Assembly (NCBI GenBank): GCA_021851875.1
Contig: JAJZQI010000007.1
Span: forward strand, 27,800-91,799
Length of the DNA: 64,000 nucleotides
Direction of reading: 5' to 3'
Source of the DNA: Pseudomonadota bacterium
Lineage (GTDB): Bacteria; Pseudomonadota; Gammaproteobacteria; Burkholderiales; JAJZQI01
Positions within the stretch are counted from its first letter, which is position 1. The number at the start of each line of letters is the position of its first letter. Below the pieces are notes generated by a model. That model did not search any database, was not told the DNA's origin, and saw only the letters and a program-made list of their open reading frames with translations. The translations under genes were made by a program, and so were the position numbers. Of the stretch, positions 1 to 64,000 are shown piece after piece.

Positions 1-1252
1 CTGCGCGTTCAAGCAGCAGCATGGCAATCAGCGACAGTCCGAGCAGCGGCAATAAGATACCCAGCGATACGATGAGCAGCACCATGGCGCCTGCCAGCTG
101 CGGTGGGGTGGCGGCCGGCGCGCCCAGCGTGCCGGGGCGTCGCCGACGCCACCACATGACTGCGGCGCCGACAGAGACCAGCACCAGACCGGCCGCCGTG
201 AGCACGCCGAGCAACTGATTGAGCCAGCCGAACAACTGGCCCTCGTGTGCGGCCACGCCGATACCGATGATGCGGTCGAGCAGGGGACGCTGGGAGAAGT
301 CGGTACGTTTGAGCACGTCGCCGTTGGCCGGATCGAGCTGCAAGGTGGTGCGCAGCGGGCGGTTTTGCGCGTCGGAGCGGGCGGTCCATTGCGGCGAACG
401 GTGCGACGGCGGGGCGAGCAATACCGGCTCCGCCAGATTGAGCGGCGCAACACGCGGCGCCAGGCGGTCGAGCGGGCTGTAATCGGCAAGGGCGGATGGC
501 CGACTCTGCCCGTGATCATGCATGGCGGGTGTGTTGGCAGTACGCCGTTCGGCCAGTTCGGACGAGCGGCCAGTGGTCCAGTCTTGTTGCAGCGGGGCGG
601 ATAGGTTGATCTGTCTTACAGCCTTGAGCATGCCGCCCCAGGATTTGGCCCAGGGCAGACCGGACAGCAGCAGAAACAGGGCAAAGAAGGAAATCCAGAA
701 GCCGGTCACGGCATGCAGGTCGCGCCAGAACAGCCGTTCGCCTCCCTGCAGGCGCGGGTAGAGGATACCGGCCAGACGCCGCTGGCGCGGCCACCACAGA
801 TACAGACCGGTCAGCAGCAGCACAATGGTCCACGAGGCGGCCAGTTCGACCAGCATGGAACCGCGGTCGCCCAGCAGCAGTTCGCCATGCAGGTGGAACA
901 GCACCCGCATCAGCCGGCTGTCTTCGGCCACCGTAGCAAGTACCTGCAAATTGTCCGGTCGGACATAGACGCGATAGAGTCTGTCGCTCTGGCCGACCAG
1001 CACGCGCACGGCCGATTGGGGCGTGGCTGGCAGCTGGTAGGCGTTGAGCACGCTGCCGGGTACGGCGGCCAGCGCCGCCGCCACCTGCTGGCTGGGCTGG
1101 GTGCGCGCTCCGGTGAGCTGCAAATGGTCGAACGAGCGCTCCTGCCAGGCCTCGATTTGCGGTTTGAACAGATAGACGGCGCCGGTGATGGACAGCAGCA
1201 GCACAAAGGGAATGGCGAACAGACCGGCATAGAAATGCCAGCGCCATAGCAT
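1..1252 (-). CDS. PepSY-associated TM-helix membrane protein (PiuB-like); 3' end lies beyond the window edge
   Basis: Not in the ORF track because there is no in-window stop. Manual minus-strand translation from ATG 1252-1250 stays open to position 1: MLWRWHFYAGLFAIPFVLLLSITGAVYLFKPQIEAWQERSF...RDLHAVTGFWISFFALFLLLSGLPWAKSWGG...GIGVAAHEGQLFGWLNQLLGVLTAAGLVLVSV. This is the typical PepSY-TM signature. The gene starts 31 nt downstream of the TonB receptor stop. Confidence 0.8.
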   Translation of the reverse strand, partial: MLWRWHFYAGLFAIPFVLLLSITGAVYLFKPQIEAWQERSFDHLQLTGARTQPSQQVAAALAAVPGSVLNAYQLPATPQSAVRVLVGQSDRLYRVYVRPDNLQVLATVAEDSRLMRVLFHLHGELLLGDRGSMLVELAASWTIVLLLTGLYLWWPRQRRLAGILYPRLQGGERLFWRDLHAVTGFWISFFALFLLLSGLPWAKSWGGMLKAVRQINLSAPLQQDWTTGRSSELAERRTANTPAMHDHGQSRPSALADYSPLDRLAPRVAPLNLAEPVLLAPPSHRSPQWTARSDAQNRPLRTTLQLDPANGDVLKRTDFSQRPLLDRIIGIGVAAHEGQLFGWLNQLLGVLTAAGLVLVSVGAAVMWWRRRRPGTLGAPAATPPQLAGAMVLLIVSLGILLPLLGLSLIAMLLLERA

Positions 1253-1283
1253 CCGGTAGCTGGCAAGCCCGCTTGAGCGTATC

Positions 1284-3560
1284 TCAGTAGTCATAGTTCA
1301 GGCTGACGAAATAGGTGCGCTGCGGCCAGGGGTGGTAGACATAGGCTTTCTGGTTGCCGATGTTGTCGATGCCGCCCGAGAGGCGCCATTGCCTGTCCAG
1401 CCGGTAGACGATCTTGGCGTCGGCGAGCAGATAATTACTGGCGCCGCCGTAGGTGTCCGGGTTGATGTCGGCGTTGCCGAGCACAACATGCTGCCGGCCG
1501 CTGTAGCGGAGGCCCAGCGAATAGGATAAATCACCAGAGGCGCGCCAGGTGGTCAGCAAGGTGGCGCGCCAGTCCGGCAGACGGGGTTGCCAGGTGCCCA
1601 CGTAGGCCGGATTTTGCGTATCGGCCAGGATGATCGAGCGGGTGTAGGTGAGGCTGCCGCGTAGATCAAGGCCGTTGAGGCCGACATTTTGCAGCTCGAA
1701 GGCGGTTTCGACACCGTGTGTGCGGATCCGGTCGATGTTCTGGATGCTGGTGAGCGTCGGCGTGACCGTTGTATCGGTCTGCGAATACAGCGCATCGCGC
1801 TTGTTTTCCTGGAACAGGGAAACCCGCCACATGCCATGGTCGACGGCACGCTCATAGCTCAGCTCGGCGGAGACGACTTGCTGCGGCTTCAGATTGGGGT
1901 TGTTCTGCAGGTTGTTGGAGGTGCCGCGGATGGACTGGAACAGCTCGGTCACGGTGGGGAAACGATAGGCTTTGCCGAGAGAGGCGCGCACGAGGCTGGT
2001 GGGCGTGTTCTGCCAGGACAGCGACAATTTGGGCGAGAAGGTTGTGCGGCTGCGGTCGGCATAGCTTTGGGTGGCCGTGGCGCTGCTGTTGGAGCCGTCC
2101 AGCGCCTGCCAGTATTCGCTGCGGCCACCGTACACCAGTTTCCACTGCGGCGCCAGTTTCCAGGCGTCTTCCAGGTACAGCGCCTGGGTGCGGGTGGTGC
2201 CGTTGGAGGCGCCGGTTACAGATACTGGGCTGCCGGCCAGCCAGTCGGTCGTTGCATAGGCGGTGCTGCTCAGGTGGTACTGGTCGCGATGGTAGCCCAG
2301 GCTGACCCGGTGGCGGCGCGTGCCGTCCGGCCGCCAGATGCCGCGCAGATCCAGCGTGTTCCAGCCGGTGCCCTGCATGTCGGTCAGCTGGCCGGATGTG
2401 GGCGTGCCGTCAAGGCCGGAATTCGTGCCGCTGTTGTATGCTGTGCGCGAAATATCGCGATTGTAGTCGTAACGGCTGAATACCGCTTCCCAGTCCCAGC
2501 TGCCGCGCGTATCCGAGCGCAGGCTGAGTCCCTGCATCAGGTGTTCGCTTTCAGCGTGTCCGGGGCTCAGGCCGGCGACGGTGTACTTGTTGCCGTCAAG
2601 CGATACGGTGCCGTTGTAATAGGTGTTGCCGGCCGTATCGCGCAGGTAGCTGTCTACACGGGTATCGGAGGTGACCTGCCACAAGCCGAAAGTGTACGTT
2701 GCACGCAGGACGGGGGTGATGTCGTAAGCCAGTTTCAGGCGGGCGTTGTCCTGCACGCTGTGGTCGATGCTGTAGCCACCGAAAACGACGCGGCGGTTGC
2801 CGTTCTGGTCGGTGTCGTAATAGGCGCCGCTGACCACGGGGTTGCCGCCGCCGGCTGTGCCGCTTTGCGCGGCAGTGGAGAAGCTCATCGGCTGGCCCAC
2901 CGTATCCAGATGGTCGGCACCGAGCCAGTAGGACCAGGGGCCGCTACGGCTGCCGATGGAGGCGCTGGTGTGGCTGCCGCCGTAGTTTTGCTGCGTGCCA
3001 TAGAGCGAGAAGGGCTGCCGGATCAGCTGCACACCGGCATGCGCTTCGAATTTGTCCGGCAGCCGGGTCGTCAGCAGCAGCACGCCGCCTTCCGAGTTGC
3101 CCGGGTACAGCGCCGAGAAAGGGCCGTACAGCATGTCCGCCTGTTCAACGGACTCGGGCGACACCATGCCCCAGCGCGGCGGGTAGGCGTAGCTGTTGCC
3201 CAGCAGGTTGGACAGCTGCACGCCGTCGGCGTAGACCAGCGAGCCGGCACTGGAAAGCGTGCCGGTCGTGCGGGTGGAGAGAATGCCGTTGCGATCGCCG
3301 ATATAGCGTTCGCGTACCACGATACTCGGCAGGTATTTCACTGTTTCCGCCGAGGTAACGGCGTTTACGCTGGTGCTGATCTGTTCGGCGGTGACGCTTT
3401 CGCTGGTGACGGATTGGTTGACCGGCTCGCTCGGCAGACTTTCGGCCTGCACGTTGATGGGCGCCAGTTCGATGATGTCATCGGCTGGCGCGGCGTGAGC
3501 CAGTGACAGCGGGGCAAGTGTGGCAAGCAGTGTGAGAGGCAGGCGGTTTTTGCTGTTCAT
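1284..3560 (-). CDS. TonB-dependent outer-membrane receptor
   Basis: 758-aa ORF. Signal peptide ...LAPLSLAHA/AP. Plug-region motifs AETVKYLPSIVVRERYIGDRNGILSTRT and VYADGVQLSN. A long Gly/Tyr/Asp-rich beta-barrel ends in YFVSLNYDY. Confidence 0.9.
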   Translation of the reverse strand: MNSKNRLPLTLLATLAPLSLAHAAPADDIIELAPINVQAESLPSEPVNQSVTSESVTAEQISTSVNAVTSAETVKYLPSIVVRERYIGDRNGILSTRTTGTLSSAGSLVYADGVQLSNLLGNSYAYPPRWGMVSPESVEQADMLYGPFSALYPGNSEGGVLLLTTRLPDKFEAHAGVQLIRQPFSLYGTQQNYGGSHTSASIGSRSGPWSYWLGADHLDTVGQPMSFSTAAQSGTAGGGNPVVSGAYYDTDQNGNRRVVFGGYSIDHSVQDNARLKLAYDITPVLRATYTFGLWQVTSDTRVDSYLRDTAGNTYYNGTVSLDGNKYTVAGLSPGHAESEHLMQGLSLRSDTRGSWDWEAVFSRYDYNRDISRTAYNSGTNSGLDGTPTSGQLTDMQGTGWNTLDLRGIWRPDGTRRHRVSLGYHRDQYHLSSTAYATTDWLAGSPVSVTGASNGTTRTQALYLEDAWKLAPQWKLVYGGRSEYWQALDGSNSSATATQSYADRSRTTFSPKLSLSWQNTPTSLVRASLGKAYRFPTVTELFQSIRGTSNNLQNNPNLKPQQVVSAELSYERAVDHGMWRVSLFQENKRDALYSQTDTTVTPTLTSIQNIDRIRTHGVETAFELQNVGLNGLDLRGSLTYTRSIILADTQNPAYVGTWQPRLPDWRATLLTTWRASGDLSYSLGLRYSGRQHVVLGNADINPDTYGGASNYLLADAKIVYRLDRQWRLSGGIDNIGNQKAYVYHPWPQRTYFVSLNYDY

Positions 3561-3620
3561 GTAAGACGCTCGCTAACGAATTAGCGTCGCATCTTACCGC
3601 CAGGGAAATGCCGGCGGAAT

Positions 3621-3662
3621 GTGACATATTGTCGCAGTAGCGAGACGGCAACAACATGTCAC
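3621..3662. promoter_or_regulatory. Imperfect palindrome upstream of the TonB receptor gene (candidate operator)
   Basis: GTGACATATTGT (3621-3632) and ACAACATGTCAC (3651-3662) are inverted repeats with 11/12 matches. They are flanked by direct CAGGGAA repeats and lie 60-100 nt upstream of the receptor start. No regulator can be assigned. Confidence 0.2.
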
Positions 3663-3692
3663 AGGGAAGATAGCGGGGCGGCGGAACGGGGC

Positions 3693-4193
3693 TCAGGCGC
3701 CGAATTCGATGCGTTCCTGCAAGGACTGAACAGCTTTCCTGGCGCAGACCTCATCCTTGTCGCCGCCCGGTGCGCCGCTGATGCCGATGGCGCCAATTCG
3801 CTGACCGTTGGCTTCAACCAGCACGCCGCCTTGCATCATGATCAGCCCGCCGATGTTGTCCAGTTCCATGCGCAGATCGGCGCGGTTTTTCACCACGCTG
3901 CCGGAATCCGCGCCGCCCATGATACTGAGATTGGCTTTGCGCTCGGCGATTTCCAGGGTAAAACGCGGCGCCAGATCGTCGCGCAGTTCGGCCCGCACGA
4001 TGGCATTGCGATCCACCACCACGGCGCTCACCTGGTAGCCGTCGGCGCGGCAGGCCAGCACGGCGGCGTTGGCCAGGTCGCGCGCCAGTTCCATGCCGAT
4101 ATTGGTGTTGCTGATGGTGTCGGCGGCATGGGCGGCCGGTGCCAAGGCCAGCAAAGCGGAGATAAGGGAAAAGGCGGTGTGTTTGCGCAGCAT
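3693..4193 (-). CDS. Secreted GlcG/HbpS-like (DUF336) haem-binding-family protein
   Basis: 166 aa. Signal peptide MLRKHTAFSLISALLALAPAAHA. DUF336 core visible in ...GQRIGAIGISGAPGGDKDEVCA... Confidence 0.75.
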   Translation of the reverse strand: MLRKHTAFSLISALLALAPAAHAADTISNTNIGMELARDLANAAVLACRADGYQVSAVVVDRNAIVRAELRDDLAPRFTLEIAERKANLSIMGGADSGSVVKNRADLRMELDNIGGLIMMQGGVLVEANGQRIGAIGISGAPGGDKDEVCARKAVQSLQERIEFGA

Positions 4194-4296
4194 GGTCCGG
4201 TATCCTTGGGATAGTTATACGGAATTAAAACGAATTAATTCTGGACTGCCGTCGACAAATTGTAAATGCGAAAACGCAGGCCGGGTTTGGCGGGCG

Positions 4297-5046
4297 CTAG
4301 CCGAAAAATCCCAGCTTTTGCGACAGCTCTTTAGCCGCTTTCTGCATCCATTCCACCCACTCATCCTTGCGCCGTTCGCGCGGGGCCGAAATGGACAGGC
4401 CGGCGACGGCTTTGCCGCTGCCATCACGCACCAGTACGCCAATGCAGCCCACGCCCAATTCGGCTTCTTCGTCGTCATAGGCGAAGCCCTGCTTCTTCGC
4501 CTGTTGCGCCGCGTTGAACAGGGCCAGCGGTTCGGTGATGGTGTTGGCGGTATAGGCCGGCAGGTGGGTGCGGCGGGCGTAGTCGAGGCAGGCCTCGGCC
4601 GTATCTTCGCCCAGCATCAGTTTGCCCACGGCGGTGACGTGCAGCGGGGCGCGGCTGCCGATGACCTGCTCCACCCGCATGAGGCGGTTGGAGGTGACGC
4701 GTTCGACGTAGATCACCTCGTCGTTTTCGCGCACGGTGAGATTGACCGTTTCGCCGGTGGCGTCGCGCAGGGCGGCCATGATAGGCAGGGCTTCCTGGCG
4801 CAGGTCGATTTCCTGTCCCGCCTGCGCCGCGTAGCGCAACAGACCGCTGCCGAGCTGATAGGCGCCGTTGGCGTCGCGTGCCACCCAGCCGTGCTGCTGC
4901 AGCGAGGCGAGAATGCGAAACGCGGTGGAACTGTGCAGCCCGGTATCGGCCGCCAGCACTTTCAGGCTGGCATGGCCGTGCTGCGCCAGGCTTTCCAGCA
5001 GGGTGACCATGCGGTCGATAACTTGGATGGAGGTTTCTGTGCTCAT
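4297..5046 (-). CDS. IclR-family transcriptional regulator
   Basis: 249 aa. N-terminal wHTH (VIDRMVTLLESLAQHGHASLKVLAADTGLHSSTAFRILASLQ) plus an IclR effector domain (...ELGVGCIGVLVRD...GLSISAP). Divergent from the operon starting at 5490. Confidence 0.9.
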   Translation of the reverse strand: MSTETSIQVIDRMVTLLESLAQHGHASLKVLAADTGLHSSTAFRILASLQQHGWVARDANGAYQLGSGLLRYAAQAGQEIDLRQEALPIMAALRDATGETVNLTVRENDEVIYVERVTSNRLMRVEQVIGSRAPLHVTAVGKLMLGEDTAEACLDYARRTHLPAYTANTITEPLALFNAAQQAKKQGFAYDDEEAELGVGCIGVLVRDGSGKAVAGLSISAPRERRKDEWVEWMQKAAKELSQKLGFFG

Positions 5047-5089
5047 GGTATTAACGTCGCTCTGTCATAGCCTGGGTCTGAATTTGTCT

Positions 5090-5325
5090 CGTTGTTCAGC
5101 GTTTCTTGGCCGGGGGCGCCCGGCAGCGCGGTACTTTCTTTTGCTTCGCCAAAAGAAAGTACCCAAAGAAAAGGCGACCCTGAATTTGTCGACTTCCCCT
5201 CGTGGCTGAATTTCTGGCGGGTGGCGAGTAAACTCGCCCTGGCGGGGCACGAACAGTACTCGCCGCAAGCCCCCGCCAGAAATCCAGCCGCTCGGCGACA
5301 AATAAAAGGGGACCCAAAAGACAAA
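5090..5325. repeat. Composite palindromic REP/MITE-like intergenic element
   Basis: Perfect 13-bp hairpin GGTACTTTCTTTT-N8-AAAAGAAAGTACC (5130-5163). A second long imperfect inverted repeat is ATTTGTCG...GGCTGAATTTCTGGCGGG (5184-5221) versus CCCGCCAGAAATCCAGCC...CGACAAAT (5271-5302). Non-coding in every frame. Confidence 0.55.
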
Positions 5326-5382
5326 CCCCTGGTTCAGTCGCTACGTTTGCTGAATGTCCTGACTACCATGCTACATCATTTC

Positions 5383-5415
5383 GTATTGTGAAATCAATTC
5401 TGTATTGCGAAATAC
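5383..5415. promoter_or_regulatory. Candidate IclR operator (two related sites)
   Basis: GTATTGTGAAATC (5383-5395) and the near-palindrome GTATTGCGAAATAC (5402-5415, 12/14 self-complementary) are spaced 19 bp apart. They lie in the iclR / ketolase divergent intergenic region. Confidence 0.3.
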
Positions 5416-5489
5416 CAAGTAATTTGGTAAGGTATTTCCATCGCGCTAAATTTAGGCGCAACACACTCACACTATTCAGGAGCAGCATC

Positions 5490-7679
5490 ATGAACGCACC
5501 CGCATTCTGTCAGGGCATTCAGCATTACGGCGAGAAGTGGCCGGATTTCGACACCAAGGCAGCCAAGGCGCTTATCGCCGAAGGCCAGAGCGCCATCGCC
5601 GAAGTCAGCGACGAAGCCGCCTACCAGACCCTGCTGGGTGCGGACGCACTGCGTTACCTGACGCTGCAGGTGACCGGCTCCAAAGGCTCCGGCCACCCGG
5701 GCGGTTTTGCCTCCAGCGCCGAGGCGCACGCCTCCCTGATCATGCTGGGCCACACCAATATCGTGACCGAGGTGGGCCACCATGCGCCGGGCTTCTACTC
5801 TTCCATGTTCCTCGATTCCTCGCTGGAAGAAATGGGCATCAACACCATGGACGACATGATGAAGCGTTTCCGTGAGAAGCACGGTCTGCTGGGTCACCTG
5901 TCCGGCGCCATTCCCGGTCTGCTGGCTCCGGCCGGTCCGCTGGGTCAGGGCCAGCACTTCGCCATGGCCGGCGCGCTGCTGCATCCGGGCAAACTGTTCC
6001 CGGTAACCATCGGCGACGGCGGCATGGGCGAGCCGTACGTGCTGAACAGCATGATGCACTTCAATACCGCCTACCCGAGCATCACCAACTTCCTGCCGGT
6101 ACTGGTATGGAACGGTTACTCGCAGGAACACCACTCCATGGTGTCGCGCATGAGCAATGACGAGATGATCGCCTACTGGAAAGGCCACGGCTTCAAGGAA
6201 GTGGTGCTGGTAGACGCCAAGGAATTCGACGACAGCAAGCAGAGCGGTGCTTATGTCGACAGTACCCACTTCTCGCACGGCCAGCGCCTGGCGTTTGCCA
6301 AGGCCGTACTGCAGGGTGTGGACAAGGCGGCGCGTTCCGCACTGGGCGGCACGCTGACGGCATTCATCATCAAGCAGCTGAAGGGTTCCGGCGTACACAC
6401 CGTGGGCGCTAAGTCGCACAACCTGTACCCGAAGGACACGCTCGACCAGCCGCACATCATCGAAGGCCTGAAGCGCCGCGCCCTGCCGCCCGAAGCCTGG
6501 CAGATCGTTCGCGACAACTTCTCGCGCGCCGGTGGCGGCCCCGCTGTGAAGACCGCGGTAACCGAGACCGAACTGGATATTGTGGCCATGCCGAAACTGG
6601 CGATGGAAGAGTTCAAGCCGACCGACAAGGCGGTACCGGCCACCGCCATGGGTGCGCTGGTTGCGCAGATGGGCAAGGCCGATGCGCGTTTCGTGGTGAC
6701 CAATGCTGACGGTAATGAAGCTTCGGCCATGAAGAACATCAACGATGCGCTGAAAATCCGTCACCCAACCGTGGATCCGCTGTACAACCAGGAACCCAAC
6801 GGTCAGGTATACGAGCCGCTGAACGAAGACGCCTGTGCGGGTCTGGCGGCGGGTCTGGCGCTGTTCGGCTCCCGTTCGCTGTGGCTGTCGTACGAATCGT
6901 TCGCCATCAACGGCTGGCCGATCATCCAGACGGTGACCCAGGCCATGGCCGAACTGCGCCGCAAGACACCGTCCATCGTGTGCATGTTCACGGCCGGGGC
7001 GCTGGAGCAGGGCCGTAACGGCTGGACCCACCAGCGCCCGGAAATCGAGAACTTCTTTGCCGCCATGATGCGTAACGGCAACGTGTTCCCGTTGTTCCCA
7101 TGCGATGCGAACTCGATCCAGACCGTGTATGAGTACGCCACCAGCAGCGTGAACAAGGGCATGGTCATCATCGCCTCCAAGAGCCCGTTGCCGGTATACA
7201 TGAGCCTGGCTGAATCGAAGCAGGCGGTTGAGAGGGGGGCGGCGACGATTTACCAGAGCGCCGGCGGTGATAAAGGCACGGTGGTGTTCGCCGCCACCGG
7301 CGACATGGTGCTGCTGCCGGTATTTGCCGCCAAGGACAAGCTGGAAGCTGAGGGCTATTCGGTACGCATCGTTGCCGTAGTGAACCCGCGTGCGTTGTAT
7401 CGCCCGACCGACGTGGCCTGGGATACCGTATCGCAGCCGGACAATGCGTTCATGGACGACGACCATTTCAATGCGCTGTTCGACGGCGATGCGCTGATCG
7501 CGGTGAGCGGCGGTCCGAGCGCTTCGCTGGAGCCGGTTCTGTTGCGCACCCGCGCGCCGAAACGTGATACTTTCTGCTGGAAACGCGGCGAAACCACCGC
7601 TTCGGCCGACGAGATCATGGAATTCAACGGTATCACCGCCGATGCCATGACCGCACGTGCCAAAGCGCTGCTGAAGTAA
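5490..7679 (+). CDS. ThDP-dependent transketolase/phosphoketolase-superfamily enzyme (729 aa), exact activity unknown
   Basis: Track ORF 5388-7679 trimmed to ATG 5490 (AGGAG 8 nt upstream). Transketolase-like SGHPGG motif. The ThDP/Mg motif GDGGMGEP...VLVWNGYSQ resembles the phosphoketolase GDGE...LNGYKI block. Confidence 0.8.
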   Translation: MNAPAFCQGIQHYGEKWPDFDTKAAKALIAEGQSAIAEVSDEAAYQTLLGADALRYLTLQVTGSKGSGHPGGFASSAEAHASLIMLGHTNIVTEVGHHAPGFYSSMFLDSSLEEMGINTMDDMMKRFREKHGLLGHLSGAIPGLLAPAGPLGQGQHFAMAGALLHPGKLFPVTIGDGGMGEPYVLNSMMHFNTAYPSITNFLPVLVWNGYSQEHHSMVSRMSNDEMIAYWKGHGFKEVVLVDAKEFDDSKQSGAYVDSTHFSHGQRLAFAKAVLQGVDKAARSALGGTLTAFIIKQLKGSGVHTVGAKSHNLYPKDTLDQPHIIEGLKRRALPPEAWQIVRDNFSRAGGGPAVKTAVTETELDIVAMPKLAMEEFKPTDKAVPATAMGALVAQMGKADARFVVTNADGNEASAMKNINDALKIRHPTVDPLYNQEPNGQVYEPLNEDACAGLAAGLALFGSRSLWLSYESFAINGWPIIQTVTQAMAELRRKTPSIVCMFTAGALEQGRNGWTHQRPEIENFFAAMMRNGNVFPLFPCDANSIQTVYEYATSSVNKGMVIIASKSPLPVYMSLAESKQAVERGAATIYQSAGGDKGTVVFAATGDMVLLPVFAAKDKLEAEGYSVRIVAVVNPRALYRPTDVAWDTVSQPDNAFMDDDHFNALFDGDALIAVSGGPSASLEPVLLRTRAPKRDTFCWKRGETTASADEIMEFNGITADAMTARAKALLK

Positions 7680-7750
7680 ATTTCCGCTCGGGGGCTGCCT
7701 GCCCGCAGGTGGCCTCCTGATCGGGTTATAGGCAAGAAACGGAAAAGGCC

Positions 7751-9079
7751 ATGAGCCAGCAAACCAAGATTATTGTGTTGGACGACGACCCGACCGGGTC
7801 GCAGACGGTACACGGCTGCCTGCTGCTGACCCGCTGGGATGTGCCGACCCTGGTCGGTGCCCTGCAGGACGCGTCGCCGCTGTTTTTCGTGCTGACCAAT
7901 ACCCGCGGCATGTCGGCCGCGCGTGCCGAGGCGGTCACCCGCGAGGTGTGCGCCAACGTGCGTGTGGCACTGGATCTGGAGAAAGCCGCTGGCCGCTCGA
8001 TCAATCCGATTCTGGTGAGCCGTTCGGATTCCACCCTGCGCGGTCACTATCCGGTGGAAACCGATGTGATCGCCGAGGAACTCGGGCCGTTCGACGCGCA
8101 TTTTCTGGTGCCGGCATTTTTTGAGGGCGGCCGGGTAACGCGCGGCAGCATCCATTATCTGATGGTCAACGGCGAGCCGGTGCCGGTGCATGAAACCGAA
8201 TTCGCCCGCGATTCGGTGTTCGGCTACCGTCACAGCCATCTGCCCGACTACGTGGCGGAAAAAACCCGCGGCCGCATTGCCGCCGAACAGGTGGAACGCT
8301 TCACCCTGACAGACGTGCGCGGCGATATTTCCGCCCGTCTGCTGGCGCTGAAAGACAATGTGTGCGGCGTGGTGGATGCCGAGCAGCAGTCCGACCTGGA
8401 CCGTTTTGCCGCGCAGATTCAGACCGCGGCCGCCACCGGCAAGCGTTTTCTGTTCCGCAGCGCGGCCAGCTTGCTGACTTCGCTGGCGCAACTCGGTCCG
8501 CAGCCGGTGGCGCCGGAGCAGATGGCTGCCTACGTGCGCGGCGGGCGTGCCGGCGCGGTTATTGTCGGTTCGCACGTGAAGAAAACCACTGCGCAGTTGG
8601 CGGAGTTGCTTAAACAGCCGGGCGTAGTTGGGCTGGAAGTCGATGTCGAACGCATCGGCCCCGCTCGCGACGCCCTGCTGGAGGAAGTCCGTCTGGCGGC
8701 CGAGGCGGTTCATGCACGCAACGAGACGCCGGCGGTGTATACCACCCGGGTGGAGAAAACCTTTGCCGACCAGGCCACTCGCCTGGCCTTCGGCGAACAG
8801 GTGTCGGCATTTCTGATGGACGTGGTGAGCAACCTGCCGGTGAGCATCGGTTTTCTTATCAGCAAGGGCGGCATTACCTCCAACGACGTGCTGAGCGACG
8901 GTCTGGCACTGCGCACTTCGCGTGTGGTGGGGCAGATCCTTGCCGGGTGCTCGGTGGTGCGCTGTCCGGATTACCACCCGCGCTATCCCGACCTGCCGGT
9001 GGTGATCTTCCCCGGCAACGTGGGTGACGAGCACGCGCTGGCCACCGTATACAACCGACTGCGCGGGAACGCCGGCTGA
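7751..9079 (+). CDS. Four-carbon acid-sugar kinase family protein (DUF1537)
   Basis: 442 aa. N-terminus KIIVLDDDPTGSQTVHG is the hallmark of DUF1537 kinases. The stop overlaps the glcD ATG by 1 nt (TGATG). Confidence 0.85.
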   Translation: MSQQTKIIVLDDDPTGSQTVHGCLLLTRWDVPTLVGALQDASPLFFVLTNTRGMSAARAEAVTREVCANVRVALDLEKAAGRSINPILVSRSDSTLRGHYPVETDVIAEELGPFDAHFLVPAFFEGGRVTRGSIHYLMVNGEPVPVHETEFARDSVFGYRHSHLPDYVAEKTRGRIAAEQVERFTLTDVRGDISARLLALKDNVCGVVDAEQQSDLDRFAAQIQTAAATGKRFLFRSAASLLTSLAQLGPQPVAPEQMAAYVRGGRAGAVIVGSHVKKTTAQLAELLKQPGVVGLEVDVERIGPARDALLEEVRLAAEAVHARNETPAVYTTRVEKTFADQATRLAFGEQVSAFLMDVVSNLPVSIGFLISKGGITSNDVLSDGLALRTSRVVGQILAGCSVVRCPDYHPRYPDLPVVIFPGNVGDEHALATVYNRLRGNAG

Positions 9080-10572
9080 TGTCGCAACACGGCTGCGAGC
9101 ACGATCACGTTCCTGTTATCGGCAAAGCCGAGTTGGTGGCACAGTTGCTGCAGCTGTTGCCGGCTGACTGCGTGCTGTTTGAAGAGGAAGACCTGCGTCC
9201 ATACGAATGCGACGGCTTGTCCGCCTACCGGCAACTGCCCTGGGTGACTGTGCTGCCGCAGTCGGTGGGGCAGGTGCAGGCCGTCATGCGGCTGTGTCAT
9301 CAGCACCGGCTGCCAGTGGTGGCGCGCGGTGCCGGTACCGGCCTGTCCGGCGGCGCGCTGCCGCATCCCAATGGCGTGCTGCTGAGCCTCGCAAAACTGA
9401 AATCCATTCTGGCTATCGACACGCTGGCACGCACCGCACGGGTGCAGCCGGGCGTGCGCAACCTGGCTATTTCCCAGGCGGCGTCTCAATATGGTTTGTA
9501 TTACGCGCCCGATCCCTCGTCGCAAATCGCCTGCACCATCGGCGGCAATGTGGCGGAAAACTCCGGCGGCGTGCATTGCCTGAAATACGGCCTGACGGTG
9601 CACAACATCCTGCAGATCAAGCTGGTGACCATCGAGGGCGACCTGCTGGTGGTCGGCAGCGAAGCACTGGACAGCGCCGGCTACGATCTGCTGGCGCTGA
9701 TGACCGGTTCGGAAGGCATGCTGGGCGTGATTGTGGAAGTGACCGTGCGGCTTCTGCCGGTGCCGGAAAAAGCCAAGGTCATGCTGGCGGCGTTCGACGA
9801 CGTGGAAAAAGCCGGTGCCGCGGTGGGGGCGATCATCGCGGCCGGTGTCATCCCGGGCGGGCTGGAAATGATGGACAAGCTGTCCATCGGCGCGGCGGAA
9901 GATTTCGCCCATGCCGGCTACCCGCGCGACGCCGAAGCCATTTTGCTGTGCGAGCTGGATGGAACGTGCGAAGAAGTGGCCGAGCAGGTGGAGCAGGTGC
10001 AGGCCATTCTTAAAGACATCGGTGCCACCGAAGTGCGGCTGGCGCGCGACGAGCAGGAACGGGCGTTGTTGTGGAAAGGGCGCAAGTCGGCCTTCCCCGC
10101 CGTGGGTCGCCTGTCGCCCGACTACTATTGCATGGACGGGACGATACCGCGCCGTCACCTTCCTTTTGTCTTGCGCCGCATCGGCGAATTGTCGCAGCAA
10201 TACGGTCTGGCGGTGGCCAACGTGTTCCACGCCGGCGATGGCAATTTGCACCCGTTGATTCTGTACGATGCAAACAAACCGGGCGAGCTGGCGAATGCCG
10301 AAGAATTCGGCAGCAAGATTCTCGAGCTGTGCGTCGAGGTGGGCGGCAGCATCACCGGCGAGCACGGTGTGGGTATGGAAAAGATCAATCAGATGTGTGT
10401 GCAGTACGACAGTGCCGAGCTGACCCAGTTTCACGCCATCAAGCATGCCTTCGACCCGCAGGGCCTGCTCAATCCGGGCAAGGCCGTGCCGACCTTGCAC
10501 CGCTGCGCCGAATTCGGCGCCATGCATGTGCACGACGGCAAGCTGCCGTTTCCCGAGCTGGAGCGGTTCTGA
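9079..10572 (+). CDS. glcD: Glycolate oxidase FAD-linked subunit GlcD
   Basis: 497 aa. FAD-binding PCMH domain (VVARGAGTGLSGGALP) and C-terminal FAD-oxidase domain (GSITGEHGVGMEK). Confidence 0.9.
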   Translation: MSQHGCEHDHVPVIGKAELVAQLLQLLPADCVLFEEEDLRPYECDGLSAYRQLPWVTVLPQSVGQVQAVMRLCHQHRLPVVARGAGTGLSGGALPHPNGVLLSLAKLKSILAIDTLARTARVQPGVRNLAISQAASQYGLYYAPDPSSQIACTIGGNVAENSGGVHCLKYGLTVHNILQIKLVTIEGDLLVVGSEALDSAGYDLLALMTGSEGMLGVIVEVTVRLLPVPEKAKVMLAAFDDVEKAGAAVGAIIAAGVIPGGLEMMDKLSIGAAEDFAHAGYPRDAEAILLCELDGTCEEVAEQVEQVQAILKDIGATEVRLARDEQERALLWKGRKSAFPAVGRLSPDYYCMDGTIPRRHLPFVLRRIGELSQQYGLAVANVFHAGDGNLHPLILYDANKPGELANAEEFGSKILELCVEVGGSITGEHGVGMEKINQMCVQYDSAELTQFHAIKHAFDPQGLLNPGKAVPTLHRCAEFGAMHVHDGKLPFPELERF

Positions 10573-11642
10573 TGCCGGCAAACGATCTCACTGCTTCCCT
10601 GCAACAACAGGTACAGGCGGCTTATGCCGGCAAAACCCCGCTGAAAATCGTCGGCGGCAACAGCAAGGCGTTTTACGGCCGGCAAACCACAGGCGCTGAG
10701 TTAACTGTGCTGGATGTGTCCGGCCACAGCGGCATTAACAGCTACGAACCGACCGAACTGGTGTTGACGGCACGGGCCGGTACGCCGCTGGCAGAAATTG
10801 AAGCGGCGCTGGCGGAAAAAGGCCAGCTGCTGCCGTTCGAGCCGCCCCACTGGGGACCGAATGCCACACTGGGCGGTACCATCGCCTGCAATCTGTCCGG
10901 CCCGCGTCGCCCGTATGCCGGTTCGGCGCGCGATTTCGTGCTGGGCTGCCATGTGATCAACGGCAAGGGTGAGCTGCTGCATTTTGGCGGCGAAGTGATG
11001 AAAAACGTGGCCGGTTATGATGCCGCCCGCCTCATGGCGGGCGCACTGGGCACCCTGGGTGTGCTGCTGGACGTCAGCCTGAAAGTGCTGCCCGTGCCGC
11101 AGGACAAGCTCACCCTGGTGCAGCCGGCCACCTTGCCTGCTGCACTGGAACAGATGAATAAACTGGCTGGCCAACCGGTACCGCTGTCGGCTTCCGCCTG
11201 GGTGGACGGTTACCTGTATCTGCGCTTTGCCGGTGCAAAGAGCGCTGTAGCGGCCGTCAAACAGCGCGTGGCGGGCGATGTGCTGGTGGACGCGGCCACG
11301 TTCTGGCGCAGCCTGCGCGAACTGCAGCTGCCTTTCTTCGCCGAAGCCGCTTCTTTGTGGCGCATCGCCCTGCCGCAAACGGCCGATCAGCCGAAACTGC
11401 CGGGCGACTGGCTGCTGGAGTGGGGCGGGGCGCAACGCTGGCTGAAAACCGCTGCGTCGATCGAGCAGGTACGTGCCGCCGTGGCCGCACTCGGTGGTCA
11501 CGCTACCCTGCTGCATGGTGGTAGCGGCTCGGATGCTTTCCAGCCTTTGCCCGCCGGCCTCTGGCAGGCGCACCAACGGCTGAAGCAGGCCTTCGATCCG
11601 GCCGGTATTCTCAACCCCGGCCGCATGTACGAAGGCTTATAA
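10572..11642 (+). CDS. glcE: Glycolate oxidase FAD-binding subunit GlcE
   Basis: Track ORF 10071-11642 trimmed to ATG 10572, which overlaps the glcD stop (TGATG). Starts MPANDLTASLQQQVQAAYAGKTPLKIVGGNSKAFYG; 356 aa. Confidence 0.85.
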   Translation: MPANDLTASLQQQVQAAYAGKTPLKIVGGNSKAFYGRQTTGAELTVLDVSGHSGINSYEPTELVLTARAGTPLAEIEAALAEKGQLLPFEPPHWGPNATLGGTIACNLSGPRRPYAGSARDFVLGCHVINGKGELLHFGGEVMKNVAGYDAARLMAGALGTLGVLLDVSLKVLPVPQDKLTLVQPATLPAALEQMNKLAGQPVPLSASAWVDGYLYLRFAGAKSAVAAVKQRVAGDVLVDAATFWRSLRELQLPFFAEAASLWRIALPQTADQPKLPGDWLLEWGGAQRWLKTAASIEQVRAAVAALGGHATLLHGGSGSDAFQPLPAGLWQAHQRLKQAFDPAGILNPGRMYEGL

Positions 11643-11643
11643 G

Positions 11644-12852
11644 ATGCAAACGTCCCTGAGCGATGCATTCAAGAACACCGCTGCCGGTCAGGAAGCCGAT
11701 GCCATTCTGCGTTCCTGCGTGCATTGCGGTTTCTGTACCGCCACCTGTCCGACCTATCAGATCAAGGGCGACGAGCTGGACAGCCCGCGCGGACGCATTT
11801 ATCTGATCAAGCAGGTGCTGGAAGGGCAGCCGGCGACGGAAAAAACCCAGACCCATCTGGATCGCTGCCTCACCTGCCGTTCGTGCGAATCGACCTGCCC
11901 GTCGGGCGTGCAGTACGGCCACCTGGTCGACATCGGCCGTGCCGTGGTGGAACAGCAGGTTGGCCGTTCATTTAAAGAAAACCTACTACGTCGCGCCTTG
12001 CGCACCGTCATTCCTTATCGTAACCGCTTTGCGTCTTTGCTCAAGCTGGGGCGCCTCGCTGCACCCCTGTTGCCTGCCGCGTTGCGCGCCAAACTACCGC
12101 AGCCGCAGCAGGCCGGCGCCTGGCCTGTTACACGTCATGTCCGCACCATGCTGGCGCTGCAGGGTTGCGTGCAGCCGTCCGCCACACCGCTGACCAATGC
12201 CGCCGCGGCGCGCGTGCTGGACAGGCTCGGCATTACCCTGCTGGAAATCGGCGAAACGGGCTGCTGCGGTGCGCTAAGTCAGCACATGAGTGCGGCAGAG
12301 GAAGCGAAACATTTCGCCCGCCGCAATATCGACGCCTGGTGGCCGCATATCAAGGCGGGGGCGGAAGCCATTGTGGTGACGGCCAGCGGCTGCGGCGTGA
12401 CGGTAAAAGACTACGGCCACTTGTTGCACGAAGATGCTGCCTATGCGGCAAAGGCCGCGCGGGTATCGGCGCTGAGCCGCGATCTGGTGGAAATCCTGCT
12501 GCAGGAGGATCTGTCGCGCCTGCAGCCGGCCAAGGCCGGCCCCATTGCCGTGCATGCTCCTTGTACACTGCAGCACGGCCAGAAGTTGCCCAATGCGGTG
12601 GAGGCATTATTACAACGCACCGGGTTTACGCTTACCGGCGTGCCGGATGCCCATCTTTGTTGCGGTTCGGCCGGCACCTATTCGATTCTGCAGCCGGAGC
12701 TGTCGCAACAACTGCTGCATAACAAACTGGCGGCGCTTAACAGCGGCCAGCCCGAACAGATTGTCACCGCCAATGTCGGCTGCCAGATGCACCTGGCCAG
12801 CGGATCCGGCATTCCCGTACGCCACTGGATCGAATTGTTCGACCTCCGCTAA
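11644..12852 (+). CDS. glcF: Glycolate oxidase iron-sulfur subunit GlcF
   Basis: 402 aa. Two 4Fe-4S motifs (CVHCGFCTATCP and CLTCRSCESTCP) plus CCG domains. Confidence 0.9.
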   Translation: MQTSLSDAFKNTAAGQEADAILRSCVHCGFCTATCPTYQIKGDELDSPRGRIYLIKQVLEGQPATEKTQTHLDRCLTCRSCESTCPSGVQYGHLVDIGRAVVEQQVGRSFKENLLRRALRTVIPYRNRFASLLKLGRLAAPLLPAALRAKLPQPQQAGAWPVTRHVRTMLALQGCVQPSATPLTNAAAARVLDRLGITLLEIGETGCCGALSQHMSAAEEAKHFARRNIDAWWPHIKAGAEAIVVTASGCGVTVKDYGHLLHEDAAYAAKAARVSALSRDLVEILLQEDLSRLQPAKAGPIAVHAPCTLQHGQKLPNAVEALLQRTGFTLTGVPDAHLCCGSAGTYSILQPELSQQLLHNKLAALNSGQPEQIVTANVGCQMHLASGSGIPVRHWIELFDLR

Positions 12853-13097
12853 CCGCACCGAGTTGGCGCGGTAATATCACCCTTCGCTCATATTGGTGCG
12901 GCAGTGTGTGCTTGCGCACACAATTGGCCCTCCGACATCAAACTGCAATCCACCTTCAATAATATCGTTTGGCTATAGTAGGCTGATACTGCTGCGCCAT
13001 GGTCATTTAATTATGCTTTTAAATTATTGATTTATAATGACTAATTATTTTATGCTTGCATGTTCCCATTCGGTTTGCGCGTGCAGCGCAGCAATCA

Positions 13098-13113
13098 TGG
13101 CACGGACCATGCT
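13098..13113 (+). promoter_or_regulatory. Sigma-54-type -24/-12 promoter (candidate)
   Basis: TGGCAC-GGACC-ATGCT has GG-N10-GC spacing. It has the same architecture as the elements at 13356 and 40228(-). Predicted TSS is near 13124. Confidence 0.4.
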
Positions 13114-13123
13114 TTATACCAAT

Positions 13124-13243
13124 TTGAAATTTGCAATGTCTTGAATTTGTCAGTGCGACGTTTCTGTACATTCCAGACAAGGCAGTTTTGCATTGAACCT
13201 CCTCAGTGTGTGTTTTCGGGCGACTTCGGTCGCCCCTTTTTTT
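13124..13243 (+). ncRNA. Candidate ~120-nt small RNA between a sigma-54-type promoter and an intrinsic terminator
   Basis: Bounded by the -24/-12 element at 13098-13113 and the terminator at 13218-13243. AT-rich body with three AATTTG repeats and an ACCUCCUCA (anti-Shine-Dalgarno-like) stretch at 13197-13205. No credible ORF. Confidence 0.35.
13218..13243 (+). terminator. Rho-independent terminator
   Basis: GGGCGAC-TTCG-GTCGCCC stem-loop followed by C and T7. Confidence 0.8.
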
Positions 13244-13264
13244 GACTGATCAAGAATGAAAATA

Positions 13265-13281
13265 CGCACTTCATTGGTGCG
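13265..13281. promoter_or_regulatory. NtrC-like enhancer dyad
   Basis: cGCACTTCATTGGTGCg matches the TGCACC-N5-GGTGCA type dyad. It is centred about 90 bp upstream of the 13356 -24/-12 element. Confidence 0.4.
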
Positions 13282-13355
13282 AAAATAGGGTTTTTCTTAA
13301 CGCACTGTAATGCCGCTGTGCTACATAATTATTGATAATCATATTGTTGTGTGTT

Positions 13356-13371
13356 TGGCATAAACAATGCT
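13356..13371 (+). promoter_or_regulatory. Sigma-54-type -24/-12 promoter of the guanidine operon (candidate)
   Basis: TGGCAT-AAACA-ATGCT (GG-N10-GC). The predicted TSS near 13382 coincides with the first nucleotides of the riboswitch leader. Confidence 0.5.
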
Positions 13372-13382
13372 TTAAGCTTATT

Positions 13383-13535
13383 CAGAGAGGCGCCGATGGG
13401 TGCCTTAGGTCGGCTAGGGTTCCGGTTTCGCACAGAAACGACTGGTCCGAGAGCTGGCCGGTTCCGCTGATGCAGGCGGGGCTCCACGGAGGGACAAAAG
13501 CCCGGGAGATTGCTGAACGGCCTCTCTCGTTTCCG
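13383..13535 (+). promoter_or_regulatory. ykkC / guanidine-I riboswitch (aptamer ~13405-13509 plus hairpin platform)
   Basis: Carries the conserved blocks GCUAGGGUUCCGG (13413-), GGUCCGAGAG (13444-) and ACGGAGGGACAAAAGCCCGGGAGA (13486-13509). The P1 strands GGUCGGC/GCUGGCC pair. Downstream UCUCUCG-UUU (13523-13532) can pair with the aptamer 3' strand CGGGAGA. Gene context is the carboxylase operon. Confidence 0.9.
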
Positions 13536-13634
13536 GACGGTAGCCTTGCTGCATATCCTATTGCCTGCATGTTCGCCTGCCTGTTCGGAAGCCAGATAGA
13601 AACTGGATGATTCAACAGATCAGGATGACAAACC

Positions 13635-14456
13635 ATGCGACGAAAAAGTCCCCAACGCTCTGCCCGGCCAGGCATATGGTCAATCCGCGGGCCGATGAGC
13701 CGGCGCCAGTATTGGGGTTTTGCCCTGGTCGGTTTGCTGCTGCCGCTGCTCGGCTGGTGGCTGCTGTCTCATATGGGAACCGATGACAGTGTGTTCATGC
13801 CCAGCCCGCTGGATGTGTTTCGCCGGCTGATCCAGTGGTATCAGGAAGACGATCTGCTGGCCGATATGTGGATCAGTATTTACCGTGTGACAGCGGGTTT
13901 CTTGTTGTCGGCACTGATCGCGCTGCCGCTGGGCTTGCTGATCGGCACCTTCCGTCCGGTGCAGGCCATGCTGGAGCCGCTGACCGATTTCATCCGCTAC
14001 ATGCCGGCCGTGGCTTTCATTCCGCTGGTGATGCTGTGGATAGGCATCGACGAGTCGTCCAAGATCGCCATCATCTGGATCGGCACCTTTTTTCAGATGG
14101 TGCTGATGATGGCCGAAGACGTGCGTCGTGTGCCGTTGGCGCAGATCGAGGCGGCTCAGACCATGGGTGCGACCCGTAGCGAGATCATCCAGCGGGTGAT
14201 TTTCCAGTCGGCCAAGCCGGCGCTGCTGGATACCCTGCGCGTCACCATGGGTTGGGCCTGGACCTATCTGGTGGTGGCCGAGTTGGTGGCGGCTAATTCC
14301 GGGCTGGGTTACTCCATTCTGAAAGCCCAGCGTTTCCTGCAAACCGACAAGATTTTCGTCGGCATCATCCTCATCGGCCTGATCGGGCTGGTGATGGATC
14401 AGCTGTTCCGTTTCGCCCACCGCAAAGCCTTTCCCTGGCTTTACCTGAGGAAGTGA
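13635..14456 (+). CDS. ABC transporter permease (NitT/TauT nitrate/sulfonate/taurine family)
   Basis: 273 aa with multiple TM helices. EAA-like loop ...EAAQTMGATRSEIIQRVIFQSAKPALLDTL. AGGA lies 9 nt upstream of ATG 13635; an alternative start at 13695 lacks an SD. Confidence 0.85.
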   Translation: MRRKSPQRSARPGIWSIRGPMSRRQYWGFALVGLLLPLLGWWLLSHMGTDDSVFMPSPLDVFRRLIQWYQEDDLLADMWISIYRVTAGFLLSALIALPLGLLIGTFRPVQAMLEPLTDFIRYMPAVAFIPLVMLWIGIDESSKIAIIWIGTFFQMVLMMAEDVRRVPLAQIEAAQTMGATRSEIIQRVIFQSAKPALLDTLRVTMGWAWTYLVVAELVAANSGLGYSILKAQRFLQTDKIFVGIILIGLIGLVMDQLFRFAHRKAFPWLYLRK

Positions 14457-14458
14457 TC

Positions 14459-15292
14459 ATGACCACAAAAATCGAAATCAAACAGGTCGGCAAGGTATTC
14501 GGCGAAGGCAAGCAAGCTGTCGAGGCGCTCAAGGACATCAATCTGACCATAGCCGACAACGAATTTGTCACCTTCGTCGGCGCCTCCGGCTGCGGTAAAT
14601 CCACTCTGCTGCGCATTATCGGCGGCTTGGAATACCACACGGCGGGTGAAGTGCTGGCTTCCGGCGAGCCGGTGTATGGTCCGGGTGCCGATCGTGCCAT
14701 GGTGTTCCAGCACTACAGCTTGTATCCCTGGCTGAAAGTGATGGAAAACATCAAATTCAGCCGGCAGCTGAAACATGGCAGGGAGGAACTCACCTCCAGC
14801 GAGGTGGAGAAGGCATCCGGCCGGGCTGATGCGCTGCTGGCGCTGATGGGCTTGCAGGCAGCGGCCAATGCCTATCCCAATCAGCTGTCGGGCGGCATGC
14901 AGCAGCGTGTGGCGATTGCCCGTGCGCTGATGGGGCGGCCGGAGATTCTGCTGATGGACGAGCCGTTCGGCGCATTGGATGCGCAAACCCGTGAAGTGAT
15001 GCACGACCTGATTCTGCACGTGCACAAGCTGGAAAAAGCCACCATCGTGTTTGTAACCCACGATGTGGAAGAAGCCATTTACCTCGGTCAGCGCGTGGTG
15101 TTGATGGCGCCGCGCCCCGGGCGTATCGACACCATTTACGATGTACCGTTGCCGGCCCAGCGCGATCAGGACATGAAGCATTCGCCGGAATTCCTGGCGC
15201 TGAAAAAGGAAATCCTGGCACGCATTCGCGATACATCCGGCATGCGCACCGACCAGAGCATGCTGGAACAACTGAATATGGAACAGGCCTGA
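14459..15292 (+). CDS. ABC transporter ATP-binding protein
   Basis: Walker A GASGCGKST, signature LSGGMQQR, Walker B ILLMDEP. Start moved from GTG 14453 to ATG 14459 (GAGGAAG upstream). Confidence 0.9.
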   Translation: MTTKIEIKQVGKVFGEGKQAVEALKDINLTIADNEFVTFVGASGCGKSTLLRIIGGLEYHTAGEVLASGEPVYGPGADRAMVFQHYSLYPWLKVMENIKFSRQLKHGREELTSSEVEKASGRADALLALMGLQAAANAYPNQLSGGMQQRVAIARALMGRPEILLMDEPFGALDAQTREVMHDLILHVHKLEKATIVFVTHDVEEAIYLGQRVVLMAPRPGRIDTIYDVPLPAQRDQDMKHSPEFLALKKEILARIRDTSGMRTDQSMLEQLNMEQA

Positions 15293-15320
15293 GCCTGACA
15301 AGAAGACGGAGAGTTAAATC

Positions 15321-16058
15321 ATGAGCGAAAGCCCTTTCAATATCGACCCCCACCTGGTTTTGTGGGAAGAGGACGTGCCGGCAGGCACGCACTGGAGTGG
15401 CATCATCCGCCGCGGTACCACCCTGCGTCTGATCGACCTGGACGGCGGGGCCAACATTTCCACGGTGTTCTACAACGCCGATGAAAAGCTGGAACGCTAC
15501 AACATGCCGGATACCCTGAAGGCCCAGCACATCGCCTACCTGACCGTCGGCCGGGTGCTTTATTCCGACATGGGGCGGGTGTTGTGTTCCGTGACGGCCG
15601 ATACTTGCGGCTGGCACGACACCCTCAGCGGCATGACCGATGCAGCGCAGATTCGCGCGAAATACGGCGATGCCCCGTACCAGGCCCAGCACAACGCCAT
15701 GTACCGCAACGCCAGGGACAGTCTGCTGATCGAGGTGGGTAAATACGGCCTGGGCAAGCGCGATCTGATGGCCAATGCTAATTTCTTCAGCAAGGTGATG
15801 GTGGAAGACGACGGCAGCATGCGTTATGTGGCGGGCAACTCCAAGGCCGGCGACTACATCGACCTGCGTTGCGACATGAACGTGCTGGTGGCGCTGTCGA
15901 GCAACCCGCATCCGCTTGATGCCAATCCGCAATACACCCCGAAGCCGCTCAAACTGATCGCCTGGCATTCCGGCACCGCCGGTCCCGACGACCAGTGCCG
16001 CAATGCCTGCGCCGAAAACCAGCGCGGCTTTGCCAATACCGAACGTCTGTTTCGCTAG
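15321..16058 (+). CDS. Urea-carboxylase-associated family protein 1 (DUF1989; carboxyguanidine deiminase subunit-like)
   Basis: 245 aa. Paralogous to the 16355 gene (shared ...DTLKAQHIAYLTVG / [14 protein letters not shown] and ADTCG.HDTL blocks). Sits in the canonical position upstream of the carboxylase. Confidence 0.85.
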   Translation: MSESPFNIDPHLVLWEEDVPAGTHWSGIIRRGTTLRLIDLDGGANISTVFYNADEKLERYNMPDTLKAQHIAYLTVGRVLYSDMGRVLCSVTADTCGWHDTLSGMTDAAQIRAKYGDAPYQAQHNAMYRNARDSLLIEVGKYGLGKRDLMANANFFSKVMVEDDGSMRYVAGNSKAGDYIDLRCDMNVLVALSSNPHPLDANPQYTPKPLKLIAWHSGTAGPDDQCRNACAENQRGFANTERLFR

Positions 16059-16064
16059 GATGCA

Positions 16065-16342
16065 GGGCGTGTTAACACTTACTTCACGCCTGCGTTGCAT
16101 CAAAGAGGCGACAGATGCAAGGCGTACTGAATATATCGGGCGCAGGGAAGGGTTATTCCCTGCACCAGCCAGGCAACGCGGCAGCTGCGCCTCTTTGATG
16201 CAACCCTACGGGACGGGGGTGAATTGGGCACCCCCCTTTGTCGCAAGCCGCTTGCAGTGGCCTGCAATGCAGCGCGTCTTGCTTCGCGGGCGGTATCCCA
16301 ATTGACCCCCGTCGCAGACGCGAAATAAGTGTTAACACGCCC
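16065..16342. repeat. MITE-like element with 17-bp perfect terminal inverted repeats, inserted between two operon genes
   Basis: GGGCGTGTTAACACTTA (16065-16081) is the exact reverse complement of 16326-16342. The arms extend imperfectly for about 30 bp. Internal inverted repeat TTGCATCAAAGAGGCG / CGCCTCTTTGATGCAA. Starts 6 nt after the upstream stop and ends 12 nt before the next ATG. Confidence 0.6.
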
Positions 16343-16354
16343 CAGGAGTAAAAA

Positions 16355-16996
16355 ATGATCGTCGAAAGCAAACTCAATCCGCAAAATGCCGTGTATGACT
16401 ATGTGTTGCCGGCCGGCGAAGCCTGGTTGCATGAAGTGAAAAAGGGCCAAATCTTCCGCATTCTCGATCTGGAAGGAAACCAGGCGGTCGACACCCTGTT
16501 CTACAGCACGCAGGATCCGGAAGAACGCTACAGCGCGGTAGACACCATCCGCGCGCAGGGCAATATCTATCTCACCGCCGGCACCAAACTGCTGTCGACT
16601 GAAGGCAATGTGCTGGTGACCATCGTGGCCGATACCTGCGGTCGCCACGACACCCTGGGCGGTGCCTGCGCGGCGGAGAGCAATACCGTGCGCTACGCAT
16701 TGAACAAGCGCCACATGCACAGCTGCCGTGACAGCTTTTTGCATGCGCTCGGCCACTGCGGCTGCGACATGACCAAGCGCGACATCACCCACAACGTTAA
16801 CTTCTTCATGAACGTGCCGGTGACCCCAAACGGTGAACTGACTTTTGCCGACGGGATTTCCGCGCCGGGCAAATATGTGGAAATGAAAGCGGAAATGGAT
16901 GTCACCGTGTTGATTTCCAATTGCCCGCAGCTCAACAACCCTTGCAATGCCTACAACCCGACGCCGGTACGCTTGTCGGTGTGGAACAGCAACTGA
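16355..16996 (+). CDS. Urea-carboxylase-associated family protein 2 (DUF1989; carboxyguanidine deiminase subunit-like)
   Basis: 213 aa. DUF1989 paralogue of the 15321 gene. AGGAG SD at 16345. Confidence 0.85.
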
Positions 16997-17072
16997 GAAA
17001 ACCATAACGAACACCTGCTGCGGGACGGCCCCGGCAGTACAGACAGGCGGGACGACCCGCGGGACACACACT

Positions 17073-20000
17073 ATGTTTGAGAAAATTCTGATTGCAAACC
17101 GCGGCGCGATTGCCTGCCGGGTGATCAAAACCGCACGCAAACTCGGCATCAAGACCGTTGCCGTGTATTCCGAAGCCGATGTGCATTCGCGGCATGTGGC
17201 GCTGGCGGACGAAGCCTGCTGCATCGGGCCGGCGCCGGCGGCCGAGTCCTACCTCAAGGCCGAGGTGATTCTGGAGGTGGCGTTAAAGCACGGCGTGCAG
17301 GCCATTCATCCGGGTTACGGCTTTCTGTCGGAAAACGCCGGTTTTGCCGAGCAGTGCGCCGCCAACGGTATAGCATTTGTCGGCCCGCAGCCGGATCAGA
17401 TGCGCGCTTTCGGCCTCAAACATACCGCCCGCGAACTGGCGGAGCAGAATGCCGTGCCGTTGCTGCCCGGCTCCGGCCTGCTGAGCGATGTCGGCCATGC
17501 CCAGGCCGAGGCTGCCCGCATCGGCTTTCCGGTGATGCTGAAAAGCACTGCCGGTGGCGGCGGCATCGGCATGCGTTTGTGCTGGAGCAGCGACGAACTG
17601 CAGGAGGCCTTCCAGTCGGTGGAACGGCTGGCGCGCGCCAACTTCAAGGATGCCGGCATCTTCCTGGAAAAATACGTCGAGCATGCCCGCCACATTGAGG
17701 TGCAGATTTTCGGCGATTCCAGGGGCCACGTAGTGGCGCTGGGCGAGCGCGACTGCTCGGTACAGCGCCGCAACCAGAAGGTAATCGAGGAAACCCCGGC
17801 CCCCGGTCTGACCGACGAGCAGCGCGAGCGTCTGCTGGCAACTGCAGTCAAACTGGGGCAGGCGGTCGGCTATCGCAATGCCGGTACGGTCGAGTTCGTT
17901 TACGATACCCGGACCGGCGAATTCTACTTTCTGGAAGTGAATACCCGCTTGCAGGTGGAACACGGTGTGACCGAGGAGGTGACCGGTGTCGATCTGGTGG
18001 AGTGGATGTTCAGGGAAGCCGCCGGCGAACTGGATTTGTCCGGCTGGCAGGCTGAACCGAAAGGCGCGTCCATCCAGGTGCGCCTGTACGCGGAAGACCC
18101 CGGCAAGAATTTCCAGCCCTCTGCCGGTACGCTGACCGAAGTGCAGTTCAACCCGGCCTGCCGGGTGGAAACCTGGGTGGAACGCGGCAGCGACATCCCG
18201 CCGTATTACGACCCGCTGGTGGCCAAGCTGATTGTTTACGGCAAGGATCGTTCTGAGGCACTGAAAAACATGCTGGCGACACTGGACAATACCCGCGTGG
18301 CCGGCATCGAAACCAACCTCGATTACCTGCGCCAGGTGATTGCCGACAGCGTATTCCGCGAAGGCCGTCAGACCACTCGATATCTGAATAGCTTCCACTT
18401 TCACCCCGCCACCATCGAGGTGCTGGAGCCGGGCGTGCAAAGCAGCGTGCAGGACTGGCCGGGCCGCACGGGCTTCTGGGACGTCGGCGTGCCGCCGTCC
18501 GGCCCGATGGATCACCTGGCTTTCCGTACCGCCAACAAGCTGGCGGGTAATGCCGAAGGCGTGGCCGGGCTGGAGCTGACCGTGGCCGGGCCGAGTTTGC
18601 GCTTTAACGTCGACTCGGTGATCGCGCTGGCAGGCGCCGACATGGGGGCGGAACTGGACGGCGTGCCGTTGGCCAACTGGACGGCGCATGTGGTCAAAGC
18701 GGGCGCCATGCTGCGTATGGGCGCCATCAAGGGCGCCGGCTGCCGGGCTTATCTGGCGGTGCAGGGCGGTTTTGCCGTGCCCGATTACCTGGGCAGTAAA
18801 TCCACCTTTACCCTCGGTCAGTTCGGCGGTCATGCCGGCCGCACCCTGCGCACCGGCGACGTGCTGCATATCAGCGAACACAGCGATACCGGCCGTATGG
18901 CTCAGCTGGCGGCAGCCAATATGCCGGTCTACCGCCGCAACTGGGAAATCGGCGTGCTGTACGGCCCGCACGGCGCGCCGGATTTCTTCACTCCGGCCGA
19001 CATCGACATGTTCTTCTCCACCGACTGGGAAGTGCACTACAACTCCAGCCGCACCGGGGTGCGCCTGATCGGCCCGAAACCGGAGTGGGCGCGTACTGAC
19101 GGCGGGGAGGCCGGTCTGCACCCGTCCAACATCCATGACAACGCTTATGCCATCGGCGCAGTGGACTTCACCGGCGACATGCCGGTGATTCTGGGGCCGG
19201 ACGGTCCCAGCCTGGGCGGTTTCGTCTGCCCGGCCACCATCGTGCAGGCCGAACTGTGGAAAATGGGCCAGCTGCGCCCCGGCGACACCGTGCGCTTCAA
19301 GCGGCTGAGTCAAAATGATGCGGTGAAGATGGAGCAGGCGCAGAACAGCGCCGTGACAAGTCTGGCTGCCGCCGTTTCGCCCGCTTTGCCGCAGACCGTT
19401 ACTGATCTGGCCGAGCCCGTGTTGCTGAGCCAGCCGGGCGAGGGCGACAAGGTGGCGGTGGTGTACCGTCGTGCCGGCGACAAATACCTGCTGGTGGAAT
19501 ACGGCCCATTGGTGCTGGATCTGAACCTGCGTTTCCGCGTGCATGCCCTGATGACCTGGCTGCAGCAGCAAAATACGACCGGCATTTTTGATCTGACACC
19601 GGGCATCCGCTCCCTGCAGGTGCATTACGACTCCCAGCAATTACCTTTGGATACCCTGCTGGCGCTGCTGCAGCAAGGGGAAAGCGAGCTGCCCGCCATC
19701 GAAGACATGCAGGTGCCCACCCGTATCGTGCATCTGCCGCTGTCGTGGGACGATGCCGCCACCCGTCTGGCGATCGAAAAGTACATGCAATCGGTGCGCA
19801 AGGACGCGCCGTGGTGCCCGAGCAATATCGAGTTCATCCGCCGCATCAACGGGCTGGACGACATCGAGGCGGTGAAGAAGATCGTTTTCGATGCCAGCTA
19901 TCTGGTGATGGGTCTGGGCGACGTGTACCTGGGCGCGCCGGTGGCCACCCCGGTTGATCCGAGACATAGATTGGTCACCACCAAATACAACCCGGCCCGC

Positions 20001-20681
20001 ACCTGGACGCCGGAAAACGCCGTGGGCATCGGCGGCGCCTACATGTGCGTGTACGGCATGGAAGGCCCTGGCGGCTACCAGTTTGTCGGTCGTACCCTGC
20101 AAATGTGGAACCGTTGGCGCCAGACGGCCGACTTTGTTGATGGTAAGCCATGGCTGCTGCGCTTCTTCGACCAGATCCGCTTTTACCCGGTGTCTGAGGC
20201 CGAACTGCTGAAAATCCGCGAGGACTTCCCGCTCGGGCGCTTTAAGTTGAAAGTCGAAGAAGCGATGTTCAGCTTGAAGGACTACAACTCCTTCCTGCGC
20301 GACAACGCCGAATCCATCGGCGCATTCAAGACCACCCAGCAGGCTTCGTTCGATGCCGAGCGCGAGCGCTGGATCGCCAGTGGCCAGGCGGATTACGCCA
20401 GCGACGCCGGTGTGGCGGCCGCCGGGCCGGACAGCGAGCTGGATCTGCCGCCCAACGGACGGGCGTTGGCCACCCATGTGGCCGGTAACGTATGGAAGAT
20501 CGAGGTGGAAGAGGGCGCCCAGGTCAAAGCCGGCGATCCCCTGATCATCGTCGAGTCGATGAAAATGGAAATTCCCGTTACCGCGCCTTGCGACGGTGTT
20601 GTTTATAAATTGTTCTGTCGCGAGGGCGGGCAGGTGAGTGCCGGGCAGGATCTGCTGGTGCTGGTGGAGGAAGGAGACTGA
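17073..20681 (+). CDS. Urea/guanidine carboxylase (biotin-dependent, ATP-hydrolysing)
   Basis: Track ORF trimmed to ATG 17073 ([25 protein letters not shown], a biotin carboxylase N-terminus). ATP-grasp core, central KipA/KipI-like carboxyltransferase region, and C-terminal biotinylation motif IVESMKMEI. 1202 aa. Confidence 0.95.
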
Positions 20682-20682
20682 T

Positions 20683-22473
20683 ATGCTGGATATGACCATA
20701 GCCGGCTTGCGCCAGCGTTATCTCGCCGGCGAATTGACCCCGCTGGGCCTGATCGAACAACTGCTGCCGCGTCTGCAAGCAGAAGACAGCCACCGCATCT
20801 GGATTCACCGGCTGGATGCGGATGCCTTGCGCGCCTATGCCAAGGCGCTGGAGGGTAAAAAACCGGAAGAATTGCCGCTGTACGGCATTCCCTTCGCCAT
20901 CAAGGACAATATCGATCTGGCCGGGGTGCCCACCACGGCCGCCTGCCCCGAGTTTGCCTATACTCCCGCCGAATCGGCCCACGTGGTACAAAAGCTGATC
21001 GAAGCCGGTGCCATTCCGCTGGGCAAGACCAATCTGGATCAGTTCGCTACCGGTCTCAATGGCACCCGCTCGCCTTACGGTGCCTGCCGCAACAGCTTCA
21101 ATCCGGACTATATCTCCGGCGGTTCCAGTTCCGGCTCTTCCGTGTCCGTGGCACTGGGGCTGGCCAGTTTCAGCCTGGGCACGGACACTGCCGGTTCCGG
21201 CCGCGTGCCGGCCTCGTTCAATAATCTGGTCGGCCACAAACCGACCTGCGGGGCGTTGTCCACTCGTGGCGTGGTGCCGGCTTGCCGCTCGCTCGACCAG
21301 GTGTCGATTTTCGCGCTCACCACCAACGATGTCGAAACCGTGCTCTCGGTAGCAGCCGATTACGACGAAGCCGACCCGTATGCCCGTCCGTTGGCGCCGC
21401 ACGGTTTCGATTTCGGCCGGGCCACATCATTCCGTTTCGGCGTGCCGCGCGAACAGGATCTGGCATTCTTTGATAATCCGGACACCCCGGCGCTGTTCCG
21501 TCAGGCTGTCGAGCGCTTGCAGGCACTGGGCGGCACGCCGGTGGAATTTGATCTGCAACCCTTTCTGGAAACCGCCCGTCTGCTGTACGACGGACCCTGG
21601 GTAGCCGAGCGCTACCAGGCCATCCGTGAATTTTTCGATGCCCATGCGGACGTGGTGTTTCCGCCCACACGCGAGATCACTGCCAAGGGCAAATTGCCCC
21701 TTGCCGCCGATGCCTTTGCCGGCCAGTACCGCTTGAAGGAACTTGGGCAGGTTTGCAGCAAGATCTGGCAGGAAGTGGATTTCTTCGTCACGCCGACGGC
21801 CGGAACGATTTATACCGTAGCCGAAATGCAGGCCGACCCGATCCGGCTCAACAGCAACCTGGGCTACTACACCAATTTCATGAACCTGCTGGACTTGTCC
21901 GCCACCGCGGTGCCGACCGGCTACATGAGCAACGGCTTGCCGTTTGGCGTGACGCTGGTGGCACAGGCGCATCAGGATGCGCCGCTGCTGCACCTTTCCG
22001 CCCGCATGCAGCAGGTGCTGGGTGGCAAGGTCGGCGCGACCGATATTCCCCTGCCGCAGCAGCCGGCGCAAAACCTGCTGCCTTCCGGACAGCTCCGGGT
22101 GGCGGTAGTGGGCGCCCACTTGTCCGGTTTGCCGCTTAACGGCCAGCTTACCAGCCGCAACGGGCGTCTGGTTTCGGCGACCAAAACGGCACCCATCTAT
22201 CGCTTCTATGTCCTGTCGGACGGTAAACGTCCGGGTTTGATCCGTGTTGCACAAGATGGCGTGTCGGTCGACTGCGAAGTGTGGGAGTTGCCGGCCAGCG
22301 AATTCGGCAGCTTTGTGGCGGGTATTCCTGCACCGCTGGGCATCGGTCAGGTGGAGCTGGCCGATGGCAGTCGCGTCAGCGGCTTTATCTGCGAGCCGAT
22401 TGGTGTCGAAGGCGCGCGTGACATCAGCGAATTCGGCGGCTGGCGCGCCTGGCTGCACGAGATTTATAACTAA
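20683..22473 (+). CDS. Allophanate hydrolase (amidase-signature family)
   Basis: Track ORF trimmed to ATG 20683, 2 nt after the carboxylase stop. Amidase signature ...YISGGSSSGSSVSVA...GTDTAGSGRVPA. C-terminal AtzF-type domain. 596 aa. Confidence 0.9.
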   Translation: MLDMTIAGLRQRYLAGELTPLGLIEQLLPRLQAEDSHRIWIHRLDADALRAYAKALEGKKPEELPLYGIPFAIKDNIDLAGVPTTAACPEFAYTPAESAHVVQKLIEAGAIPLGKTNLDQFATGLNGTRSPYGACRNSFNPDYISGGSSSGSSVSVALGLASFSLGTDTAGSGRVPASFNNLVGHKPTCGALSTRGVVPACRSLDQVSIFALTTNDVETVLSVAADYDEADPYARPLAPHGFDFGRATSFRFGVPREQDLAFFDNPDTPALFRQAVERLQALGGTPVEFDLQPFLETARLLYDGPWVAERYQAIREFFDAHADVVFPPTREITAKGKLPLAADAFAGQYRLKELGQVCSKIWQEVDFFVTPTAGTIYTVAEMQADPIRLNSNLGYYTNFMNLLDLSATAVPTGYMSNGLPFGVTLVAQAHQDAPLLHLSARMQQVLGGKVGATDIPLPQQPAQNLLPSGQLRVAVVGAHLSGLPLNGQLTSRNGRLVSATKTAPIYRFYVLSDGKRPGLIRVAQDGVSVDCEVWELPASEFGSFVAGIPAPLGIGQVELADGSRVSGFICEPIGVEGARDISEFGGWRAWLHEIYN

Positions 22474-22558
22474 AACTAACAATTAATAAAACTATACTTT
22501 CACTAAATGCAAAATTTAGGTATATTCCTAGGGGGATAGTGTAAAAGAAACGACTGTT

Positions 22559-24013
22559 ATGCAAATATCCAAAGAAGAATTGATTGCCGTTCTGGCACAA
22601 TTCAACCCCTGGTGGCGAGGGGAAGCCATCGCCGATTTGCCAGGTTGGCGGCGGGCGGCTTTCCGCGAGCTGCATAGCTGGATGACGGCGCCCCCCGCAC
22701 CACGGGCAGTTCTGCTCTCCGGGGCGCGGCAAATTGGCAAAACGACACTGATGCTGCAGGCGGCGGATGCGCTGCTGAAGGCGGGTGTGCCCCCTGCCAA
22801 TATTCTTTACGCTACGTTCGATCACCCCATTCTCAAAATGGCGGGTATCGATGCAGTACTGGCCGCCTGGCGGGAGCGAGAGCCGCAAGCCCCAGGGCAG
22901 GAGTTTCTGTTTCTGGACGAAGCGCAATTCATCCGTGACTGGGGAACCTGGGTCAAGCACCAGACCGATTTCCAGAAAAACCGCCGCATTGCCTTTACCG
23001 GTTCGGCCATGCCTTTGCTCGAAGAAGGGCAGGAGTCCGGCGTCGGGCGTTGGCATACCATCCGCCTCACTACCCTCTCATTCTATGAATACCTGCAAAT
23101 CAAACAGCTTACGTTACCCGCTTTGCCGCGCATGAAGTCGCTGCGTGACCTGTTCGACTGGTCACAGGCAGAGTTCTATCGTACCGCCGAAATCGCCTCG
23201 CCTTATATCGGTCACTTTCATGAATATCTGATTCGGGGTGGTTTTCCTCAGACCGCTCAGGTTGAAAGCATTACCCAGGCCCAGCGCCTGCTGCGCGAAG
23301 ACATTATCGACAAAGTGCTCAAGCGCGACATGACAGCGCTCTTTGGCGTCCGTCGCGTGCTTGAACTGGAGCATACGTTTCTCTATTTATGCATGCATGA
23401 CGGCGGATTGCTCGATATGACTGACTTGTGCGCCAATCTGGAAGTAAAGCGACCAACTGCGCAGCACTTCATCGAGCTGCTGGAAGCCACTCATCTGATC
23501 TATCGCCTGCCTCCCTACGGCTATGGCAAGGACATTCTGCGCGCCCGCTTTAAAATCTATCTGGCTGACGCAGCCATTGCGCCAGCCGTCATGCTCAAGG
23601 GCAAATCGCTGCTGGAAGACCCTGCGGCGCTGGGTGTGGCGACGGAAACAGCGGTATTCAAGCATTTATTCGCCCGTTATTACGCCCAGAACGTGCGCTT
23701 TAGCTACTGGCGCGGCAAAAAAGACCGTGAAGTGGATCTGGTGGCCGAAGTCGGCAGCCAGACCATACCGTTTGAAGTGAAATACCGCACCCAGCACACA
23801 GGCGCACGTGAACTGAAAGGCCTGATCGAACTGCTGGAGCAAAAGCGCCTGTCGCGCGGTTATGTCATCACCAAGGAATTGAACGATTTTGGTCTCTTGC
23901 CCGGCGTGCCGCAGCAAAGCGATGTGCCCGCGCAAATCATGCGTATACCGGCAGCCCTGCTGTGCTACTGGATGGGCGCATCAGAAATCGATATGGCAGA
24001 GGACATGGGTTAA
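22559..24013 (+). CDS. AAA-family ATPase with DUF4143-type C-terminal domain
   Basis: 484 aa. N-terminal ...FNPWWRG, Walker A GARQIGKTT, Walker B FLFLDEAQ. The C-terminal region is typical of AAA_14/DUF4143 proteins. Preceded by an AT-rich 85-bp spacer. Confidence 0.8.
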   Translation: MQISKEELIAVLAQFNPWWRGEAIADLPGWRRAAFRELHSWMTAPPAPRAVLLSGARQIGKTTLMLQAADALLKAGVPPANILYATFDHPILKMAGIDAVLAAWREREPQAPGQEFLFLDEAQFIRDWGTWVKHQTDFQKNRRIAFTGSAMPLLEEGQESGVGRWHTIRLTTLSFYEYLQIKQLTLPALPRMKSLRDLFDWSQAEFYRTAEIASPYIGHFHEYLIRGGFPQTAQVESITQAQRLLREDIIDKVLKRDMTALFGVRRVLELEHTFLYLCMHDGGLLDMTDLCANLEVKRPTAQHFIELLEATHLIYRLPPYGYGKDILRARFKIYLADAAIAPAVMLKGKSLLEDPAALGVATETAVFKHLFARYYAQNVRFSYWRGKKDREVDLVAEVGSQTIPFEVKYRTQHTGARELKGLIELLEQKRLSRGYVITKELNDFGLLPGVPQQSDVPAQIMRIPAALLCYWMGASEIDMAEDMG

Positions 24014-24113
24014 TCACGGTCCGGCTCACCCCATGAGCCACTGCCGAACTATGCTGCACAAAGCCAGGCACTGCCTGTAGAATGATTCTCAGAAAAAAGA
24101 ATGATCGCCCGTT

Positions 24114-25793
24114 ATGCCCACACTCAACTGGATCGGTAAAGAAGCTGTAGTCAAACACCACAAGGATGTGCCCTTCCGCCTGCTGGAACCTGTGCCGGAG
24201 CTGTCCTGTGGCGCTGTTCAGGGTAAAGACTCCGGCAACCTCATCGTGCAGGGCGACAACCTGCACGCGCTCAAGGCGCTGCTGCCTCGCTACGCCGGCC
24301 AGGTGAAGTGTATCTACATCGACCCGCCGTACAACACCGGCAACGAAGGCTGGGTGTACAACGACAATGTCAACAGCCCGGAGATTCGCCGCTGGCTGGG
24401 CGAGGTGGTCGGCAAGGAAGGCGAGACGCTGGACCGGCACGACCGCTGGCTGTGCATGATGTACCCGCGTCTGGTGTTGCTGAAGCAGTTTCTGCGCGAG
24501 GATGGGGCGATTTTCGTGTCCATCGACGACAACGAGGTGGCGACGCTGCGGTTGTTGATGGATGAGGTTTTCGGGGCTTCCAATTTCGTTGCCAGCAACG
24601 TCTGGCAGAAGCGTTATTCGCGCGAAAACCGTGGTGCCATTGGCGATGTGCACGAATATCTTGTGGTCTATGCCAAGAATCCAGCCTTGTTTCAGGAGGT
24701 TCGCAATCGCGTACCGATCGATGAAAAGCAAGCGGCGGTTTACAGAAACCCGAACGACGATCCTAAAGGTCGATGGCGTGGCATTCCCATGACAGCGCAG
24801 GGCTTTCGACCGAACCAGATGTATGAGATCGAGACACCTAGCGGCAAAAAAGTGAAGCCCCCAGAGGGACGCTGTTGGTCCACAATTGAGAGCGAATACC
24901 TCAAGCTCCGGGCAGAAGGTCGAATCTATTTTGGCAAGAATGGCGACTCCCAGCCAAGCGTCATTCGCTACCTCTCGGAAGTGGAAGGTTTCGTTCCATG
25001 GACATGGTGGCCTCACGAAGAAGTTGGCCACACGGACGAGGCACGAAAGGAAATACAGAGTCTGTTCGGAACGCAAACAGCATTCGATACACCCAAGCCG
25101 ACACGCCTGATCCAACGAGTCATTCAGATTGTGACCAAGCCAGGCGAGTTGATCCTAGACAGCTTCGCGGGTTCCGGCACCACCGGCCATGCCGTGCTGA
25201 AACAGAACGCCGAAGACGGCGGCAACCGCCGCTTTATCCTTGTCGAAATGGACGAAAACATCGCTCAAAACGTCACCCGTGAGCGGGTCAAACGTGTGGC
25301 GGAAGGCTACACCAACGCCAAAGGTCAGGTTGTCGAAGGTCTCGGCGGCGGCTTCCAGTTCTGTCGTTTATCCAAAGAACCGTTGTTCGACGCCGACGGT
25401 CAAATCCGCCGCGATGTGAAATTTGCGCAACTGGCCGAATTTGTCTGGTTTGCCGAAACCGGCACGGGCTATCAAATTCCCCCCAGCCCCCCTTTGACAA
25501 AGGGGGGAGCGAATGGCGAGGCGGATCAGGCTTCCCCCTTTGAAAAAGGGGGAGTGAGGGGGATTTCGCCGCTGCTGGGCATCCACGAGGGCCGCGCGAT
25601 TTACCTGCTTTACAACGGCATTCTCAAGGACCGTACCGTCGCCGGCGGCAACGTGCTCACCGGCCCGGTGTTCGATGTGCTGCCCAAGTTCGGCGGCCAG
25701 AAAGTGATCTACGCCGCCGCCAACCGCCTGGGTGCGCGCACGGCACGGGAAGGTATTACGTTTAAACAAACACCTTATGCGCTGGAGGTTTAG
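24114..25793 (+). CDS. mod: Type III restriction-modification DNA methyltransferase (Mod, beta-class N6/N4)
   Basis: 559 aa. Motif IV IYIDPPYNTG is N-terminal, the central variable region follows, and motif I DSFAGSGTTGHAV is C-terminal. This is the beta-class motif order of Type III Mod. Confidence 0.9.
   Translation: MPTLNWIGKEAVVKHHKDVPFRLLEPVPELSCGAVQGKDSGNLIVQGDNLHALKALLPRYAGQVKCIYIDPPYNTGNEGWVYNDNVNSPEIRRWLGEVVGKEGETLDRHDRWLCMMYPRLVLLKQFLREDGAIFVSIDDNEVATLRLLMDEVFGASNFVASNVWQKRYSRENRGAIGDVHEYLVVYAKNPALFQEVRNRVPIDEKQAAVYRNPNDDPKGRWRGIPMTAQGFRPNQMYEIETPSGKKVKPPEGRCWSTIESEYLKLRAEGRIYFGKNGDSQPSVIRYLSEVEGFVPWTWWPHEEVGHTDEARKEIQSLFGTQTAFDTPKPTRLIQRVIQIVTKPGELILDSFAGSGTTGHAVLKQNAEDGGNRRFILVEMDENIAQNVTRERVKRVAEGYTNAKGQVVEGLGGGFQFCRLSKEPLFDADGQIRRDVKFAQLAEFVWFAETGTGYQIPPSPPLTKGGANGEADQASPFEKGGVRGISPLLGIHEGRAIYLLYNGILKDRTVAGGNVLTGPVFDVLPKFGGQKVIYAAANRLGARTAREGITFKQTPYALEV
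25478..25566. repeat. Tandem REP-like hairpin repeat embedded in frame in mod
   Basis: CCCCCCTTTGACAAAGGGGGG (25487-25507) and TCCCCCTTTGAAAAAGGGGGA (25533-25553) are two copies of one roughly 25-bp palindromic unit. They encode ...PPSPPLTKGGANGEADQASPFEKGGVRGIS... without breaking the reading frame. Confidence 0.65.
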
Positions 25794-25795
25794 CC

Positions 25796-26065
25796 ATGCC
25801 GACAATCAGCATGTTCTACGGTATTCTGGTCGCAATGTATGTGCTCGATACTGACCGTCATCACCATCCGCACATTCACGTGCGCTACAACGAATTCAAG
25901 GCCGTTATTCAGATTCCCGACGGGGAGTTGCTGGATGGCGAATTGCCGGGGCGGCAAATGAAATTGCTGCAAGCCTGGCTGGAGATTCACCGCGATGAGC
26001 TGATGGCTGACTGGCATCTGGCCAGCACCGGGCAGACGCCGTTCAAGATTGACCCCTTGCGTTGA
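25796..26065 (+). CDS. DUF4160 domain protein
   Basis: 89 aa. MPTISMFYGILVAMYVLDTDRHHHPHIHVRY... is the characteristic DUF4160 N-terminus. Starts 2 nt after the mod stop. Confidence 0.8.
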   Translation: MPTISMFYGILVAMYVLDTDRHHHPHIHVRYNEFKAVIQIPDGELLDGELPGRQMKLLQAWLEIHRDELMADWHLASTGQTPFKIDPLR

Positions 26066-26077
26066 AGGAGGACAGCG

Positions 26078-26329
26078 ATGACGCCCGATGTGATTCTGGT
26101 TCGGCCTTTACCTGACTACACCTTGTTGGCGCAGTTCGCTACCGGTGAATGGCGCAGTTTCGATATGCGCGGTTTGCTGCAATACCCGGCATTTGCACCC
26201 TTGCAAGACCCGGCGCTGTTTCAGCGCGCTCATGTGCTGCACGGTACGGTGGCATGGACGGACGAGATCGACCTGTCGCCTGATACCTTGTATCTGCGCG
26301 GAGAGCCGGTGGAAGGAGTAGTGGCATGA
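26078..26329 (+). CDS. DUF2442 domain protein
   Basis: 83 aa. This family usually partners DUF4160. The stop overlaps the res ATG (ATGA). Confidence 0.75.
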   Translation: MTPDVILVRPLPDYTLLAQFATGEWRSFDMRGLLQYPAFAPLQDPALFQRAHVLHGTVAWTDEIDLSPDTLYLRGEPVEGVVA

Positions 26330-29028
26330 GTGCCTTTGCGCCCAAAACTTACCAGCAGCAGGTACTCGATAGCGTGGAGGCTTATTTCAAAGCCTGCCAC
26401 GAACTGCCGTCGTCTTCGATTGCCTTTACTGCCACCACCGAGCGCCTGTGGGGACGGGGTTTGTCGTACAACCCGTTGTCGGGCTTTCCGGGCGACATGC
26501 CGTACTTCTGCCTGCGCGTGCCCACCGGGGGCGGCAAGACCTGGCTGGCGGCGAAAAGCGTGCAGCTCGTCAACACCCATCTACTGCGTTGCGAGCACAG
26601 CGTGATTCTGTGGCTGGTGCCCAGCAAGCCGATTCGAGAGCAGACCATCAAGGCGCTGAAGGATCGCAGCCACCCGTATCACGCCGCACTGCGCGAGGCG
26701 GGTCCGATCACAGTGCTGGATCTGGAAGAAGCTAAGAGCGTCACTCGCGCCACGCTGGATACGTCTACTACTATCATTGTTGCCACGCGCCAGGCATTTC
26801 AGGTGGAGGAAGAAGAGTACCGTAAGGTATATCAGTCCAGCGGCGCGCTGATGCATCATTTTGACAACCTGTCGCCGACGCAGCGCGATGAGTTGCTGAC
26901 CGATGGGGAGGGCAGCGAGCGCACCACGCCATATTCGCTGGCCAATGTGCTGCGCCTGCGCCGGCCATTCGTGGTGGTGGACGAGGCACACAACAGCCGC
27001 ACCGAATTGGCTTTTGAAATGCTGGCGCGCTTCCGCCCCAGCGGGGTGATGGAGCTGACCGCCACGCCCGATTTGGAGCGCACGCCCAGCAATGTGCTGC
27101 ACAGCGTGTCCGCCGCCGAGTTGAAGGCGGAAGAAATGATCAAGCTGCCGGTAGTGCTGGAAACCGAGCCGAACTGGCAGCAGTGCCTGGCCGACGCCAT
27201 TGGCCGGCGCGATGCCCTGCACAAGCTCGCGGATGAGGAGAAACGGGCCGGTGCGCCTTATCTGCGCCCGATTATACTGATTCAGGCGGAGCCGCGTCGT
27301 GCCGGTATTGAGACGCTGGATGTCGAGAAAGTACGGCACGAGCTGATGACGAATCAGGGCATTCCCGCCAGCGAGATTGTGGTGGCCACCGGTGAAGAAA
27401 AAGGGTTGGAGCAGCTTGATGCCGATTACAAGCAGGGCATTCTTGATCCGGCCTGCCCGGTAAAGTTCGTCATTACTCAGAAGGCGCTGGCGGAAGGTTG
27501 GGACTGCCCGTTTGCCTACATTCTGGTGAGCATGGCATCGCTGCATTCTGCCACGGCGGTGGAACAGTTGCTCGGGCGTGTATTGCGCCAGCCGAATGCC
27601 AGCCATTGGCAGGCAAAGGCCTTGAACCAGTCCTATGCCTTCGTGGTGTCGCGCAATTTTGCCGAAACGGCATCGGCTTTGAGAGACCGTCTGGTAATGG
27701 GGGCCGGATTTGATCGGCGCGATGTGAATGAGTTTGTCACCGCTGCCAGAGCCGAACAGGGGCGGTTTGATCTGGAGGGCCACGCTGGGCGCGTAGTTGT
27801 CCGGCCCGTGGCGATTGCTCTATCAGAAAAGCCCGACCTGAAGAGCGTGCCCAAGACGGTGCGCGACAAGGTAAGCTGGGACAGCAAGCTCAATACTCTA
27901 ACCATCAGTACGCCTCTCACGGAAGATGAAACCGAAGCGCTCAAGGCCTCGGTCACGTCGGGAACCGCTGCTGCGGCAATTGTCGAAGCCGCCGAAGTCA
28001 GCCGCACCACGGCGATCGAGTTCTTTCAGACGCCTGCCGAACTGGGCGAACGTTTCCGTGTGCCCGTTTTGGCCTTACGCGTGCAGGGTGAATTGGCGCT
28101 GTTTGATGACCCGGAGGTACTGGAGTACCCATGGGATCTTTCGCCTTACGATGCCGCGCCGACAGCAGGCGACCTGACGGCAATGGGCGCGGCGCTGAAA
28201 GTGTCGGAAGGTGGCGAGATCGATATCGATGCAAGTGGCCACATGGTGTCGCGCTTTTTACCGGAATTACAGCGCGATCTGGGCCTGGTGTACCAGCCGG
28301 AAAACTGGGATGAAGTCCGCCTCGCCACCTGGCTGTGCCGCAACCTGCCCGAGCCGTCACTGACCCATGCCAGCAAGCAGGCGTTTGTCGCTGCGTGGCT
28401 CACCGATTTGTTACGCCGGGATGGCTTCACGCTGGCCCGCGCCAACCTGCAGAAGTTCCTGATCCGCAACCTGATCGAGGCGCGCATTCGTGAACTGCGC
28501 AAGCAGGCCGTGGGTAAGGCTTTCCAGCAGGCGCTATTCGGTGACGATGCGGCTAACCGCGTGGCGGTGACCGATCAATACGCCTTCGAGTTTCACGCGC
28601 AGGCTTACGCACCCAGCCGTGACTATGACGGTCGTTTCGGGCACTTCGACTTCCGCAAGCATTTCTATGGCCGTATGGGCGACTTCGACAGCAAGGAAGA
28701 GTTCGAATGCGCCTGCCAGTTGGATATGTGGGCGCAACAGGGCCGCATTCAGTTTTGGGTGCGCAACCTCGTGCGGCGTGAAGGCAGTTCGTTTTTTCTG
28801 CAGAAGGCCGACGGGCGATTTTACCCGGACTTCCTCTGCCAGTTACCGGGTCCGGCAGGTCAGCCGGGGCCGGTTCTTGCGGTGGAATACAAGGGCGCGG
28901 ATCGATGGAATGCGGCTGAAGATGACCGCCTGATCGGTAGCCTATGGGCCAACCTGTCGGAAGGTCGTTGCCGGTTTGTGATGGTCAGGGACAAGCGTTG
29001 GGATTCGATTGAGCCGCTGTTGATATGA
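26326..29028 (+). CDS. res: Type III restriction endonuclease Res subunit (SF2 helicase + PD-ExK nuclease)
   Basis: 900 aa. Helicase motif I VPTGGGKTW, motif II VVVDEAHNS, motif III ELTATP. C-terminal nuclease motif YPDFL...VLAVEYKG. Confidence 0.9.
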   Translation: MSAFAPKTYQQQVLDSVEAYFKACHELPSSSIAFTATTERLWGRGLSYNPLSGFPGDMPYFCLRVPTGGGKTWLAAKSVQLVNTHLLRCEHSVILWLVPSKPIREQTIKALKDRSHPYHAALREAGPITVLDLEEAKSVTRATLDTSTTIIVATRQAFQVEEEEYRKVYQSSGALMHHFDNLSPTQRDELLTDGEGSERTTPYSLANVLRLRRPFVVVDEAHNSRTELAFEMLARFRPSGVMELTATPDLERTPSNVLHSVSAAELKAEEMIKLPVVLETEPNWQQCLADAIGRRDALHKLADEEKRAGAPYLRPIILIQAEPRRAGIETLDVEKVRHELMTNQGIPASEIVVATGEEKGLEQLDADYKQGILDPACPVKFVITQKALAEGWDCPFAYILVSMASLHSATAVEQLLGRVLRQPNASHWQAKALNQSYAFVVSRNFAETASALRDRLVMGAGFDRRDVNEFVTAARAEQGRFDLEGHAGRVVVRPVAIALSEKPDLKSVPKTVRDKVSWDSKLNTLTISTPLTEDETEALKASVTSGTAAAAIVEAAEVSRTTAIEFFQTPAELGERFRVPVLALRVQGELALFDDPEVLEYPWDLSPYDAAPTAGDLTAMGAALKVSEGGEIDIDASGHMVSRFLPELQRDLGLVYQPENWDEVRLATWLCRNLPEPSLTHASKQAFVAAWLTDLLRRDGFTLARANLQKFLIRNLIEARIRELRKQAVGKAFQQALFGDDAANRVAVTDQYAFEFHAQAYAPSRDYDGRFGHFDFRKHFYGRMGDFDSKEEFECACQLDMWAQQGRIQFWVRNLVRREGSSFFLQKADGRFYPDFLCQLPGPAGQPGPVLAVEYKGADRWNAAEDDRLIGSLWANLSEGRCRFVMVRDKRWDSIEPLLI

Positions 29029-30491
29029 CCCTCGACTACGCCACCCTCGACGCCCTGCGTACCCACCACCCTGCGTGGCGGCTTTTGCGTTCGGACCATG
29101 CGCCGCTGGTGGCGAGCTTTCTGCAACGGGTATTCGTGGCGCCCAATGTGCGGGTGATGGCGGTAGCGGATTTGGCGGAGGCGCTGGAGGACGAGTTGTA
29201 TGCCTTGCGCTTGCATTGGGGTGAAACTGCTTTTCCCAAGCCCGCGCTGGAGTACCTGAACGATTGGGCCGCGACAGACAAGGGCTGGCTGCGCAAGTTC
29301 TACCGCCCCGGCACGGACGAGGCGCAATTCGATTTAACGCCGGCCACCGAAAAGGCCATTGCCTGGCTGGCGCAGCTTTCCGAGCGGCAATTTGTGGGTA
29401 CCGAGTCGCGTTTGCTCACGCTGTTTGACCTGCTCAAGCAGATGAGCGAAGGCAGCGAGGCCGACCCGGCCAAGCGTATCGCCGAACTGCACAAGAAGCG
29501 TGAAGAGATCGATGCCGAGATTGCCCGGGTGCTGGCGGGCGATGTGCCGCTGCTGGATGACACGGCGGTGAAGGATCGCTTCCAGCAGTTCATGCAGGGC
29601 GCGCGCGAGTTGCTGACTGACTTTCGCGAGGTGGAGCACAACTTTCGTCAACTGGACCGGCGCGTGCGCGAGCGCATCGCCCTGTGGGAAGGCGGCCCAA
29701 ATCAGGGGCGTGGCGCGCTGCTGGAAGATATCATGGGCGAGCGCGATGCCATTGCCGATTCCGATCAGGGCAAGAGCTTTCGCGCCTTTTGGGATTTTTT
29801 GCTATCCAGCCGTCGGCAGGAGGAGTTGACCGGGCTGCTGGATCGCGTGCTGGCGCTGCCTGCCGTGAAGGACCTGAATCCCGATACCCGCACCCGCCGC
29901 GTGCATTACGACTGGATGGAAGCGGGTGAGCATACCCAGCGGACCATCGCCTCCTTGTCGCAGCAGTTGCGCCGTTTTCTGGATGATCAGGCCTGGCTGG
30001 AAAACCGGCGCATCATGGACATACTGCATGGCATTGAGAGCAAAGCGCTCGCCCTGCGCGATGCGCCTCCGTCAGGTAATGTCATGGAAATGGCTGAAAT
30101 CGGCGCGGATATTGAGCTGGCGATGGAGCGCCCATTGTTTGCGCCGGTGAATAGGCCGGTGATTGCCGACCTGGCCCTGCAGGCGGGTGATGAAGACATT
30201 GACGCTCAGGCACTGTTCGATCAGGTGGTTGTCGATAAGGCGCGGCTCACCCGCCATATCCGTCATGCCTTGCAGGACCGGGCTCAGACTACCTTGATCG
30301 AGCTGGTGACGAGCCAGCCCTTGCAGCAGGGGCTGGCCGAGTTGGTGGCTTATCTGCAATTGGGCTGTGAAGACTTCAATACGGTGATGGATGAGGATAT
30401 TTCCGAGCCCATCGGCTGGCAGACAGTGACTTCGGATGGTCAAATCATCAACCGCAGCGCAAAGCTGCCCCGCGTGATTTTTATACGCTGA
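29025..30491 (+). CDS. jetA: Wadjet JetA (DUF3375, kleisin-like)
   Basis: 488 aa. ATG overlaps the res stop (ATGA at 29025-29028). The length, the N-terminus ...LRTHHPAWRLLRSDHAPLVASFLQRVF, and its position before the DUF4194 / SMC-like / Toprim genes all fit JetA. Confidence 0.85.
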   Translation: MTLDYATLDALRTHHPAWRLLRSDHAPLVASFLQRVFVAPNVRVMAVADLAEALEDELYALRLHWGETAFPKPALEYLNDWAATDKGWLRKFYRPGTDEAQFDLTPATEKAIAWLAQLSERQFVGTESRLLTLFDLLKQMSEGSEADPAKRIAELHKKREEIDAEIARVLAGDVPLLDDTAVKDRFQQFMQGARELLTDFREVEHNFRQLDRRVRERIALWEGGPNQGRGALLEDIMGERDAIADSDQGKSFRAFWDFLLSSRRQEELTGLLDRVLALPAVKDLNPDTRTRRVHYDWMEAGEHTQRTIASLSQQLRRFLDDQAWLENRRIMDILHGIESKALALRDAPPSGNVMEMAEIGADIELAMERPLFAPVNRPVIADLALQAGDEDIDAQALFDQVVVDKARLTRHIRHALQDRAQTTLIELVTSQPLQQGLAELVAYLQLGCEDFNTVMDEDISEPIGWQTVTSDGQIINRSAKLPRVIFIR

Positions 30492-30528
30492 ACAGGAACA
30501 CAAGCAGAGACGCTCTGTGATACAGGAC

Positions 30529-31206
30529 ATGGAAGAAGAATTCTCGCACAGCCCATCGGTACCGACTCCGACTGTGGCGCCAAACGCGGATTTGTCGGTG
30601 TTGCTGATCGGCTTGCTCAAGAGCGTGCTCTACCGTGATGGCGACGAGCGCCAGTGGGCGGCACTGCTCAGCCTGCAAGCGCGAGTACGGGATTATGTGG
30701 CAGTGCTGAATCTTGAATTGGTGCTGGACGAGGCCGAGGGTTATGCATTTCTGAAAAGCCGCCCCGAACCGGCCGATGACGATCCTTCACCACGTTTGCC
30801 GCGGCTGGTGGCGCGCCGGCCGCTTTCCTTTGCCGTGAGTTTGCTGCTGGCCTTGCTGCGCAAGAAGCTGGCCGAGTTCGATGCAGGCGGCGGTGATACG
30901 CGACTGGTGCTGTCCCGCGACGACATTGTGGAGCTGGTGCGGGTGTTTCTGCCAGATGGTCCGAATGAGGCCAAGCTGATCGACCAGATCGAGACCACGA
31001 TCAACAAGGTGGCCGAGCTGGGTTTTCTGCAGAAACTCAAACCTGCCGGTGGCGCCGCAGCCGAGCAAGCCACTTACGAGGTGAGGCGAATTCTGAAGGC
31101 CTTTGTTGATGCTCAGTGGCTGGCTGAATTTGATGCGCGCCTGGCCGCCTATCAGTCGCAGCTGGGCGGTGTGATGCATGTCAGGGAGGAGGCGGGCCAT
31201 GAATGA
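30529..31206 (+). CDS. jetB: Wadjet JetB (DUF4194, KITE-like)
   Basis: About 225 aa. Acidic N-terminus followed by [23 protein letters not shown]. The start could instead be GTG 30517. Confidence 0.85.
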
Positions 31207-34200
31207 GCCGCAGTCATTGGGCCTTGACTTCTGCGCGAATGATACCTTGTCCGGCTTTCGGCTGACTCGGCTGGAGGTGTTCAACTGGGGTACCTTTGAC
31301 AGCCGGGTGTGGACGCTGCAACTGGACGGCAAGAATGGGCTGCTTACGGGCGATATCGGCTCGGGTAAATCCACGCTGGTAGATGCCATTACCACCCTGC
31401 TGGTGCCTGCCAATCGTATTGCATACAACAAAGCGGCCGGTGCGGACAGCAAGGAAAGAACGCTGCGCTCCTATGTGCTGGGACATTACAAATCCGAGCG
31501 CAATGAAGTGACGGGCGCAGCGAAGCCGGTGAGCCTGCGTGACCAGAATAACTATTCGGTCATTCTGGGGGTGTTCCAGAACGCAGGCTACGACCAGACA
31601 GTGACCCTGGCGCAGGTATTCTGGATGAAAGAGGCGCAGGGGCAGCCGGCGCGGTTCTTTCTGGGGGCAGAACGGGCGCTTTCCATTGCAAGCGACTTTG
31701 CCCATTTCGGCTCGGACATTGCTCAGCTGCGCAAGAAGCTGCGCGGTCTGGGTGCTGAGTTGCAAGACAGTTTCCCGCCCTATGCCGCCTGGTTCCGGCG
31801 GCGCTTCGGCATTGAAAACGATCAGGCGCTGGAGTTGTTCCACCAAACGGTGTCGATGAAATCGGTCGGTAACCTGACGGACTTCGTGCGCAGCCATATG
31901 CTTGAACCTTTCGAGGTTGGCCCGCGCCTGCAAGCCTTGATCGGCCATTTCGATGATCTTAATCGCGCCCATCAGGCTGTGCTGAAAGCCCAGCAGCAGG
32001 TTGAATTGCTCACACCTTTGATTGCGGACTGCGGCCGCCACAGTGCGTTGGTAGCTGAGGTCGACAGTTTGCGCAGATGCCGGGACAGCTTGCGGCCCTA
32101 CTTTGCGGGCCTGAAACGGGAGCTGATCGACAAACGGCTGAGTTCTCTGGCTGAAGAGTGGGAGCGGATGGGGGCTCTGGTACAGAAGCTGGACGCTGCC
32201 CATGAGGCGCAAGGCCAGCAAGTTGATGAACTGAAGCAGGCTATCAACGACAACGGCGGTGACCGGCTGGAACGGCTTGCCGTCGAGATACGCAAGAAAG
32301 AGCAGTTGCGGGATACGCGTAAAACCAAGGCTGACCGCTACAGTGAGTTGGCTGCTGTGCTGGGCGAGCCGCCGGTAACAGATGCCGCCGCCTTCGCCGC
32401 GCAACGCGGCAAGTATCAAGACTGGCGCGAGGAGGCACGCAACCGCGATGCCGACCTGCAGAACGTGCTCACCGAGCACAGCGTGACCTTGCGCCAGGGC
32501 AGGCAGGAACATGAGCAACAGAGCGCGGAAATCGAAAGTCTCAAGCGGCGGCGTAGCAATATTGACGACCAGCAGATTCAGATGCGTGCCGCACTGTGTG
32601 CGGCACTGGGGCTGAGCGCCGATGACATGCCGTTTGCCGGAGAACTGATACAGGTGCGTGACGATGAGCGCGATTGGGAAGGCGCTGCCGAGCGCTTGCT
32701 GCGCGGCTTCGGTCTGGCTCTGCTGGTGCCCGATACGCACTACAAGGCCGTGGCCGAATGGGTGGATAGCGCCCATTTGCGCGGTCGCCTGGTGTATTTC
32801 CATGTGCGATCACGCAAGGCTGCTGAACTGCCTGAACTGCACCGTGATTCTCTGGTACGCAAGCTGGCCATCAAGCCTGACTCGCCGTACTACGATTGGC
32901 TGGAACGCGAGCTTGCCCATCGGTTTGATGTGGCCTGTTGCGCCACGCAAGAGCAGTTCCGCCGCGAGGCGCGGGCCATCACCCGCGCGGGCCAGATTAA
33001 AGACCCGAGCGGCCGGCACGAAAAGGACGACCGCCATCACATCGACGATCGCAGCCGCTATGTGCTGGGCTGGAGCAATAGCGCCAAGATTGCTGCACTG
33101 GAGGCCAAGCGTCGCCAACTTGAAACAAGGCTCGGTGAGGTGGGCAGCGAAATTGGCATCATCCAGAAAGAACGCGCTGGGCTTTCCAGCCGTCTTGATG
33201 CGCTGACCCGACTTGAAGAGTTCACGACATACGATGAGCTGGATTGGGCCAGTGTCGCCACCGAGATTGCACAACTGACTGATGAGCGTAGTCGGCTGGA
33301 GTCGGCCTCGGATGTGCTAAAGCAGTTGAATGACAGCCTGCGCACCTTGCAGCAGGCGCAGAAGGAAACCGCAGAAGCACTGCAAGCTGCGCGTGAGAAG
33401 CGCGCCAAGGTGGAGCAGCGGCGCGCGGATGCGCAAGACCTGCGGCAGCAAACAGCGGAACGGCTTGACGGTTTTGCCATCGACGATGATTTGGCAGCCA
33501 GGCTCGAAGCTATGCGCACCGAAGCGCTGGGCGAGCATCAGCTCACGGTTGAATCCTGCGATAACCGTGAGCAGGATGTCCGCGCCTGGCTGCAGACACG
33601 AATTGACGCCGAAGATTTGAAACTCAAACGTCTGGCAGAGAAGATCATCAAAGCCATGGCTTCTTTCAAGGAGGCGTTCAAGCTGGAGACGGCCGAGATG
33701 GATGCCAGCCTTGAAGCGGTTTTTGAGTATGAAAATCTGCTGATGCAGTTGAATCGCGACGACCTGCCGCGCTTTGTGGCGCGATTCAAGGAACTGCTCA
33801 ATGTCAACACCATCAACGAGATCGCCAACTTCAATGCCCAGCTGGCTCGCGAGCGCGAAACCATCAAGGAGCGCATCGCCCATATCAACAAATCACTTGG
33901 CGAGATTGACTACAATCCCGGCCGCTACATTGTGCTGGAATGGCAAGCCAGTCCCGATGCTGAAATCCGTGACTTCCAGCAGGAATTGCGTGCTTGTACC
34001 GAGGGTGCTGTCACCGGCTCGGACGATGCCCAGTATTCAGAGGCAAAATTCTTGCAGGTCAAGGCTATCATCGACCGCTTTCGTGGGCGCGAAGGGTTGT
34101 CTGAGCAAGATCGCCGCTGGACGGCCAAGGTTACCGATGTGCGCAACTGGTTTCTTTTTGCCGCCAGTGAACGCTGGCGTGAGGACAACAGCGAGCACGA

Positions 34201-34591
34201 ACACTACTCAGACTCCGGCGGCAAGTCGGGCGGACAGAAGGAAAAACTGGCCTATACCATTCTGGCCGCCAGTCTGGCGTACCAGTTCGGTCTGGAATGG
34301 GGCGCGGTGCGTTCCCGCTCTTTCCGCTTCGTGGTTATTGATGAGGCGTTCGGGCGTGGTTCGGATGAGTCTGCCCAATACGGTCTGAAATTGTTCCGGC
34401 AACTCAACCTGCAACTGCTGATCGTGACGCCGCTGCAGAAAATCCACATCATCGAACCTTACGTTGCCAGTGTCGGTTTCGTCCATAACGAAGGTGGGCG
34501 GGCATCGAAGCTGCGTAATCTTTCCATTGAGGAATACCGGGCGCAGAAGGCCTTGACGCCAATCCAGGCTGTGCAGGAGCCTGAACAGTGA
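31199..34591 (+). CDS. jetC: Wadjet JetC (SMC-like ABC ATPase)
   Basis: 1130 aa. Starts ...[15 protein letters not shown], Walker [11 protein letters not shown], very long coiled-coil middle, C-terminal signature/Walker B ...[21 protein letters not shown]...[13 protein letters not shown] overlaps the jetB stop by 8 nt. Confidence 0.9.
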
Positions 34592-35802
34592 GCTGGACTG
34601 GCCCGAAAGAATTGAAAGCTCAGTTGGCGCGCCTTTGGGAGCGCGGCGAACTGTTGCGGGATGCGGTGACGGGCAATGAGCGTTTTCCTTTACGCCTGTC
34701 CCTCAAATCTCCGGGTTCAGCGGATATTACCGATCGTTTTGACGAAGTCCGCGCGTGGGCCGCCGAATTGGCTTCTGCGAACTCGGTTTGCGTGGAGTGG
34801 CGGGAGATCCGCCACCGTGTCCAGGGCGCGCAGAGGTTGCCGGCTTGTGTGCGGGTTGAGACGCTGGAAGATGCGTTAACCTGGTTGGGCAAGCGCAACG
34901 AATGGGATCGCTTCGCCGCGCAAGTTTCCGTCACCCGGCAAACGCATCCCGCTTTGCTGCCCTGGCTGGAAAAGCGTCCACTGCTGGCTCTGGAGCTATC
35001 CAGCGAATGGCCCCGTTTGCTGGCTGTAGTGACATGGCTTGTCGAGCATCCGCATCCCGGCATTTACGTGCGGCAGGTGGATTTGCCCGGCATACACAGT
35101 AAATTCATCGAAGCCCATCGCAGTGTACTGGCCGAGTTACTTGATCTGGCATTGCCTGCTGATGCTGTGGACACCAGCAAAACCGGTATCAGCCAGTTTT
35201 CTGCCCGCTATGGTTTTCTGGAAAAGCCGACGCGTATTCGCTTCCGTGTGCTTGACCCCGCCATTCAGATCGTGCCTGGTACGACATCTCCTGACGTGAC
35301 TCTGGATGCCGATAGTTTCAGTCGCCTGAGGCTCGGCGTGCAGCGTGTATTCATTACAGAAAACGAGACCAATTTTCTGGCCTTTCCTCAGGTAGCCAAT
35401 GCGATGGTGATTTTTGGCGCGGGTTACGGTTGGGATGCGCTGGCCCGCGGCCGTTGGCTAGGTAACTGCTCAATCTATTATTGGGGTGATATTGACACTC
35501 ATGGTTTTGGCATTCTGGATCAGCTTCGCGGCCACTTTGATCATGTGGTTTCGTTTTTGATGGACCGGGCAACGCTTGATGCGCATGCAGCTATTTGGGG
35601 ACATGAGGACAATCCTCTACGTGCGGACTTGCACCGGCTGACAACTGAGGAGAGAGCCCTCTATGATGACTTGTGCAACAACCGCATTCGCACTGGATTG
35701 CGGCTGGAGCAGGAATACATCGGTTTCCAATGGCTGACTCAGCGCCTGCGGTTGCTTGAGTGCGCGACTGAACCCGTTGATGGGTTATTCATTTCAAGTT
35801 AA
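34588..35802 (+). CDS. jetD: Wadjet JetD (DUF3322 + Toprim/DUF2220 nuclease)
   Basis: 404 aa. Toprim residues [10 protein letters not shown] and [14 protein letters not shown]. The GTG start overlaps the jetC stop (GTGA). Confidence 0.9.
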
Positions 35803-35828
35803 ACCGGTCAGTTATTTCGGGGCGAACG

Positions 35829-36632
35829 CTACAGCATTTCCCCTTCCATCTGCCGCCACACGCGGCCGCTGCCGTGTTCCACCACCAGTTTGTTCCAGGC
35901 CGGCACCAGCATGCCTGTCTGGAAGGCTATTTGTCCTTCACGGAAGGGCAGGGTGGAGTGTTCGATTTTCCAAGGTGTTTCTCCCTGACGTCGGCCAAAA
36001 CTGATTTCGAAATCGAGCCAGCTCAGCAGGCGTTCACTGTTGGGCTGGACGGCCTGGATCAGCGAGGCCAGATTCTGGGCCGGCGGTAGTTGCCCCAGGC
36101 GCGGGCGCACATACATGAAATAAGCGCCGCAAACCAGTACCCAGGCAGGTCTTGCGGGTGGCTGGCCATCTTCTTCCGCCAGTTGCAGCACCCAATTGGG
36201 CCCGATACTTTCCGGCAGGCGTTGCCAGTGTTCCATGTAATCGGCCTCTACGCCTGTTTCGATCAGCTCGTCGCGGCTGAACTGCATATGGCCGATATCC
36301 CGTTTGCCACTGGCTGGTTGGAAATCGACCTTGCGGTGCCAGATACATTGGTCCTTCTGCACCTGAGTGATACCGGCAAAGCCTTTTTGGCAGGCAAGCC
36401 ATTCAAGCTGTTCGTCCGTGCAGTCGGCCAGTTGAGTGACACCGCTAAAATCGGGGCGACCGGCCGGGATGCGTAAATCGGCATGACAATGCGCTGCCTG
36501 CAGCCAGTAAACGCGTGTTTTGGTGTCGTTGGTCGTGGCCTGGCGGGCGCTACGGGCACTGGCCGGTATGCGCAGCAGTGTACGTTGCCAAACGCCGGGA
36601 TAGTGTGATGGAACGGCAGGATGTTTACTCAT
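35829..36632 (-). CDS. Hypothetical protein (267 aa), no recognisable family
   Basis: Track ORF 35829-36986 trimmed to ATG 36632; the longer version overlaps the MBL gene out of frame. ATGAGTAA overlap with the MBL stop. Codon usage resembles its neighbours. No motif recognised. Confidence 0.65.
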   Translation of the reverse strand: MSKHPAVPSHYPGVWQRTLLRIPASARSARQATTNDTKTRVYWLQAAHCHADLRIPAGRPDFSGVTQLADCTDEQLEWLACQKGFAGITQVQKDQCIWHRKVDFQPASGKRDIGHMQFSRDELIETGVEADYMEHWQRLPESIGPNWVLQLAEEDGQPPARPAWVLVCGAYFMYVRPRLGQLPPAQNLASLIQAVQPNSERLLSWLDFEISFGRRQGETPWKIEHSTLPFREGQIAFQTGMLVPAWNKLVVEHGSGRVWRQMEGEML

Positions 36633-37407
36633 GGAATTCCGGGAATTGTTTGAGGGTACGCCAGAAGGCGATGTCGTGGTTGGGCCACAGTTCTGCCTGT
36701 TCCTGTTTTGCCAGTTGCTTGAGCTTGCGGATGCTGTCGAGCGCCTGGTCCTCGCGCTCCTGCCAGCATAGACCGGGCGCGACTTCTTGTTCAATGTTTT
36801 CGCGTAAGTCGGCGGCATCGCCGCACAGCACGATGGACGGGCCTTTGGGCAGTTCGATCCACAGCGACATGTGACCGGCCGTGTGGCCTGGGGTGGACAC
36901 GGCGCGCACGCCGTGCACGAGATCGTATTCGCCTTGCAGCACCTTCCAGCGGTAGTCGCCGGCGAAATCGTCGGCAAAGTAGGCAATGTCCTGGCCGCTT
37001 TGCGCCGCTGCTAACTCATCCTTCTGCACATGGATTTCCGCCCCGCCGACTTCGCCCAGCCCACCGGCGTGGTCGAAGTGCAAATGGCCGATGAACACCA
37101 CGTCGACATCGTCCGGTTTGAGTCCCAGTCGTGCGAGGTGGTTTGGCAAACGGTCCTCTGCGCGCATTTCCGGCGGGCCGAAAGGAAATACCTCCGGATC
37201 GTAATAGCGCTGGCGCAGGGCAGGGTCGGCAATTTTGCAGTAATCGCAGCCTACATCGTAGAGAATGCGGCCCTGGGTCGTTTCAATCAGGTAAGCCAGA
37301 ATCGGCGCTTCGATGATTTGTCCGGCGCCACGGTTGCGGGTGGAGAGCGACTTGTCGTATTTGTGCGTGGCGGTCAGCAGCGGCCACAAACGTAAAACCT
37401 GGCTCAT
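36625..37407 (-). CDS. MBL-fold hydrolase (N-acyl-homoserine-lactonase / pyridoxolactonase-like)
   Basis: 260 aa. Zinc motif HLHFDHAGG, plus downstream TPGHTAGH and a D...H. Confidence 0.85.
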   Translation of the reverse strand: MSQVLRLWPLLTATHKYDKSLSTRNRGAGQIIEAPILAYLIETTQGRILYDVGCDYCKIADPALRQRYYDPEVFPFGPPEMRAEDRLPNHLARLGLKPDDVDVVFIGHLHFDHAGGLGEVGGAEIHVQKDELAAAQSGQDIAYFADDFAGDYRWKVLQGEYDLVHGVRAVSTPGHTAGHMSLWIELPKGPSIVLCGDAADLRENIEQEVAPGLCWQEREDQALDSIRKLKQLAKQEQAELWPNHDIAFWRTLKQFPEFHE

Positions 37408-38048
37408 GATGAAACTTCCTGTGATTCAATTTGCTGTAGCAATTCGCTGCTGTGCACCACGCGGCCGAAAATTCCGCCTTCCACTCCGACCATTTGCAGT
37501 GCAGCCGTTTGCAGCTCCGGATAGGGTGAGGCGCAGCCGTCGGCGACCAGCAGGCATTCATACCCCCGGTCGATGGCGTCGCGCAGGGTGGAGTGAACGC
37601 ATACTTCGGTTGTGACACCGGTGAAAATGAGCCGGCGAATGCCGCGGTTGGTCAGCAGACCGGGCAGATCGGTATTGACGAAAGCGCTGTAGCCCGGCTT
37701 GTCGACCACGGGTTCACCGGCCTGCGGCTGTAATTCGTCGATGATGTCGTGGCCGTGTTCGCCGCGAATGAGCAGGCGGCCAAGCGGCCCCTGTGAGCCG
37801 ATTTCGGCACCGGCCACGCGGCTGCGGGCGAGTTTGCTCGACGGGCAGTCGGACAGATCCGGCCGGTGACCTTCGCGGGTGTGGACGATGAGCATGCCGG
37901 CCCGGCGCGCGGCCGACAGCAGCGCCTGAATGGTCGCAATCGGCTGGCGTAATGCGCTGATATCAAGGCCGGCGCCGGCAGCATAGCCGCCCGGGTCGAG
38001 AAAATCGCGCTGCATGTCGATGACCAGCAGGGCCGTGCACGTCATCAC
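37404..38048 (-). CDS. Isochorismatase-like cysteine hydrolase
   Basis: 214 aa. Catalytic D-K-C pattern: LLVIDMQRDF, VVDKPGYSAF, GVTTEVCVHST. ATGA overlaps on both sides. Confidence 0.85.
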   Translation of the reverse strand: MMTCTALLVIDMQRDFLDPGGYAAGAGLDISALRQPIATIQALLSAARRAGMLIVHTREGHRPDLSDCPSSKLARSRVAGAEIGSQGPLGRLLIRGEHGHDIIDELQPQAGEPVVDKPGYSAFVNTDLPGLLTNRGIRRLIFTGVTTEVCVHSTLRDAIDRGYECLLVADGCASPYPELQTAALQMVGVEGGIFGRVVHSSELLQQIESQEVSS

Positions 38049-38932
38049 GTATTTTCCTCCTGCGGTTCGGTCAAGGCTTCCAGCATGCCTGCTGCAAGGA
38101 TCAGGCCGGCACCGATGCCCTCCGACAGCGTCAGCGATTCGTCATTGATCAGGACGGCTGAAACCAGCGCAACCACCAGTTCCGACAGCAGCAGGATGCT
38201 CGCCTTGCCGGCCGGCAGGCGGGAAACGCCGAAATAGGTGGCCAGCGTGCCGGGCAGAATCCATATCAGTCCAAGGATAGGCAGGGCCAGCCAGTATTGC
38301 GGCGCAGCCGCCGGGGCGGATGACCCTTCCCAGCCGAACATGAAGGCGGAGAAGATGATGCAGCCGATAAATACCGCCATGATGCGGCCGCTTTCCGGCA
38401 GGTGGAAACCCGCCCGGATGGTGACGTTGTTAAGAGCGAAGGCGACGCCGGCGGACAATGCCAGGAGGTCGATGCCCGACAGCGGGGCGGCGAACAGGTC
38501 GGGGCCGCCCAGGGTCATGGCCAGGCCGGTCAGCGCGACGGTCAGCGACAGCAGACGCAGGCGGGTGATCGGTTCGCCCAGTGCCACGCGGGCTGCCAGG
38601 ATGGTCCATACCGGCGCCAGATAAAACAGCAGCATGACCCGGACCACGCTGCCGTAGGCCAGGGCGCTGGCAAATGAAGCGTTGGCCCAGCCGCCGAACA
38701 GGGCGATGAGCAGCAGCATGCCGGCATGGGCCCGTAGCGGTGCCTTATCCAGGCGCCACACGGCCGGTAGCATGGCCAAGGCAGCGCTGGCATTGGCAGC
38801 CATTTGAATCAGGCCGCTGGGGAAGCCCTGATCGGCCAATTGCTTGAGAGGCCACCAGAAGAGACCCCAGACGAGCGATCCGCCGAGTAGAACGGAGACG
38901 GCAAGGGATTGTTGTTGCTTGCTATATGGCAT
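38045..38932 (-). CDS. DMT-superfamily (EamA-like) transporter
   Basis: 295 aa. About ten predicted TM helices arranged as two EamA-like repeats. Confidence 0.8.
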   Translation of the reverse strand: MPYSKQQQSLAVSVLLGGSLVWGLFWWPLKQLADQGFPSGLIQMAANASAALAMLPAVWRLDKAPLRAHAGMLLLIALFGGWANASFASALAYGSVVRVMLLFYLAPVWTILAARVALGEPITRLRLLSLTVALTGLAMTLGGPDLFAAPLSGIDLLALSAGVAFALNNVTIRAGFHLPESGRIMAVFIGCIIFSAFMFGWEGSSAPAAAPQYWLALPILGLIWILPGTLATYFGVSRLPAGKASILLLSELVVALVSAVLINDESLTLSEGIGAGLILAAGMLEALTEPQEENT

Positions 38933-38959
38933 GGCCTGTGCGATCTATGGCGGCGGGCA

Positions 38960-38999
38960 AGAAAAAAGGGTCGCTGTGGTTGTTGGGAAACAGCGACCC
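38960..38999 (-). terminator. Rho-independent terminator/attenuator after the SBP gene
   Basis: On the minus strand, GGGTCGCTG-N14-CAGCGACCC is followed by TTTTTTCTT. It lies only about 28 nt upstream of the EamA ATG. Confidence 0.75.
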
Positions 39000-39018
39000 G
39001 GTTGCCGGTTGTTTTAAC

Positions 39019-40017
39019 TTATTTTGCTTGCAGGGCTTTTACAAAACGCTCATCCAGCGTTGCCGGGATCGCTACCGCTTGCCTGATCTGGCCGTTCTTG
39101 ACCAGAATGTCGTTGATGACGCCGCCGCTGACAAAGTAGGACTTGGTGTCCTTGCCCGGCGCGAAAGGCGTCAGCATCTCATTGAAGGGAATGTTGTACA
39201 CCCCCTTGAGCTGCTCCATGGCTTCCTTGTCGGATACGCCCATGGCTTTGCCGATCAGCTTGGCGGCTTCGGCCGGCTTGCTCTTCATGTACTCCAGGCC
39301 ATCCAGGTAAGACTGGATCAGTGCCTTGATTTCCGCGCCGTTCTTGTCGATGTGCTTGCTGTCGAACACCAGCACGTCGGCAATCAGGCCCGGTGCATTG
39401 CGGGAAGAATAAATCACCTGGAATTTGCCACCGCCGCTGCTGAGGATTTGCGACACATTCGGCTCATAGGTCACGCCGGCCGGGGTGGCACCCGAGGCCA
39501 TGGCAGCCGGAACAGCCTCCGGGGTCATGTTGACCGGCTTGATGTCCTTGTCCGTCATGCCGTTGGTTTTCAGGGCATAGGAAATCAGAAAGTCGGATGG
39601 CGACAACGGGGCATAGGCGACCTTCTTGCCTTTCAGGTCGGTGATTTTGCTGATCGGCTTGGCGGCCAGCACGGCATCACCACCGAAGGAGTAGTCGATC
39701 GGCATGACCACTTTGTAGACCTTGCCCTGACCAGCGGCACCGATCACCTGGTCGTAGGTCATCAGCGTGCCATCCACGGCGCCGCCGGCCATGGCGGAAG
39801 GCAGCATGGCCGGGTCGGCAAAGGTTTGCAGGCTGACGTTGAGGCCGTGCTTCTCGTACAGTTTCAGGGCGTCGGCAACATAAAAGGGCGAATAGCCGAT
39901 CCAGGTGGTCAGGCCGATTTTCATGTTGCTGGCGGCGTGGGCGGTGCTGATGCTGGCAGCTGCGGCAACGGCGCCTGCAGTCAGAAAGAGCTTGTGCAGC
40001 AGAGTGGGCTTGGACAT
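39019..40017 (-). CDS. ABC transporter substrate-binding protein (NMT1/THI5-like, NitT/TauT family)
   Basis: 332 aa. Signal peptide ...AAAASISTAHA. SBP fold motifs GLTTWIGYSPFYVA. Same transporter family as the permease/ATPase at 13635-15292, which have no SBP gene of their own. Confidence 0.9.
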   Translation of the reverse strand: MSKPTLLHKLFLTAGAVAAAASISTAHAASNMKIGLTTWIGYSPFYVADALKLYEKHGLNVSLQTFADPAMLPSAMAGGAVDGTLMTYDQVIGAAGQGKVYKVVMPIDYSFGGDAVLAAKPISKITDLKGKKVAYAPLSPSDFLISYALKTNGMTDKDIKPVNMTPEAVPAAMASGATPAGVTYEPNVSQILSSGGGKFQVIYSSRNAPGLIADVLVFDSKHIDKNGAEIKALIQSYLDGLEYMKSKPAEAAKLIGKAMGVSDKEAMEQLKGVYNIPFNEMLTPFAPGKDTKSYFVSGGVINDILVKNGQIRQAVAIPATLDERFVKALQAK

Positions 40018-40044
40018 GAAATGGGCTCCTCGGTAAGGGTCAAA

Positions 40045-40180
40045 TTGCGGGAGAGCGGCATGGCGCGCGTTCTCCCGGGTTTTTGTCCCTCCGTGCAGTC
40101 CAGCGGCATGGCAGGACCGGCGGCTCTCGGACCAGTCGCATGCGCTGTATTCATGCCGGAACCCTAGCCGCCTTATCGCA
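40045..40180 (-). promoter_or_regulatory. Second ykkC / guanidine-I riboswitch
   Basis: Minus-strand RNA reads GGCGGCUAGGGUUCCGGCAUGAAUACAGCGCAUGCGACUGGUCCGAGAGCCGCC...CACGGAGGGACAAAAACCCGGGAGA. These are the same conserved blocks as the copy at 13383. Downstream CUCUCCCG can pair with CGGGAGA. GAGGAG SD lies 8 nt before the SBP ATG. Confidence 0.9.
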
Positions 40181-40227
40181 GCGGTTGAGCCGGAAATGCC
40201 CGCTCATCCCCTTCGCCGTTAGCATAC

Positions 40228-40243
40228 AGCAAACTATATGCCA
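40228..40243 (-). promoter_or_regulatory. Sigma-54-type -24/-12 promoter (candidate) for the riboswitch-SBP unit
   Basis: Minus strand TGGCAT-ATAGT-TTGCT (GG-N10-GC). Predicted TSS is near 40217, about 45 nt upstream of the aptamer. Confidence 0.5.
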
Positions 40244-40305
40244 ACATCCCGATTTGAATTGTGGCGCGGCCTCATGGTTTGGGTGGCATGCGCCGCACGC
40301 GGTGT

Positions 40306-40352
40306 TGCACAACTCTGGTGCGTGCCGGAAGTTGCTGCACGGCCTTAGTGCC
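40306..40352. promoter_or_regulatory. Two NtrC-like enhancer dyads
   Basis: TGCACAACTCTGGTGCG (40306-40322) and TGCACGGCCTTAGTGCC (40336-40352). Their centres are 30 bp apart, 70-110 bp upstream of the 40228 promoter. Confidence 0.4.
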
Positions 40353-40360
40353 TGGCTTTG

Positions 40361-41134
40361 TCACTTGAATGGGAAGGCGATGATGGCCTTGACCACCCAC
40401 TTGTCGGTCGCCTGGACATAACCCCGGCCGATGCCGAAGTTGATATCATATCCCTGCTGTTCATAATCCAGCGCGGCATACAGGTAATGGTTGCGCTGGT
40501 CCTTCGGCAGCGGGTGATCAATGGCGCCGAAGCCGCCGTAGTATTCAAAACCGGCGCGGGTGGTGCCGCTCACGCGGCGGCTGATTTTCAGCGCCGGCTC
40601 GAAGGACGGATCATGGTCGACGTTGTTGCTCAGTTCGGCATCCAGAATCGGGTTGAAGCTGACCAGCCAGTTGTATGTGCGGTAGCCGATAATGGGGCGC
40701 AGCTCCATGCCCCAATTGCTCTCGGCAACGCGGCGGGCGTAATAACCCAGTTCGGTGTTGATGCCCCAGAAGAAAGGCTGATCGTCCGGCCGGGGAGCCA
40801 TGTATTTCAGGCGCAGGCGCAGGCCGTTGTTGTACGTTTCGCCGCCGGGACTCATGGCGAAGGGAACATACAGACCGGCTTCCAGTTGCTTGGTGATGCC
40901 GTAGGAGAATTCCGGCGTGACCTGCAGCATGTGGTTGGGCGGCATCTCGCCGGCATAAGCGGGTGCGGTGTTGCCTTTGACGGAGTAGTTGACGTGCAAT
41001 TCAAGGCCGAATTCGCCGGGGTCGTCCATTTCCTCCGTGTATACCTGGATTTCATCCGGCGCGGCCTGAACAAGAGGGGCGGTGCAAGCAAGTATGGCGG
41101 CGGCCAGAATAGATGGGGCGGTGCGGTGCAGCAT
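40361..41134 (-). CDS. Outer-membrane beta-barrel protein (MetA-pathway/transporter-like OMP family)
   Basis: Signal peptide MLHRTAPSILAAAILACTAPLVQA. Alternating beta-strand pattern with C-terminal ...KAIIAFPFK. Start trimmed from TTG 41170 to ATG 41134. Confidence 0.7.
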   Translation of the reverse strand: MLHRTAPSILAAAILACTAPLVQAAPDEIQVYTEEMDDPGEFGLELHVNYSVKGNTAPAYAGEMPPNHMLQVTPEFSYGITKQLEAGLYVPFAMSPGGETYNNGLRLRLKYMAPRPDDQPFFWGINTELGYYARRVAESNWGMELRPIIGYRTYNWLVSFNPILDAELSNNVDHDPSFEPALKISRRVSGTTRAGFEYYGGFGAIDHPLPKDQRNHYLYAALDYEQQGYDINFGIGRGYVQATDKWVVKAIIAFPFK

Positions 41135-41216
41135 GATCACTCTCGTCACGGGAAATAATAACGAGAACAATTATCATTTTCTTGGTGTGGTTTGGCAAGT
41201 CGTTCGCATTAATTTC

Positions 41217-41232
41217 TGGCACGGCCCTTGCT
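41217..41232 (+). promoter_or_regulatory. Near-consensus sigma-54 -24/-12 element
   Basis: TGGCAC-GGCCC-TTGCT. A weaker tandem copy TGGCAA-GTCGT-TCGCA lies at 41192-41207. It is about 260 nt upstream of dusB on the same strand. Confidence 0.35.
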
Positions 41233-41490
41233 GAGTGTTGTATTCCCCCATCAAGGGGATAGATAAACCAATACCAAGATGAACGGGACAACATGCGGGC
41301 AAACTTCTCTCCAGCGACCGGCTGTACCGGATGGACCATGTTTCAGCCAGCCAATTGGGCTGATTGGCAAACCGAACCTGCTGCTTTAAAAGTGGATTTT
41401 GCTGCCGGGTACCCTAATCAGAGGTTTCTTGCCGGGGTGGTTTTGCGGTAAAATCCCGCACTTTCCCCTAAGCCCCCGTTCCGGTCTGCT

Positions 41491-42510
41491 ATGCGTATTG
41501 GCCCTTACGAATTGCGAAACAACCTGATCGTCGCCCCCATGGCGGGTGTGACCGATCGCCCATTCCGCCAGTTGTGCAAGAAAATGGGCGCGGGCATGGC
41601 CGTATCCGAAATGGTCGCCTCCAACTCTCTCTTGTGGGGTTCGGAGAAAACCAAGCGGCGCGCCAACCACGATGGCGAAGTGGAGCCCATTTCGGTGCAG
41701 ATCGCCGGAGCGGATCCGAAAATGATGGCCGAGGCGGCCAAGTACAATGTCGACCAGGGCGCGCAGATTATCGACATCAATATGGGTTGCCCGGCCAAGA
41801 AGATCTGCAATGTGATGGCGGGGTCGGCGCTGCTGCAGAATGAGCCGCTGGTGGAACAGATTCTCAACGCCGTAGTGAAGGCCGTAAATGTGCCGGTGAC
41901 GCTGAAAATCCGTACCGGCTGGGACCGCGAGCACCGCAATGCGCTGAATGTGCTCAAGCTGGCGGAAGAGGCCGGCATCCGGGCGCTGGCCATTCACGGC
42001 CGTACGCGCGCCTGCGGCTATACCGGACATGCCGAGTACGAGACCATCGCGGCGGTCAAGGCCAATGCGCACATTCCCATCATTGCCAACGGCGACATCA
42101 CCACGCCGGAAAAAGCCAAGTATGTGCTCGATGTGACCGGTGCCGACGCGGTCATGGTCGGCCGCGCCGCGCAGGGGCGGCCATGGATTTTCCGCGAGAT
42201 CGGGCATTTCCTGGCAACCGGCACGCACCTGCTGCCGCCGCAAGTGACCGAAATTCACAGCATTCTGCGTGCGCATTTGATCGAGCTGTATGAGTTTTAT
42301 GGCGAGTACACCGGCGTGCGCATGGCGCGCAAACACATTTCCTGGTACACCAAGGGGCTGGTTGGTTCGGCCAGTTTCCGCCATGGCATGAACCAGTTGA
42401 CCAGTACCGAAGAACAGTTGCAGGTGGTCGATGCATTCTTCGCCGAACAGGCTGCCATTGCCCCGCATCTTCGTTATAACGAGGATGACGGGTCACGCGA
42501 GGCGGCCTGA
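41491..42510 (+). CDS. dusB: tRNA-dihydrouridine synthase B
   Basis: 339 aa. Starts NNLIVAPMAGVTDRPFRQLC, with a TIM-barrel FMN motif. Classic dusB-fis pairing. Confidence 0.95.
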   Translation: MRIGPYELRNNLIVAPMAGVTDRPFRQLCKKMGAGMAVSEMVASNSLLWGSEKTKRRANHDGEVEPISVQIAGADPKMMAEAAKYNVDQGAQIIDINMGCPAKKICNVMAGSALLQNEPLVEQILNAVVKAVNVPVTLKIRTGWDREHRNALNVLKLAEEAGIRALAIHGRTRACGYTGHAEYETIAAVKANAHIPIIANGDITTPEKAKYVLDVTGADAVMVGRAAQGRPWIFREIGHFLATGTHLLPPQVTEIHSILRAHLIELYEFYGEYTGVRMARKHISWYTKGLVGSASFRHGMNQLTSTEEQLQVVDAFFAEQAAIAPHLRYNEDDGSREAA

Positions 42511-42549
42511 TTTTTATCAAGGCATCCACCTTTCACAAAGACTGTGCGC

Positions 42550-42792
42550 ATGAACCAAAAAGATAATCAAAGCATTTCCGCCTGCATCCGTGAAAGCATG
42601 GAAGCCTACTTTCGCGACCTGGACGGCGAGCCGCCCAGCAATGTGTACGAAATGGTGGTGAACTGTGTGGAAAAGCCCATGCTGGATGCCGTGCTGCGCT
42701 ATGCGGGCGGCAATCAGACGCGGGCAGCTGAAATTCTCGGCATCAACCGCAATACCCTGCGGAAAAAACTCAAAGATCACGGGCTGGGCTGA
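42550..42792 (+). CDS. fis: DNA-binding protein Fis
   Basis: C-terminal HTH GNQTRAAEILGINRNTLRKKLK. Start taken at ATG 42550; the track uses GTG 42544. Confidence 0.9.
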   Translation: MNQKDNQSISACIRESMEAYFRDLDGEPPSNVYEMVVNCVEKPMLDAVLRYAGGNQTRAAEILGINRNTLRKKLKDHGLG

Positions 42793-42871
42793 CAGCTAAC
42801 GTGCCAAGGATTGCTTCCTTACATGCGGGAGCGATCCGGACTGAATTAACTTCATTGAGGTGGTTTGTATT

Positions 42872-44434
42872 ATGGCGGTCATTAAACGTGCGCTGATGAG
42901 CGTATCGGACAAGGCGGGCATTGTTGAATTTGCCCAGATGCTCAACGGTTTCGGCGTGGAAATCCTGTCCACCGGGGGTACGGCCAAATTGCTGGCCGAT
43001 GCCGGCATTCCGGTGATCGAGGTGGCCGATTACACCGGTTTCCCGGAAATGCTCGACGGTCGCGTGAAAACCCTGCACCCGAAAGTGCACGGCGGCATTC
43101 TGGCGCGGCGCGATTTGCCCGAGCATGAAGTCAAAATGCAGGAAATGGCTTACGGCTACATCGATCTGGTGGCGGTCAACCTGTACCCGTTTGTGCAGAC
43201 CATTTCCAAACCGGGTTGCACGCTGGCAGACGCCATTGAAAACATCGATATCGGCGGGCCCGCCATGGTGCGCGCAGCGGCCAAGAACCATGCCCATGTG
43301 GCCATCGTGACCGATCCGGCCGACTATGCGGCCGTGGCGGCGGAAATGACCGCCAGCAACGGCGCCATCGGCGCGGCCACCCGCTTTGCCCTGGCGAAGA
43401 AGGCTTTCTCCCACACCGCGGCATACGACGGCGCCATCAGCAACTACCTGACGGCGCTGAACGAGGAAAACCAGCCGCAGTCCTTCTCCAATGTGCTGTC
43501 CATGCAGTTCAACAAGGTACAGGACCTGCGCTACGGCGAAAATCCGCATCAGGCCGGCGCTTTCTATAAAGACGCCCAGCCGGTGCCCGGTTCCATCAGC
43601 AGCTATACCCAGCTGATGGGCAAGGAGCTGTCGTTCAACAACATCGCCGATGCCGATGCGGCGTGGGAATGCGTCAAGACTTTCGATGTGCCGGCCTGCG
43701 TCATCATCAAGCATGCCAACCCTTGTGGCGTGGCGGTTGGCGCCAGCCTTACCGACGCCTACAAGCGTGCCTTCTCCACCGATCCGACGTCGGCTTTCGG
43801 CGGCATCATCGCCTTCAACCGCGAGTTGGACAAGGCCGCTGCCGAAGCCATCATGGGCCAGTTCGTCGAAGTGGTGATCGCTCCCGGCGTGTCGGCCCAC
43901 GCGGCCGAAGTGCTGGCAGCCAAGCCGAATGTCCGTGTCCTGTCCGTACCGCTGGAAGCCGGTGCCAATGCCTTCGACATCAAACGGGTCGGCGGCGGTA
44001 TCCTGGTGCAGACGCCTGACGTGCGCAATGTGGCCGCCGACGAGCTGAAGGTGGTGACCAAACGCACCCCGACCGCGGAAGAACTGCAAAACCTGCTGTT
44101 CGCCTGGCGTGTAGCCAAATACGTCAAGTCCAATGCCATCATTTTCGCCGGCAACGGCATGACCCTGGGTGTGGGGGCCGGGCAAATGAGCCGTGTCGAC
44201 AGTACCAAGATCGCCCGCATCAAGGCGCAGAATGCCGGTCTGGAGCTGAAGGGTTCCGTGGCCGCGTCCGACGCCTTCTTCCCTTTCCGCGACGGGGTGG
44301 ATGTGATAGCCGAAGCGGGTGTGACGGCCATCATCCAGCCGGGCGGCAGCATCAAGGACGCCGAGGTCATTGCAGCGGCCGACGAACACGGCATCGCCAT
44401 GGTGCTGACCGGTATCCGTCACTTCAGGCATTAA
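42872..44434 (+). CDS. purH: Bifunctional AICAR transformylase / IMP cyclohydrolase
   Basis: Starts [17 protein letters not shown]...[10 protein letters not shown]...[14 protein letters not shown]. 520 aa from ATG 42872 (GAGGTGG SD). Confidence 0.95.
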
Positions 44435-44441
44435 TGGCGGA

Positions 44442-44500
44442 GAAGGGGGAAGAGGGAAGGGTAACACTGCGCGCCCTTCTCCCTTCCCTCTTCCCCCTTC
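44442..44500. repeat. 20-bp perfect inverted repeat of polypurine/polypyrimidine arms
   Basis: GAAGGGGGAAGAGGGAAGGG (44442-44461) and CCCTTCCCTCTTCCCCCTTC (44481-44500) are separated by a 19-nt loop. Lies between purH and purD. No T-tract follows. Confidence 0.7.
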
Positions 44501-44518
44501 CCATTACAAGAGGTTCTC

Positions 44519-45784
44519 ATGAAATTACTGGTTATTGGTAACGGCGGGCGTGAACATGCGCTGGCATGGAAGCTGGCGCAGGGTGAGCGGGTGCAGAAAG
44601 TATACGTGGCGCCGGGCAACGGCGGTACCGCGCTGGACCCCAATCTGGAAAACGTCGCCATCAGCGCGATTGCCGAACTGATCGAGTTTGTCAAAGCCGA
44701 AAATATCGCTTTTACCGTGGTGGGCCCGGAAGCGCCTCTATCGCAGGGCATCGTCGATGCCTTCCGCGCTGCAGGACTGAAAATCTTCGGCCCCACGCGC
44801 AAGGCCGCCCAGCTGGAAGCCTCGAAGGATTTCGCCAAGGCCTTCATGGTGCGTCACGGTATTCCCACGGCGGAATACATCACCTTTACCGACGCCGACA
44901 AGGCGCACACCTACATCAACGTCAAGGGTGCGCCCATCGTCATCAAGGCCGACGGCCTGGCGGCCGGCAAGGGCGTGGTGGTGGCGCAGACGCTGGAAGA
45001 GGCGCATGCCGCGGTGGACATGATGCTGGTCGACAACAAGATGGGCGACGCCGGCGCGCGTATCGTGGTGGAAGAGTGCCTGCTGGGCGAAGAAGCCAGT
45101 TTCATTGTCATGGTGGATGGCGAACATGTGCTGCCGCTGGCCACCAGCCAGGACCACAAACGCCTGCTGGACAACGATGCCGGCCCCAACACCGGGGGCA
45201 TGGGCGCGTATTCGCCGGCGCCGGTGGTGACGCCTGAGCTGCATGCCAAGATCATGCGCGAGGTCATTCAACCTGCCGTGACCGGCATGAAAAAGGATGG
45301 CGAACTGTATACCGGCTTCCTCTACGCCGGCGTAATGATATCCCCGGCAGGCAATATCAAGGTGCTGGAATTCAACTGCCGCATGGGCGATCCGGAAACC
45401 CAGCCGATCATGTTCCGCCTGAAGAGCGATCTGACCGTGCTGGTCGAGCACGCCATCAACGGCACGCTCGACAAGGTGGAAGCCAAGTGGGACCGCCGCA
45501 CCGCGCTGGGCGTGGTGCTGGCGGCGCAGAACTACCCGGACAATCCGAAAAAGGGCGACGTCATCAGCGGTCTGCCGGGTGCAATGGAAGACGCCCATGT
45601 GTTCCATGCCGGTACTATCATGCAGGGCGGGCAGGTGGTGACCAGCGGCGGTCGCGTGCTGTGCGTCACGGCCCTGGGCGACAGCGTCAAGATGGCGCAG
45701 CGGCGCGCTTATGAGGTGGTGGGCGGTATCCGTTTCGACGGCATGCAGTACCGCAAGGACATCGGTTTCCGCGCCATCAAGTAA
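44519..45784 (+). CDS. purD: Phosphoribosylamine-glycine ligase
   Basis: 421 aa. Starts MKLLVIGNGGREHALAWKL, with an ATP-grasp core. Confidence 0.95.
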   Translation: MKLLVIGNGGREHALAWKLAQGERVQKVYVAPGNGGTALDPNLENVAISAIAELIEFVKAENIAFTVVGPEAPLSQGIVDAFRAAGLKIFGPTRKAAQLEASKDFAKAFMVRHGIPTAEYITFTDADKAHTYINVKGAPIVIKADGLAAGKGVVVAQTLEEAHAAVDMMLVDNKMGDAGARIVVEECLLGEEASFIVMVDGEHVLPLATSQDHKRLLDNDAGPNTGGMGAYSPAPVVTPELHAKIMREVIQPAVTGMKKDGELYTGFLYAGVMISPAGNIKVLEFNCRMGDPETQPIMFRLKSDLTVLVEHAINGTLDKVEAKWDRRTALGVVLAAQNYPDNPKKGDVISGLPGAMEDAHVFHAGTIMQGGQVVTSGGRVLCVTALGDSVKMAQRRAYEVVGGIRFDGMQYRKDIGFRAIK

Positions 45785-46320
45785 TGCCAACACTTGCCGC
45801 AATCAGGCAGTACCTGTCCCGCGGGGGCGTCATCGCCTACCCGACCGAGTCCTGCTATGGCCTGGGTTGCGACCCTGACAATCCGGCGGCGGTCGAGCGC
45901 ATTCTCAAACTGAAAGGCCGGCCGCGCCATAAAGGGCTGATCCTGATTGCGGCCGGGCGCCGGCAGTTGCAACCTTATGTGCACCTGCCGGCGGCAGAAC
46001 AGACTGCCGGCTATTGGCCCGGCCCCTTTACCTTCATCCTGCCGGCCCGCCGGCGGGCCGGCCGCTGGCTTACCGGCCGGCATAACGGTCTGGCTGTGCG
46101 GGTGACGGCCCATGCCGATGCCCGGCGTCTGTGCCGCGAGCTGGGCATGCCGCTGGTGTCCACCAGCGCCAACCGTAGCGGTTTCAAGGCGCTCAAGACT
46201 GCCAGCGCCTGCCGGCGCGAATTCGGCGCGCAGATCATGGTGCTGCCCGGCCGCATCGGCAACAGCAAGAACCCTTCCACCATCATCCATTTCGCCAGCG
46301 GCAAGGTGCTGCGGGGCTAA
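45784..46320 (+). CDS. tsaC: L-threonylcarbamoyladenylate synthase, YrdC/TsaC family
   Basis: 178 aa. Motifs [24 protein letters not shown] and [11 protein letters not shown] overlaps the purD stop by 1 nt. Confidence 0.8.
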
Positions 46321-46336
46321 CAGAGGTGCATTGTCT

Positions 46337-47236
46337 ATGAATACCCAGGCTGTCAAGGATTTCCTGCTGCAATTGCAGGAGCTGATCATCGAACGCATGG
46401 AAACCCTCGACGGCAAGGCATTCCGTCGCGACAGTTGGGAGCGTCCGGAGGGCGGCGGCGGCATCAGTGCGGTGATCGAAGAGGGCAATCTGCTGGAACG
46501 CGGCGGGGTGAATTTTTCCCATGTCATGGGCGACCGCCTGCCGCCGTCCGCCAGTGCGCACCGGGCCGAACTGGCCGGCCGCAGCTTCGAGGCCATGGGC
46601 GTGTCGCTGGTGTTCCATCCGCGCAACCCCTATGTGCCGACCGTGCACATGAACGTGCGCTTCTTCTGCGCCAACAAGCCGGGCGAAGAGCCGGTCTGGT
46701 GGTTCGGCGGCGGTATGGATCTGACGCCCTATTACGGTTTCGAGGAAGACGCGGTGCACTTCCACACCATTTGCCGCAATGCCCTGACACCGTTTGGCGA
46801 GGACTATTACCCGCGCTTCAAGCAATGGTGCGACGAGTATTTCTACCTCAAGCACCGGCAGGAGCCGCGCGGCATCGGCGGCATTTTCTTCGACGATCTG
46901 AATGACACCGATTTCGACTTCAGCTTCAACCTGATGCAGAGCGTCGGCGATCATTTTCTGTCGGCCTATGTGCCGATCGCCGAGCGGCGCAGGGATATTC
47001 CGTATGGCGAGCGCGAGCGGGATTTTCAGGCCTACCGGCGCGGGCGCTATGTCGAATTCAATCTGGTGTTCGATCGCGGTACCTTGTTCGGCTTGCAATC
47101 GGGCGGGCGCACGGAATCCATTCTCATGTCCATGCCGCCGATCGTGAAATGGCGCTACGACTGGAAACCCCAGGCGGGCACGCCTGAGGCGGCGCTGACG
47201 GAAACCTTCCTGACCGGCCGCGACTGGCTGGCCTGA
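46337..47236 (+). CDS. hemF: Oxygen-dependent coproporphyrinogen III oxidase
   Basis: Track ORF trimmed to ATG 46337. Motifs ...[15 protein letters not shown]...GVNFSHV...[21 protein letters not shown]. 299 aa. Confidence 0.95.
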
Positions 47237-47343
47237 TCAGTCGCCGGCTTGCCGCATGGAGTCCGCGTTGCAGTAATGGGTTTTGGTGTTACCATACTTT
47301 GCAAGTAACACCAAACCACATAACTATAAGTAATGGAGGACCG

Positions 47344-48189
47344 ATGCTGCGCATATTCAAGTATCTGATTTTCCTGCTATCCATGCTGTCGTCGGTATGG
47401 GCGAACGAGGGCGCAGTCCTGCGCTTCGGGCTGTTTCCCAACCTTGAGCCGCGCACCCTGACCATGTTGTACGAACCATTGCGGCAACACCTGGAAAAAA
47501 GCCTGGGGATGCCCGTGCATCTGTACAGCACGCCGGATTTCCTCAGTTTTGCCAGCCGCACGCAGAAGAACAGTTATGACCTGGTGCTGACGGCGCCCCA
47601 TCTGGCTTATCTGGCGACGCAGGACGCAGAATACATCCCCATTGCGGCTTACCAGCGAAATTTCCAGACCCTGCTGGTCGTGCGCAAACAGGCCCACCCG
47701 GTTACGCTGCAGAAGTTGCGCGGCGGAACGATCGCCGTGCCCGATCCGGATGCGCTGGTTACCCGCGTCGGCGCCGACATGCTGAGCCACAACGGCTTGC
47801 CGCCTGCGGACTACCATATCGTTGCCAAACATGGCCATGAAGGCGCGGCCATGGCGGTGCTGGCCGGCGATGCGTCGGCTGCGCTGGTGGGAACGATTCC
47901 GTATTACCAGCTATCGGGGGCGAGCCGGTCTGATTTGCAGATTCTGCTCCGTTCACAGAGCTTTCCCAGTCAATATTTTCTGGTTAATAAACACGTGCCG
48001 GTGCAGCAGCGCAAAGCCATTCTTGCAGCTTTGCTCGGTTACAACAAAACACCTGCGGGACAAGCCATGCTGGAGAGCAGCGGCTTGAAAAAAGTGGTGG
48101 CGGACAATGGCAGGGCGCTGGCGCGGCTGGGGTCTTCCGCCGAACCGGTACGGCAAAAATTGCAGCAGCTCGGCAATACCTATCAGTAA
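47344..48189 (+). CDS. PhnD-like periplasmic substrate-binding protein (orphan)
   Basis: Signal peptide MLRIFKYLIFLLSMLSSVWA. A PBP type-2 fold is suggested by LRFGLFPN...YDLVLTAPHLAY. No adjacent permease or ATPase gene. Confidence 0.7.
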   Translation: MLRIFKYLIFLLSMLSSVWANEGAVLRFGLFPNLEPRTLTMLYEPLRQHLEKSLGMPVHLYSTPDFLSFASRTQKNSYDLVLTAPHLAYLATQDAEYIPIAAYQRNFQTLLVVRKQAHPVTLQKLRGGTIAVPDPDALVTRVGADMLSHNGLPPADYHIVAKHGHEGAAMAVLAGDASAALVGTIPYYQLSGASRSDLQILLRSQSFPSQYFLVNKHVPVQQRKAILAALLGYNKTPAGQAMLESSGLKKVVADNGRALARLGSSAEPVRQKLQQLGNTYQ

Positions 48190-48194
48190 AAGCC

Positions 48195-48752
48195 ATGGCA
48201 GGTCGCCTGACGCTTCCCACCTGGATCACACTGCTGCGGTTCATGTTTGTGCCGCTGTTGCTGTGGTTTCTGGCGCAGGCGAACTGGGCCGCTGCGCTGC
48301 TGACGTTTATCCTGGCCGGGGCCAGCGACTGGCTGGATGGCTATCTGGCGCGCCGGCTGCAGCTGCAAAGCGACATCGGCGCACTGCTTGATCCCTTGGC
48401 CGATAAGGCGATGCTGCTGGCGGCCAGCGCCATGCTGTTGTGGCTGGGCCTGATTCCCTTATGGCTGGCGGGCGCGATCATTCTGCGCGACGTGCTGATC
48501 GTTTCCGGCGGGGTGATGTATCACTGGCATGTCGGGCCGGTGGAAATTGCGCCGACCCGTCTGGGCAAACTCAATACGCTGTTCGAATTCACCCTGCTGA
48601 CCGCCGTGCTGTTGCGGCAGGCGCTGGCGGCGGACTGGCAACTGCTGCCTGCCTACCTGCTCCTGCTGGGCAGCATTCTGTTGTCCGGCGGGCACTATGT
48701 CTGGCTATGGGCAAGCAAGGCCATGCGCCACCGGCGGACGGGAAAACCCTAG
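48195..48752 (+). CDS. CDP-alcohol phosphatidyltransferase family protein
   Basis: 185 aa. Motif DWLDGYLARRLQLQSDIGALLDPLADK matches D-G-x2-A-R-x8-G-x3-D-x3-D. Confidence 0.85.
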   Translation: MAGRLTLPTWITLLRFMFVPLLLWFLAQANWAAALLTFILAGASDWLDGYLARRLQLQSDIGALLDPLADKAMLLAASAMLLWLGLIPLWLAGAIILRDVLIVSGGVMYHWHVGPVEIAPTRLGKLNTLFEFTLLTAVLLRQALAADWQLLPAYLLLLGSILLSGGHYVWLWASKAMRHRRTGKP

Positions 48753-50152
48753 CTGCGGGCGGCCAGATTGCTGTGGCGGTAGGAGTAGGCGAAATACACC
48801 AGCAGACCCAGCGCCAGCCACAGACCGAAGCGCAGCCAGGTCATCAGCGGCAGGAAAGCCATCAGCGCGCCGCAGGAGAGCATGCCCAGGATGGGGAAGA
48901 CCGGGTTGAGCGGATTCTTGAACGGGCGGTGAATGTGCGGCTGGCGGATGCGCAGCACGATGACGCCGAAACACACCAGCACAAACGCCGCCAGGGTGCC
49001 GATATTGACCAGCTCGGCCAGCTCGCCCAGCGGCACCAGCCCCGACATGGCGCTGATGACGATACCGAAGAATACGATGGCGCGGACCGGCGTGTGGGTG
49101 TTTTCATTCACTTTGGCAAAGCTGCGCGGCAGCAGCCCGTCGCGCGACATGGAAAAGAAAATGCGGGTCAGGCCGTAATACAACACCAGCATCACGGTGG
49201 TCAGACCGGCGATCACGCCGGTGGAAACCAGCGCAGAGGCCCAGTGAATGCCGATTTTCTCCAGCGCGAAGGCCACCGGCGACGATACGTTGAGGATGGA
49301 GTAGGGCACGATGCCGGTCAGCAGGCCGGAGACCACGATGTAGATGAGGGTACAGAAAACCAGCGAAGCGATGATGCCGACCGGCAGATCGCGCTGCGGG
49401 TTCTTGGCTTCTTCCGCCGCGGTGGAAACCGCGTCGAAACCGACGTAGGCAAAAAACACGATGGAAGCGCCGGCCAGGACGCCAATCGGCTTGCCGTCGG
49501 CCGCATGGTCGAACCAGCCGAACGGTATGAAGGGGCTCCAGTTGGCTGCGTCGACATGGAACAGGGCCACGCCGATAAAGGTGGCGATGGTCAGCAGTTT
49601 GACGAACACCATCGCTGTATTCAGGCGGGTGCTCTGCTTCACGCCGATGATCAGCATCACCATCAAGGCGATCACGATGCCGGCTGCCGGCAGGTTGATC
49701 AGGCCGCCGGCAGCGGGGGCCTTGGTCAGCGCCTCCGGCAGACCCAGTCCGACGGCGGTGAGCGCGTTGTTGAAGTAGCCTGACCAGCCATTGGCCACGG
49801 CCGCGACGGAAACGCCGTATTCCAGCAACAGATCCCAGCCGATGATCCAAGCCACCAGTTCGCCGAAGGCGGCATAACTGTAGCCGTAGGCACTGCCGCT
49901 GCCGCCCACGGCAGAAGCAAGCTCGGCGTAGGCCAGTGCGGCGAAGGCGCAGGCCAGACCGGAAATGATGAACGACAGGACCACCGCCGGGCCGGCCAGA
50001 TTGGCGGCGGCAATGCCGGTGAGCACGAAAATGCCGGTGCCGATGATGGCGCCGACGCCGAGGAATGTCAGGTCAAATGCCGACAGTACCCGCTTCAGGC
50101 CGGAATGTTCCATCTCGTCGGGGGATAGAAGTTTGGTGCGAAACAGGCTCAC
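48749..50152 (-). CDS. APC-superfamily amino acid permease
   Basis: 467 aa with about 12 TM helices. Motif FLGVGAIIGTGIFVLTG. GTG start. Confidence 0.9.
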   Translation of the reverse strand: MSLFRTKLLSPDEMEHSGLKRVLSAFDLTFLGVGAIIGTGIFVLTGIAAANLAGPAVVLSFIISGLACAFAALAYAELASAVGGSGSAYGYSYAAFGELVAWIIGWDLLLEYGVSVAAVANGWSGYFNNALTAVGLGLPEALTKAPAAGGLINLPAAGIVIALMVMLIIGVKQSTRLNTAMVFVKLLTIATFIGVALFHVDAANWSPFIPFGWFDHAADGKPIGVLAGASIVFFAYVGFDAVSTAAEEAKNPQRDLPVGIIASLVFCTLIYIVVSGLLTGIVPYSILNVSSPVAFALEKIGIHWASALVSTGVIAGLTTVMLVLYYGLTRIFFSMSRDGLLPRSFAKVNENTHTPVRAIVFFGIVISAMSGLVPLGELAELVNIGTLAAFVLVCFGVIVLRIRQPHIHRPFKNPLNPVFPILGMLSCGALMAFLPLMTWLRFGLWLALGLLVYFAYSYRHSNLAARS

Positions 50153-50325
50153 TGCGGCGTCTCCCTTGAAGTAAACGCTGATCTACGAATAAATCAGCCG
50201 GATGGCTGCGCGGTATCGTGTCCGCGCAATCTCACGCTTTCAATGACTTGCGTCATCGAGCGGCCGGGCGATGCGCTCGCCCGGCAAGGAAACACCCGTA
50301 AATGGGCGTTTCCTTAAGTTTTTTG

Positions 50326-50643
50326 TCAATTTTTGGTAATACTAACGGCTCGGCTGAGCAAGGGCAACTCATGCCGGCGGGCGTTGGCGGCGATGAATTC
50401 GGCCCGTTCGGTGGACAGGCCGGTGAAACCGGCGTTGCCGCGGCTATTCAGTGCGGCAAAATGTGTGGCGGATTCGCCCAGGAGGGTGGCAAACAGCACT
50501 TCCAGTTCCCAGGCATCCACTTTCAGCGCGCCGAACGGATCGGTTGCGCTGGCGGGATGCCAAAACAGCGATGGCAGCCAGTTCTTGGCGCGGACGGCGG
50601 GTTCATTGAACCAGCGAATGAGTTTGGCTTCGAGCGTTTCCAT
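50326..50643 (-). CDS. Hypothetical protein (105 aa)
   Basis: The most protein-like of three overlapping ORFs (METLEAKLIRWFNEPAVRAKNW...). No family recognised. Confidence 0.45.
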   Translation of the reverse strand: METLEAKLIRWFNEPAVRAKNWLPSLFWHPASATDPFGALKVDAWELEVLFATLLGESATHFAALNSRGNAGFTGLSTERAEFIAANARRHELPLLSRAVSITKN

Positions 50644-50682
50644 CGGTAATATTTCTCGCTTCAGGGCAGTGGGTGATTCTGT

Positions 50683-51138
50683 ATGCAGTTCTGGTTAATG
50701 AAGTCCGAGCCTGACGATGTGAGCATCGACGATCTGGCCGCACGTCCCGGTCAGACGGTGCCGTGGTACGGTGTGCGCAACTACCAGGCGCGCAATTTCA
50801 TGCGTGACGCCATGCAAATCGGCGATCGGGTATTATTTTACCACTCCGGTTGCGAGGTGCCCGGCATCGCCGGTCTGGCCGAGGTGGCGAGCGGTCCTTA
50901 CCCCGATGCCAGCCAGTTCGATCCGGCCAGCCCTTATTTCGATGCCAAAGCCAGGCAGGAGGAGCCGCGCTGGCTGCTGGTGGACGTCAAGCTGGTGAAA
51001 AAGACCCGTTTCATGCCGCTGACGGAAATGCGCGGCTACGCCGGGCTGGAGGAAATGCGCGTGCTGCAGCGCGGCAATCGCCTGTCGATTACGCCTGTTA
51101 CGCCATTCGAGTGGCAATTCATTACGGAGCATTTGTGA
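50683..51138 (+). CDS. EVE (PUA-like) domain protein
   Basis: 151 aa. MQFWLMKSEPDDVSIDDL...WYGVRNYQARNFMRD...GDRVLFYHS. Confidence 0.85.
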   Translation: MQFWLMKSEPDDVSIDDLAARPGQTVPWYGVRNYQARNFMRDAMQIGDRVLFYHSGCEVPGIAGLAEVASGPYPDASQFDPASPYFDAKARQEEPRWLLVDVKLVKKTRFMPLTEMRGYAGLEEMRVLQRGNRLSITPVTPFEWQFITEHL

Positions 51139-51827
51139 CCAAGTTCTATCATTTCTGGTCCAGCATGCCGGCGCAGCGTGTGCGTCTGGCGCTGGCCTAC
51201 AAGCAGGTGCCGCATGAGGCGATTGCCTTATCGCACGATGACGATGCGGTGTTTTTCGATTACGGCGTGGCGCATGCCGACTGCCTGTTGCTGCGCGATA
51301 GCGGTGCGGTGGCAAGCGATCCGTTGCTGATTCTGCAATCGCTGGACGAGTGGCTGGGCGGCCGGCCGATTCTGCAAGGTGTGCTGCCGCCGGAAGCCTG
51401 GGCGGCGCTGTTGCAATGGCGCAACTCTGTCGAACATGTGCTGGGCCGGCTCTATGCGGCCGTGCTGCCCGGTTTCCTTGATATAGAAGAGAGCGAAACG
51501 GCCCATGCCGCCTGCAAGGCGGAGATCGAACGCAAGTATGGCATGAGCCTGGAAGCGCTGACCAACGACCGTTACGACGGTTTCAGCCAGCTGTCGGCCA
51601 TGAGCCGGTTGAAAGAGCTGGGACGGCACCTGGGCAAGGAAAAATTCTATTATGGCGGCCAGTTGACGGCGGCCGACATTCTGCTGGCTTGCGATCTGTT
51701 TCCGTTGCAGCTGCTCGACGGCGTGACCGTGCCGCTCGATATCATGTATTACATCAAGCGGGTGGAGGATGCCTGCGGCGCCAGCCCCCGCGACGGGGTG
51801 GTCGCTACGCTGGCCACCGCGCATTGA
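51135..51827 (+). CDS. Glutathione S-transferase-family protein
   Basis: Track ORF 50850-51827 trimmed to GTG 51135, overlapping the EVE stop (GTGA). A GST C-terminal-like helix bundle is present. An alternative ATG lies at 51165. Confidence 0.65.
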   Translation: MTKFYHFWSSMPAQRVRLALAYKQVPHEAIALSHDDDAVFFDYGVAHADCLLLRDSGAVASDPLLILQSLDEWLGGRPILQGVLPPEAWAALLQWRNSVEHVLGRLYAAVLPGFLDIEESETAHAACKAEIERKYGMSLEALTNDRYDGFSQLSAMSRLKELGRHLGKEKFYYGGQLTAADILLACDLFPLQLLDGVTVPLDIMYYIKRVEDACGASPRDGVVATLATAH

Positions 51828-52764
51828 ATGCGCGCACGAACCGTTCGATCTCCGCGGCCGGCAGCCGGGTAATGCCGGCCGCCCCTTCGCGTCCGCCGCC
51901 ATGGACAAATTGCTGGCACAGCTGAGCGGCTCCGAACGGGTGACTGAGCGGGGCGCGCACGCTGACGGACAGGGTGTCTTCCGCCGTCGGCGTCAGGATG
52001 GCGTGAGCCCGTTGCGGAAAACGATTGGCCAGCCGGTTGCCGAACGGGCCGTTGGCGCGTCGGCTCCAGGCGCTATCGGGCAACAGCCAGACTGCCGCAT
52101 GTTCGTTTTCCTCCAGCGGTGACAGCGCCTCAGCCATGGCAAGATCGTTTGCGAAACCCGCCTGCAGGGTGGTAAAGGCGCTGTCGGCATAAATGAAATC
52201 CAGTGGCCGGGTATAGGGATGCAGGCGCTTGAACAGGTCGGCCGGGTGGAACCACAGATCCGCCACGCTTTCGCCGTAGGCATTGTAGTTGAGGCATTCG
52301 CCCAGGGTTTGCAGGGCGGTCTGATGATCCTGCGGCAATTCCAGCTGGTCGGCCAGCTGGCGTGCGCTGTTGCCGAGGTTGTCGCCAAACGCCGCGACCA
52401 CCGCCCATTCTGCGTGGCTGCCGTGCAAGTGGTGGTTCATCAGCAGGCTGGTGCAGACTGCCGGTGAAGTGTCGATGTGCGCGGTGAAATAGGGGTGCTG
52501 CGGCAAGGGGCCGGGCAGATGATGGTCGAACCATTCGACTTTGGCGCCGCGTTCCAGCAGGCGTTCGAGCGCCGCTCGATTGGCCGCCACGCTGATGTCG
52601 AGTGCCAGCACATGATCGTCGCGGCCGGCCGGGGTGCGCTCAAGCAGGGCGATATCGCGTTTGACTCCGGTGACCAGCATGCCGTGCCCCGGGTGGGCAA
52701 GACGGTATTGCTGCAGCGCGCATAGGCCGTCGGCATCGCCGTTGAAGACGTCATAGTGTGTCAT
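51805..52764 (-). CDS. DHH-family phosphoesterase-like protein
   Basis: 319 aa. N-terminal DVFNGDADG, then VLALD, then EWFDHH. These are DHH motifs I-III. Confidence 0.65.
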   Translation of the reverse strand: MTHYDVFNGDADGLCALQQYRLAHPGHGMLVTGVKRDIALLERTPAGRDDHVLALDISVAANRAALERLLERGAKVEWFDHHLPGPLPQHPYFTAHIDTSPAVCTSLLMNHHLHGSHAEWAVVAAFGDNLGNSARQLADQLELPQDHQTALQTLGECLNYNAYGESVADLWFHPADLFKRLHPYTRPLDFIYADSAFTTLQAGFANDLAMAEALSPLEENEHAAVWLLPDSAWSRRANGPFGNRLANRFPQRAHAILTPTAEDTLSVSVRAPLSHPFGAAQLCQQFVHGGGREGAAGITRLPAAEIERFVRAFNARWPA

Positions 52765-52871
52765 GGACGCGTCTATTATAATGACTGGGGAACGCTGTCA
52801 GTTTAGTGTTTCCGGATGCCCTGAACAATAGCGCAAACAACCAAGAGCCCGCTTCCGGCGGATATTTAACC

Positions 52872-53978
52872 ATGCCATCCCGCGCGCAAAACGACTCGAC
52901 GCATCGCAGCCTGTTGTGGTTGCCCCTGCTGGCCTATGTGCTGTTGGTCATCTACGGCAGCCTGTTTCCGTGGTCGGGCTGGCAATGGCCGCAGGAAAAT
53001 CTGCTGGCTTTCCTGTGGGCGCCCCTGCCGCACTACATCACACGCACCGACGTGACCACCAATCTGTTCGTGTATTTTCCCGTCGGCCTGCTGGCGGCAC
53101 TGGTGTTGCGCCGTGCCGGCAACCTGCCGCTGACCTGGCTGCGGGCCACGTTTTGGGGTGCCGGCCTGAGCCTGTGCATGGAGTTCGGACAGAATTTCCT
53201 GCCCTGGCGCAATGCTTCCAATTTCGATGTGCTGGTCAACACCTGCGGCAGCGCGCTGGGAGCACTGGCGTTTGTGCTGCTGCATGAGCGGACGCCGGCT
53301 GGCCGCTGGCTGCGCCGTTGGCGAACGCGGCATTTCCGTCCCGGCTGGGATGCCGATGCCGGGGTGGCGCTGCTGGCGCTGTGGGGCCTGGCGCAGTTGA
53401 GTTTACGTTTGCCTTCGCTGGTGTCCGGCAATTGGCGGGAAACCTGGGTGCCTTTCTGGCACTGGGATGCCGCACTTATGCAGGCGTCGCCGCTGGCCAT
53501 GATGGTGTATGCGCTGGAACTGGCCGCCGTGACCTTTTTCGTGCTGCAGCTGGTGCACGACCGCGACCGGCGCCCGCGCACGGCGCTGCTGGTATTCGTG
53601 CTGCTGCTGGCGGTCAAATTCGCCGCGGCCGCTGTGCTGGTGCGGAGCCATGTCCTGCCGCGCCTGCTGTCGCTGGATGTGGTGGGCGGGATCCTGGCCG
53701 GTTTGCTGCTGCTGGGCGTGCTGCTTCGCCGGGAGCGGTGCGGCAAGGCGGAGCTGGTGCTGGCCCTGCTGGCCGCTTTGGTGTCGGCCAAGCTGTTCTA
53801 TCTGCTGAATAGCGAAGATTACGTTGGCGGGCCGCTGTTCGCCTGGCAGGATAATCATATCCGCTGGGTCAACATGACCGGCTTCGCCTACTGGCTGGCC
53901 GATATCTGGCCGTTTGCCGCGGCTTTGTACATGATCGTCTGGCGTTGGCTGCTGCCGTCCGGTCGCGGCAGGAATTGA
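52872..53978 (+). CDS. VanZ-like membrane protein
   Basis: Polytopic membrane protein. VanZ core ...NLFVYFPVGLL...EFGQNFLPWRNASNFDVLVNTCGSALG. Start taken at ATG 52872. Confidence 0.7.
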   Translation: MPSRAQNDSTHRSLLWLPLLAYVLLVIYGSLFPWSGWQWPQENLLAFLWAPLPHYITRTDVTTNLFVYFPVGLLAALVLRRAGNLPLTWLRATFWGAGLSLCMEFGQNFLPWRNASNFDVLVNTCGSALGALAFVLLHERTPAGRWLRRWRTRHFRPGWDADAGVALLALWGLAQLSLRLPSLVSGNWRETWVPFWHWDAALMQASPLAMMVYALELAAVTFFVLQLVHDRDRRPRTALLVFVLLLAVKFAAAAVLVRSHVLPRLLSLDVVGGILAGLLLLGVLLRRERCGKAELVLALLAALVSAKLFYLLNSEDYVGGPLFAWQDNHIRWVNMTGFAYWLADIWPFAAALYMIVWRWLLPSGRGRN

Positions 53979-54016
53979 GTGTGGTATTTCTGCTCTTGCC
54001 GGGGCGCAGTCCGGGG

Positions 54017-54619
54017 CTAACTGGCCGCGATTAATCCTGCCGCCGCGAAGGCGGTCTGCCGCTTGAGGCATTGCGGGCATTGCCTGCAAGGGCGCGCGTG
54101 CCCCAGCAGGCAGCTCCAGGTGCGGCGATAATCGACATTGCGGGCCAGGCCAAGCTGCACAATGGCGGCTTTGCTCAGTTCGGCCAGCGGCGTGTGCAGG
54201 TGTAATTGCAGGGTTTGCAGACTCTGGCGCAGCAGCCTGATAAACTCCGGAGTGGAGGCGGCATCGGCCGCGGCATCTTCGCGGTTGATGCCCAAATACA
54301 CCGCATCGGCGCGGATCTGCGCGGCCCAGGCAGCCGCCAGTGCCGCAGCCATGAGATTGCGATGGGGAATCGGCACATGCCGGCTGAGGCAGGCCTCGCC
54401 GCGAAAGAAATGGCCGATGCGGGATGCCGGCATGATGTCGAGCGACAGGCCGAGCTGATCGCACTGCCACTGGGCGGCGCGTTTTTCCTGCCGTGCGTTG
54501 CGCTGGCCGTAGTCGATGAACAGCGGAGCCAGAGCATGATCCGGCGCCAGCATGTGCAGCAGGGTGGTGCTTTCCACTCCGCCGCTTAATAGAATGACAG
54601 CTTTCATGGCCCACAGCAT
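54017..54619 (-). CDS. QueC-like PP-loop ATPase (7-cyano-7-deazaguanine synthase paralogue), divergent
   Basis: PP-loop AVILLSGGVESTT; canonical QueC has SGGxDS. C-terminal Cys cluster SCLLGHARPCRQCPQCLKR. Shorter than canonical QueC. Alternative start at 54607. Confidence 0.65.
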   Translation of the reverse strand: MLWAMKAVILLSGGVESTTLLHMLAPDHALAPLFIDYGQRNARQEKRAAQWQCDQLGLSLDIMPASRIGHFFRGEACLSRHVPIPHRNLMAAALAAAWAAQIRADAVYLGINREDAAADAASTPEFIRLLRQSLQTLQLHLHTPLAELSKAAIVQLGLARNVDYRRTWSCLLGHARPCRQCPQCLKRQTAFAAAGLIAAS

Positions 54620-54630
54620 AGGTTAAAGCG

Positions 54631-54939
54631 ATGGACTTGCAAACACTCACCGGGCAGTTGCGCGATTTCGCCAAACGGCGTGACTGGGGCAAATACCATG
54701 CGCCCAAAAATATCGCCATGGCGCTGGCGGTCGAGGCGGCCGAGCTGATGGAGCCCATGCAGTGGCTGACCGAGGAGGAAAGCCGCCAACCGGATGAAGC
54801 CACACGCGCGCATCTGGCTGACGAGATGGCGGATGTGCTGCTGTATCTGCTGCAGCTGGCGGATGCGCTGGATGTGGACGTGCTGCAGGCCGCCTTTGCC
54901 AAGATGGAAAGGAATGAAACGCGCTTTCCGCCGGTATAA
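54631..54939 (+). CDS. MazG-like nucleotide pyrophosphohydrolase (small, single domain)
   Basis: 102 aa. ...ALAVEAAELME...ADEMADVLLYLLQLAD fits the EExxE...D MazG metal-binding helix pattern. Confidence 0.8.
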   Translation: MDLQTLTGQLRDFAKRRDWGKYHAPKNIAMALAVEAAELMEPMQWLTEEESRQPDEATRAHLADEMADVLLYLLQLADALDVDVLQAAFAKMERNETRFPPV

Positions 54940-55052
54940 TGCGGGAAAACAGCAAGGAGTGAGCAGCAGGCAGCGAAGGGCAGAGGGGTGTTGTTTTCCT
55001 CCTGCGTTGCCTGCTTGTCCTGCCAAAAACCGCAATTTAAGGTAATTCACCA

Positions 55053-55373
55053 ATGACAGACAGCTACTTTAAGCACCACGTATTTTTCTGCACCAACCAG
55101 CGCGAAGATGGTGCCAAGTGCTGCATGGATTTCGATGCCCAGGGCATGCGCGACTACGCCAAGAAAAAAATCAAGGCGCTGGACCTGAACGGCCAGGGCA
55201 AGATTCGTATCAATTCGGCCGGCTGCATGGATCGCTGTGCCGAGGGGCCGGTGCTGGTGGTTTACCCCGAAGCGGTCTGGTACACCTATGTGGACCAGGA
55301 AGACATTGATGAAATCATCCGCGAGCATTTGCAAAACGGGCGCGTGGTCGAGCGCCTGAAGGTGCCGGGTTGA
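55053..55373 (+). CDS. Thioredoxin-like [2Fe-2S] ferredoxin
   Basis: 106 aa. Cys pattern FFCTNQRE...KCC...SAGCMDRCAEGP. Confidence 0.8.
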   Translation: MTDSYFKHHVFFCTNQREDGAKCCMDFDAQGMRDYAKKKIKALDLNGQGKIRINSAGCMDRCAEGPVLVVYPEAVWYTYVDQEDIDEIIREHLQNGRVVERLKVPG

Positions 55374-55990
55374 GTCTCGCCACTGCGGCGCAGCGCCTCA
55401 AGCTGCGCATCGACGCGCCGGCCGGCAAGATCGAGACGGTGGTGAACGATCCCGGCGGGGATCGTCGCGGTCTGGCCGTTGTCGCGCATCCGCATCCCCT
55501 GCATGGCGGCAGTCTGGATAACAAGGTGGTCCACATGCTGTCGCAGACCCTGTGCGAACACGGTTTCGTATCGGTGCGTTCGAATTTCCGCGGCGTTGGC
55601 CGGAGCGATGGCGTGTACGATGCGGGCGAGGGGGAGACGGAGGATCTGCTGGCGGTGATCCATTTTGTGCATGAGCGTTATCCCGACCTGCCGCTGATTC
55701 TGTTGGGTTTTTCCTTCGGTGCGTATGTGCAAAGTCGCGTGGCCAGCCAGCTGGGCGCCGACAAACTGGTCCTGGTCGCCCCGGCGGTGGGGATGTACGC
55801 GTTTCCGCCGGTGCCGGCCGATACCGTGGTCATCCACGGCGAGGATGACGAACTGATTCCCCTGGCGCAGGTGCGGCAATGGACCGAGCGGCAAGGGCTG
55901 CGTTTACAGGTGGTGGCCGGTGCGGACCATTTTTTCAACCGGAAACTGAATGAACTGAAAGAGGCCTTGGTGCAATCGTGCGGGTGCTGA
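55370..55990 (+). CDS. Alpha/beta hydrolase
   Basis: 206 aa. Nucleophile elbow GFSFGA, with downstream D and H (GEDDELIP, GADHFF). A TTG start overlaps the ferredoxin stop, so the start is uncertain. Confidence 0.7.
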   Translation: MSLATAAQRLKLRIDAPAGKIETVVNDPGGDRRGLAVVAHPHPLHGGSLDNKVVHMLSQTLCEHGFVSVRSNFRGVGRSDGVYDAGEGETEDLLAVIHFVHERYPDLPLILLGFSFGAYVQSRVASQLGADKLVLVAPAVGMYAFPPVPADTVVIHGEDDELIPLAQVRQWTERQGLRLQVVAGADHFFNRKLNELKEALVQSCGC

Positions 55991-56886
55991 CAGTCGACAA
56001 TCTGGCCAAACGTTACGGCGATCGCCGCGTGGTTGACGGCATCAGTTTTACGATCGAGAAAGGCCAATGTTTTGGTTTGCTGGGGCCGAATGGCGCCGGT
56101 AAAACGACAACCTTGCGCTTGCTGTTGGGTTTGATCCGGCCCGATGGCGGACAGATCGACCTGCTCGGTCATGCCATTCCGCAAGCTGCCCGTGAAGCGC
56201 GCATGCGGGTAGGGGTTGTGCCGCAGATGGACAACCTCGATCCGGACTTCACCGTGCGGGAAAATCTGCTGGTCTACGGGCGCTATTTCGGTCTGGCCCA
56301 CGCTGAAATCGAGGCACGCATTCCCCGTTTGCTCGAGCTGGCGGGTTTGCAGGCGCGTGCCGATTCGCTGATCAACAGTCTGTCCGGCGGCATGAAACGG
56401 CGCCTGACACTGGCGCGTGCCCTGGTGAACGACCCGGACCTGATCTTTCTCGACGAACCGACCACCGGCCTCGATCCGCAAGCGCGGCACCTGTTGTGGC
56501 ACAGCCTGCGCCAGCTGATGAACGAAGGCAAAACCATTCTGCTCACCACGCACTATATGGACGAGGCGGAACGGCTGTGCAATGTGCTCGGTATTATGGA
56601 TGCGGGCAAGCTGATCGCTTTCGGGCCGCCCGGCGAGATGATCGCCCGTCACATCGAACCCAGCGTGGTGGAGGTCTACGGTGATGTGTTGCATGACGCG
56701 CAAGTCATCATGCAGCCGCATTGCGAGCGGTTGGAGCGGGTGGGTGAAACGCTGTTCGGCTACTGCGCCAAGGCCGAGCCGGTACTGCAGGCGTTGAAAC
56801 CGCTTGCTGCCCTGCGCATCACGCACCGTCCGGCGAATCTTGAGGATGTGTTCCTGAAATTGACCGGCCGGGACCTGAGGGATTGA
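55978..56886 (+). CDS. ABC-2-type exporter ATP-binding protein (NodI-like)
   Basis: Walker A GPNGAGKTT, signature LSGGMKRR, Walker B IFLDEPTTGLD. GTG start. Confidence 0.9.
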   Translation: MRVLTVDNLAKRYGDRRVVDGISFTIEKGQCFGLLGPNGAGKTTTLRLLLGLIRPDGGQIDLLGHAIPQAAREARMRVGVVPQMDNLDPDFTVRENLLVYGRYFGLAHAEIEARIPRLLELAGLQARADSLINSLSGGMKRRLTLARALVNDPDLIFLDEPTTGLDPQARHLLWHSLRQLMNEGKTILLTTHYMDEAERLCNVLGIMDAGKLIAFGPPGEMIARHIEPSVVEVYGDVLHDAQVIMQPHCERLERVGETLFGYCAKAEPVLQALKPLAALRITHRPANLEDVFLKLTGRDLRD

Positions 56887-57665
56887 TGATGTCTTGTTTG
56901 CCTACTTTCAGCTGGCGCTTTTTGGCCGTCTGGCAGCGTAATTTCAAAGTCTGGAAAAAGCTGGCCTTGCCCTCCGTGCTGGGCAATCTGGCCGACCCGA
57001 TGATGTACATGCTCGGTCTGGGTTACGGTCTGGGCCGTTTGCTGCCGGACGTCAACGGCGTACCCTACCTGTCCTTCCTGGCGGCCGGCACGGTGTGTTA
57101 CAGCACCATGAACAGCGCGACCTTCGAGGTGCTGTATTCGGCGTTTTCGCGCATGCACGTACAGAAAAGCTGGGAGGCGATTCTCAACGCACCCATGACG
57201 CTGGATGATGTGGTGCTGGGGGAGCTTTCCTGGGCCGCGTCGAAGAGCCTGCTGTCCGGATTGGCGATTTTGACGGTGATTTGGCTGCTCGGCCTGCAGT
57301 CATCCTGGCTGTTGTCGTTGTGGGTGATTCCGGTGGTGGTGCTGATCGGCATCTGCTTTGCCGGCATGGGCCTGGTGATGAATTCCATCTCGCCCAACTA
57401 CGATTTCTTCATGTATTACTTTACGCTGGTGATCACGCCGATGGTGCTGCTGTGCGGCGTGTTCTACCCGGTGACGGAATTGCCGCACTGGCTGCAGACG
57501 GTTTCATCCTGGCTGCCGCTGACCCACGCCATCGATCTGGCACGGCCGCTGCTGCTGGGCAGCATGCCGCAGGACATTCTGCTGCATGCGTTTGCTCTGC
57601 TGGCCTACGGCCTGGTGGGCTTTGTCGTGGCCCTGCACCTGACACGTAAACGTTTGCTGACCTGA
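56886..57665 (+). CDS. ABC-2-type exporter permease (NodJ-like)
   Basis: About 259 aa with six TM helices. ATG overlaps the ATPase stop by 1 nt. Confidence 0.85.
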   Translation: MMSCLPTFSWRFLAVWQRNFKVWKKLALPSVLGNLADPMMYMLGLGYGLGRLLPDVNGVPYLSFLAAGTVCYSTMNSATFEVLYSAFSRMHVQKSWEAILNAPMTLDDVVLGELSWAASKSLLSGLAILTVIWLLGLQSSWLLSLWVIPVVVLIGICFAGMGLVMNSISPNYDFFMYYFTLVITPMVLLCGVFYPVTELPHWLQTVSSWLPLTHAIDLARPLLLGSMPQDILLHAFALLAYGLVGFVVALHLTRKRLLT

Positions 57666-57672
57666 TGGCCGG

Positions 57673-57707
57673 TTTCCCTCTGCCGGGAGGGAAAATATTT
57701 TATTTTT
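57673..57707 (+). terminator. Rho-independent terminator
   Basis: TTTCCCTC-TGCCGG-GAGGGAAA followed by ATATTTTATTTTT. Starts 8 nt after the permease stop. Confidence 0.7.
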
Positions 57708-57869
57708 CTTTCCTCTCGATAGTCCATTGAAAATAAATAACCTTTTTTTTACAAGGAAAATCAAGCCGGCTGGCGGCAGCCCATTGTCGGCGAGCGGGCT
57801 GGATAACAGCCATGACAAGGTGGTAAAGTTCACTTTAATTCACCAAACACCTGCCCGCTCGTCTGCCTA

Positions 57870-58994
57870 ATGAACATCAAACAGTATCTAGTCGACGAAA
57901 GTTTTCAGTCTCTGCTGTGGCCCGCCCGCCACATGCCCCTGCTGACGCTGCGGCGGGTCGAAACCATCTTGTTCCGGGTACGCCTGGTCGCGTTGCTGTT
58001 CGCTTTTCTCACCGCCGGCTGGATCGTGGTCGATTTCTTCGCCGTCCCCTGGCCCGCCTGGGGATGGCTGGCGGCAGGACGACTGGTCGCCAGTCTGGCA
58101 TTCGCCTTTGTCGCATTGATCTGCGGCCGGGCCAATCGCAAGCACGACATGTATCTCTCGCTGGCCTGCCTGTATGCCATCCCGACATTCTTTTATCTGT
58201 ATTCCTACTGGATACTGAGCGGCGTTGGGCTGTCCGGTCTGACTTCCAGCATTTCCGGCATCTACGCATTCTTGCCGTTCATCATGATTGCCGGCTTGGG
58301 CATGTTTCCGTTAACGGCGGGTGAAAGCCTGATTTACGCCATGCCGGTCATTTTGCTTGAGTTTGTATCTGGTATCGTCGGGATCGATGCGCTTAATTTG
58401 AGCGAGTTGATCGGTTCGGTCTGGCTGGCGGCAATGATGGCGATTGTGGCGGCGCTATCGGGCATGAGCCAGCTGGGATTCATGATCGCACTGGTGCGTC
58501 AGGCCATCCGCGACCCGCTGACGCAGTGTTTCACGCGTTCCAGCGGTGAGGAATTGCTGGAGATGCAGTTCATTATCGCCACCCGCAGCAACAGCCCGCT
58601 GACACTGGCATTTATCGACCTGGATAATTTCAAGGCCATCAATGACAACTACGGTCACGATGCCGGCGACAAGGTGTTGCTGGAAGCCACCCGCAACATC
58701 AGCCAGTCGCTGCGCACGGGCGATATGCTGGTGCGCTGGGGGGGCGAAGAGTTTGTGGTGATTCTGCCCGGCGCATACTGCAACGAGGCTGCTCTGGTGC
58801 TTGAGCGTTTGCTCGCAAAGGGCATGGGCGAGCGGCCCGACGGTCAACCCATTACGGCCAGCGTGGGGCTGGCGGAACGCACGTATGACGACAGCCGGGA
58901 CTGGCGGGAGCTGATCGCCGCCGCCGATCAAAGAATGTATTCGGCCAAGCAATCGGGCAAGAATCGACTGGTGACCTGCGCACGGGCCGCGTGA
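57870..58994 (+). CDS. Membrane-anchored diguanylate cyclase (GGDEF)
   Basis: 374 aa. About six N-terminal TM helices. GGDEF domain with active site GGEEF and an RxxD I-site (RTGD) 5 residues upstream. Confidence 0.9.
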   Translation: MNIKQYLVDESFQSLLWPARHMPLLTLRRVETILFRVRLVALLFAFLTAGWIVVDFFAVPWPAWGWLAAGRLVASLAFAFVALICGRANRKHDMYLSLACLYAIPTFFYLYSYWILSGVGLSGLTSSISGIYAFLPFIMIAGLGMFPLTAGESLIYAMPVILLEFVSGIVGIDALNLSELIGSVWLAAMMAIVAALSGMSQLGFMIALVRQAIRDPLTQCFTRSSGEELLEMQFIIATRSNSPLTLAFIDLDNFKAINDNYGHDAGDKVLLEATRNISQSLRTGDMLVRWGGEEFVVILPGAYCNEAALVLERLLAKGMGERPDGQPITASVGLAERTYDDSRDWRELIAAADQRMYSAKQSGKNRLVTCARAA

Positions 58995-59024
58995 TTTGTC
59001 ACACGCTTTTGCTATCATGCAAGG

Positions 59025-61286
59025 GTGACGACTCAACATGACGCTGGATCCGCCGTGAACAAATACCTCAAATACGCTCTCGTCGCAGCTGCCTCTTTGC
59101 TTGTGTTGTTCGCCGCCGCGCTCGCCGCCGTCGCGATGCTGGTCAATCCCAACGATTACAAGCCGCTGCTGGTCAAGGCCGTGGCGGAGAAGACCCAGCG
59201 CACCCTGACGCTGGACGGCGATATCAAACTGGCGCTGTTTCCCAAGCTGGGGCTGAATCTGGGCCAGACATCCCTGTCCGAGCATGGCGGCAAGGCGGAG
59301 TTTGCCGCGGTCAGCGGGGTAAAGTTGTATGTGGCCTGGCTGCCTCTGCTGCACAAGTCGCTGGTGGTCGATGAGGTGAATATCGACGGCGCGCGGGCCA
59401 ACCTGGTGCGCTACGCCGACGGCAGCAGCAATTATGACGACCTGCTGCAGCAGAAGCAGCCGCCGGCAGAAGAATCCGGCCCGCTCAAGTTTGATGTGCA
59501 GGGCATCAACATCAGCAACAGTGCCGTGACCTTCGACGACCGCATGGCGGGCCGCAAAACATCCATCAGTCAATTCAGCATGCACAGCGGGCGTCTGAAG
59601 GACGGCGTACCCACCGAGCTGGCGCTGGATTTCTCCGCCCAGATGGATAAACCGCAAATCAATGCCACCGTGCACATGAAAAGCGGCGTGCTGTTTGAGC
59701 TGGAGCAGAAACACTACGCCTTGAGCGGACTGGAGCTGGGCGTCAAGGGTAAGGCTGCCGGGCTGACCGATCTTGATCTGTCGCTCAAGGGCGATGTCGA
59801 TGCGCGTTTGGCCGCCACGGAGCTGCTGATGAAAGGTCTGGCCCTCAGTCTGGCCGGCAAGCAAAACGGCAACCCGCTGACTGTCAAACTGGACGCGCCG
59901 AACCTGCAGCTGACGCAGAACAAGGTCAGCAGCGACAAGCTGACCCTCGATGCGCAGGTGCAGCAGGGCAAGGGGACCATCCGGGCCGTGCTGACAGTGC
60001 CTCGGCTGGAGGGGACGGGCGAATCCTTCAAGACCGACCATTTGACCCTGGATGTTGACGGCCAGCAGGGCGACAACGCCATCAAGGGCACATTGACGAG
60101 CCCCTTTGCCGGCAACCTGAAGACCCGGCGTTTTGATCTGGCCCGTTTGCAAGCCAATCTGAATGCGACCAATCCGCAGTTGCCCAAAGGAAAAATGGCG
60201 CTGTCGCTGAGCGGCGATGCGCATGCCGACCTGCTGCGGGAGGATGTGACGGCCAATCTGGCGACGCGGCTGGACGACAGTCATATCAAGGCGGCGCTCG
60301 GCATGAGCCACTTTGCCGCGCCGCAGTACCGCTTCGACGTGGCGGTGGATCAGCTGGACGTGGATCGCTATATGGCAACGAAAACCCAGCCGACTCAGCA
60401 GGCGGCTGCCCAGCCGGAAAAACCGTTCGACCTGTCTGCGCTGAAAACACTCAATGCCAGCGGCAGTCTCAAAGTGGGCTCCCTCAAAGCCTCGAATATC
60501 CGTGCCAGCGATGTGCGCATGGGTGTGAAGGCGGCCGGCGGCCGGCTGGCTATCAGCCCGCTGGCGGCCAATCTCTATGACGGTTCGATGGACGGCGGCG
60601 TGAACATCAACGCCAATGGCACGCCCCAGTTTGTCGTCAAGGAAAACCTGCGCGGCATCAACATCAGTCCCTTGCTGAAGGACGCCATCAACAAGGACAT
60701 GCTGGAGGGCAAGGGCAATGTGTCCCTGGATGTGCAGGCCCAGGGCAATACCGTAACGGCACTGAAAAAATCGCTTGCCGGCAATGCTGCGCTGCAATTG
60801 AAAGACGGCGCCATCAAGGGGGTGAACGTCGCCGCCATGCTACGCAAAGCCAAGGCGCAAATGGGCGGGGGACAGCAGGCACAGGCTGCCAGCGCCAGCG
60901 AAAAAACCGATTTTTCCGAGTTGACGGCCAGTTTCGCGCTGCATGGCGGGGTCGCCCACAATGAGGACTTGTCGATGAAATCGCCTTTGCTGCGACTGGG
61001 CGGTAACGGCGACATCAATATTGGCGACAGCAGCATGAATTACCTGGCCAAAGCCACGGTAGTGGGCACGCTGGAAGGGCAGGGCGGGGCCGAGCTGGCA
61101 TCGCTCAAGGGGGTGACCGTTCCCGTGCGCGTCTCCGGTCCGTTCAGTGCGCTCAAGTACGCGGTGGATATGAATGCGCTGGTGAGCGAGTCGGTCAAAG
61201 CCAAGGCGGCGGAAAAGCGCGAGGAAGTCAAAACCAAGCTGGAAGACAAACTCAAGGGCGAATTGAAAGGCCTGTTCGGTAAGTAG
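59025..61286 (+). CDS. AsmA-family outer-membrane assembly protein
   Basis: 753 aa. N-terminal anchor YALVAAASLLVLFAAALAAVAML, followed by a long repetitive beta-rich body. Start is GTG 59025 or GTG 59055. Confidence 0.85.
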   Translation: MTTQHDAGSAVNKYLKYALVAAASLLVLFAAALAAVAMLVNPNDYKPLLVKAVAEKTQRTLTLDGDIKLALFPKLGLNLGQTSLSEHGGKAEFAAVSGVKLYVAWLPLLHKSLVVDEVNIDGARANLVRYADGSSNYDDLLQQKQPPAEESGPLKFDVQGINISNSAVTFDDRMAGRKTSISQFSMHSGRLKDGVPTELALDFSAQMDKPQINATVHMKSGVLFELEQKHYALSGLELGVKGKAAGLTDLDLSLKGDVDARLAATELLMKGLALSLAGKQNGNPLTVKLDAPNLQLTQNKVSSDKLTLDAQVQQGKGTIRAVLTVPRLEGTGESFKTDHLTLDVDGQQGDNAIKGTLTSPFAGNLKTRRFDLARLQANLNATNPQLPKGKMALSLSGDAHADLLREDVTANLATRLDDSHIKAALGMSHFAAPQYRFDVAVDQLDVDRYMATKTQPTQQAAAQPEKPFDLSALKTLNASGSLKVGSLKASNIRASDVRMGVKAAGGRLAISPLAANLYDGSMDGGVNINANGTPQFVVKENLRGINISPLLKDAINKDMLEGKGNVSLDVQAQGNTVTALKKSLAGNAALQLKDGAIKGVNVAAMLRKAKAQMGGGQQAQAASASEKTDFSELTASFALHGGVAHNEDLSMKSPLLRLGGNGDINIGDSSMNYLAKATVVGTLEGQGGAELASLKGVTVPVRVSGPFSALKYAVDMNALVSESVKAKAAEKREEVKTKLEDKLKGELKGLFGK

Positions 61287-61314
61287 TCCTGCCGCCCGGC
61301 ATGCCGGGCAGGAC
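61286..61314. terminator. GC-rich hairpin between convergent genes (possible bidirectional terminator)
   Basis: GTCCTGCC-N13-GGCAGGAC with an internal CCCGGCATGCCGGG palindrome. No U-tract. Confidence 0.3.
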
Positions 61315-61317
61315 GGG

Positions 61318-64000
61318 CTAGCCGGCTGGCCGTTCAAGCGCCAGCACCGTGGCGGTTTCCGCCCCGGCTGGCCTGCCGGCTGATTTCAGCTGACCTTTGA
61401 CGGCATGCATGACCCGATTGCAAATGCGGTCCGGCGAAAGAACCACCAGCATTTCCTGACAGGGTTCATCCGCGGATTGTTTGACGATGCTCTCGGCCAG
61501 AATGTTGTCGCCGGCCAGCATGGGGGAGATTTTCTCGATCTGGCTGAGTGATACTTCGGGAATTTCTCCCAGCGCGTCAACCAGCAAACCGAGATAGTCG
61601 CTGTCCTCCTGTGCGCGAATCACGACGATTTGCGACTCCGCGTGCATGGGGGCCGTGGGGACGTCCTTCTGCAGAATCTGATGCAGGCTGACAACGGGCA
61701 TCAAGCTGCCGCGAAACATCAGGTAACCCACCACATACTCGGTGGTGCCCGGCACTTTTGTCAGAGAGGTGGCGTCAATCGCTTCAATGACTTGTTGGGA
61801 CGGGATGCCAAACCAGTTTTCGCCAATATAAAAAGTGGCGATTTCACTGCTGTCGCCATCCAGTCGGTTAGCCGTATAATGGTGGTTGCCGGCCTGGCGT
61901 TTAGGCGTATGCGTGTCCGGCAGGCTGAGCGTGCCGGCTTCGCCGAGGGGGGAGAAGAACAGGGCGACCACGTCGTTGCGGTAGGAATCCGCCGAACCCT
62001 TGTACTCACGATAACCGCTGGACATACGCGCTCCGACCGCATAATGCCGCCCCTGAAAGGTGATGATTTTGGCAATGCCCTGTCCGGGCTTGAGTTTGAA
62101 GCAGTCGTCGGGAATGTCCAGTTTGTCGCCACATCCCAGGCTGTCGAGGGTGGCGGCAATGACATGCTGATTTTTGTCGGCGAATACGCCGAAACAGCCG
62201 GGCATCGGTTCGCCGTGCTCATCCTGCGGCAGCGCATCCTGCAACATGGCCTGAAATTGCGGCAAGGAATCGAAGACAACGCCGATGCCTCCCGCCACAC
62301 TGCCCGCATCGTCGGGTGCATGGATGGCTGCGGCATAGATGTACGTGTGCCTGTTATGGTAGAGCGGCGTCGGCACGAAGTGCGAAACGGCATAGTCCTG
62401 CGAGTGCTGCAGCGCCAGCGCCTGCCGGCTCCAGTCTTCCTGCAGTTGGCGGCCGCGCAAACTGGAAAAGTCGGGGTTGGAGACGGCAATCACCCTGCCG
62501 TGCCGGTCAAATAGCACCAGATTGCTGTACACCGTGTACAGGCTGTTGATCTGCGCCAGCACATCCGTCATCCGGGCCGTCTGCTCCGGCGTGGGGGCAT
62601 CGGCTGCCAGGTAATCCCGGAAGAGCGAAGTCAGCGCCCACCAGCGGCAATCATTGGCCCGTTCATACAGATTGCGGTCCATGATGTCGATAGCGAGCGA
62701 GGCCTGGAACAGGCTGTCCTGCAGGATGGCGGAAACGACGGTCTGATGCAGGTTGCCGATCGAGCGTTCGAATACGTCCTTGGTTTTGAGGCCGGTATTG
62801 CTTATTTCCCACAACAGCACCTTGGAAAACGCCGGGTTGAGCACCTTGCGGTCGCTGCTTTGACGCACATTGCCGTTCCAGACGGAGCGATTCAGCTCGC
62901 GCTGGATTTGTTCCGCCTGATTGGGAATGTGGCGCAGCGTCGCGGAAAACAGCGCCGGATTGTGCGTGACTTCCAGCAGGACTTCGCGGGGGATGTCGGC
63001 CAGCTGACCGGTTTCGATCGCTTCGAAGGCGTGCTCCAGCGGAATCATGACGTGGCCGTACCAGCCGGGCCCCAGATAGCCCTGATAGCCTTTGGTCGGG
63101 CGGGTGGTGGCGATGTATTGCCGACCGGCAAAACGCACGATCTGCCAGTCATGCTCGAGCACCGTGTGCAGTTTGGCGCCGACGGGGATGTGGAATGCCT
63201 CGCTGCTGGCGATGACGATTCCCTGCGCATCCAGCAAAGTGACGACCGACCAGGATTTCTCATCCACCAGATTGGCAAAGATGCTTTCCGTTTCATTCTG
63301 GAAGCGGAAGCACAGGCACAGCACGCCCAGCGCGGTTTCACCGTCACGCGCGGTGACGCGGTAAGAGTAAATCAGACTTTTTTCTTCATTGGGGCACAGG
63401 TCGGAGTGCCGGAATGTTTCGACGTAGGATTTGGCCGTGTTGAGCGAGGCCTGCAGCAGCGGGTCATGCGTGCGGCTGACCGGATTGTCCTGATCCAGTT
63501 GCGCCAGCACGTTGCCCTCGGTATCCAGCAGAATGATGTTCTGGTAAACGGAATATTTGCGGGCATATTCATGAAAGCGCACCAGCAGGTTTTCATGCTG
63601 GTTGTGTACCTGCTCCTTCAGCGTGCTGCGGTCGTCGCTGTAGCGTTCATCCAACTCGCGGCGCTTGGCCGGTACAAATTCGAGATAGTCGCGGATGTCG
63701 TCGTCGGTTGCCAGGAAGCCGATGTCGGCGGTTCGTTCAAACAGATTGCGTACCATGATATCGACGGCGACCTGGGCCTTGGCATTCATTTCCTGCACGG
63801 TTTTCTTCAGGGTTTCATGGCCGAGGCTGTTGAGCAAGTTTTCTGTCAGGCGGTGGAAAGCTTGCCGCGTGCTGGTCATATCCGTCCCTGTGCCGGAGAG
63901 CTGTCCCAGCAGGGTCAGGTTATCCCACACGCCTTGCAGGTATTGCAGCGTTTCCCAGTATTCGACGGTCACATTCATGTGTCGAATCAGGTCGTTCAAA
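61318..64000 (-). CDS. Large soluble CheW-domain protein with duplicated N-terminal sensor modules (5' end may lie outside the window)
   Basis: The ORF is open to the window edge; the track start is a TTG at 63999. The C-terminal ~150 aa form a CheW-like domain (FYIGENWFGIPSQQVIEAID...VVGYLMFRGSLMPVVSL). Two internal repeats share DIM-RNL-ER-D helices and PAS/Cache-like blocks. No TM helix is seen. Confidence 0.8.
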   Translation of the reverse strand, partial: LNDLIRHMNVTVEYWETLQYLQGVWDNLTLLGQLSGTGTDMTSTRQAFHRLTENLLNSLGHETLKKTVQEMNAKAQVAVDIMVRNLFERTADIGFLATDDDIRDYLEFVPAKRRELDERYSDDRSTLKEQVHNQHENLLVRFHEYARKYSVYQNIILLDTEGNVLAQLDQDNPVSRTHDPLLQASLNTAKSYVETFRHSDLCPNEEKSLIYSYRVTARDGETALGVLCLCFRFQNETESIFANLVDEKSWSVVTLLDAQGIVIASSEAFHIPVGAKLHTVLEHDWQIVRFAGRQYIATTRPTKGYQGYLGPGWYGHVMIPLEHAFEAIETGQLADIPREVLLEVTHNPALFSATLRHIPNQAEQIQRELNRSVWNGNVRQSSDRKVLNPAFSKVLLWEISNTGLKTKDVFERSIGNLHQTVVSAILQDSLFQASLAIDIMDRNLYERANDCRWWALTSLFRDYLAADAPTPEQTARMTDVLAQINSLYTVYSNLVLFDRHGRVIAVSNPDFSSLRGRQLQEDWSRQALALQHSQDYAVSHFVPTPLYHNRHTYIYAAAIHAPDDAGSVAGGIGVVFDSLPQFQAMLQDALPQDEHGEPMPGCFGVFADKNQHVIAATLDSLGCGDKLDIPDDCFKLKPGQGIAKIITFQGRHYAVGARMSSGYREYKGSADSYRNDVVALFFSPLGEAGTLSLPDTHTPKRQAGNHHYTANRLDGDSSEIATFYIGENWFGIPSQQVIEAIDATSLTKVPGTTEYVVGYLMFRGSLMPVVSLHQILQKDVPTAPMHAESQIVVIRAQEDSDYLGLLVDALGEIPEVSLSQIEKISPMLAGDNILAESIVKQSADEPCQEMLVVLSPDRICNRVMHAVKGQLKSAGRPAGAETATVLALERPAG

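Follow-up and report, generated by a model that had tools for sequence, protein, structure and literature searches.

Background

The closest described systems are the glycerate pathway (Gcl, Hyi, GlxR/TSR, GlxK), known from Escherichia coli and from phosphoglycolate salvage in Cupriavidus necator (PMC7486775), the phosphoketolases, in which Glu479 activates ThDP and His64, Tyr501 and Asn549 make up the phosphate site (PMC6435721), and the DUF1537 kinases, established on oxo-tetronates (PMC12540250). The locus analyzed here lies in a 64-kb window (the whole stretch of DNA analyzed) from a Pseudomonadota bacterium, and pairs a ThDP enzyme of 729 aa, hereafter KET, with a DUF1537 kinase, 5' of the genes for glycolate oxidase. 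The pair is almost confined to RuBisCO bacteria devoid of Gcl, and is probably the mark of an as yet undescribed means of dealing with the glycolate by-product of RuBisCO.

Organization of the locus

The features of the locus are as follows.

3693..4193, minus strand: glcG-like gene (PF03928, 81 bits), 3' of iclR and on the same strand
4297..5046, minus strand: gene of an IclR-family regulator (IclR_C, 143 bits, plus HTH_IclR), divergent from the operon
5384..5413, plus strand: candidate regulator site, TATTGYGAAAT present twice at a spacing of 19 bp, 77-106 nt 5' of the ketolase ATG
5490..7679, plus strand: KET, ThDP enzyme of 729 aa, from a distinct family resembling the phosphoketolases
7684..7722, plus strand: GC-rich hairpin lacking a T tract in the ketolase/kinase spacer (fold -35 kcal/mol)
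7751..9079, plus strand: DUF1537 (four-carbon acid-sugar kinase family) protein, 442 aa, divergent clade
9079..10572, plus strand: glcD, start overlapping the kinase stop (TGATG)
10572..11642, plus strand: glcE, start overlapping the glcD stop (TGATG)
11644..12852, plus strand: glcF (Fe-S/CCG subunit), 1 nt after glcE
13218..13243, plus strand: intrinsic-terminator-like site, the first strong one 3' of glcF (7-pair stem, 6 G-C, then T7)

The plus strand carries, in tandem, the ketolase, kinase, glcD, glcE and glcF genes, and the minus strand iclR and the glcG-like gene. Direct reading of the sequence bears out the five-gene array and the overlaps described in the initial annotation, the kinase TGA (9077-9079) sharing a base with the glcD ATG (9079-9081), and the glcD TGA (10570-10572) with the glcE ATG (10572-10574). 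The translational coupling proposed for the whole array holds at these two junctions and fails at the first, where the 71-nt gap before the kinase means that the ketolase itself is not coupled. The hairpin found in this spacer is not significant (z-score -1.3), no terminator-like site was called within the 71 nt, and the transcription unit likely ends at 13218..13243. No RNA run containing the stretch was found. A plus-strand ORF at 3621-4214, opposite the glcG-like gene and with no family match, was discarded as a shadow ORF.

The regulator is best matched among NCBIfam models by BhcR, at 171 bits, below the cut-off of 350, and also matches the IclR (131 bits) and AllR (102 bits) models. Its orthologues, 52-81% identical, hold the same position in about 70 loci. 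The two TATTGYGAAAT copies are the sole matches in the window, and upstream of the orthologous loci, the core TTGTGAAA recurs in 54 of the 76 regions; the pair is a candidate binding site for the regulator, and the two leading genes and glcDEF are probably under its divergent control. The GlcG-like gene that had been noticed nearby is real, and is 35% identical to the GlcG-like gene adjoining iclR in locus L017. The glcDEF genes, in the order D-E-F, are the sole set in the genome; GlcE (499 bits, cut-off 284) and GlcF (650 bits, cut-off 333) pass their models, and GlcD falls just under its equivalog threshold (869 bits vs. 897).

KET is a family of its own

KET gives weak Pfam matches to XFP_N, XFP, XFP_C and Transket_pyr, those to the three XFP models, at 25-50 bits, passing what are low domain thresholds. 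Among NCBIfam phosphoketolase models the highest score is 119 bits (cut-off 962), the others giving 92-112 bits against cut-offs of 777-1518, and transketolase models give 47-53 bits against 488-682. The early remark that the protein fits neither family well is correct. The phosphoketolases are the nearest known family, at 24% identity, the same figure being obtained with the phosphoketolase of this genome. In profile-profile comparisons phosphoketolase aligns over 677 columns (99.8% probability), transketolase over the C-terminal 243 columns alone (96.7% probability, 25% identity), and the best PDB matches are phosphoketolases (TM 0.70-0.72), transketolases reaching TM 0.55-0.64. KET proteins are 66-95% identical to each other, a very high conservation, and in a quick ML tree they form a separate, tight cluster outside the phosphoketolase and transketolase clades, each of which has 100% support, on stems of more than 8 changes per site (the row PK_G056 of this tree is a mis-extracted antisense ORF and is to be disregarded). 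Judged by its sequence, KET is neither a phosphoketolase nor a transketolase; nor is it the phosphoketolase of the cell, as a canonical phosphoketolase (at least 1296 bits) is already found, along with a canonical transketolase, in each of the six carrier genomes examined. KET orthologues are publicly annotated as phosphoketolases.

The two motifs that had singled out KET as a ThDP enzyme of mixed character, GHPGG (residues 68-72) and GDG (175-177) followed by WNGYSQ (207-212), are confirmed, and do not vary within the family. H69, H97, H136, H310, E446, Y468, N510 and H514 are invariant in 22 members, and the family keeps invariant counterparts of phosphoketolase H64, H97, H142, G155, H320, E479, Y501, Q546, N549, H553 and K605. 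Differences are found at the positions aligned to H548 (an invariant Arg in KET), Q321 (Asn), E437 and S440. In transketolase the residue at the Y501 position is not a Tyr, and Asp (Asp477 in yeast, at the acceptor C2-OH position) stands where KET has Asn510, an Asn common to KET and phosphoketolase. The active site of KET thus looks functional. With its dehydration residues and phosphate site (Y501, N549) retained, it suggests an acyl phosphate as the product, and not simple ketol transfer or carboligation.

The partner kinase

The kinase has the two-domain architecture of the DUF1537 family (SBD_N, PF07005, 194 bits; NBD_C, PF17042, 130 bits), with invariant N-terminal blocks DDDPTG and SRSDSTLRG. 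All solved DUF1537 structures are the first matches of its AlphaFold model (pLDDT 87), with probability 1.0 and TM up to 0.70. Orthology to the characterized specificity groups DtnK, OtnK, DenK and OiaK was not found by model score, identity or phmmer: the DtnK equivalog model gives 65 bits (cut-off 450), the kinase is 15-21% identical to solved members, phmmer recovered none of them, and the family profile scores them at 30 bits at most.

Distribution of the pair

The iclR-ketolase-kinase order is kept in about 70 proteobacterial loci, an arrangement far beyond chance, with glcDEF directly 3' in about 40. In the order sample the pair was found in 32 of 400 genomes. RuBisCO is present in 31 of these 32 carriers vs. 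191 of the 400 genomes overall (Fisher p = 5e-10, uncorrected for kinship), and only one of 209 genomes with no RuBisCO match has the pair. Gcl is found in none of the 32 carriers, compared with 29 of 160 other RuBisCO-positive genomes (p = 0.004), and no family has both KET and Gcl (family-level p = 0.02). Both associations rest on related genomes, and their significance at the family level is modest. The carriers include the obligate chemolithoautotrophs Mariprofundus, Gallionella, Nitrosospira, Nitrotoga and Acidithiobacillus.

Of 151 cyanobacterial genomes, 48 have KET (62-70% identity), and these 48, and no others, have the kinase orthologue (56-69%). The two genes are nonetheless unlinked, megabases apart, and are also unlinked to glycolate genes. 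This co-occurrence and the order conserved in proteobacteria sustain the functional tie between the two enzymes that had been suspected from the single locus. None of the 151 cyanobacterial genomes has a Gcl match. The cyanobacterial protein sll1981 was formerly taken as a Gcl. It is now listed as a 2-oxoglutarate decarboxylase (PMC3699288).

The neighbours of KET in other genomes include malate synthase G (in several clusters), GlcG-like genes, LutABC, a 2-hydroxyacid dehydrogenase, TRAP or ABC transporters and glcDEF. Tartronate-semialdehyde reductase (TSR), above the equivalog cut-off, adjoins KET in genome G224, in an island of genome G056 and in locus L023. The genome analyzed here has two RuBisCO copies, one glcDEF, a TSR-like gene and a classical glycerate kinase (GlxK). 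Gcl is missing (best TIGR01504 match 345 bits, cut-off 711), malate synthase was not found, and a glyoxylate sink is therefore lacking. Neither enzyme was found in Mariprofundus and Dolichospermum.

A putative branch of glyoxylate metabolism

The initial annotation had proposed that C4/C5 acid sugars from outside the cell are catabolized to glycolate, by a route matching no described pathway. We agree that the KET-kinase set matches none. The catabolic route itself is not supported, the pair being nearly confined to RuBisCO genomes, obligate chemolithoautotrophs included, and is further disfavoured by the exclusion of Gcl and the glyoxylate-handling genes found nearby. Moreover, phosphoketolase-type cleavage of a 3-oxo C4 acid would give glyoxylate rather than glycolate, and would leave no need for glcDEF after it. 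Since RuBisCO confinement, Gcl exclusion and glyoxylate-gene neighbours argue for internally made glycolate and glyoxylate, the module is best read as an uncharacterized branch of glycolate/glyoxylate metabolism.

What the data show directly is the order of the genes, the placement of the families, the residues conserved, and the co-occurrence and distribution of the pair; substrate, direction and products are inferred as follows. KET and the kinase would be an obligate two-enzyme module which, in RuBisCO bacteria devoid of Gcl, deals with the glyoxylate formed from glycolate (2-phosphoglycolate salvage), a statement to which we give a probability of roughly 0.6 at the level of the module, specific chemistry excluded. 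The module would be transcribed in this genome with the only glcDEF of the cell. 2-Phosphoglycolate would be dephosphorylated to glycolate, and this oxidized to glyoxylate by GlcDEF; KET would engage glyoxylate in a ThDP-dependent C-C reaction yielding a short hydroxy-oxo acid, the kinase would phosphorylate the terminal CH2OH of the latter, and carbon would return to central metabolism.

Three chemistries may be envisaged, none of them probable when taken singly. KET may be a carboligase-type analogue of Gcl, turning two glyoxylate into CO2 and tartronate semialdehyde/hydroxypyruvate, with the kinase trapping hydroxypyruvate as 3-phosphohydroxypyruvate, which ordinary phosphoglycerate dehydrogenase would convert to 3-phosphoglycerate, a parallel glycerate branch operating where TSR is present; this is rather unlikely. 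It is less likely that KET takes a C2 unit from a ketose phosphate and adds it to glyoxylate to form 3-oxo-tetronate, which an OtnK-like kinase would convert to 3-oxo-tetronate 4-phosphate, decarboxylating to DHAP. Less likely again is a phosphoketolase-type KET making acetyl phosphate, to be used together with glyoxylate.

Some data count against glyoxylate salvage. glcDEF is not adjacent in about 40% of the loci and in cyanobacteria, TSR-like genes are found in just 7 of the 48 cyanobacterial carriers, the glycerate kinase already present in this genome weakens the role given to the kinase, and the glycine/serine route could be the glyoxylate sink, given the glycine cleavage system found here. 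The stronger proposal, that KET is the missing glyoxylate-converting enzyme of RuBisCO organisms devoid of Gcl, forming with the kinase an undescribed natural branch of phosphoglycolate salvage, is put forward tentatively, and with more doubt than belief. The group includes a third of the sampled cyanobacteria, and, if the proposal is true, the active site of this salvage branch would derive from phosphoketolase.

Alternative explanations

The kinase may act first, phosphorylating a 3-oxo-tetronate at C4, and KET may then split the product into glyoxylate and acetyl phosphate, in a phosphoketolase-like reaction with phosphate as the leaving group. The module would be a source of glyoxylate, not a sink, a notion close to that of the initial annotation; the C4 acid would come from D-erythronate or L-threonate, erythronate arising for instance from 4-phosphoerythronate, which forms on the side when erythrose-4-P is oxidized, and where malate synthase is present the two products would be joined to malate. 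The complete catalytic and phosphate-site set retained by KET fits this scheme, as do the known substrates of DUF1537 kinases and the changes at E437, S440 and H548 (invariant Arg), which suit another substrate, perhaps one that bears a carboxylate. In loci L018 and L020 the kinase is followed by an aldolase-family gene (PF01116) resembling 2-OtnC, a TSR/LtnD-like dehydrogenase and transporters are found nearby, and malate synthase G resides in several clusters. Yet the pair is all but missing from genomes with no RuBisCO match and is found in obligate autotrophs, which would be odd for acid-sugar catabolism; in this genome, Mariprofundus and Dolichospermum, which have neither malate synthase nor Gcl, extra glyoxylate would meet no obvious sink; no dehydrogenase or isomerase making 3-oxo-tetronate is conserved alongside the pair, and where in the cell the C4 acid would come from is a matter of speculation. 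We regard this order of events as quite unlikely.

Improbable is also the repair or salvage of some by-product other than glyoxylate, peculiar to the Calvin cycle or to RuBisCO, with the linkage to glcDEF reflecting no more than shared regulation under oxygenation stress. The near-exclusive association with RuBisCO, the very high sequence conservation and the lack of linkage to glycolate genes in cyanobacteria would be accommodated, but the genes next to the pair are those of glyoxylate metabolism in particular (TSR, malate synthase G, glcG), the exclusion of Gcl is not predicted, and no candidate substrate is backed by any of the data.

KET as a second phosphoketolase isozyme (Pkt2/Xfp2), making acetyl phosphate from xylulose-5-P or fructose-6-P, the acetyl-CoA perhaps feeding a glyoxylate-consuming malate synthase, and only loosely related to the kinase, agrees with the public annotation, the best fold and profile matches, the catalytic residues and the treatment of sll0529 and alr1850 as Pkt2 in the literature (PMC7744508, PMC11257934), but is very improbable in view of the model scores, the identity of 24% and the different residues at the E437, S440 and H548 positions, of the canonical enzyme in 6/6 carriers, of the strict co-occurrence with a dedicated kinase, left unexplained, and of the missing malate synthase in this genome.

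Comparison with known systems

The cyanobacterial KET orthologues, including those of Synechocystis sp. PCC 7339 and LKSZ1, are proteins of about 730 aa annotated as phosphoketolase or transketolase, and sll0529 of Synechocystis PCC 6803 and alr1850 of Anabaena PCC 7120 likely belong to this orthologue class. Recombinant Alr1850 reportedly showed no phosphoketolase activity in the hands of Moriyama et al. in 2015. The phosphoketolase function of Pkt2 was assigned from sequence and modelling alone (PMC7744508), and in Synechocystis a double mutant affecting the putative orthologue had no phenotype, under photomixotrophic conditions only (PMC9034593). In the literature on Pkt2/Xfp2 no mention of the co-occurring kinase was found.

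KET shares the three-domain ThDP fold with Xfp (Bifidobacterium breve 3AHC, B. longum 3AI7, Synechococcus elongatus 8IO8) at 23-24% identity. Unlike Xfp, with which it coexists in 6/6 genomes, it is 60-100 residues shorter, has the transketolase-type N-terminal motifs GHPGG and GPLGQGQ, and is always paired with a DUF1537 kinase. With transketolase (TktA/CbbT) it has in common superfamily, fold and PP-domain motifs (GHPG, GPLGQG, GDG...E).

The kinase resembles the DUF1537 kinases of tetronate pathways (OtnK, DtnK, DenK, OiaK) in SBD_N + NBD_C architecture and fold, and a few KET loci recall the LtnD/2-OtnK/2-OtnC route in having the 2-OtnC-like PF01116 gene and an NAD_binding_2 dehydrogenase adjacent. 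In contrast to the characterized systems, its hosts are autotrophs, and its partner is a ThDP enzyme, not PdxA2, OtnC or a RuBisCO-like protein. The set of tetronate pathways compared also includes Arabidopsis LTD.

The operon resembles E. coli glcDEFGB in GlcDEF and the glcG-like gene, malate synthase G being linked in some relatives, and differs in its two extra leading genes, in the lack of malate synthase from the genome and in a regulator of the IclR type (BhcR-like), not the GntR-type GlcC. Like the glycerate pathway, the module lies beside glcDEF, with a true TSR adjacent in several genomes and a TSR-like gene and GlxK encoded here; Gcl is absent, however, and the kinase is a DUF1537 protein rather than GlxK or TtuD. 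KET and Gcl, whose distributions are mutually exclusive, belong to different families, the transketolase/phosphoketolase superfamily and the acetolactate-synthase-like family, respectively, the role of KET as a carboligase being putative.

Organization of the locus

A 729-aa ThDP enzyme (KET) and a 442-aa DUF1537 kinase, together referred to as the module, are followed by glcDEF and preceded by a divergent regulator gene.

Features of the KET-kinase-glcDEF locus (window coordinates)
3693-4193, minus strand, GlcG-like gene, 166 aa (PF03928)
4297-5046, minus strand, IclR-family regulator; best model BhcR, score below the model cut-off
5490-7679, plus strand, ThDP enzyme KET, 729 aa (gene call and family models)
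7751-9079, plus strand, DUF1537 kinase; both DUF1537 domains match strongly
9079-10572, plus strand, glcD (family models)
10572-11642, plus strand, glcE (family models)
11644-12852, plus strand, glcF (family models)
13218-13243, plus strand, strong terminator-like site, the first on this strand 3' of glcF

The single-base TGATG overlaps described in the initial annotation at the kinase/glcD and glcD/glcE junctions are both read in the sequence, and glcE and glcF are 1 nt apart. KET and kinase genes are separated by a 71-nt spacer. A GC-rich hairpin in this spacer lacks a T tract and does not differ significantly from shuffles. Judging from this layout, a single transcription unit spanning the five genes from KET to glcF is plausible. 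TATTGYGAAAT has just two copies in the window, both located 77-106 nt 5' of the KET start; its core recurs upstream of the KET orthologue in 54/76 loci. A palindromic ATTGY...RCAAT operator, looked for upstream of the orthologous loci, was found in just 3 of the 76.

The iclR/KET intergenic region contains, at 5090-5325, a block of nested inverted repeats, including a perfect hairpin at about 5130-5163 (stem GGTACTTTCTTTTG), which is reminiscent of a REP- or MITE-type insertion; the block sets the iclR start ~340 bp from the operator-like repeats. A plus-strand 197-aa ORF (3621-4214) matches no family and was discarded, the overlapping minus-strand 166-aa GlcG-like ORF being the real gene. Beyond the glcF terminator, in 13098-13535 and downstream, an ABC permease and an ATPase are encoded (13635-15292), with no apparent relation to the module.

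KET and the DUF1537 kinase are divergent proteins

By sequence comparison, KET is a family of its own. Among phosphoketolase models its highest score is 119 bits (cut-off 962), transketolase models give about 50 bits, and its closest solved relatives are phosphoketolases (98-117 bits). Profile comparisons match KET to phosphoketolases over 677 columns (99.8% probability, 24% identity), and to transketolases over the C-terminal 243 columns only (96.7% probability). Phosphoketolases (TM 0.70-0.72), followed by transketolases (TM 0.55-0.64), are the top matches of the AlphaFold model (pLDDT 79). In a quick ML tree, read leaving out one mis-extracted row (an antisense ORF), KET proteins form a tight cluster, set apart by saturated stems from well-supported phosphoketolase and transketolase clades; as deep branch lengths are saturated, the tree is used for clade separation alone. 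Cyanobacterial KET is nested within proteobacterial diversity on short branches, as sister to two gammaproteobacterial MAGs (loci L070 and L074), which points to either transfer of the gene across phyla or an unusually slow pace of change. Atlas searches yielded own-family clusters and nothing else.

Active-site residues are given in phosphoketolase numbering, carried over via the canonical phosphoketolase of this genome, and their roles are after PMC6435721. Counterparts of the phosphate site (H64, Y501, N549), of the dehydration proton donor H97, and of H142, G155, H320, E479, Q546, H553 and K605 are invariant in 22 KET family members. H548 is changed to an invariant Arg in the family, Q321 to Asn in KET, and no counterpart of E437 and S440 is retained in the KET alignment. 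Since this phosphoketolase residue set is found beside N-terminal motifs of transketolase type (GHPGG, GPLGQGQ), the early remark that KET mixes motifs of the two families was right.

KET is not the phosphoketolase of this cell. Elsewhere the genome encodes both canonical enzymes, a phosphoketolase (1476 bits) and a transketolase, and the same holds for Mariprofundus, a Dolichospermum, Synechocystis sp. PCC 7339 and two complete genomes from this order (6/6 carriers tested).

The kinase, the sole DUF1537 protein of this genome, belongs to a divergent DUF1537 clade. All solved DUF1537 structures rank first among the matches of its predicted fold (pLDDT 87) at 15-21% identity; a phmmer search of the PDB retrieved no match, DUF1537 structures included, and the score on the DtnK equivalog model is 65 bits vs 450. 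In Candidatus Nitrotoga sp. M5 a second DUF1537 paralogue lies in tandem right after the conserved kinase (L060:13999-15357).

Distribution of the module

KET homologues, 66-95% identical, are found in Sulfuriferula, Mariprofundus and other Zetaproteobacteria, Gallionella, Nitrotoga, Nitrosospira, Thiobacillus, Acidithiobacillus, Chromatiaceae, Sedimenticola, Thiotrichales and heterocystous cyanobacteria. The hosts include oxidisers of iron, sulfur, ammonia and nitrite as well as purple sulfur bacteria and cyanobacteria. The order iclR-KET-kinase is constant in about 70 proteobacterial loci, glcDEF lying directly 3' in about 40.

KET is present in 32 of 400 genomes sampled from the order. RuBisCO is found in 31/32 carriers vs 191/400 genomes overall (Fisher p = 5e-10, uncorrected for kinship). 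Gcl (glyoxylate carboligase) is found in 0/32 carriers vs 29/160 other RuBisCO-positive genomes (Fisher p = 0.004, uncorrected for kinship); KET and Gcl coexist in none of the genomes sampled, and the family-level chance of zero overlap is 0.02, again kinship-uncorrected. The tallies include three unpublished genomes lacking KET, G026 and G292 (both RuBisCO- and Gcl-positive) and G377 (RuBisCO-positive). The sole exception to the RuBisCO association in the sample is G277 (99% complete, 3.6 Mb), a carrier without any RuBisCO hit at E ≤ 1e-30; three congeneric genomes have RuBisCO.

Among 151 cyanobacterial genomes, KET resides in 48, and a kinase orthologue (56-69% identity) in exactly the same 48; five further genomes have distant DUF1537 genes only. 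As KET and kinase are megabases apart in cyanobacteria, the identity of the two sets is evidence of joint function independent of linkage. The kinase orthologue is right 5' of minC-minD-minE, on the same strand, in three heterocystous species (L097, L098, L099), and this neighbourhood gave no metabolic clue. No Gcl match at E at most 1e-120 was found in the 151 genomes. TSR (tartronate-semialdehyde reductase)/LtnD-like genes are present in only 10 of them, and TSR is no obligatory partner of the module, a TSR-like gene being found in only 7/48 carriers. Three TSR/LtnD-like-positive cyanobacteria without KET have a distant DUF1537 gene, probably the mark of a true tetronate pathway.

A putative glyoxylate branch

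2-Phosphoglycolate salvage is obligatory in every organism fixing CO2 by RuBisCO in air. It is among the main targets of work to improve carbon fixation, and is little studied in chemolithoautotrophs, many of which, as this genome, convert glycolate to glyoxylate but have neither Gcl nor malate synthase. The genome (2.68 Mb, 98.75% complete) has two RuBisCO genes, one glcDEF, a lone GlcD paralogue, a TSR-like gene (315 bits vs 341) and, in unrelated surroundings, a classical glycerate kinase; a search for Gcl, malate synthase and a MOFRL-type kinase found none. Glyoxylate made by GlcDEF has therefore no textbook sink, bar a possible glycine/serine route, as glycine cleavage P-protein is encoded.

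Neighbours in other genomes point to glyoxylate. TSR genes above the equivalog cut-off are found 1.1 kb 5' of KET in G224, within an island in G056, and after glcF in L023; malate synthase G is found in L020, L023 and G056. GlcG-like genes adjoin iclR in L017, L034 and the window, and TRAP or Liv-type transporters, LutABC and a D-2-hydroxyacid dehydrogenase recur near the module. A 282-aa PF01116 aldolase-family gene is 3' of the kinase in L018 and L020. A PF03547 (Mem_trans) transporter, possibly an organic-acid carrier of the same metabolism, adjoins the glycerate kinase of this genome and is directly 5' of TSR in G056 and G224.

PF03547 (Mem_trans) genes
L087:10539-11486
L116:1547-2764
L117:7679-8638

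We favour, with a probability of about 0.6, the view that KET and kinase make up a dedicated glycolate/glyoxylate branch in RuBisCO organisms lacking Gcl. Three chemistries may underlie it. KET may carry out a Gcl-like carboligation, the kinase then phosphorylating hydroxypyruvate, which accords with the exclusion of Gcl, with TSR as a neighbour and with the gap that the absence of Gcl leaves in this genome, but does not account for the retained phosphate site. Were KET to pass a C2 unit on to glyoxylate, 3-oxo-tetronate would arise, which suits the family of the kinase and the adjacent PF01116 gene, yet conflicts with a phosphoketolase-type site. The retained residues agree with the formation of acetyl phosphate as by phosphoketolases, for example by cleavage of 3-oxo-tetronate 4-phosphate, phosphate leaving, or by dehydration of a glyoxylate-glyoxylate adduct; the former would make the module a source of glyoxylate, which is awkward in genomes without malate synthase, and the latter leaves no role for the kinase. 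That the kinase is a plain glycerate kinase is unlikely, given the classical enzyme in the genome and the strict co-occurrence with KET.

A glyoxylate route of this kind would fill a real gap in autotroph metabolism, and add a novel ThDP reaction as well as a compact engineering module. It would also amend the label of sll0529 as second phosphoketolase in metabolic models.

Relation to described systems

Literature searches (DUF1537 with phosphoketolase, acid-sugar kinase with glycolate, phosphoketolase with glcDEF) found no paper on the KET-kinase module. Cyanobacterial KET orthologues are publicly annotated as phosphoketolase or transketolase, and very likely correspond to 'Pkt2/Xfp2' (sll0529, alr1850). 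Synechocystis, a genetic model, most likely has both module orthologues (sll0529 and a DUF1537 partner), which makes the module directly testable. The literature (PMC7744508, PMC11257934, PMC9034593) treats sll0529 and alr1850 as a second, biochemically unproven phosphoketolase. Another gene, sll1981, was formerly used as 'gcl'. It is given as 2-oxoglutarate decarboxylase in PMC3699288. The kinase-PF01116 pair of L018 and L020 recalls the three-step L-threonate route (2-OtnK/2-OtnC) and the plant LTD fusion (PMC12540250).

Follow-up and report, generated by a model that had tools for sequence, protein, structure and literature searches.

The four-gene cassette described here is a cut-down version of an extension of the guanidine regulon that is widespread but so far undescribed, and it probably serves that regulon as an accessory "guanidine-liberating" module. 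In the window (the whole stretch of DNA that we analyzed, 64,000 nucleotides of contig JAJZQI010000007.1), the cassette consists of four overlapping minus-strand open reading frames (ORFs) encoding an EamA transporter, a hydrolase, an MBL-fold protein and a 267-aa protein. All four lie at the coordinates given in an original prediction made from the DNA letters, and the motifs listed there (IDMQ, DKPGYSAF, TTEVCV and HLHFDH) are all found in the ORF translations. The features of the cassette, of the elements preceding it and of a partner unit elsewhere in the window are as follows.

35829-36632, minus strand: MgdL-family protein, 267 aa (by BLASTP to V. boliviensis MgdL)
36625-37407, minus strand: AiiA-like di-zinc MBL-fold hydrolase, 260 aa (Pfam Lactamase_B)
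37404-38048, minus strand: isochorismatase-like cysteine hydrolase (IHL) of the GuuH-MET clade, 214 aa from GTG or 213 aa from the ATG at 38045 (64.3% identity to the pMET-2 enzyme)
38045-38932, minus strand: DMT/EamA-family 10-TM transporter, 295 aa (Pfam EamA, two repeats, 8.8e-22)
38962-38999, minus strand: terminator-like hairpin between the SBP and DMT genes, with a 10-bp GC-rich stem, 12-nt loop and U6 (fold, conservation)
39019-40017, minus strand: periplasmic substrate-binding protein (SBP), NMT1/SsuA type, 332 aa (Pfam NMT1, NMT1_2)
40070-40178, minus strand: Guanidine-I (ykkC) riboswitch aptamer before the SBP gene (Rfam RF00442, 93.2 bits)
40228-40243, minus strand: putative sigma-54-type -24/-12 promoter element, TGGCAT-N5-TTGCT (consensus match and conservation)
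13403-22473, plus strand: partner unit of Guanidine-I riboswitch, ABC permease, ABC ATPase, CgdA, CgdB, guanidine/urea carboxylase and allophanate hydrolase (Rfam, Pfam, NCBIfam)

Two of the three start-stop overlaps reported earlier, ATGA (37407-37404) and ATGAGTAA (36632-36625), are exact, but the third, given as ATGA at 38045-38048, is wrong. This first junction reads GTGATGA, with the DMT stop codon TGA at 38047-38045, and the stop overlaps the hydrolase start by 4 nt if that start is GTG (GTGA) or by 1 nt if it is the ATG at 38045.

Control elements and expression of the cassette

Exact matches to the sigma-54 consensus number two in the window against 0.26 expected, and the element before the SBP gene is kept in the relative L083 (85% IHL identity) even though the flanking sequence diverges. 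The riboswitch match is full length (1-107) and well above the RF00442 gathering score of 63, and in other genomes operons of this type are likewise headed by homologous copies. The SBP scores under the cut-offs of both NCBIfam SsuA_fam and ABC_peri_uca; its presumed partners are the products of the ABC permease and ATPase genes at 13635-15292. In a synteny sample of 80 ORPH-seeded (lyase) loci and five independently seeded (IHL or MBL) loci, the first gene behind the riboswitch is the SBP gene at 19 of the 29 riboswitch-led ORPH-seeded loci, as it is in L083-85 and L093-95.

The hairpin between the SBP and DMT genes was missed by a consensus terminator scanner because of its loop limit of 8 nt. 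Its region folds with z = -2.9 (101-nt fold), its stem is invariant and its loop variable in L083-85, and a comparable hairpin with a T-run stands straight after the SBP stop in L005, L023, L025, L031 and L060. It has the form of a competent intrinsic terminator, which counts against the original proposal that the cassette is transcribed by read-through from the SBP unit. Read-through is nevertheless the simplest reading, since the DMT ATG lies only 29 nt past the U-tract (about 28 nt had been estimated), the riboswitch-first, SBP-first order recurs at more than 20 loci, and other lineages have a similar hairpin immediately ahead of the gene that follows. We infer co-transcription and guanidine induction from this layout, and the hairpin is probably a partial terminator or an mRNA-stabilizing element.

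The last gene encodes a homologue of the lyase MgdL

The 267-aa protein, previously thought an orphan without a known motif, is by its sequence a member of the family of MgdL, the characterized N-(hydroxymethyl)guanidine lyase. It shares 37% identity with V. boliviensis MgdL over 239 aa (BLASTP, E = 1e-35), and its D52/R54 and D112/E125 are the equivalents of the MgdL catalytic pair D49/R51 and guanidine-binding pair D112/E126, with all four invariant. In MgdL the catalytic pair was tested by mutagenesis and the guanidine-binding pair comes from modelling, and the published alignment already includes Sulfurimicrobium and Gallionella members of the 267-aa protein's family (Sinn et al. 2025, PMC12508155). 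The AF2 model (pLDDT 92) combines a beta-barrel with a second sheet, like the published MgdL model.

In Vreelandella (Halomonas) boliviensis, MgdH and MgdL lie within a Guanidine-I-controlled carboxylase operon whose riboswitch binds guanidine only (Sinn et al., Nat Commun 2025, PMC12508155), a precedent that supports a guanidine-liberating module under such a riboswitch. Both systems are Guanidine-I-controlled and place enzymes that free, or here would free, guanidine from a substituted guanidine beside transport and carboxylase-pathway genes. They differ in that the window's lyase gene sits in a separate riboswitch unit with SBP, EamA, GuuH-type hydrolase and MBL genes, none of which belongs to the Vreelandella operon as described, and in that MgdH is missing here: no MgdH-type 2-OG oxygenase (dioxygenase) was seen among the 38 window ORFs scanned. 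In related Betaproteobacteria the lyase's usual neighbor is instead a membrane FA_desaturase-family di-iron protein, and even this gene is found nowhere in the window. Here the lyase has no companion methylguanidine hydroxylase that would supply it with a hemiaminal, a point against the proposed function.

The hydrolase belongs to a guanylurea hydrolase clade

The original mention of guanylurea hydrolases in this family is supported by phylogeny, in which the IHL nests with GuuH-MET (neighbor-joining tree), apart from nicotinamidase, isochorismatase, BiuH and TrtA. Its closest characterized relative is the Pseudomonas mendocina MET enzyme BB_00025 on pMET-2 (NDO41_26705), an assayed guanylurea hydrolase (Martinez-Vaz et al. 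2022, PMC9800807). Identity over the core is 67% to this enzyme, vs. 51-53% to BiuH and 52% to TrtA. BiuH and TrtA (PDB 6AZO, 6XJM, 6XIX; PMC7948467) are the best PDB matches (1e-60 to 1e-65) and share the fold and the D-K-C triad (D11, K117 and C150 in the IHL), but their substrate-binding Gln (BiuH Q215, TrtA Q202; PMC7948467) is replaced by Glu (E190), and the TrtA-specific F35 and N41 are Y22 and L28. Glu stands at this position in every cluster orthologue and in GuuH-MET, whereas Gln is kept in four outgroup homologues (54-56% identity), in all three BiuH/TrtA structures and in the second, TrtA-like copy that L010 carries. The IHL falls under the cut-off of the BiuH model (262 vs. 370 bits), and a nicotinamidase assignment was rejected (44 vs. 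174).

The setting on pMET-2 is partly alike: there, too, the hydrolase gene comes with genes for a NitT/TauT-type ABC transporter, and its permease and ATPase share 63% and 60% identity, respectively, with their counterparts under riboswitch control in the window. In contrast to the window, however, the plasmid locus is LysR-regulated with no riboswitch and has IS elements on its flanks, its SBP shares only 33% identity with the window's, a nucleoside deaminase gene adjoins the hydrolase gene, and the hydrolase reads TTDVC where the IHL has TTEVC. An identity of 64% leaves the exact substrate of the IHL unfixed, given that BiuH and TrtA act on different substrates at about 50% identity; guanylurea hydrolase activity itself appears polyphyletic, with GuuH of strain GU only 44.8% identical to GuuH-MET.

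The MBL protein and the transporter

The MBL protein is 37% identical to the N-acyl-homoserine lactonase AiiA (PDB 2A7M, 3DHA), with an identical HLHFDH motif and all seven ligands of the di-zinc site kept. It scores 158 bits against the AiiA model, under the cut-off of 375, and falls far under the cut-offs of the AiiA, AttM and AhlS models. Tyr194 of AiiA contacts the lactone carbonyl. At this position the window's subfamily has an invariant Asp (D200, within GDAAD in 38/38 locus orthologues), and its genomic context is guanidine metabolism rather than quorum sensing. The EamA gene is found within the same-strand gene chain at 24/80 related loci. The roles of the MBL and DMT proteins in the cassette are guesses.

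Genomic neighborhood and related loci

The operon directly convergent with the cassette, originally taken to be the carboxylase operon, is Wadjet jetABCD (29025-35802), with jetD facing the cassette and a 1137-aa ORF as JetC. It sits inside a 13-kb defence island, past which, 13.4 kb from the cassette, the carboxylase operon is found. This partner unit carries the window's second Guanidine-I riboswitch (Rfam, 85.5 bits), and its carboxylase (NCBIfam urea_carbox, 1921 bits), UAAP1/UAAP2 and allophanate hydrolase are all over their cut-offs. Canonical operons of this kind were reportedly described by Nelson et al. in 2017 and Schneider/Sinn et al. in 2020-21. They run from the riboswitch through SBP/ABC genes (NitT/TauT importer) to CgdAB, carboxylase and allophanate hydrolase (reviews PMC12186494, PMC11410670). 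The window has all of these genes, but split into two riboswitch units with the defence island between them and with four extra genes in the SBP unit.

The cassette and its relatives co-occur with ykkC and carboxylase genes in many genomes, the cassette genes tracking both across Beta-, Gamma- and Alphaproteobacteria. Of the 80 loci seeded on ORPH, 29 show an upstream riboswitch in the same-strand chain and 36 show genes of the carboxylase pathway no more than 10 kb away; 51 show at least one of these two features, while in 12 the examined sequence contains no linked gene at all. The IHL- or MBL-seeded loci adjoin carboxylase genes in 5/5 cases. A riboswitch precedes the SBP gene in Thiomonas and Acidithiobacillus loci. 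Gene content varies. In favor of the module, an MgdL homologue stands alone directly behind the riboswitch in L044, L045 and L051, and LysR-regulated Acidocella loci have the same gene set with no riboswitch, so that the linkage does not depend on the regulator. Against it, three IHL-seeded loci are without the lyase gene, and there are the 12 lyase loci that show no linked gene. IHL and MBL genes are adjacent at every locus with both, whichever of the two was the seed. In related operons, genes for an oxygenase of the fatty-acid-desaturase family and for SDRs, and a creatininase-like gene, are usually present as well; this window's cassette has none of them.

Proposed function and alternatives

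We propose that nitrogen limitation (through the sigma-54 promoter) and free guanidine (through the Guanidine-I riboswitch) would together drive transcription from before the SBP gene. The hairpin and U-tract would halt part of the transcripts or stabilize the SBP message, and the remaining transcripts would yield the four translationally coupled genes. The IHL, as a GuuH-type amidohydrolase, would convert guanylurea or a close N-acyl or N-carbamoyl guanidine to guanidine, ammonia and CO2, and the MgdL-type lyase would cleave N-(hydroxymethyl)guanidine or a comparable hemiaminal of guanidine, yielding guanidine and an aldehyde. The AiiA-like enzyme may open the ring of a cyclic ester or amide precursor, probably a cationic one, and the EamA transporter may carry one of these compounds. 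Free guanidine would be assimilated through the operon for carboxylase, CgdAB and allophanate hydrolase (13.4-22.5 kb), which would also supply the permease and ATPase needed by the SBP.

Alternatively, the three enzymes could act one after another on a single cyclic guanidino compound, in a linear pathway of which the window carries the trimmed core; we see this as possible but rather unlikely. MBL ring opening would be followed by carbamoyl or acyl removal by the IHL and by lyase cleavage to guanidine and an aldehyde or glyoxylate, in parallel to allantoin degradation, with guanidinohydantoin-type guanine-oxidation products or oxidation products of creatinine or glycocyamidine as candidate substrates. 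The adjacency of IHL and MBL and their translational coupling (ATGA) fit such a pathway, as do the acidic swaps E190 and D200, which would suit one cationic substrate series, and the Acidocella loci, where the gene set is kept together under LysR. The oxygenase, SDRs and creatininase-family cyclic amidohydrolase of the larger operons also look more like multi-step catabolism than independent enzymes, and oxidized guanine has been proposed as the chief natural guanidine source (recent review, PMC12623156). However, no database match points to any candidate substrate, GuuH-MET acts on free guanylurea in another gene context, and the modular gene content (lyase alone; oxygenase and lyase; IHL and MBL without lyase) fits independent functions better.

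It is less probable still that the cassette serves detoxification or export rather than assimilation, with EamA expelling guanidinium or guanylurea and the enzymes clearing toxic adducts such as formaldehyde-guanidine hemiaminals. Exporters are often under guanidine riboswitches, SMR-family exporters also carry guanylurea, the riboswitch senses guanidine itself and not its derivatives, N-(hydroxymethyl)guanidine is unusually stable, and the lyase gene stands alone behind a riboswitch in methylotrophic, formaldehyde-rich Methylotenera. Against this, the two enzymes that can be identified set guanidine free instead of removing it, an uptake-type SBP heads the unit and has its permease and ATPase in the assimilation operon, the sigma-54 promoter indicates nitrogen scavenging, and the neighbors are carboxylase, glnK-amtB and cyanase genes.

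A cassette with no guanidine link, in which a full terminator and a separate promoter leave a quorum-quenching lactonase, a nicotinamidase-type amidase and a transporter merely adjoining the SBP gene, would accord with public annotations ("N-acyl homoserine lactonase family" for the MBL protein, "nicotinamidase-related amidase" for the IHL) and with the intrinsic-terminator shape of the hairpin and U6, but is very improbable given that both curated models fail, that the AiiA substrate-binding Tyr is absent in all 38 orthologues, that there is no space for a promoter past the U-tract, that in Beta-, Gamma- and Alphaproteobacteria alike the genes go with guanidine riboswitches and carboxylase genes, and that the last gene belongs to a characterized guanidine-metabolism family.

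We thus return to the guanidine-liberating module. The idea that the cassette converts a substituted guanidine to guanidine fits both identifiable enzymes, and the statement that no such pathway has been described is true of the combination, although the hydrolase (2022 guanylurea hydrolase) and the 267-aa protein (2025 MgdL) each have characterized relatives. Most likely, the cassette frees guanidine from modified guanidines as a nitrogen source.

Results

Gene order and regulatory elements

The ORF listing and the raw sequence confirmed five consecutive minus-strand genes, namely that of an NMT1/SsuA-type binding protein (SBP) followed by the four cassette genes, which encode an EamA/DMT transporter, an isochorismatase-like hydrolase (IHL), an AiiA-like MBL-fold protein and a 267-aa protein. 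These genes, their leader and the neighbouring unit are laid out as follows.

40228-40243, minus strand: sigma-54-type element TGGCAT-N5-TTGCT (consensus TGGCAC-N5-TTGCW, -24 GG / -12 GC)
40070-40178, minus strand: Guanidine-I riboswitch (RF00442)
39019-40017, minus strand: SBP gene (ORF listing)
38045-38932, minus strand: EamA/DMT transporter gene (ORF listing; Pfam EamA, PF00892)
37404-38048, minus strand: IHL gene (ORF listing; PF00857)
36625-37407, minus strand: MBL-fold protein gene (ORF listing)
35829-36632, minus strand: 267-aa MgdL homologue gene (ORF listing)
22559-35802, plus strand: defence island of 13.3 kb, between the two convergent guanidine units
13403-13510, plus strand: second copy of the Guanidine-I riboswitch (Rfam)

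The original prediction had the four cassette genes overlapping start to stop, which was exact for two of the three junctions (ATGA at 37407-37404 and ATGAGTAA at 36632-36625), but the first junction reads GTGATGA; here the transporter stop overlaps the hydrolase start by 4 nt if translation begins at GTG, and by 1 nt if it begins at ATG, the start chosen in public gene calling (213 aa). The transporter itself scored 78.3 bits (PF00892 cut-off 28.2) over two matched stretches, corresponding to two EamA repeats.

The riboswitch ahead of the SBP gene matched RF00442 at model positions 1-107 of 107 (93.2 bits vs. a gathering threshold of 63). The sigma-54-type consensus occurred twice in the window (0.26 expected), and the element upstream of this riboswitch was kept in a relative whose IHL is 85% identical and whose surrounding leader has diverged. 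A perfect TGGCAC-N5-TTGCT was also seen at 41217-41232 (+) upstream of dusB-fis-purH-purD, an operon for which such an element is not expected. Adjoining the predicted minus-strand promoter upstream is a gene for a 244-aa hypothetical protein (~40361-41095, minus strand) that had no match in a Pfam search and is conserved, being present also in loci L083-L085.

Between the SBP stop and the transporter start, folding revealed a hairpin (38999-38962) with a GC-rich 10-bp stem, a 12-nt loop and a U6 tract, whose stem is invariant and whose loop is variable in the relative with 85% IHL identity. Its sequence has the form of a putative Rho-independent terminator, with only 29 nt from the U-tract to the transporter ATG; a consensus terminator scan with an 8-nt loop limit did not match it. 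In loci L005, L023, L025, L031 and L060, a similar hairpin is followed by the next gene within a few nucleotides.

The carboxylase unit and the intervening defence island

The second riboswitch leads genes for an ABC permease, an ATPase, two DUF1989 proteins (UAAP1 and UAAP2, i.e., CgdA and CgdB), a urea/guanidine carboxylase (TIGR02712, 1921 bits) and allophanate hydrolase. Because the permease and ATPase belong to this unit and the SBP to the cassette unit, the ABC transporter appears to be split across the two. Further sigma-54-like elements (TGGCAC/T-N5-ATGCT) lie at 13098-13113 and 13356-13371 (+), upstream of the carboxylase-unit riboswitch, which makes RpoN dependence possible for both guanidine units. 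Ending just before this unit are glycolate-oxidase-like GlcD/E/F genes (9079-12852, plus strand; FAD_binding_4, FAD-oxidase_C, CCG/Fe-S), of possible interest here only should the lyase discussed below yield glyoxylate-type products. In a Sulfuriferula MAG (L029), cgdB and the carboxylase gene are separated by a Guanidine-II (mini-ykkC) riboswitch (16232-16278, minus strand), the same placement as reported for Vreelandella boliviensis; none was detected in the window.

The island between the two units contains an AAA_14/DUF4143 ATPase, an N6/N4 DNA methylase, a ResIII helicase and a complete Wadjet jetABCD system (DUF3375, DUF4194, SMC-like JetC and JetD). The 1137-aa ORF facing the cassette is the JetC of this system rather than a carboxylase. 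In related genomes free of the island, such as L025, L029, L033, L039 and L041, the last gene of the cassette is directly convergent with allophanate hydrolase. At the island site of a close relative (L083, GCA_027356645.1), the frame is that of the window (MTase, ResIII and AAA_14), with an OLD/AAA_15 protein and a zeta toxin in place of Wadjet, and the site looks like a variable defence hot spot.

The isochorismatase-like hydrolase resembles a guanylurea hydrolase

The IHL scored 157 bits with PF00857 (cut-off 27), and its triad D11, K117 and C150 aligns with the Asp-Lys-Cys triads of biuret hydrolase (BiuH) and triuret hydrolase (TrtA), its nearest relatives in the PDB. Neither identity fits the protein itself: the BiuH model NF050097 is its top NCBIfam match but at 261.7 bits falls below the equivalog cut-off of 370, with Glu at the Gln215 position, and of the TrtA residues F35, N41, E160 and Q202 only E160 is common to both (Y22, L28, E148 and E190 in the window). 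RutB and nicotinamidase were also rejected, with model scores below cut-off and differing residues; RutB, nicotinamidase and YcaC all scored far under BiuH.

When plasmids were searched by tblastn with the IHL, pMET-2, pKHPS1 and pKHPS2 gave the three best matches, all at 64.3% identity. The pMET-2 protein, NDO41_26705, is the nearest characterised relative of the IHL, and we equate it with the guanylurea hydrolase BB_00025 of Pseudomonas mendocina MET (GuuH-MET) because it adjoins a nucleoside deaminase gene, which fits the published description. Purified BB_00025 hydrolyses guanylurea at 11 umol/min/mg with almost zero biuret activity, and the splitting of guanylurea into guanidine and ammonia has been demonstrated for this enzyme and the GuuH of strain GU only, the two being just 44.8% identical (PMC9800807). 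In pMET-2 (CP098607.1, 19195-22903) the hydrolase gene sits in a LysR-regulated operon of SBP, nucleoside deaminase, GuuH, permease and ATPase; this permease and ATPase share 60-63% identity with the riboswitch-controlled pair of the window, whereas the pMET-2 SBP shares only 33% with its counterpart.

In a neighbour-joining distance tree, built without bootstrap and with the strain GU enzyme left out, GuuH-MET nests among the IHLs of related operons, with BiuH and TrtA outside. The residue at the position of a substrate-contacting glutamine, Q215 in BiuH and Q202 in TrtA (PMC7948467), divides the sequences in the following way.

Residue at the BiuH Q215 / TrtA Q202 position
Glu: window IHL (E190)
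Glu: all 27 locus orthologues and L086 (Gallionellaceae)
Glu: Nitrosospira plasmid copy
Glu: GuuH-MET
Gln: BiuH (two structures) and TrtA
Gln: TrtA-like second copy in L010
Gln: four outgroup homologues, 54-56% identity

From this alignment we propose that Glu in place of Gln is a clade signature of the GuuH-MET type, a criterion of our own rather than a published one; on a reasonable reading, the E190 carboxylate would face the guanidinium group of the substrate. The genomic context of the Nitrosospira plasmid copy offered nothing informative.

The MBL-fold protein departs from AHL lactonases at a conserved position

The MBL protein is 37% identical to AiiA, has an identical HLHFDH motif and keeps all seven di-zinc ligands (H108, H110, D112, H113, H175, D197 and H244). 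A true AHL lactonase was nonetheless rejected as its identity, since it reached only 157.9 bits with NF045699 (cut-off 375) and lacks Tyr194 of AiiA; at this position 38 of 38 orthologues carry Asp200 (in GDAAD). It also fell below cut-off in each of the AttM, AhlS, AidB and YtnP models. Listed homologues, including those of Thiomonas, Acidithiobacillus, Gallionella and Sulfuriferula, share 68-80% identity and are annotated publicly throughout as 'AHL lactonase family'. The active site and the genomic context argue for a guanidine-related substrate over a quorum-quenching lactone.

The 267-aa protein belongs to the MgdL family

Pfam and NCBIfam searches with the 267-aa protein gave no match, its 434 close homologues are all unnamed, and Foldseek searches of the PDB with its AF2 model (pLDDT 92.4, pTM 0.90, mostly beta) returned only remote calycin/FABP-like barrels and yeast YLR301w. 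Its identity was instead reached through the literature, family and fold searches having named none. V. boliviensis has a carboxylase operon under Guanidine-I control in which one gene, mgdH, encodes a 2-OG dioxygenase acting as a methylguanidine hydroxylase; the N-(hydroxymethyl)guanidine lyase MgdL has a beta-barrel, mutagenesis points to D49 and R51 as its catalytic residues, and D112 and E126 bind the guanidine group in the authors' model (Sinn et al. 2025; PMC12508155). The BLASTP alignment of the 267-aa protein with this MgdL (A0A265DXW6) spans 239 aa with 37% identity (E = 1e-35), so that the protein, previously termed an orphan, is not one. The four MgdL residues correspond to D52, R54, D112 and E125 of the window protein, the last by the authors' MgdL alignment rather than BLASTP gap placement, and all are invariant in a 23-sequence family alignment. 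The AF2 model is also described by the same terms as the published Chai-1 model of MgdL, suggesting agreement in predicted fold. The authors' alignment includes proteins of Gallionella acididurans and of Sulfurimicrobium lacus, the latter sharing 53% identity with the window protein, and both are likewise among our homologues or loci; their presence in that alignment, the homology and the kept residues together assign the 267-aa protein to the MgdL family.

A profile search recovered 1494 representative clusters at 50% identity, again all unnamed, compared with 216 UniProt90 matches in PMC12508155, making the family far bigger than reported so far. The main weakness of our proposal is that no hydroxylase in the window could feed the lyase: the cassette unit contains no oxygenase to partner it as MgdH does, and 2OG-Fe(II) oxygenases were absent from the 38 window ORFs scanned with Pfam.

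A recurrent operon across related loci

For comparison, we mapped 80 genome loci seeded on the MgdL homologue by tblastn, scanning them for riboswitches with a covariance model derived from eight copies. Gene maps combined tblastn with public gene calls. The maps revealed a recurrent operon that adjoins, or converges on, the carboxylase operon, an arrangement confirmed by independent public gene calls with Pfam.

Gene order in the recurrent operon
1-3: riboswitch, SBP, FA_desaturase-family membrane protein (PF00487)
4-6: one or two SDRs, EamA transporter, creatininase-family protein (PF02633)
7-10: IHL, MBL, sometimes a PAS-GGDEF-EAL protein, MgdL homologue

Of the 80 loci, 29 had a riboswitch upstream within the same-strand chain, 36 had carboxylase-pathway genes within 10 kb, and 51 had one or the other; in 12 of the 80 there was no linked gene in the available sequence. 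Five of five independently seeded loci (three IHL-seeded, two MBL-seeded) stood beside carboxylase genes, with a riboswitch before the SBP gene in Thiomonas and Acidithiobacillus, and the lyase gene was absent from all three IHL-seeded loci. In Acidocella the whole gene set is retained, with a LysR regulator and no riboswitch. Among the SBP-led versions of the operon, that of the window and its nearest relatives is the shortest, and desaturase-like, SDR and creatininase-like genes are absent across the entire 64 kb window.

Several loci hold shorter versions without the SBP lead.

Shorter riboswitch-led arrangements
Riboswitch, MgdL homologue: L044, L045, L051
Riboswitch, desaturase-like, MgdL homologue: L032
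Riboswitch, desaturase-like, MBL, MgdL homologue: L035
Riboswitch, PAS-GGDEF-EAL, MgdL homologue: L003, L007, L014, L022 (Thiobacillus and relatives)

The partner of the MgdL family is thus usually a membrane di-iron oxygenase rather than MgdH, and an MgdL homologue can stand alone behind a guanidine riboswitch. The lone arrangements are from Methylotenera, with riboswitches (L044 9777-9893, L045 9789-9908, L051 372-488) 93-116 nt upstream of the MgdL homologue, APC-family permeases after it, and neither an oxygenase nor a carboxylase gene nearby. In the Thiobacillus group, the riboswitch directly precedes the PAS-GGDEF-EAL gene, ~2.4-2.8 kb upstream of the match, an arrangement that suggests guanidine-gated c-di-GMP signalling. 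In loci L086-L088 (Gallionellaceae, Sideroxydans), which have no MgdL homologue, the gene between those of allophanate hydrolase and the SBP (~4982-5880) encodes a protein of 281-284 aa whose match to AP_endonuc_2 (TIM-barrel) is weak; further along, these loci carry Gcw_chp porin, glnK-amtB and cyanase genes.

Discussion

Given the regulatory elements, gene overlaps, homologies, residue patterns and synteny observed here, we infer that the sigma-54 promoter starts transcription and that the guanidine riboswitch gates it, with the hairpin after the SBP gene probably acting as a partial terminator or stabiliser. The IHL would then free guanidine from guanylurea or a close analogue and the MgdL homologue would free it from a hemiaminal, while the MBL enzyme and the EamA transporter may handle related, probably cationic, compounds. 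For such product-induced expression there is a direct precedent: the Vreelandella Guanidine-I riboswitch binds guanidine, not methylguanidine, yet controls mgdH and mgdL (PMC12508155).

We also entertain, as a tentative and on balance doubtful idea, that the four genes in the window are the trimmed core of a widespread 8-10-gene guanidine-riboswitch operon degrading a natural guanidino compound. The full operon would then comprise an SBP, an FA_desaturase-family membrane oxygenase standing in, non-homologously, for MgdH, SDRs, EamA, a creatininase-like protein, a GuuH-type hydrolase, the Asp200 MBL protein—on this view a new hydrolase that opens the ring of a guanidine derivative—and an MgdL-type lyase. 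Its substrate is possibly cyclic, candidates being an oxidised-guanine or creatinine-type product.

Three rival readings compete with the mechanism proposed first. A single linear route for breaking down a cyclic guanidino compound would suit the creatininase-family member of the recurrent operon, is harder to fit to IHL-seeded loci lacking the lyase, and is unlikely. Detoxification or export would accord with the EamA transporter and less readily with the carboxylase genes alongside, and is less likely still. A cassette unrelated to guanidine is the least likely, being opposed by the linkage to riboswitches and carboxylase genes.

Both the hydrolase and the lyase add to families that were characterised recently, in 2022 and 2025, respectively, and the extension of guanidine operons by guanidine-liberating enzymes is an idea already known. 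In the searchable literature we found no description of the gene combination of the cassette, the Asp200 MBL subfamily, the EamA partner, a membrane di-iron oxygenase in place of MgdH as the genomic partner of MgdL, or a riboswitch directly before a lone MgdL homologue; what we found there on guanidine riboswitches with isochorismatase, creatininase or desaturase genes does not describe the cassette either.

To our knowledge, the riboswitch and nitrogen-cycle field has yet to settle the natural origin of free guanidine, and we know of only a few guanidine-releasing enzymes. The locus joins GuuH-MET-like and MgdL-like enzymes in one riboswitch-led unit of chemolithoautotrophic and methylotrophic Proteobacteria, and also brings in an EamA transporter and a highly conserved AiiA-like hydrolase publicly named a quorum-quenching lactonase. 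Its cultured carriers, Thiomonas, Acidithiobacillus ferriphilus and Sulfurimicrobium lacus, make direct tests feasible. If the four genes are indeed the trimmed core of a longer operon that degrades a natural guanidino compound, this would suggest a major source of free guanidine in nature.
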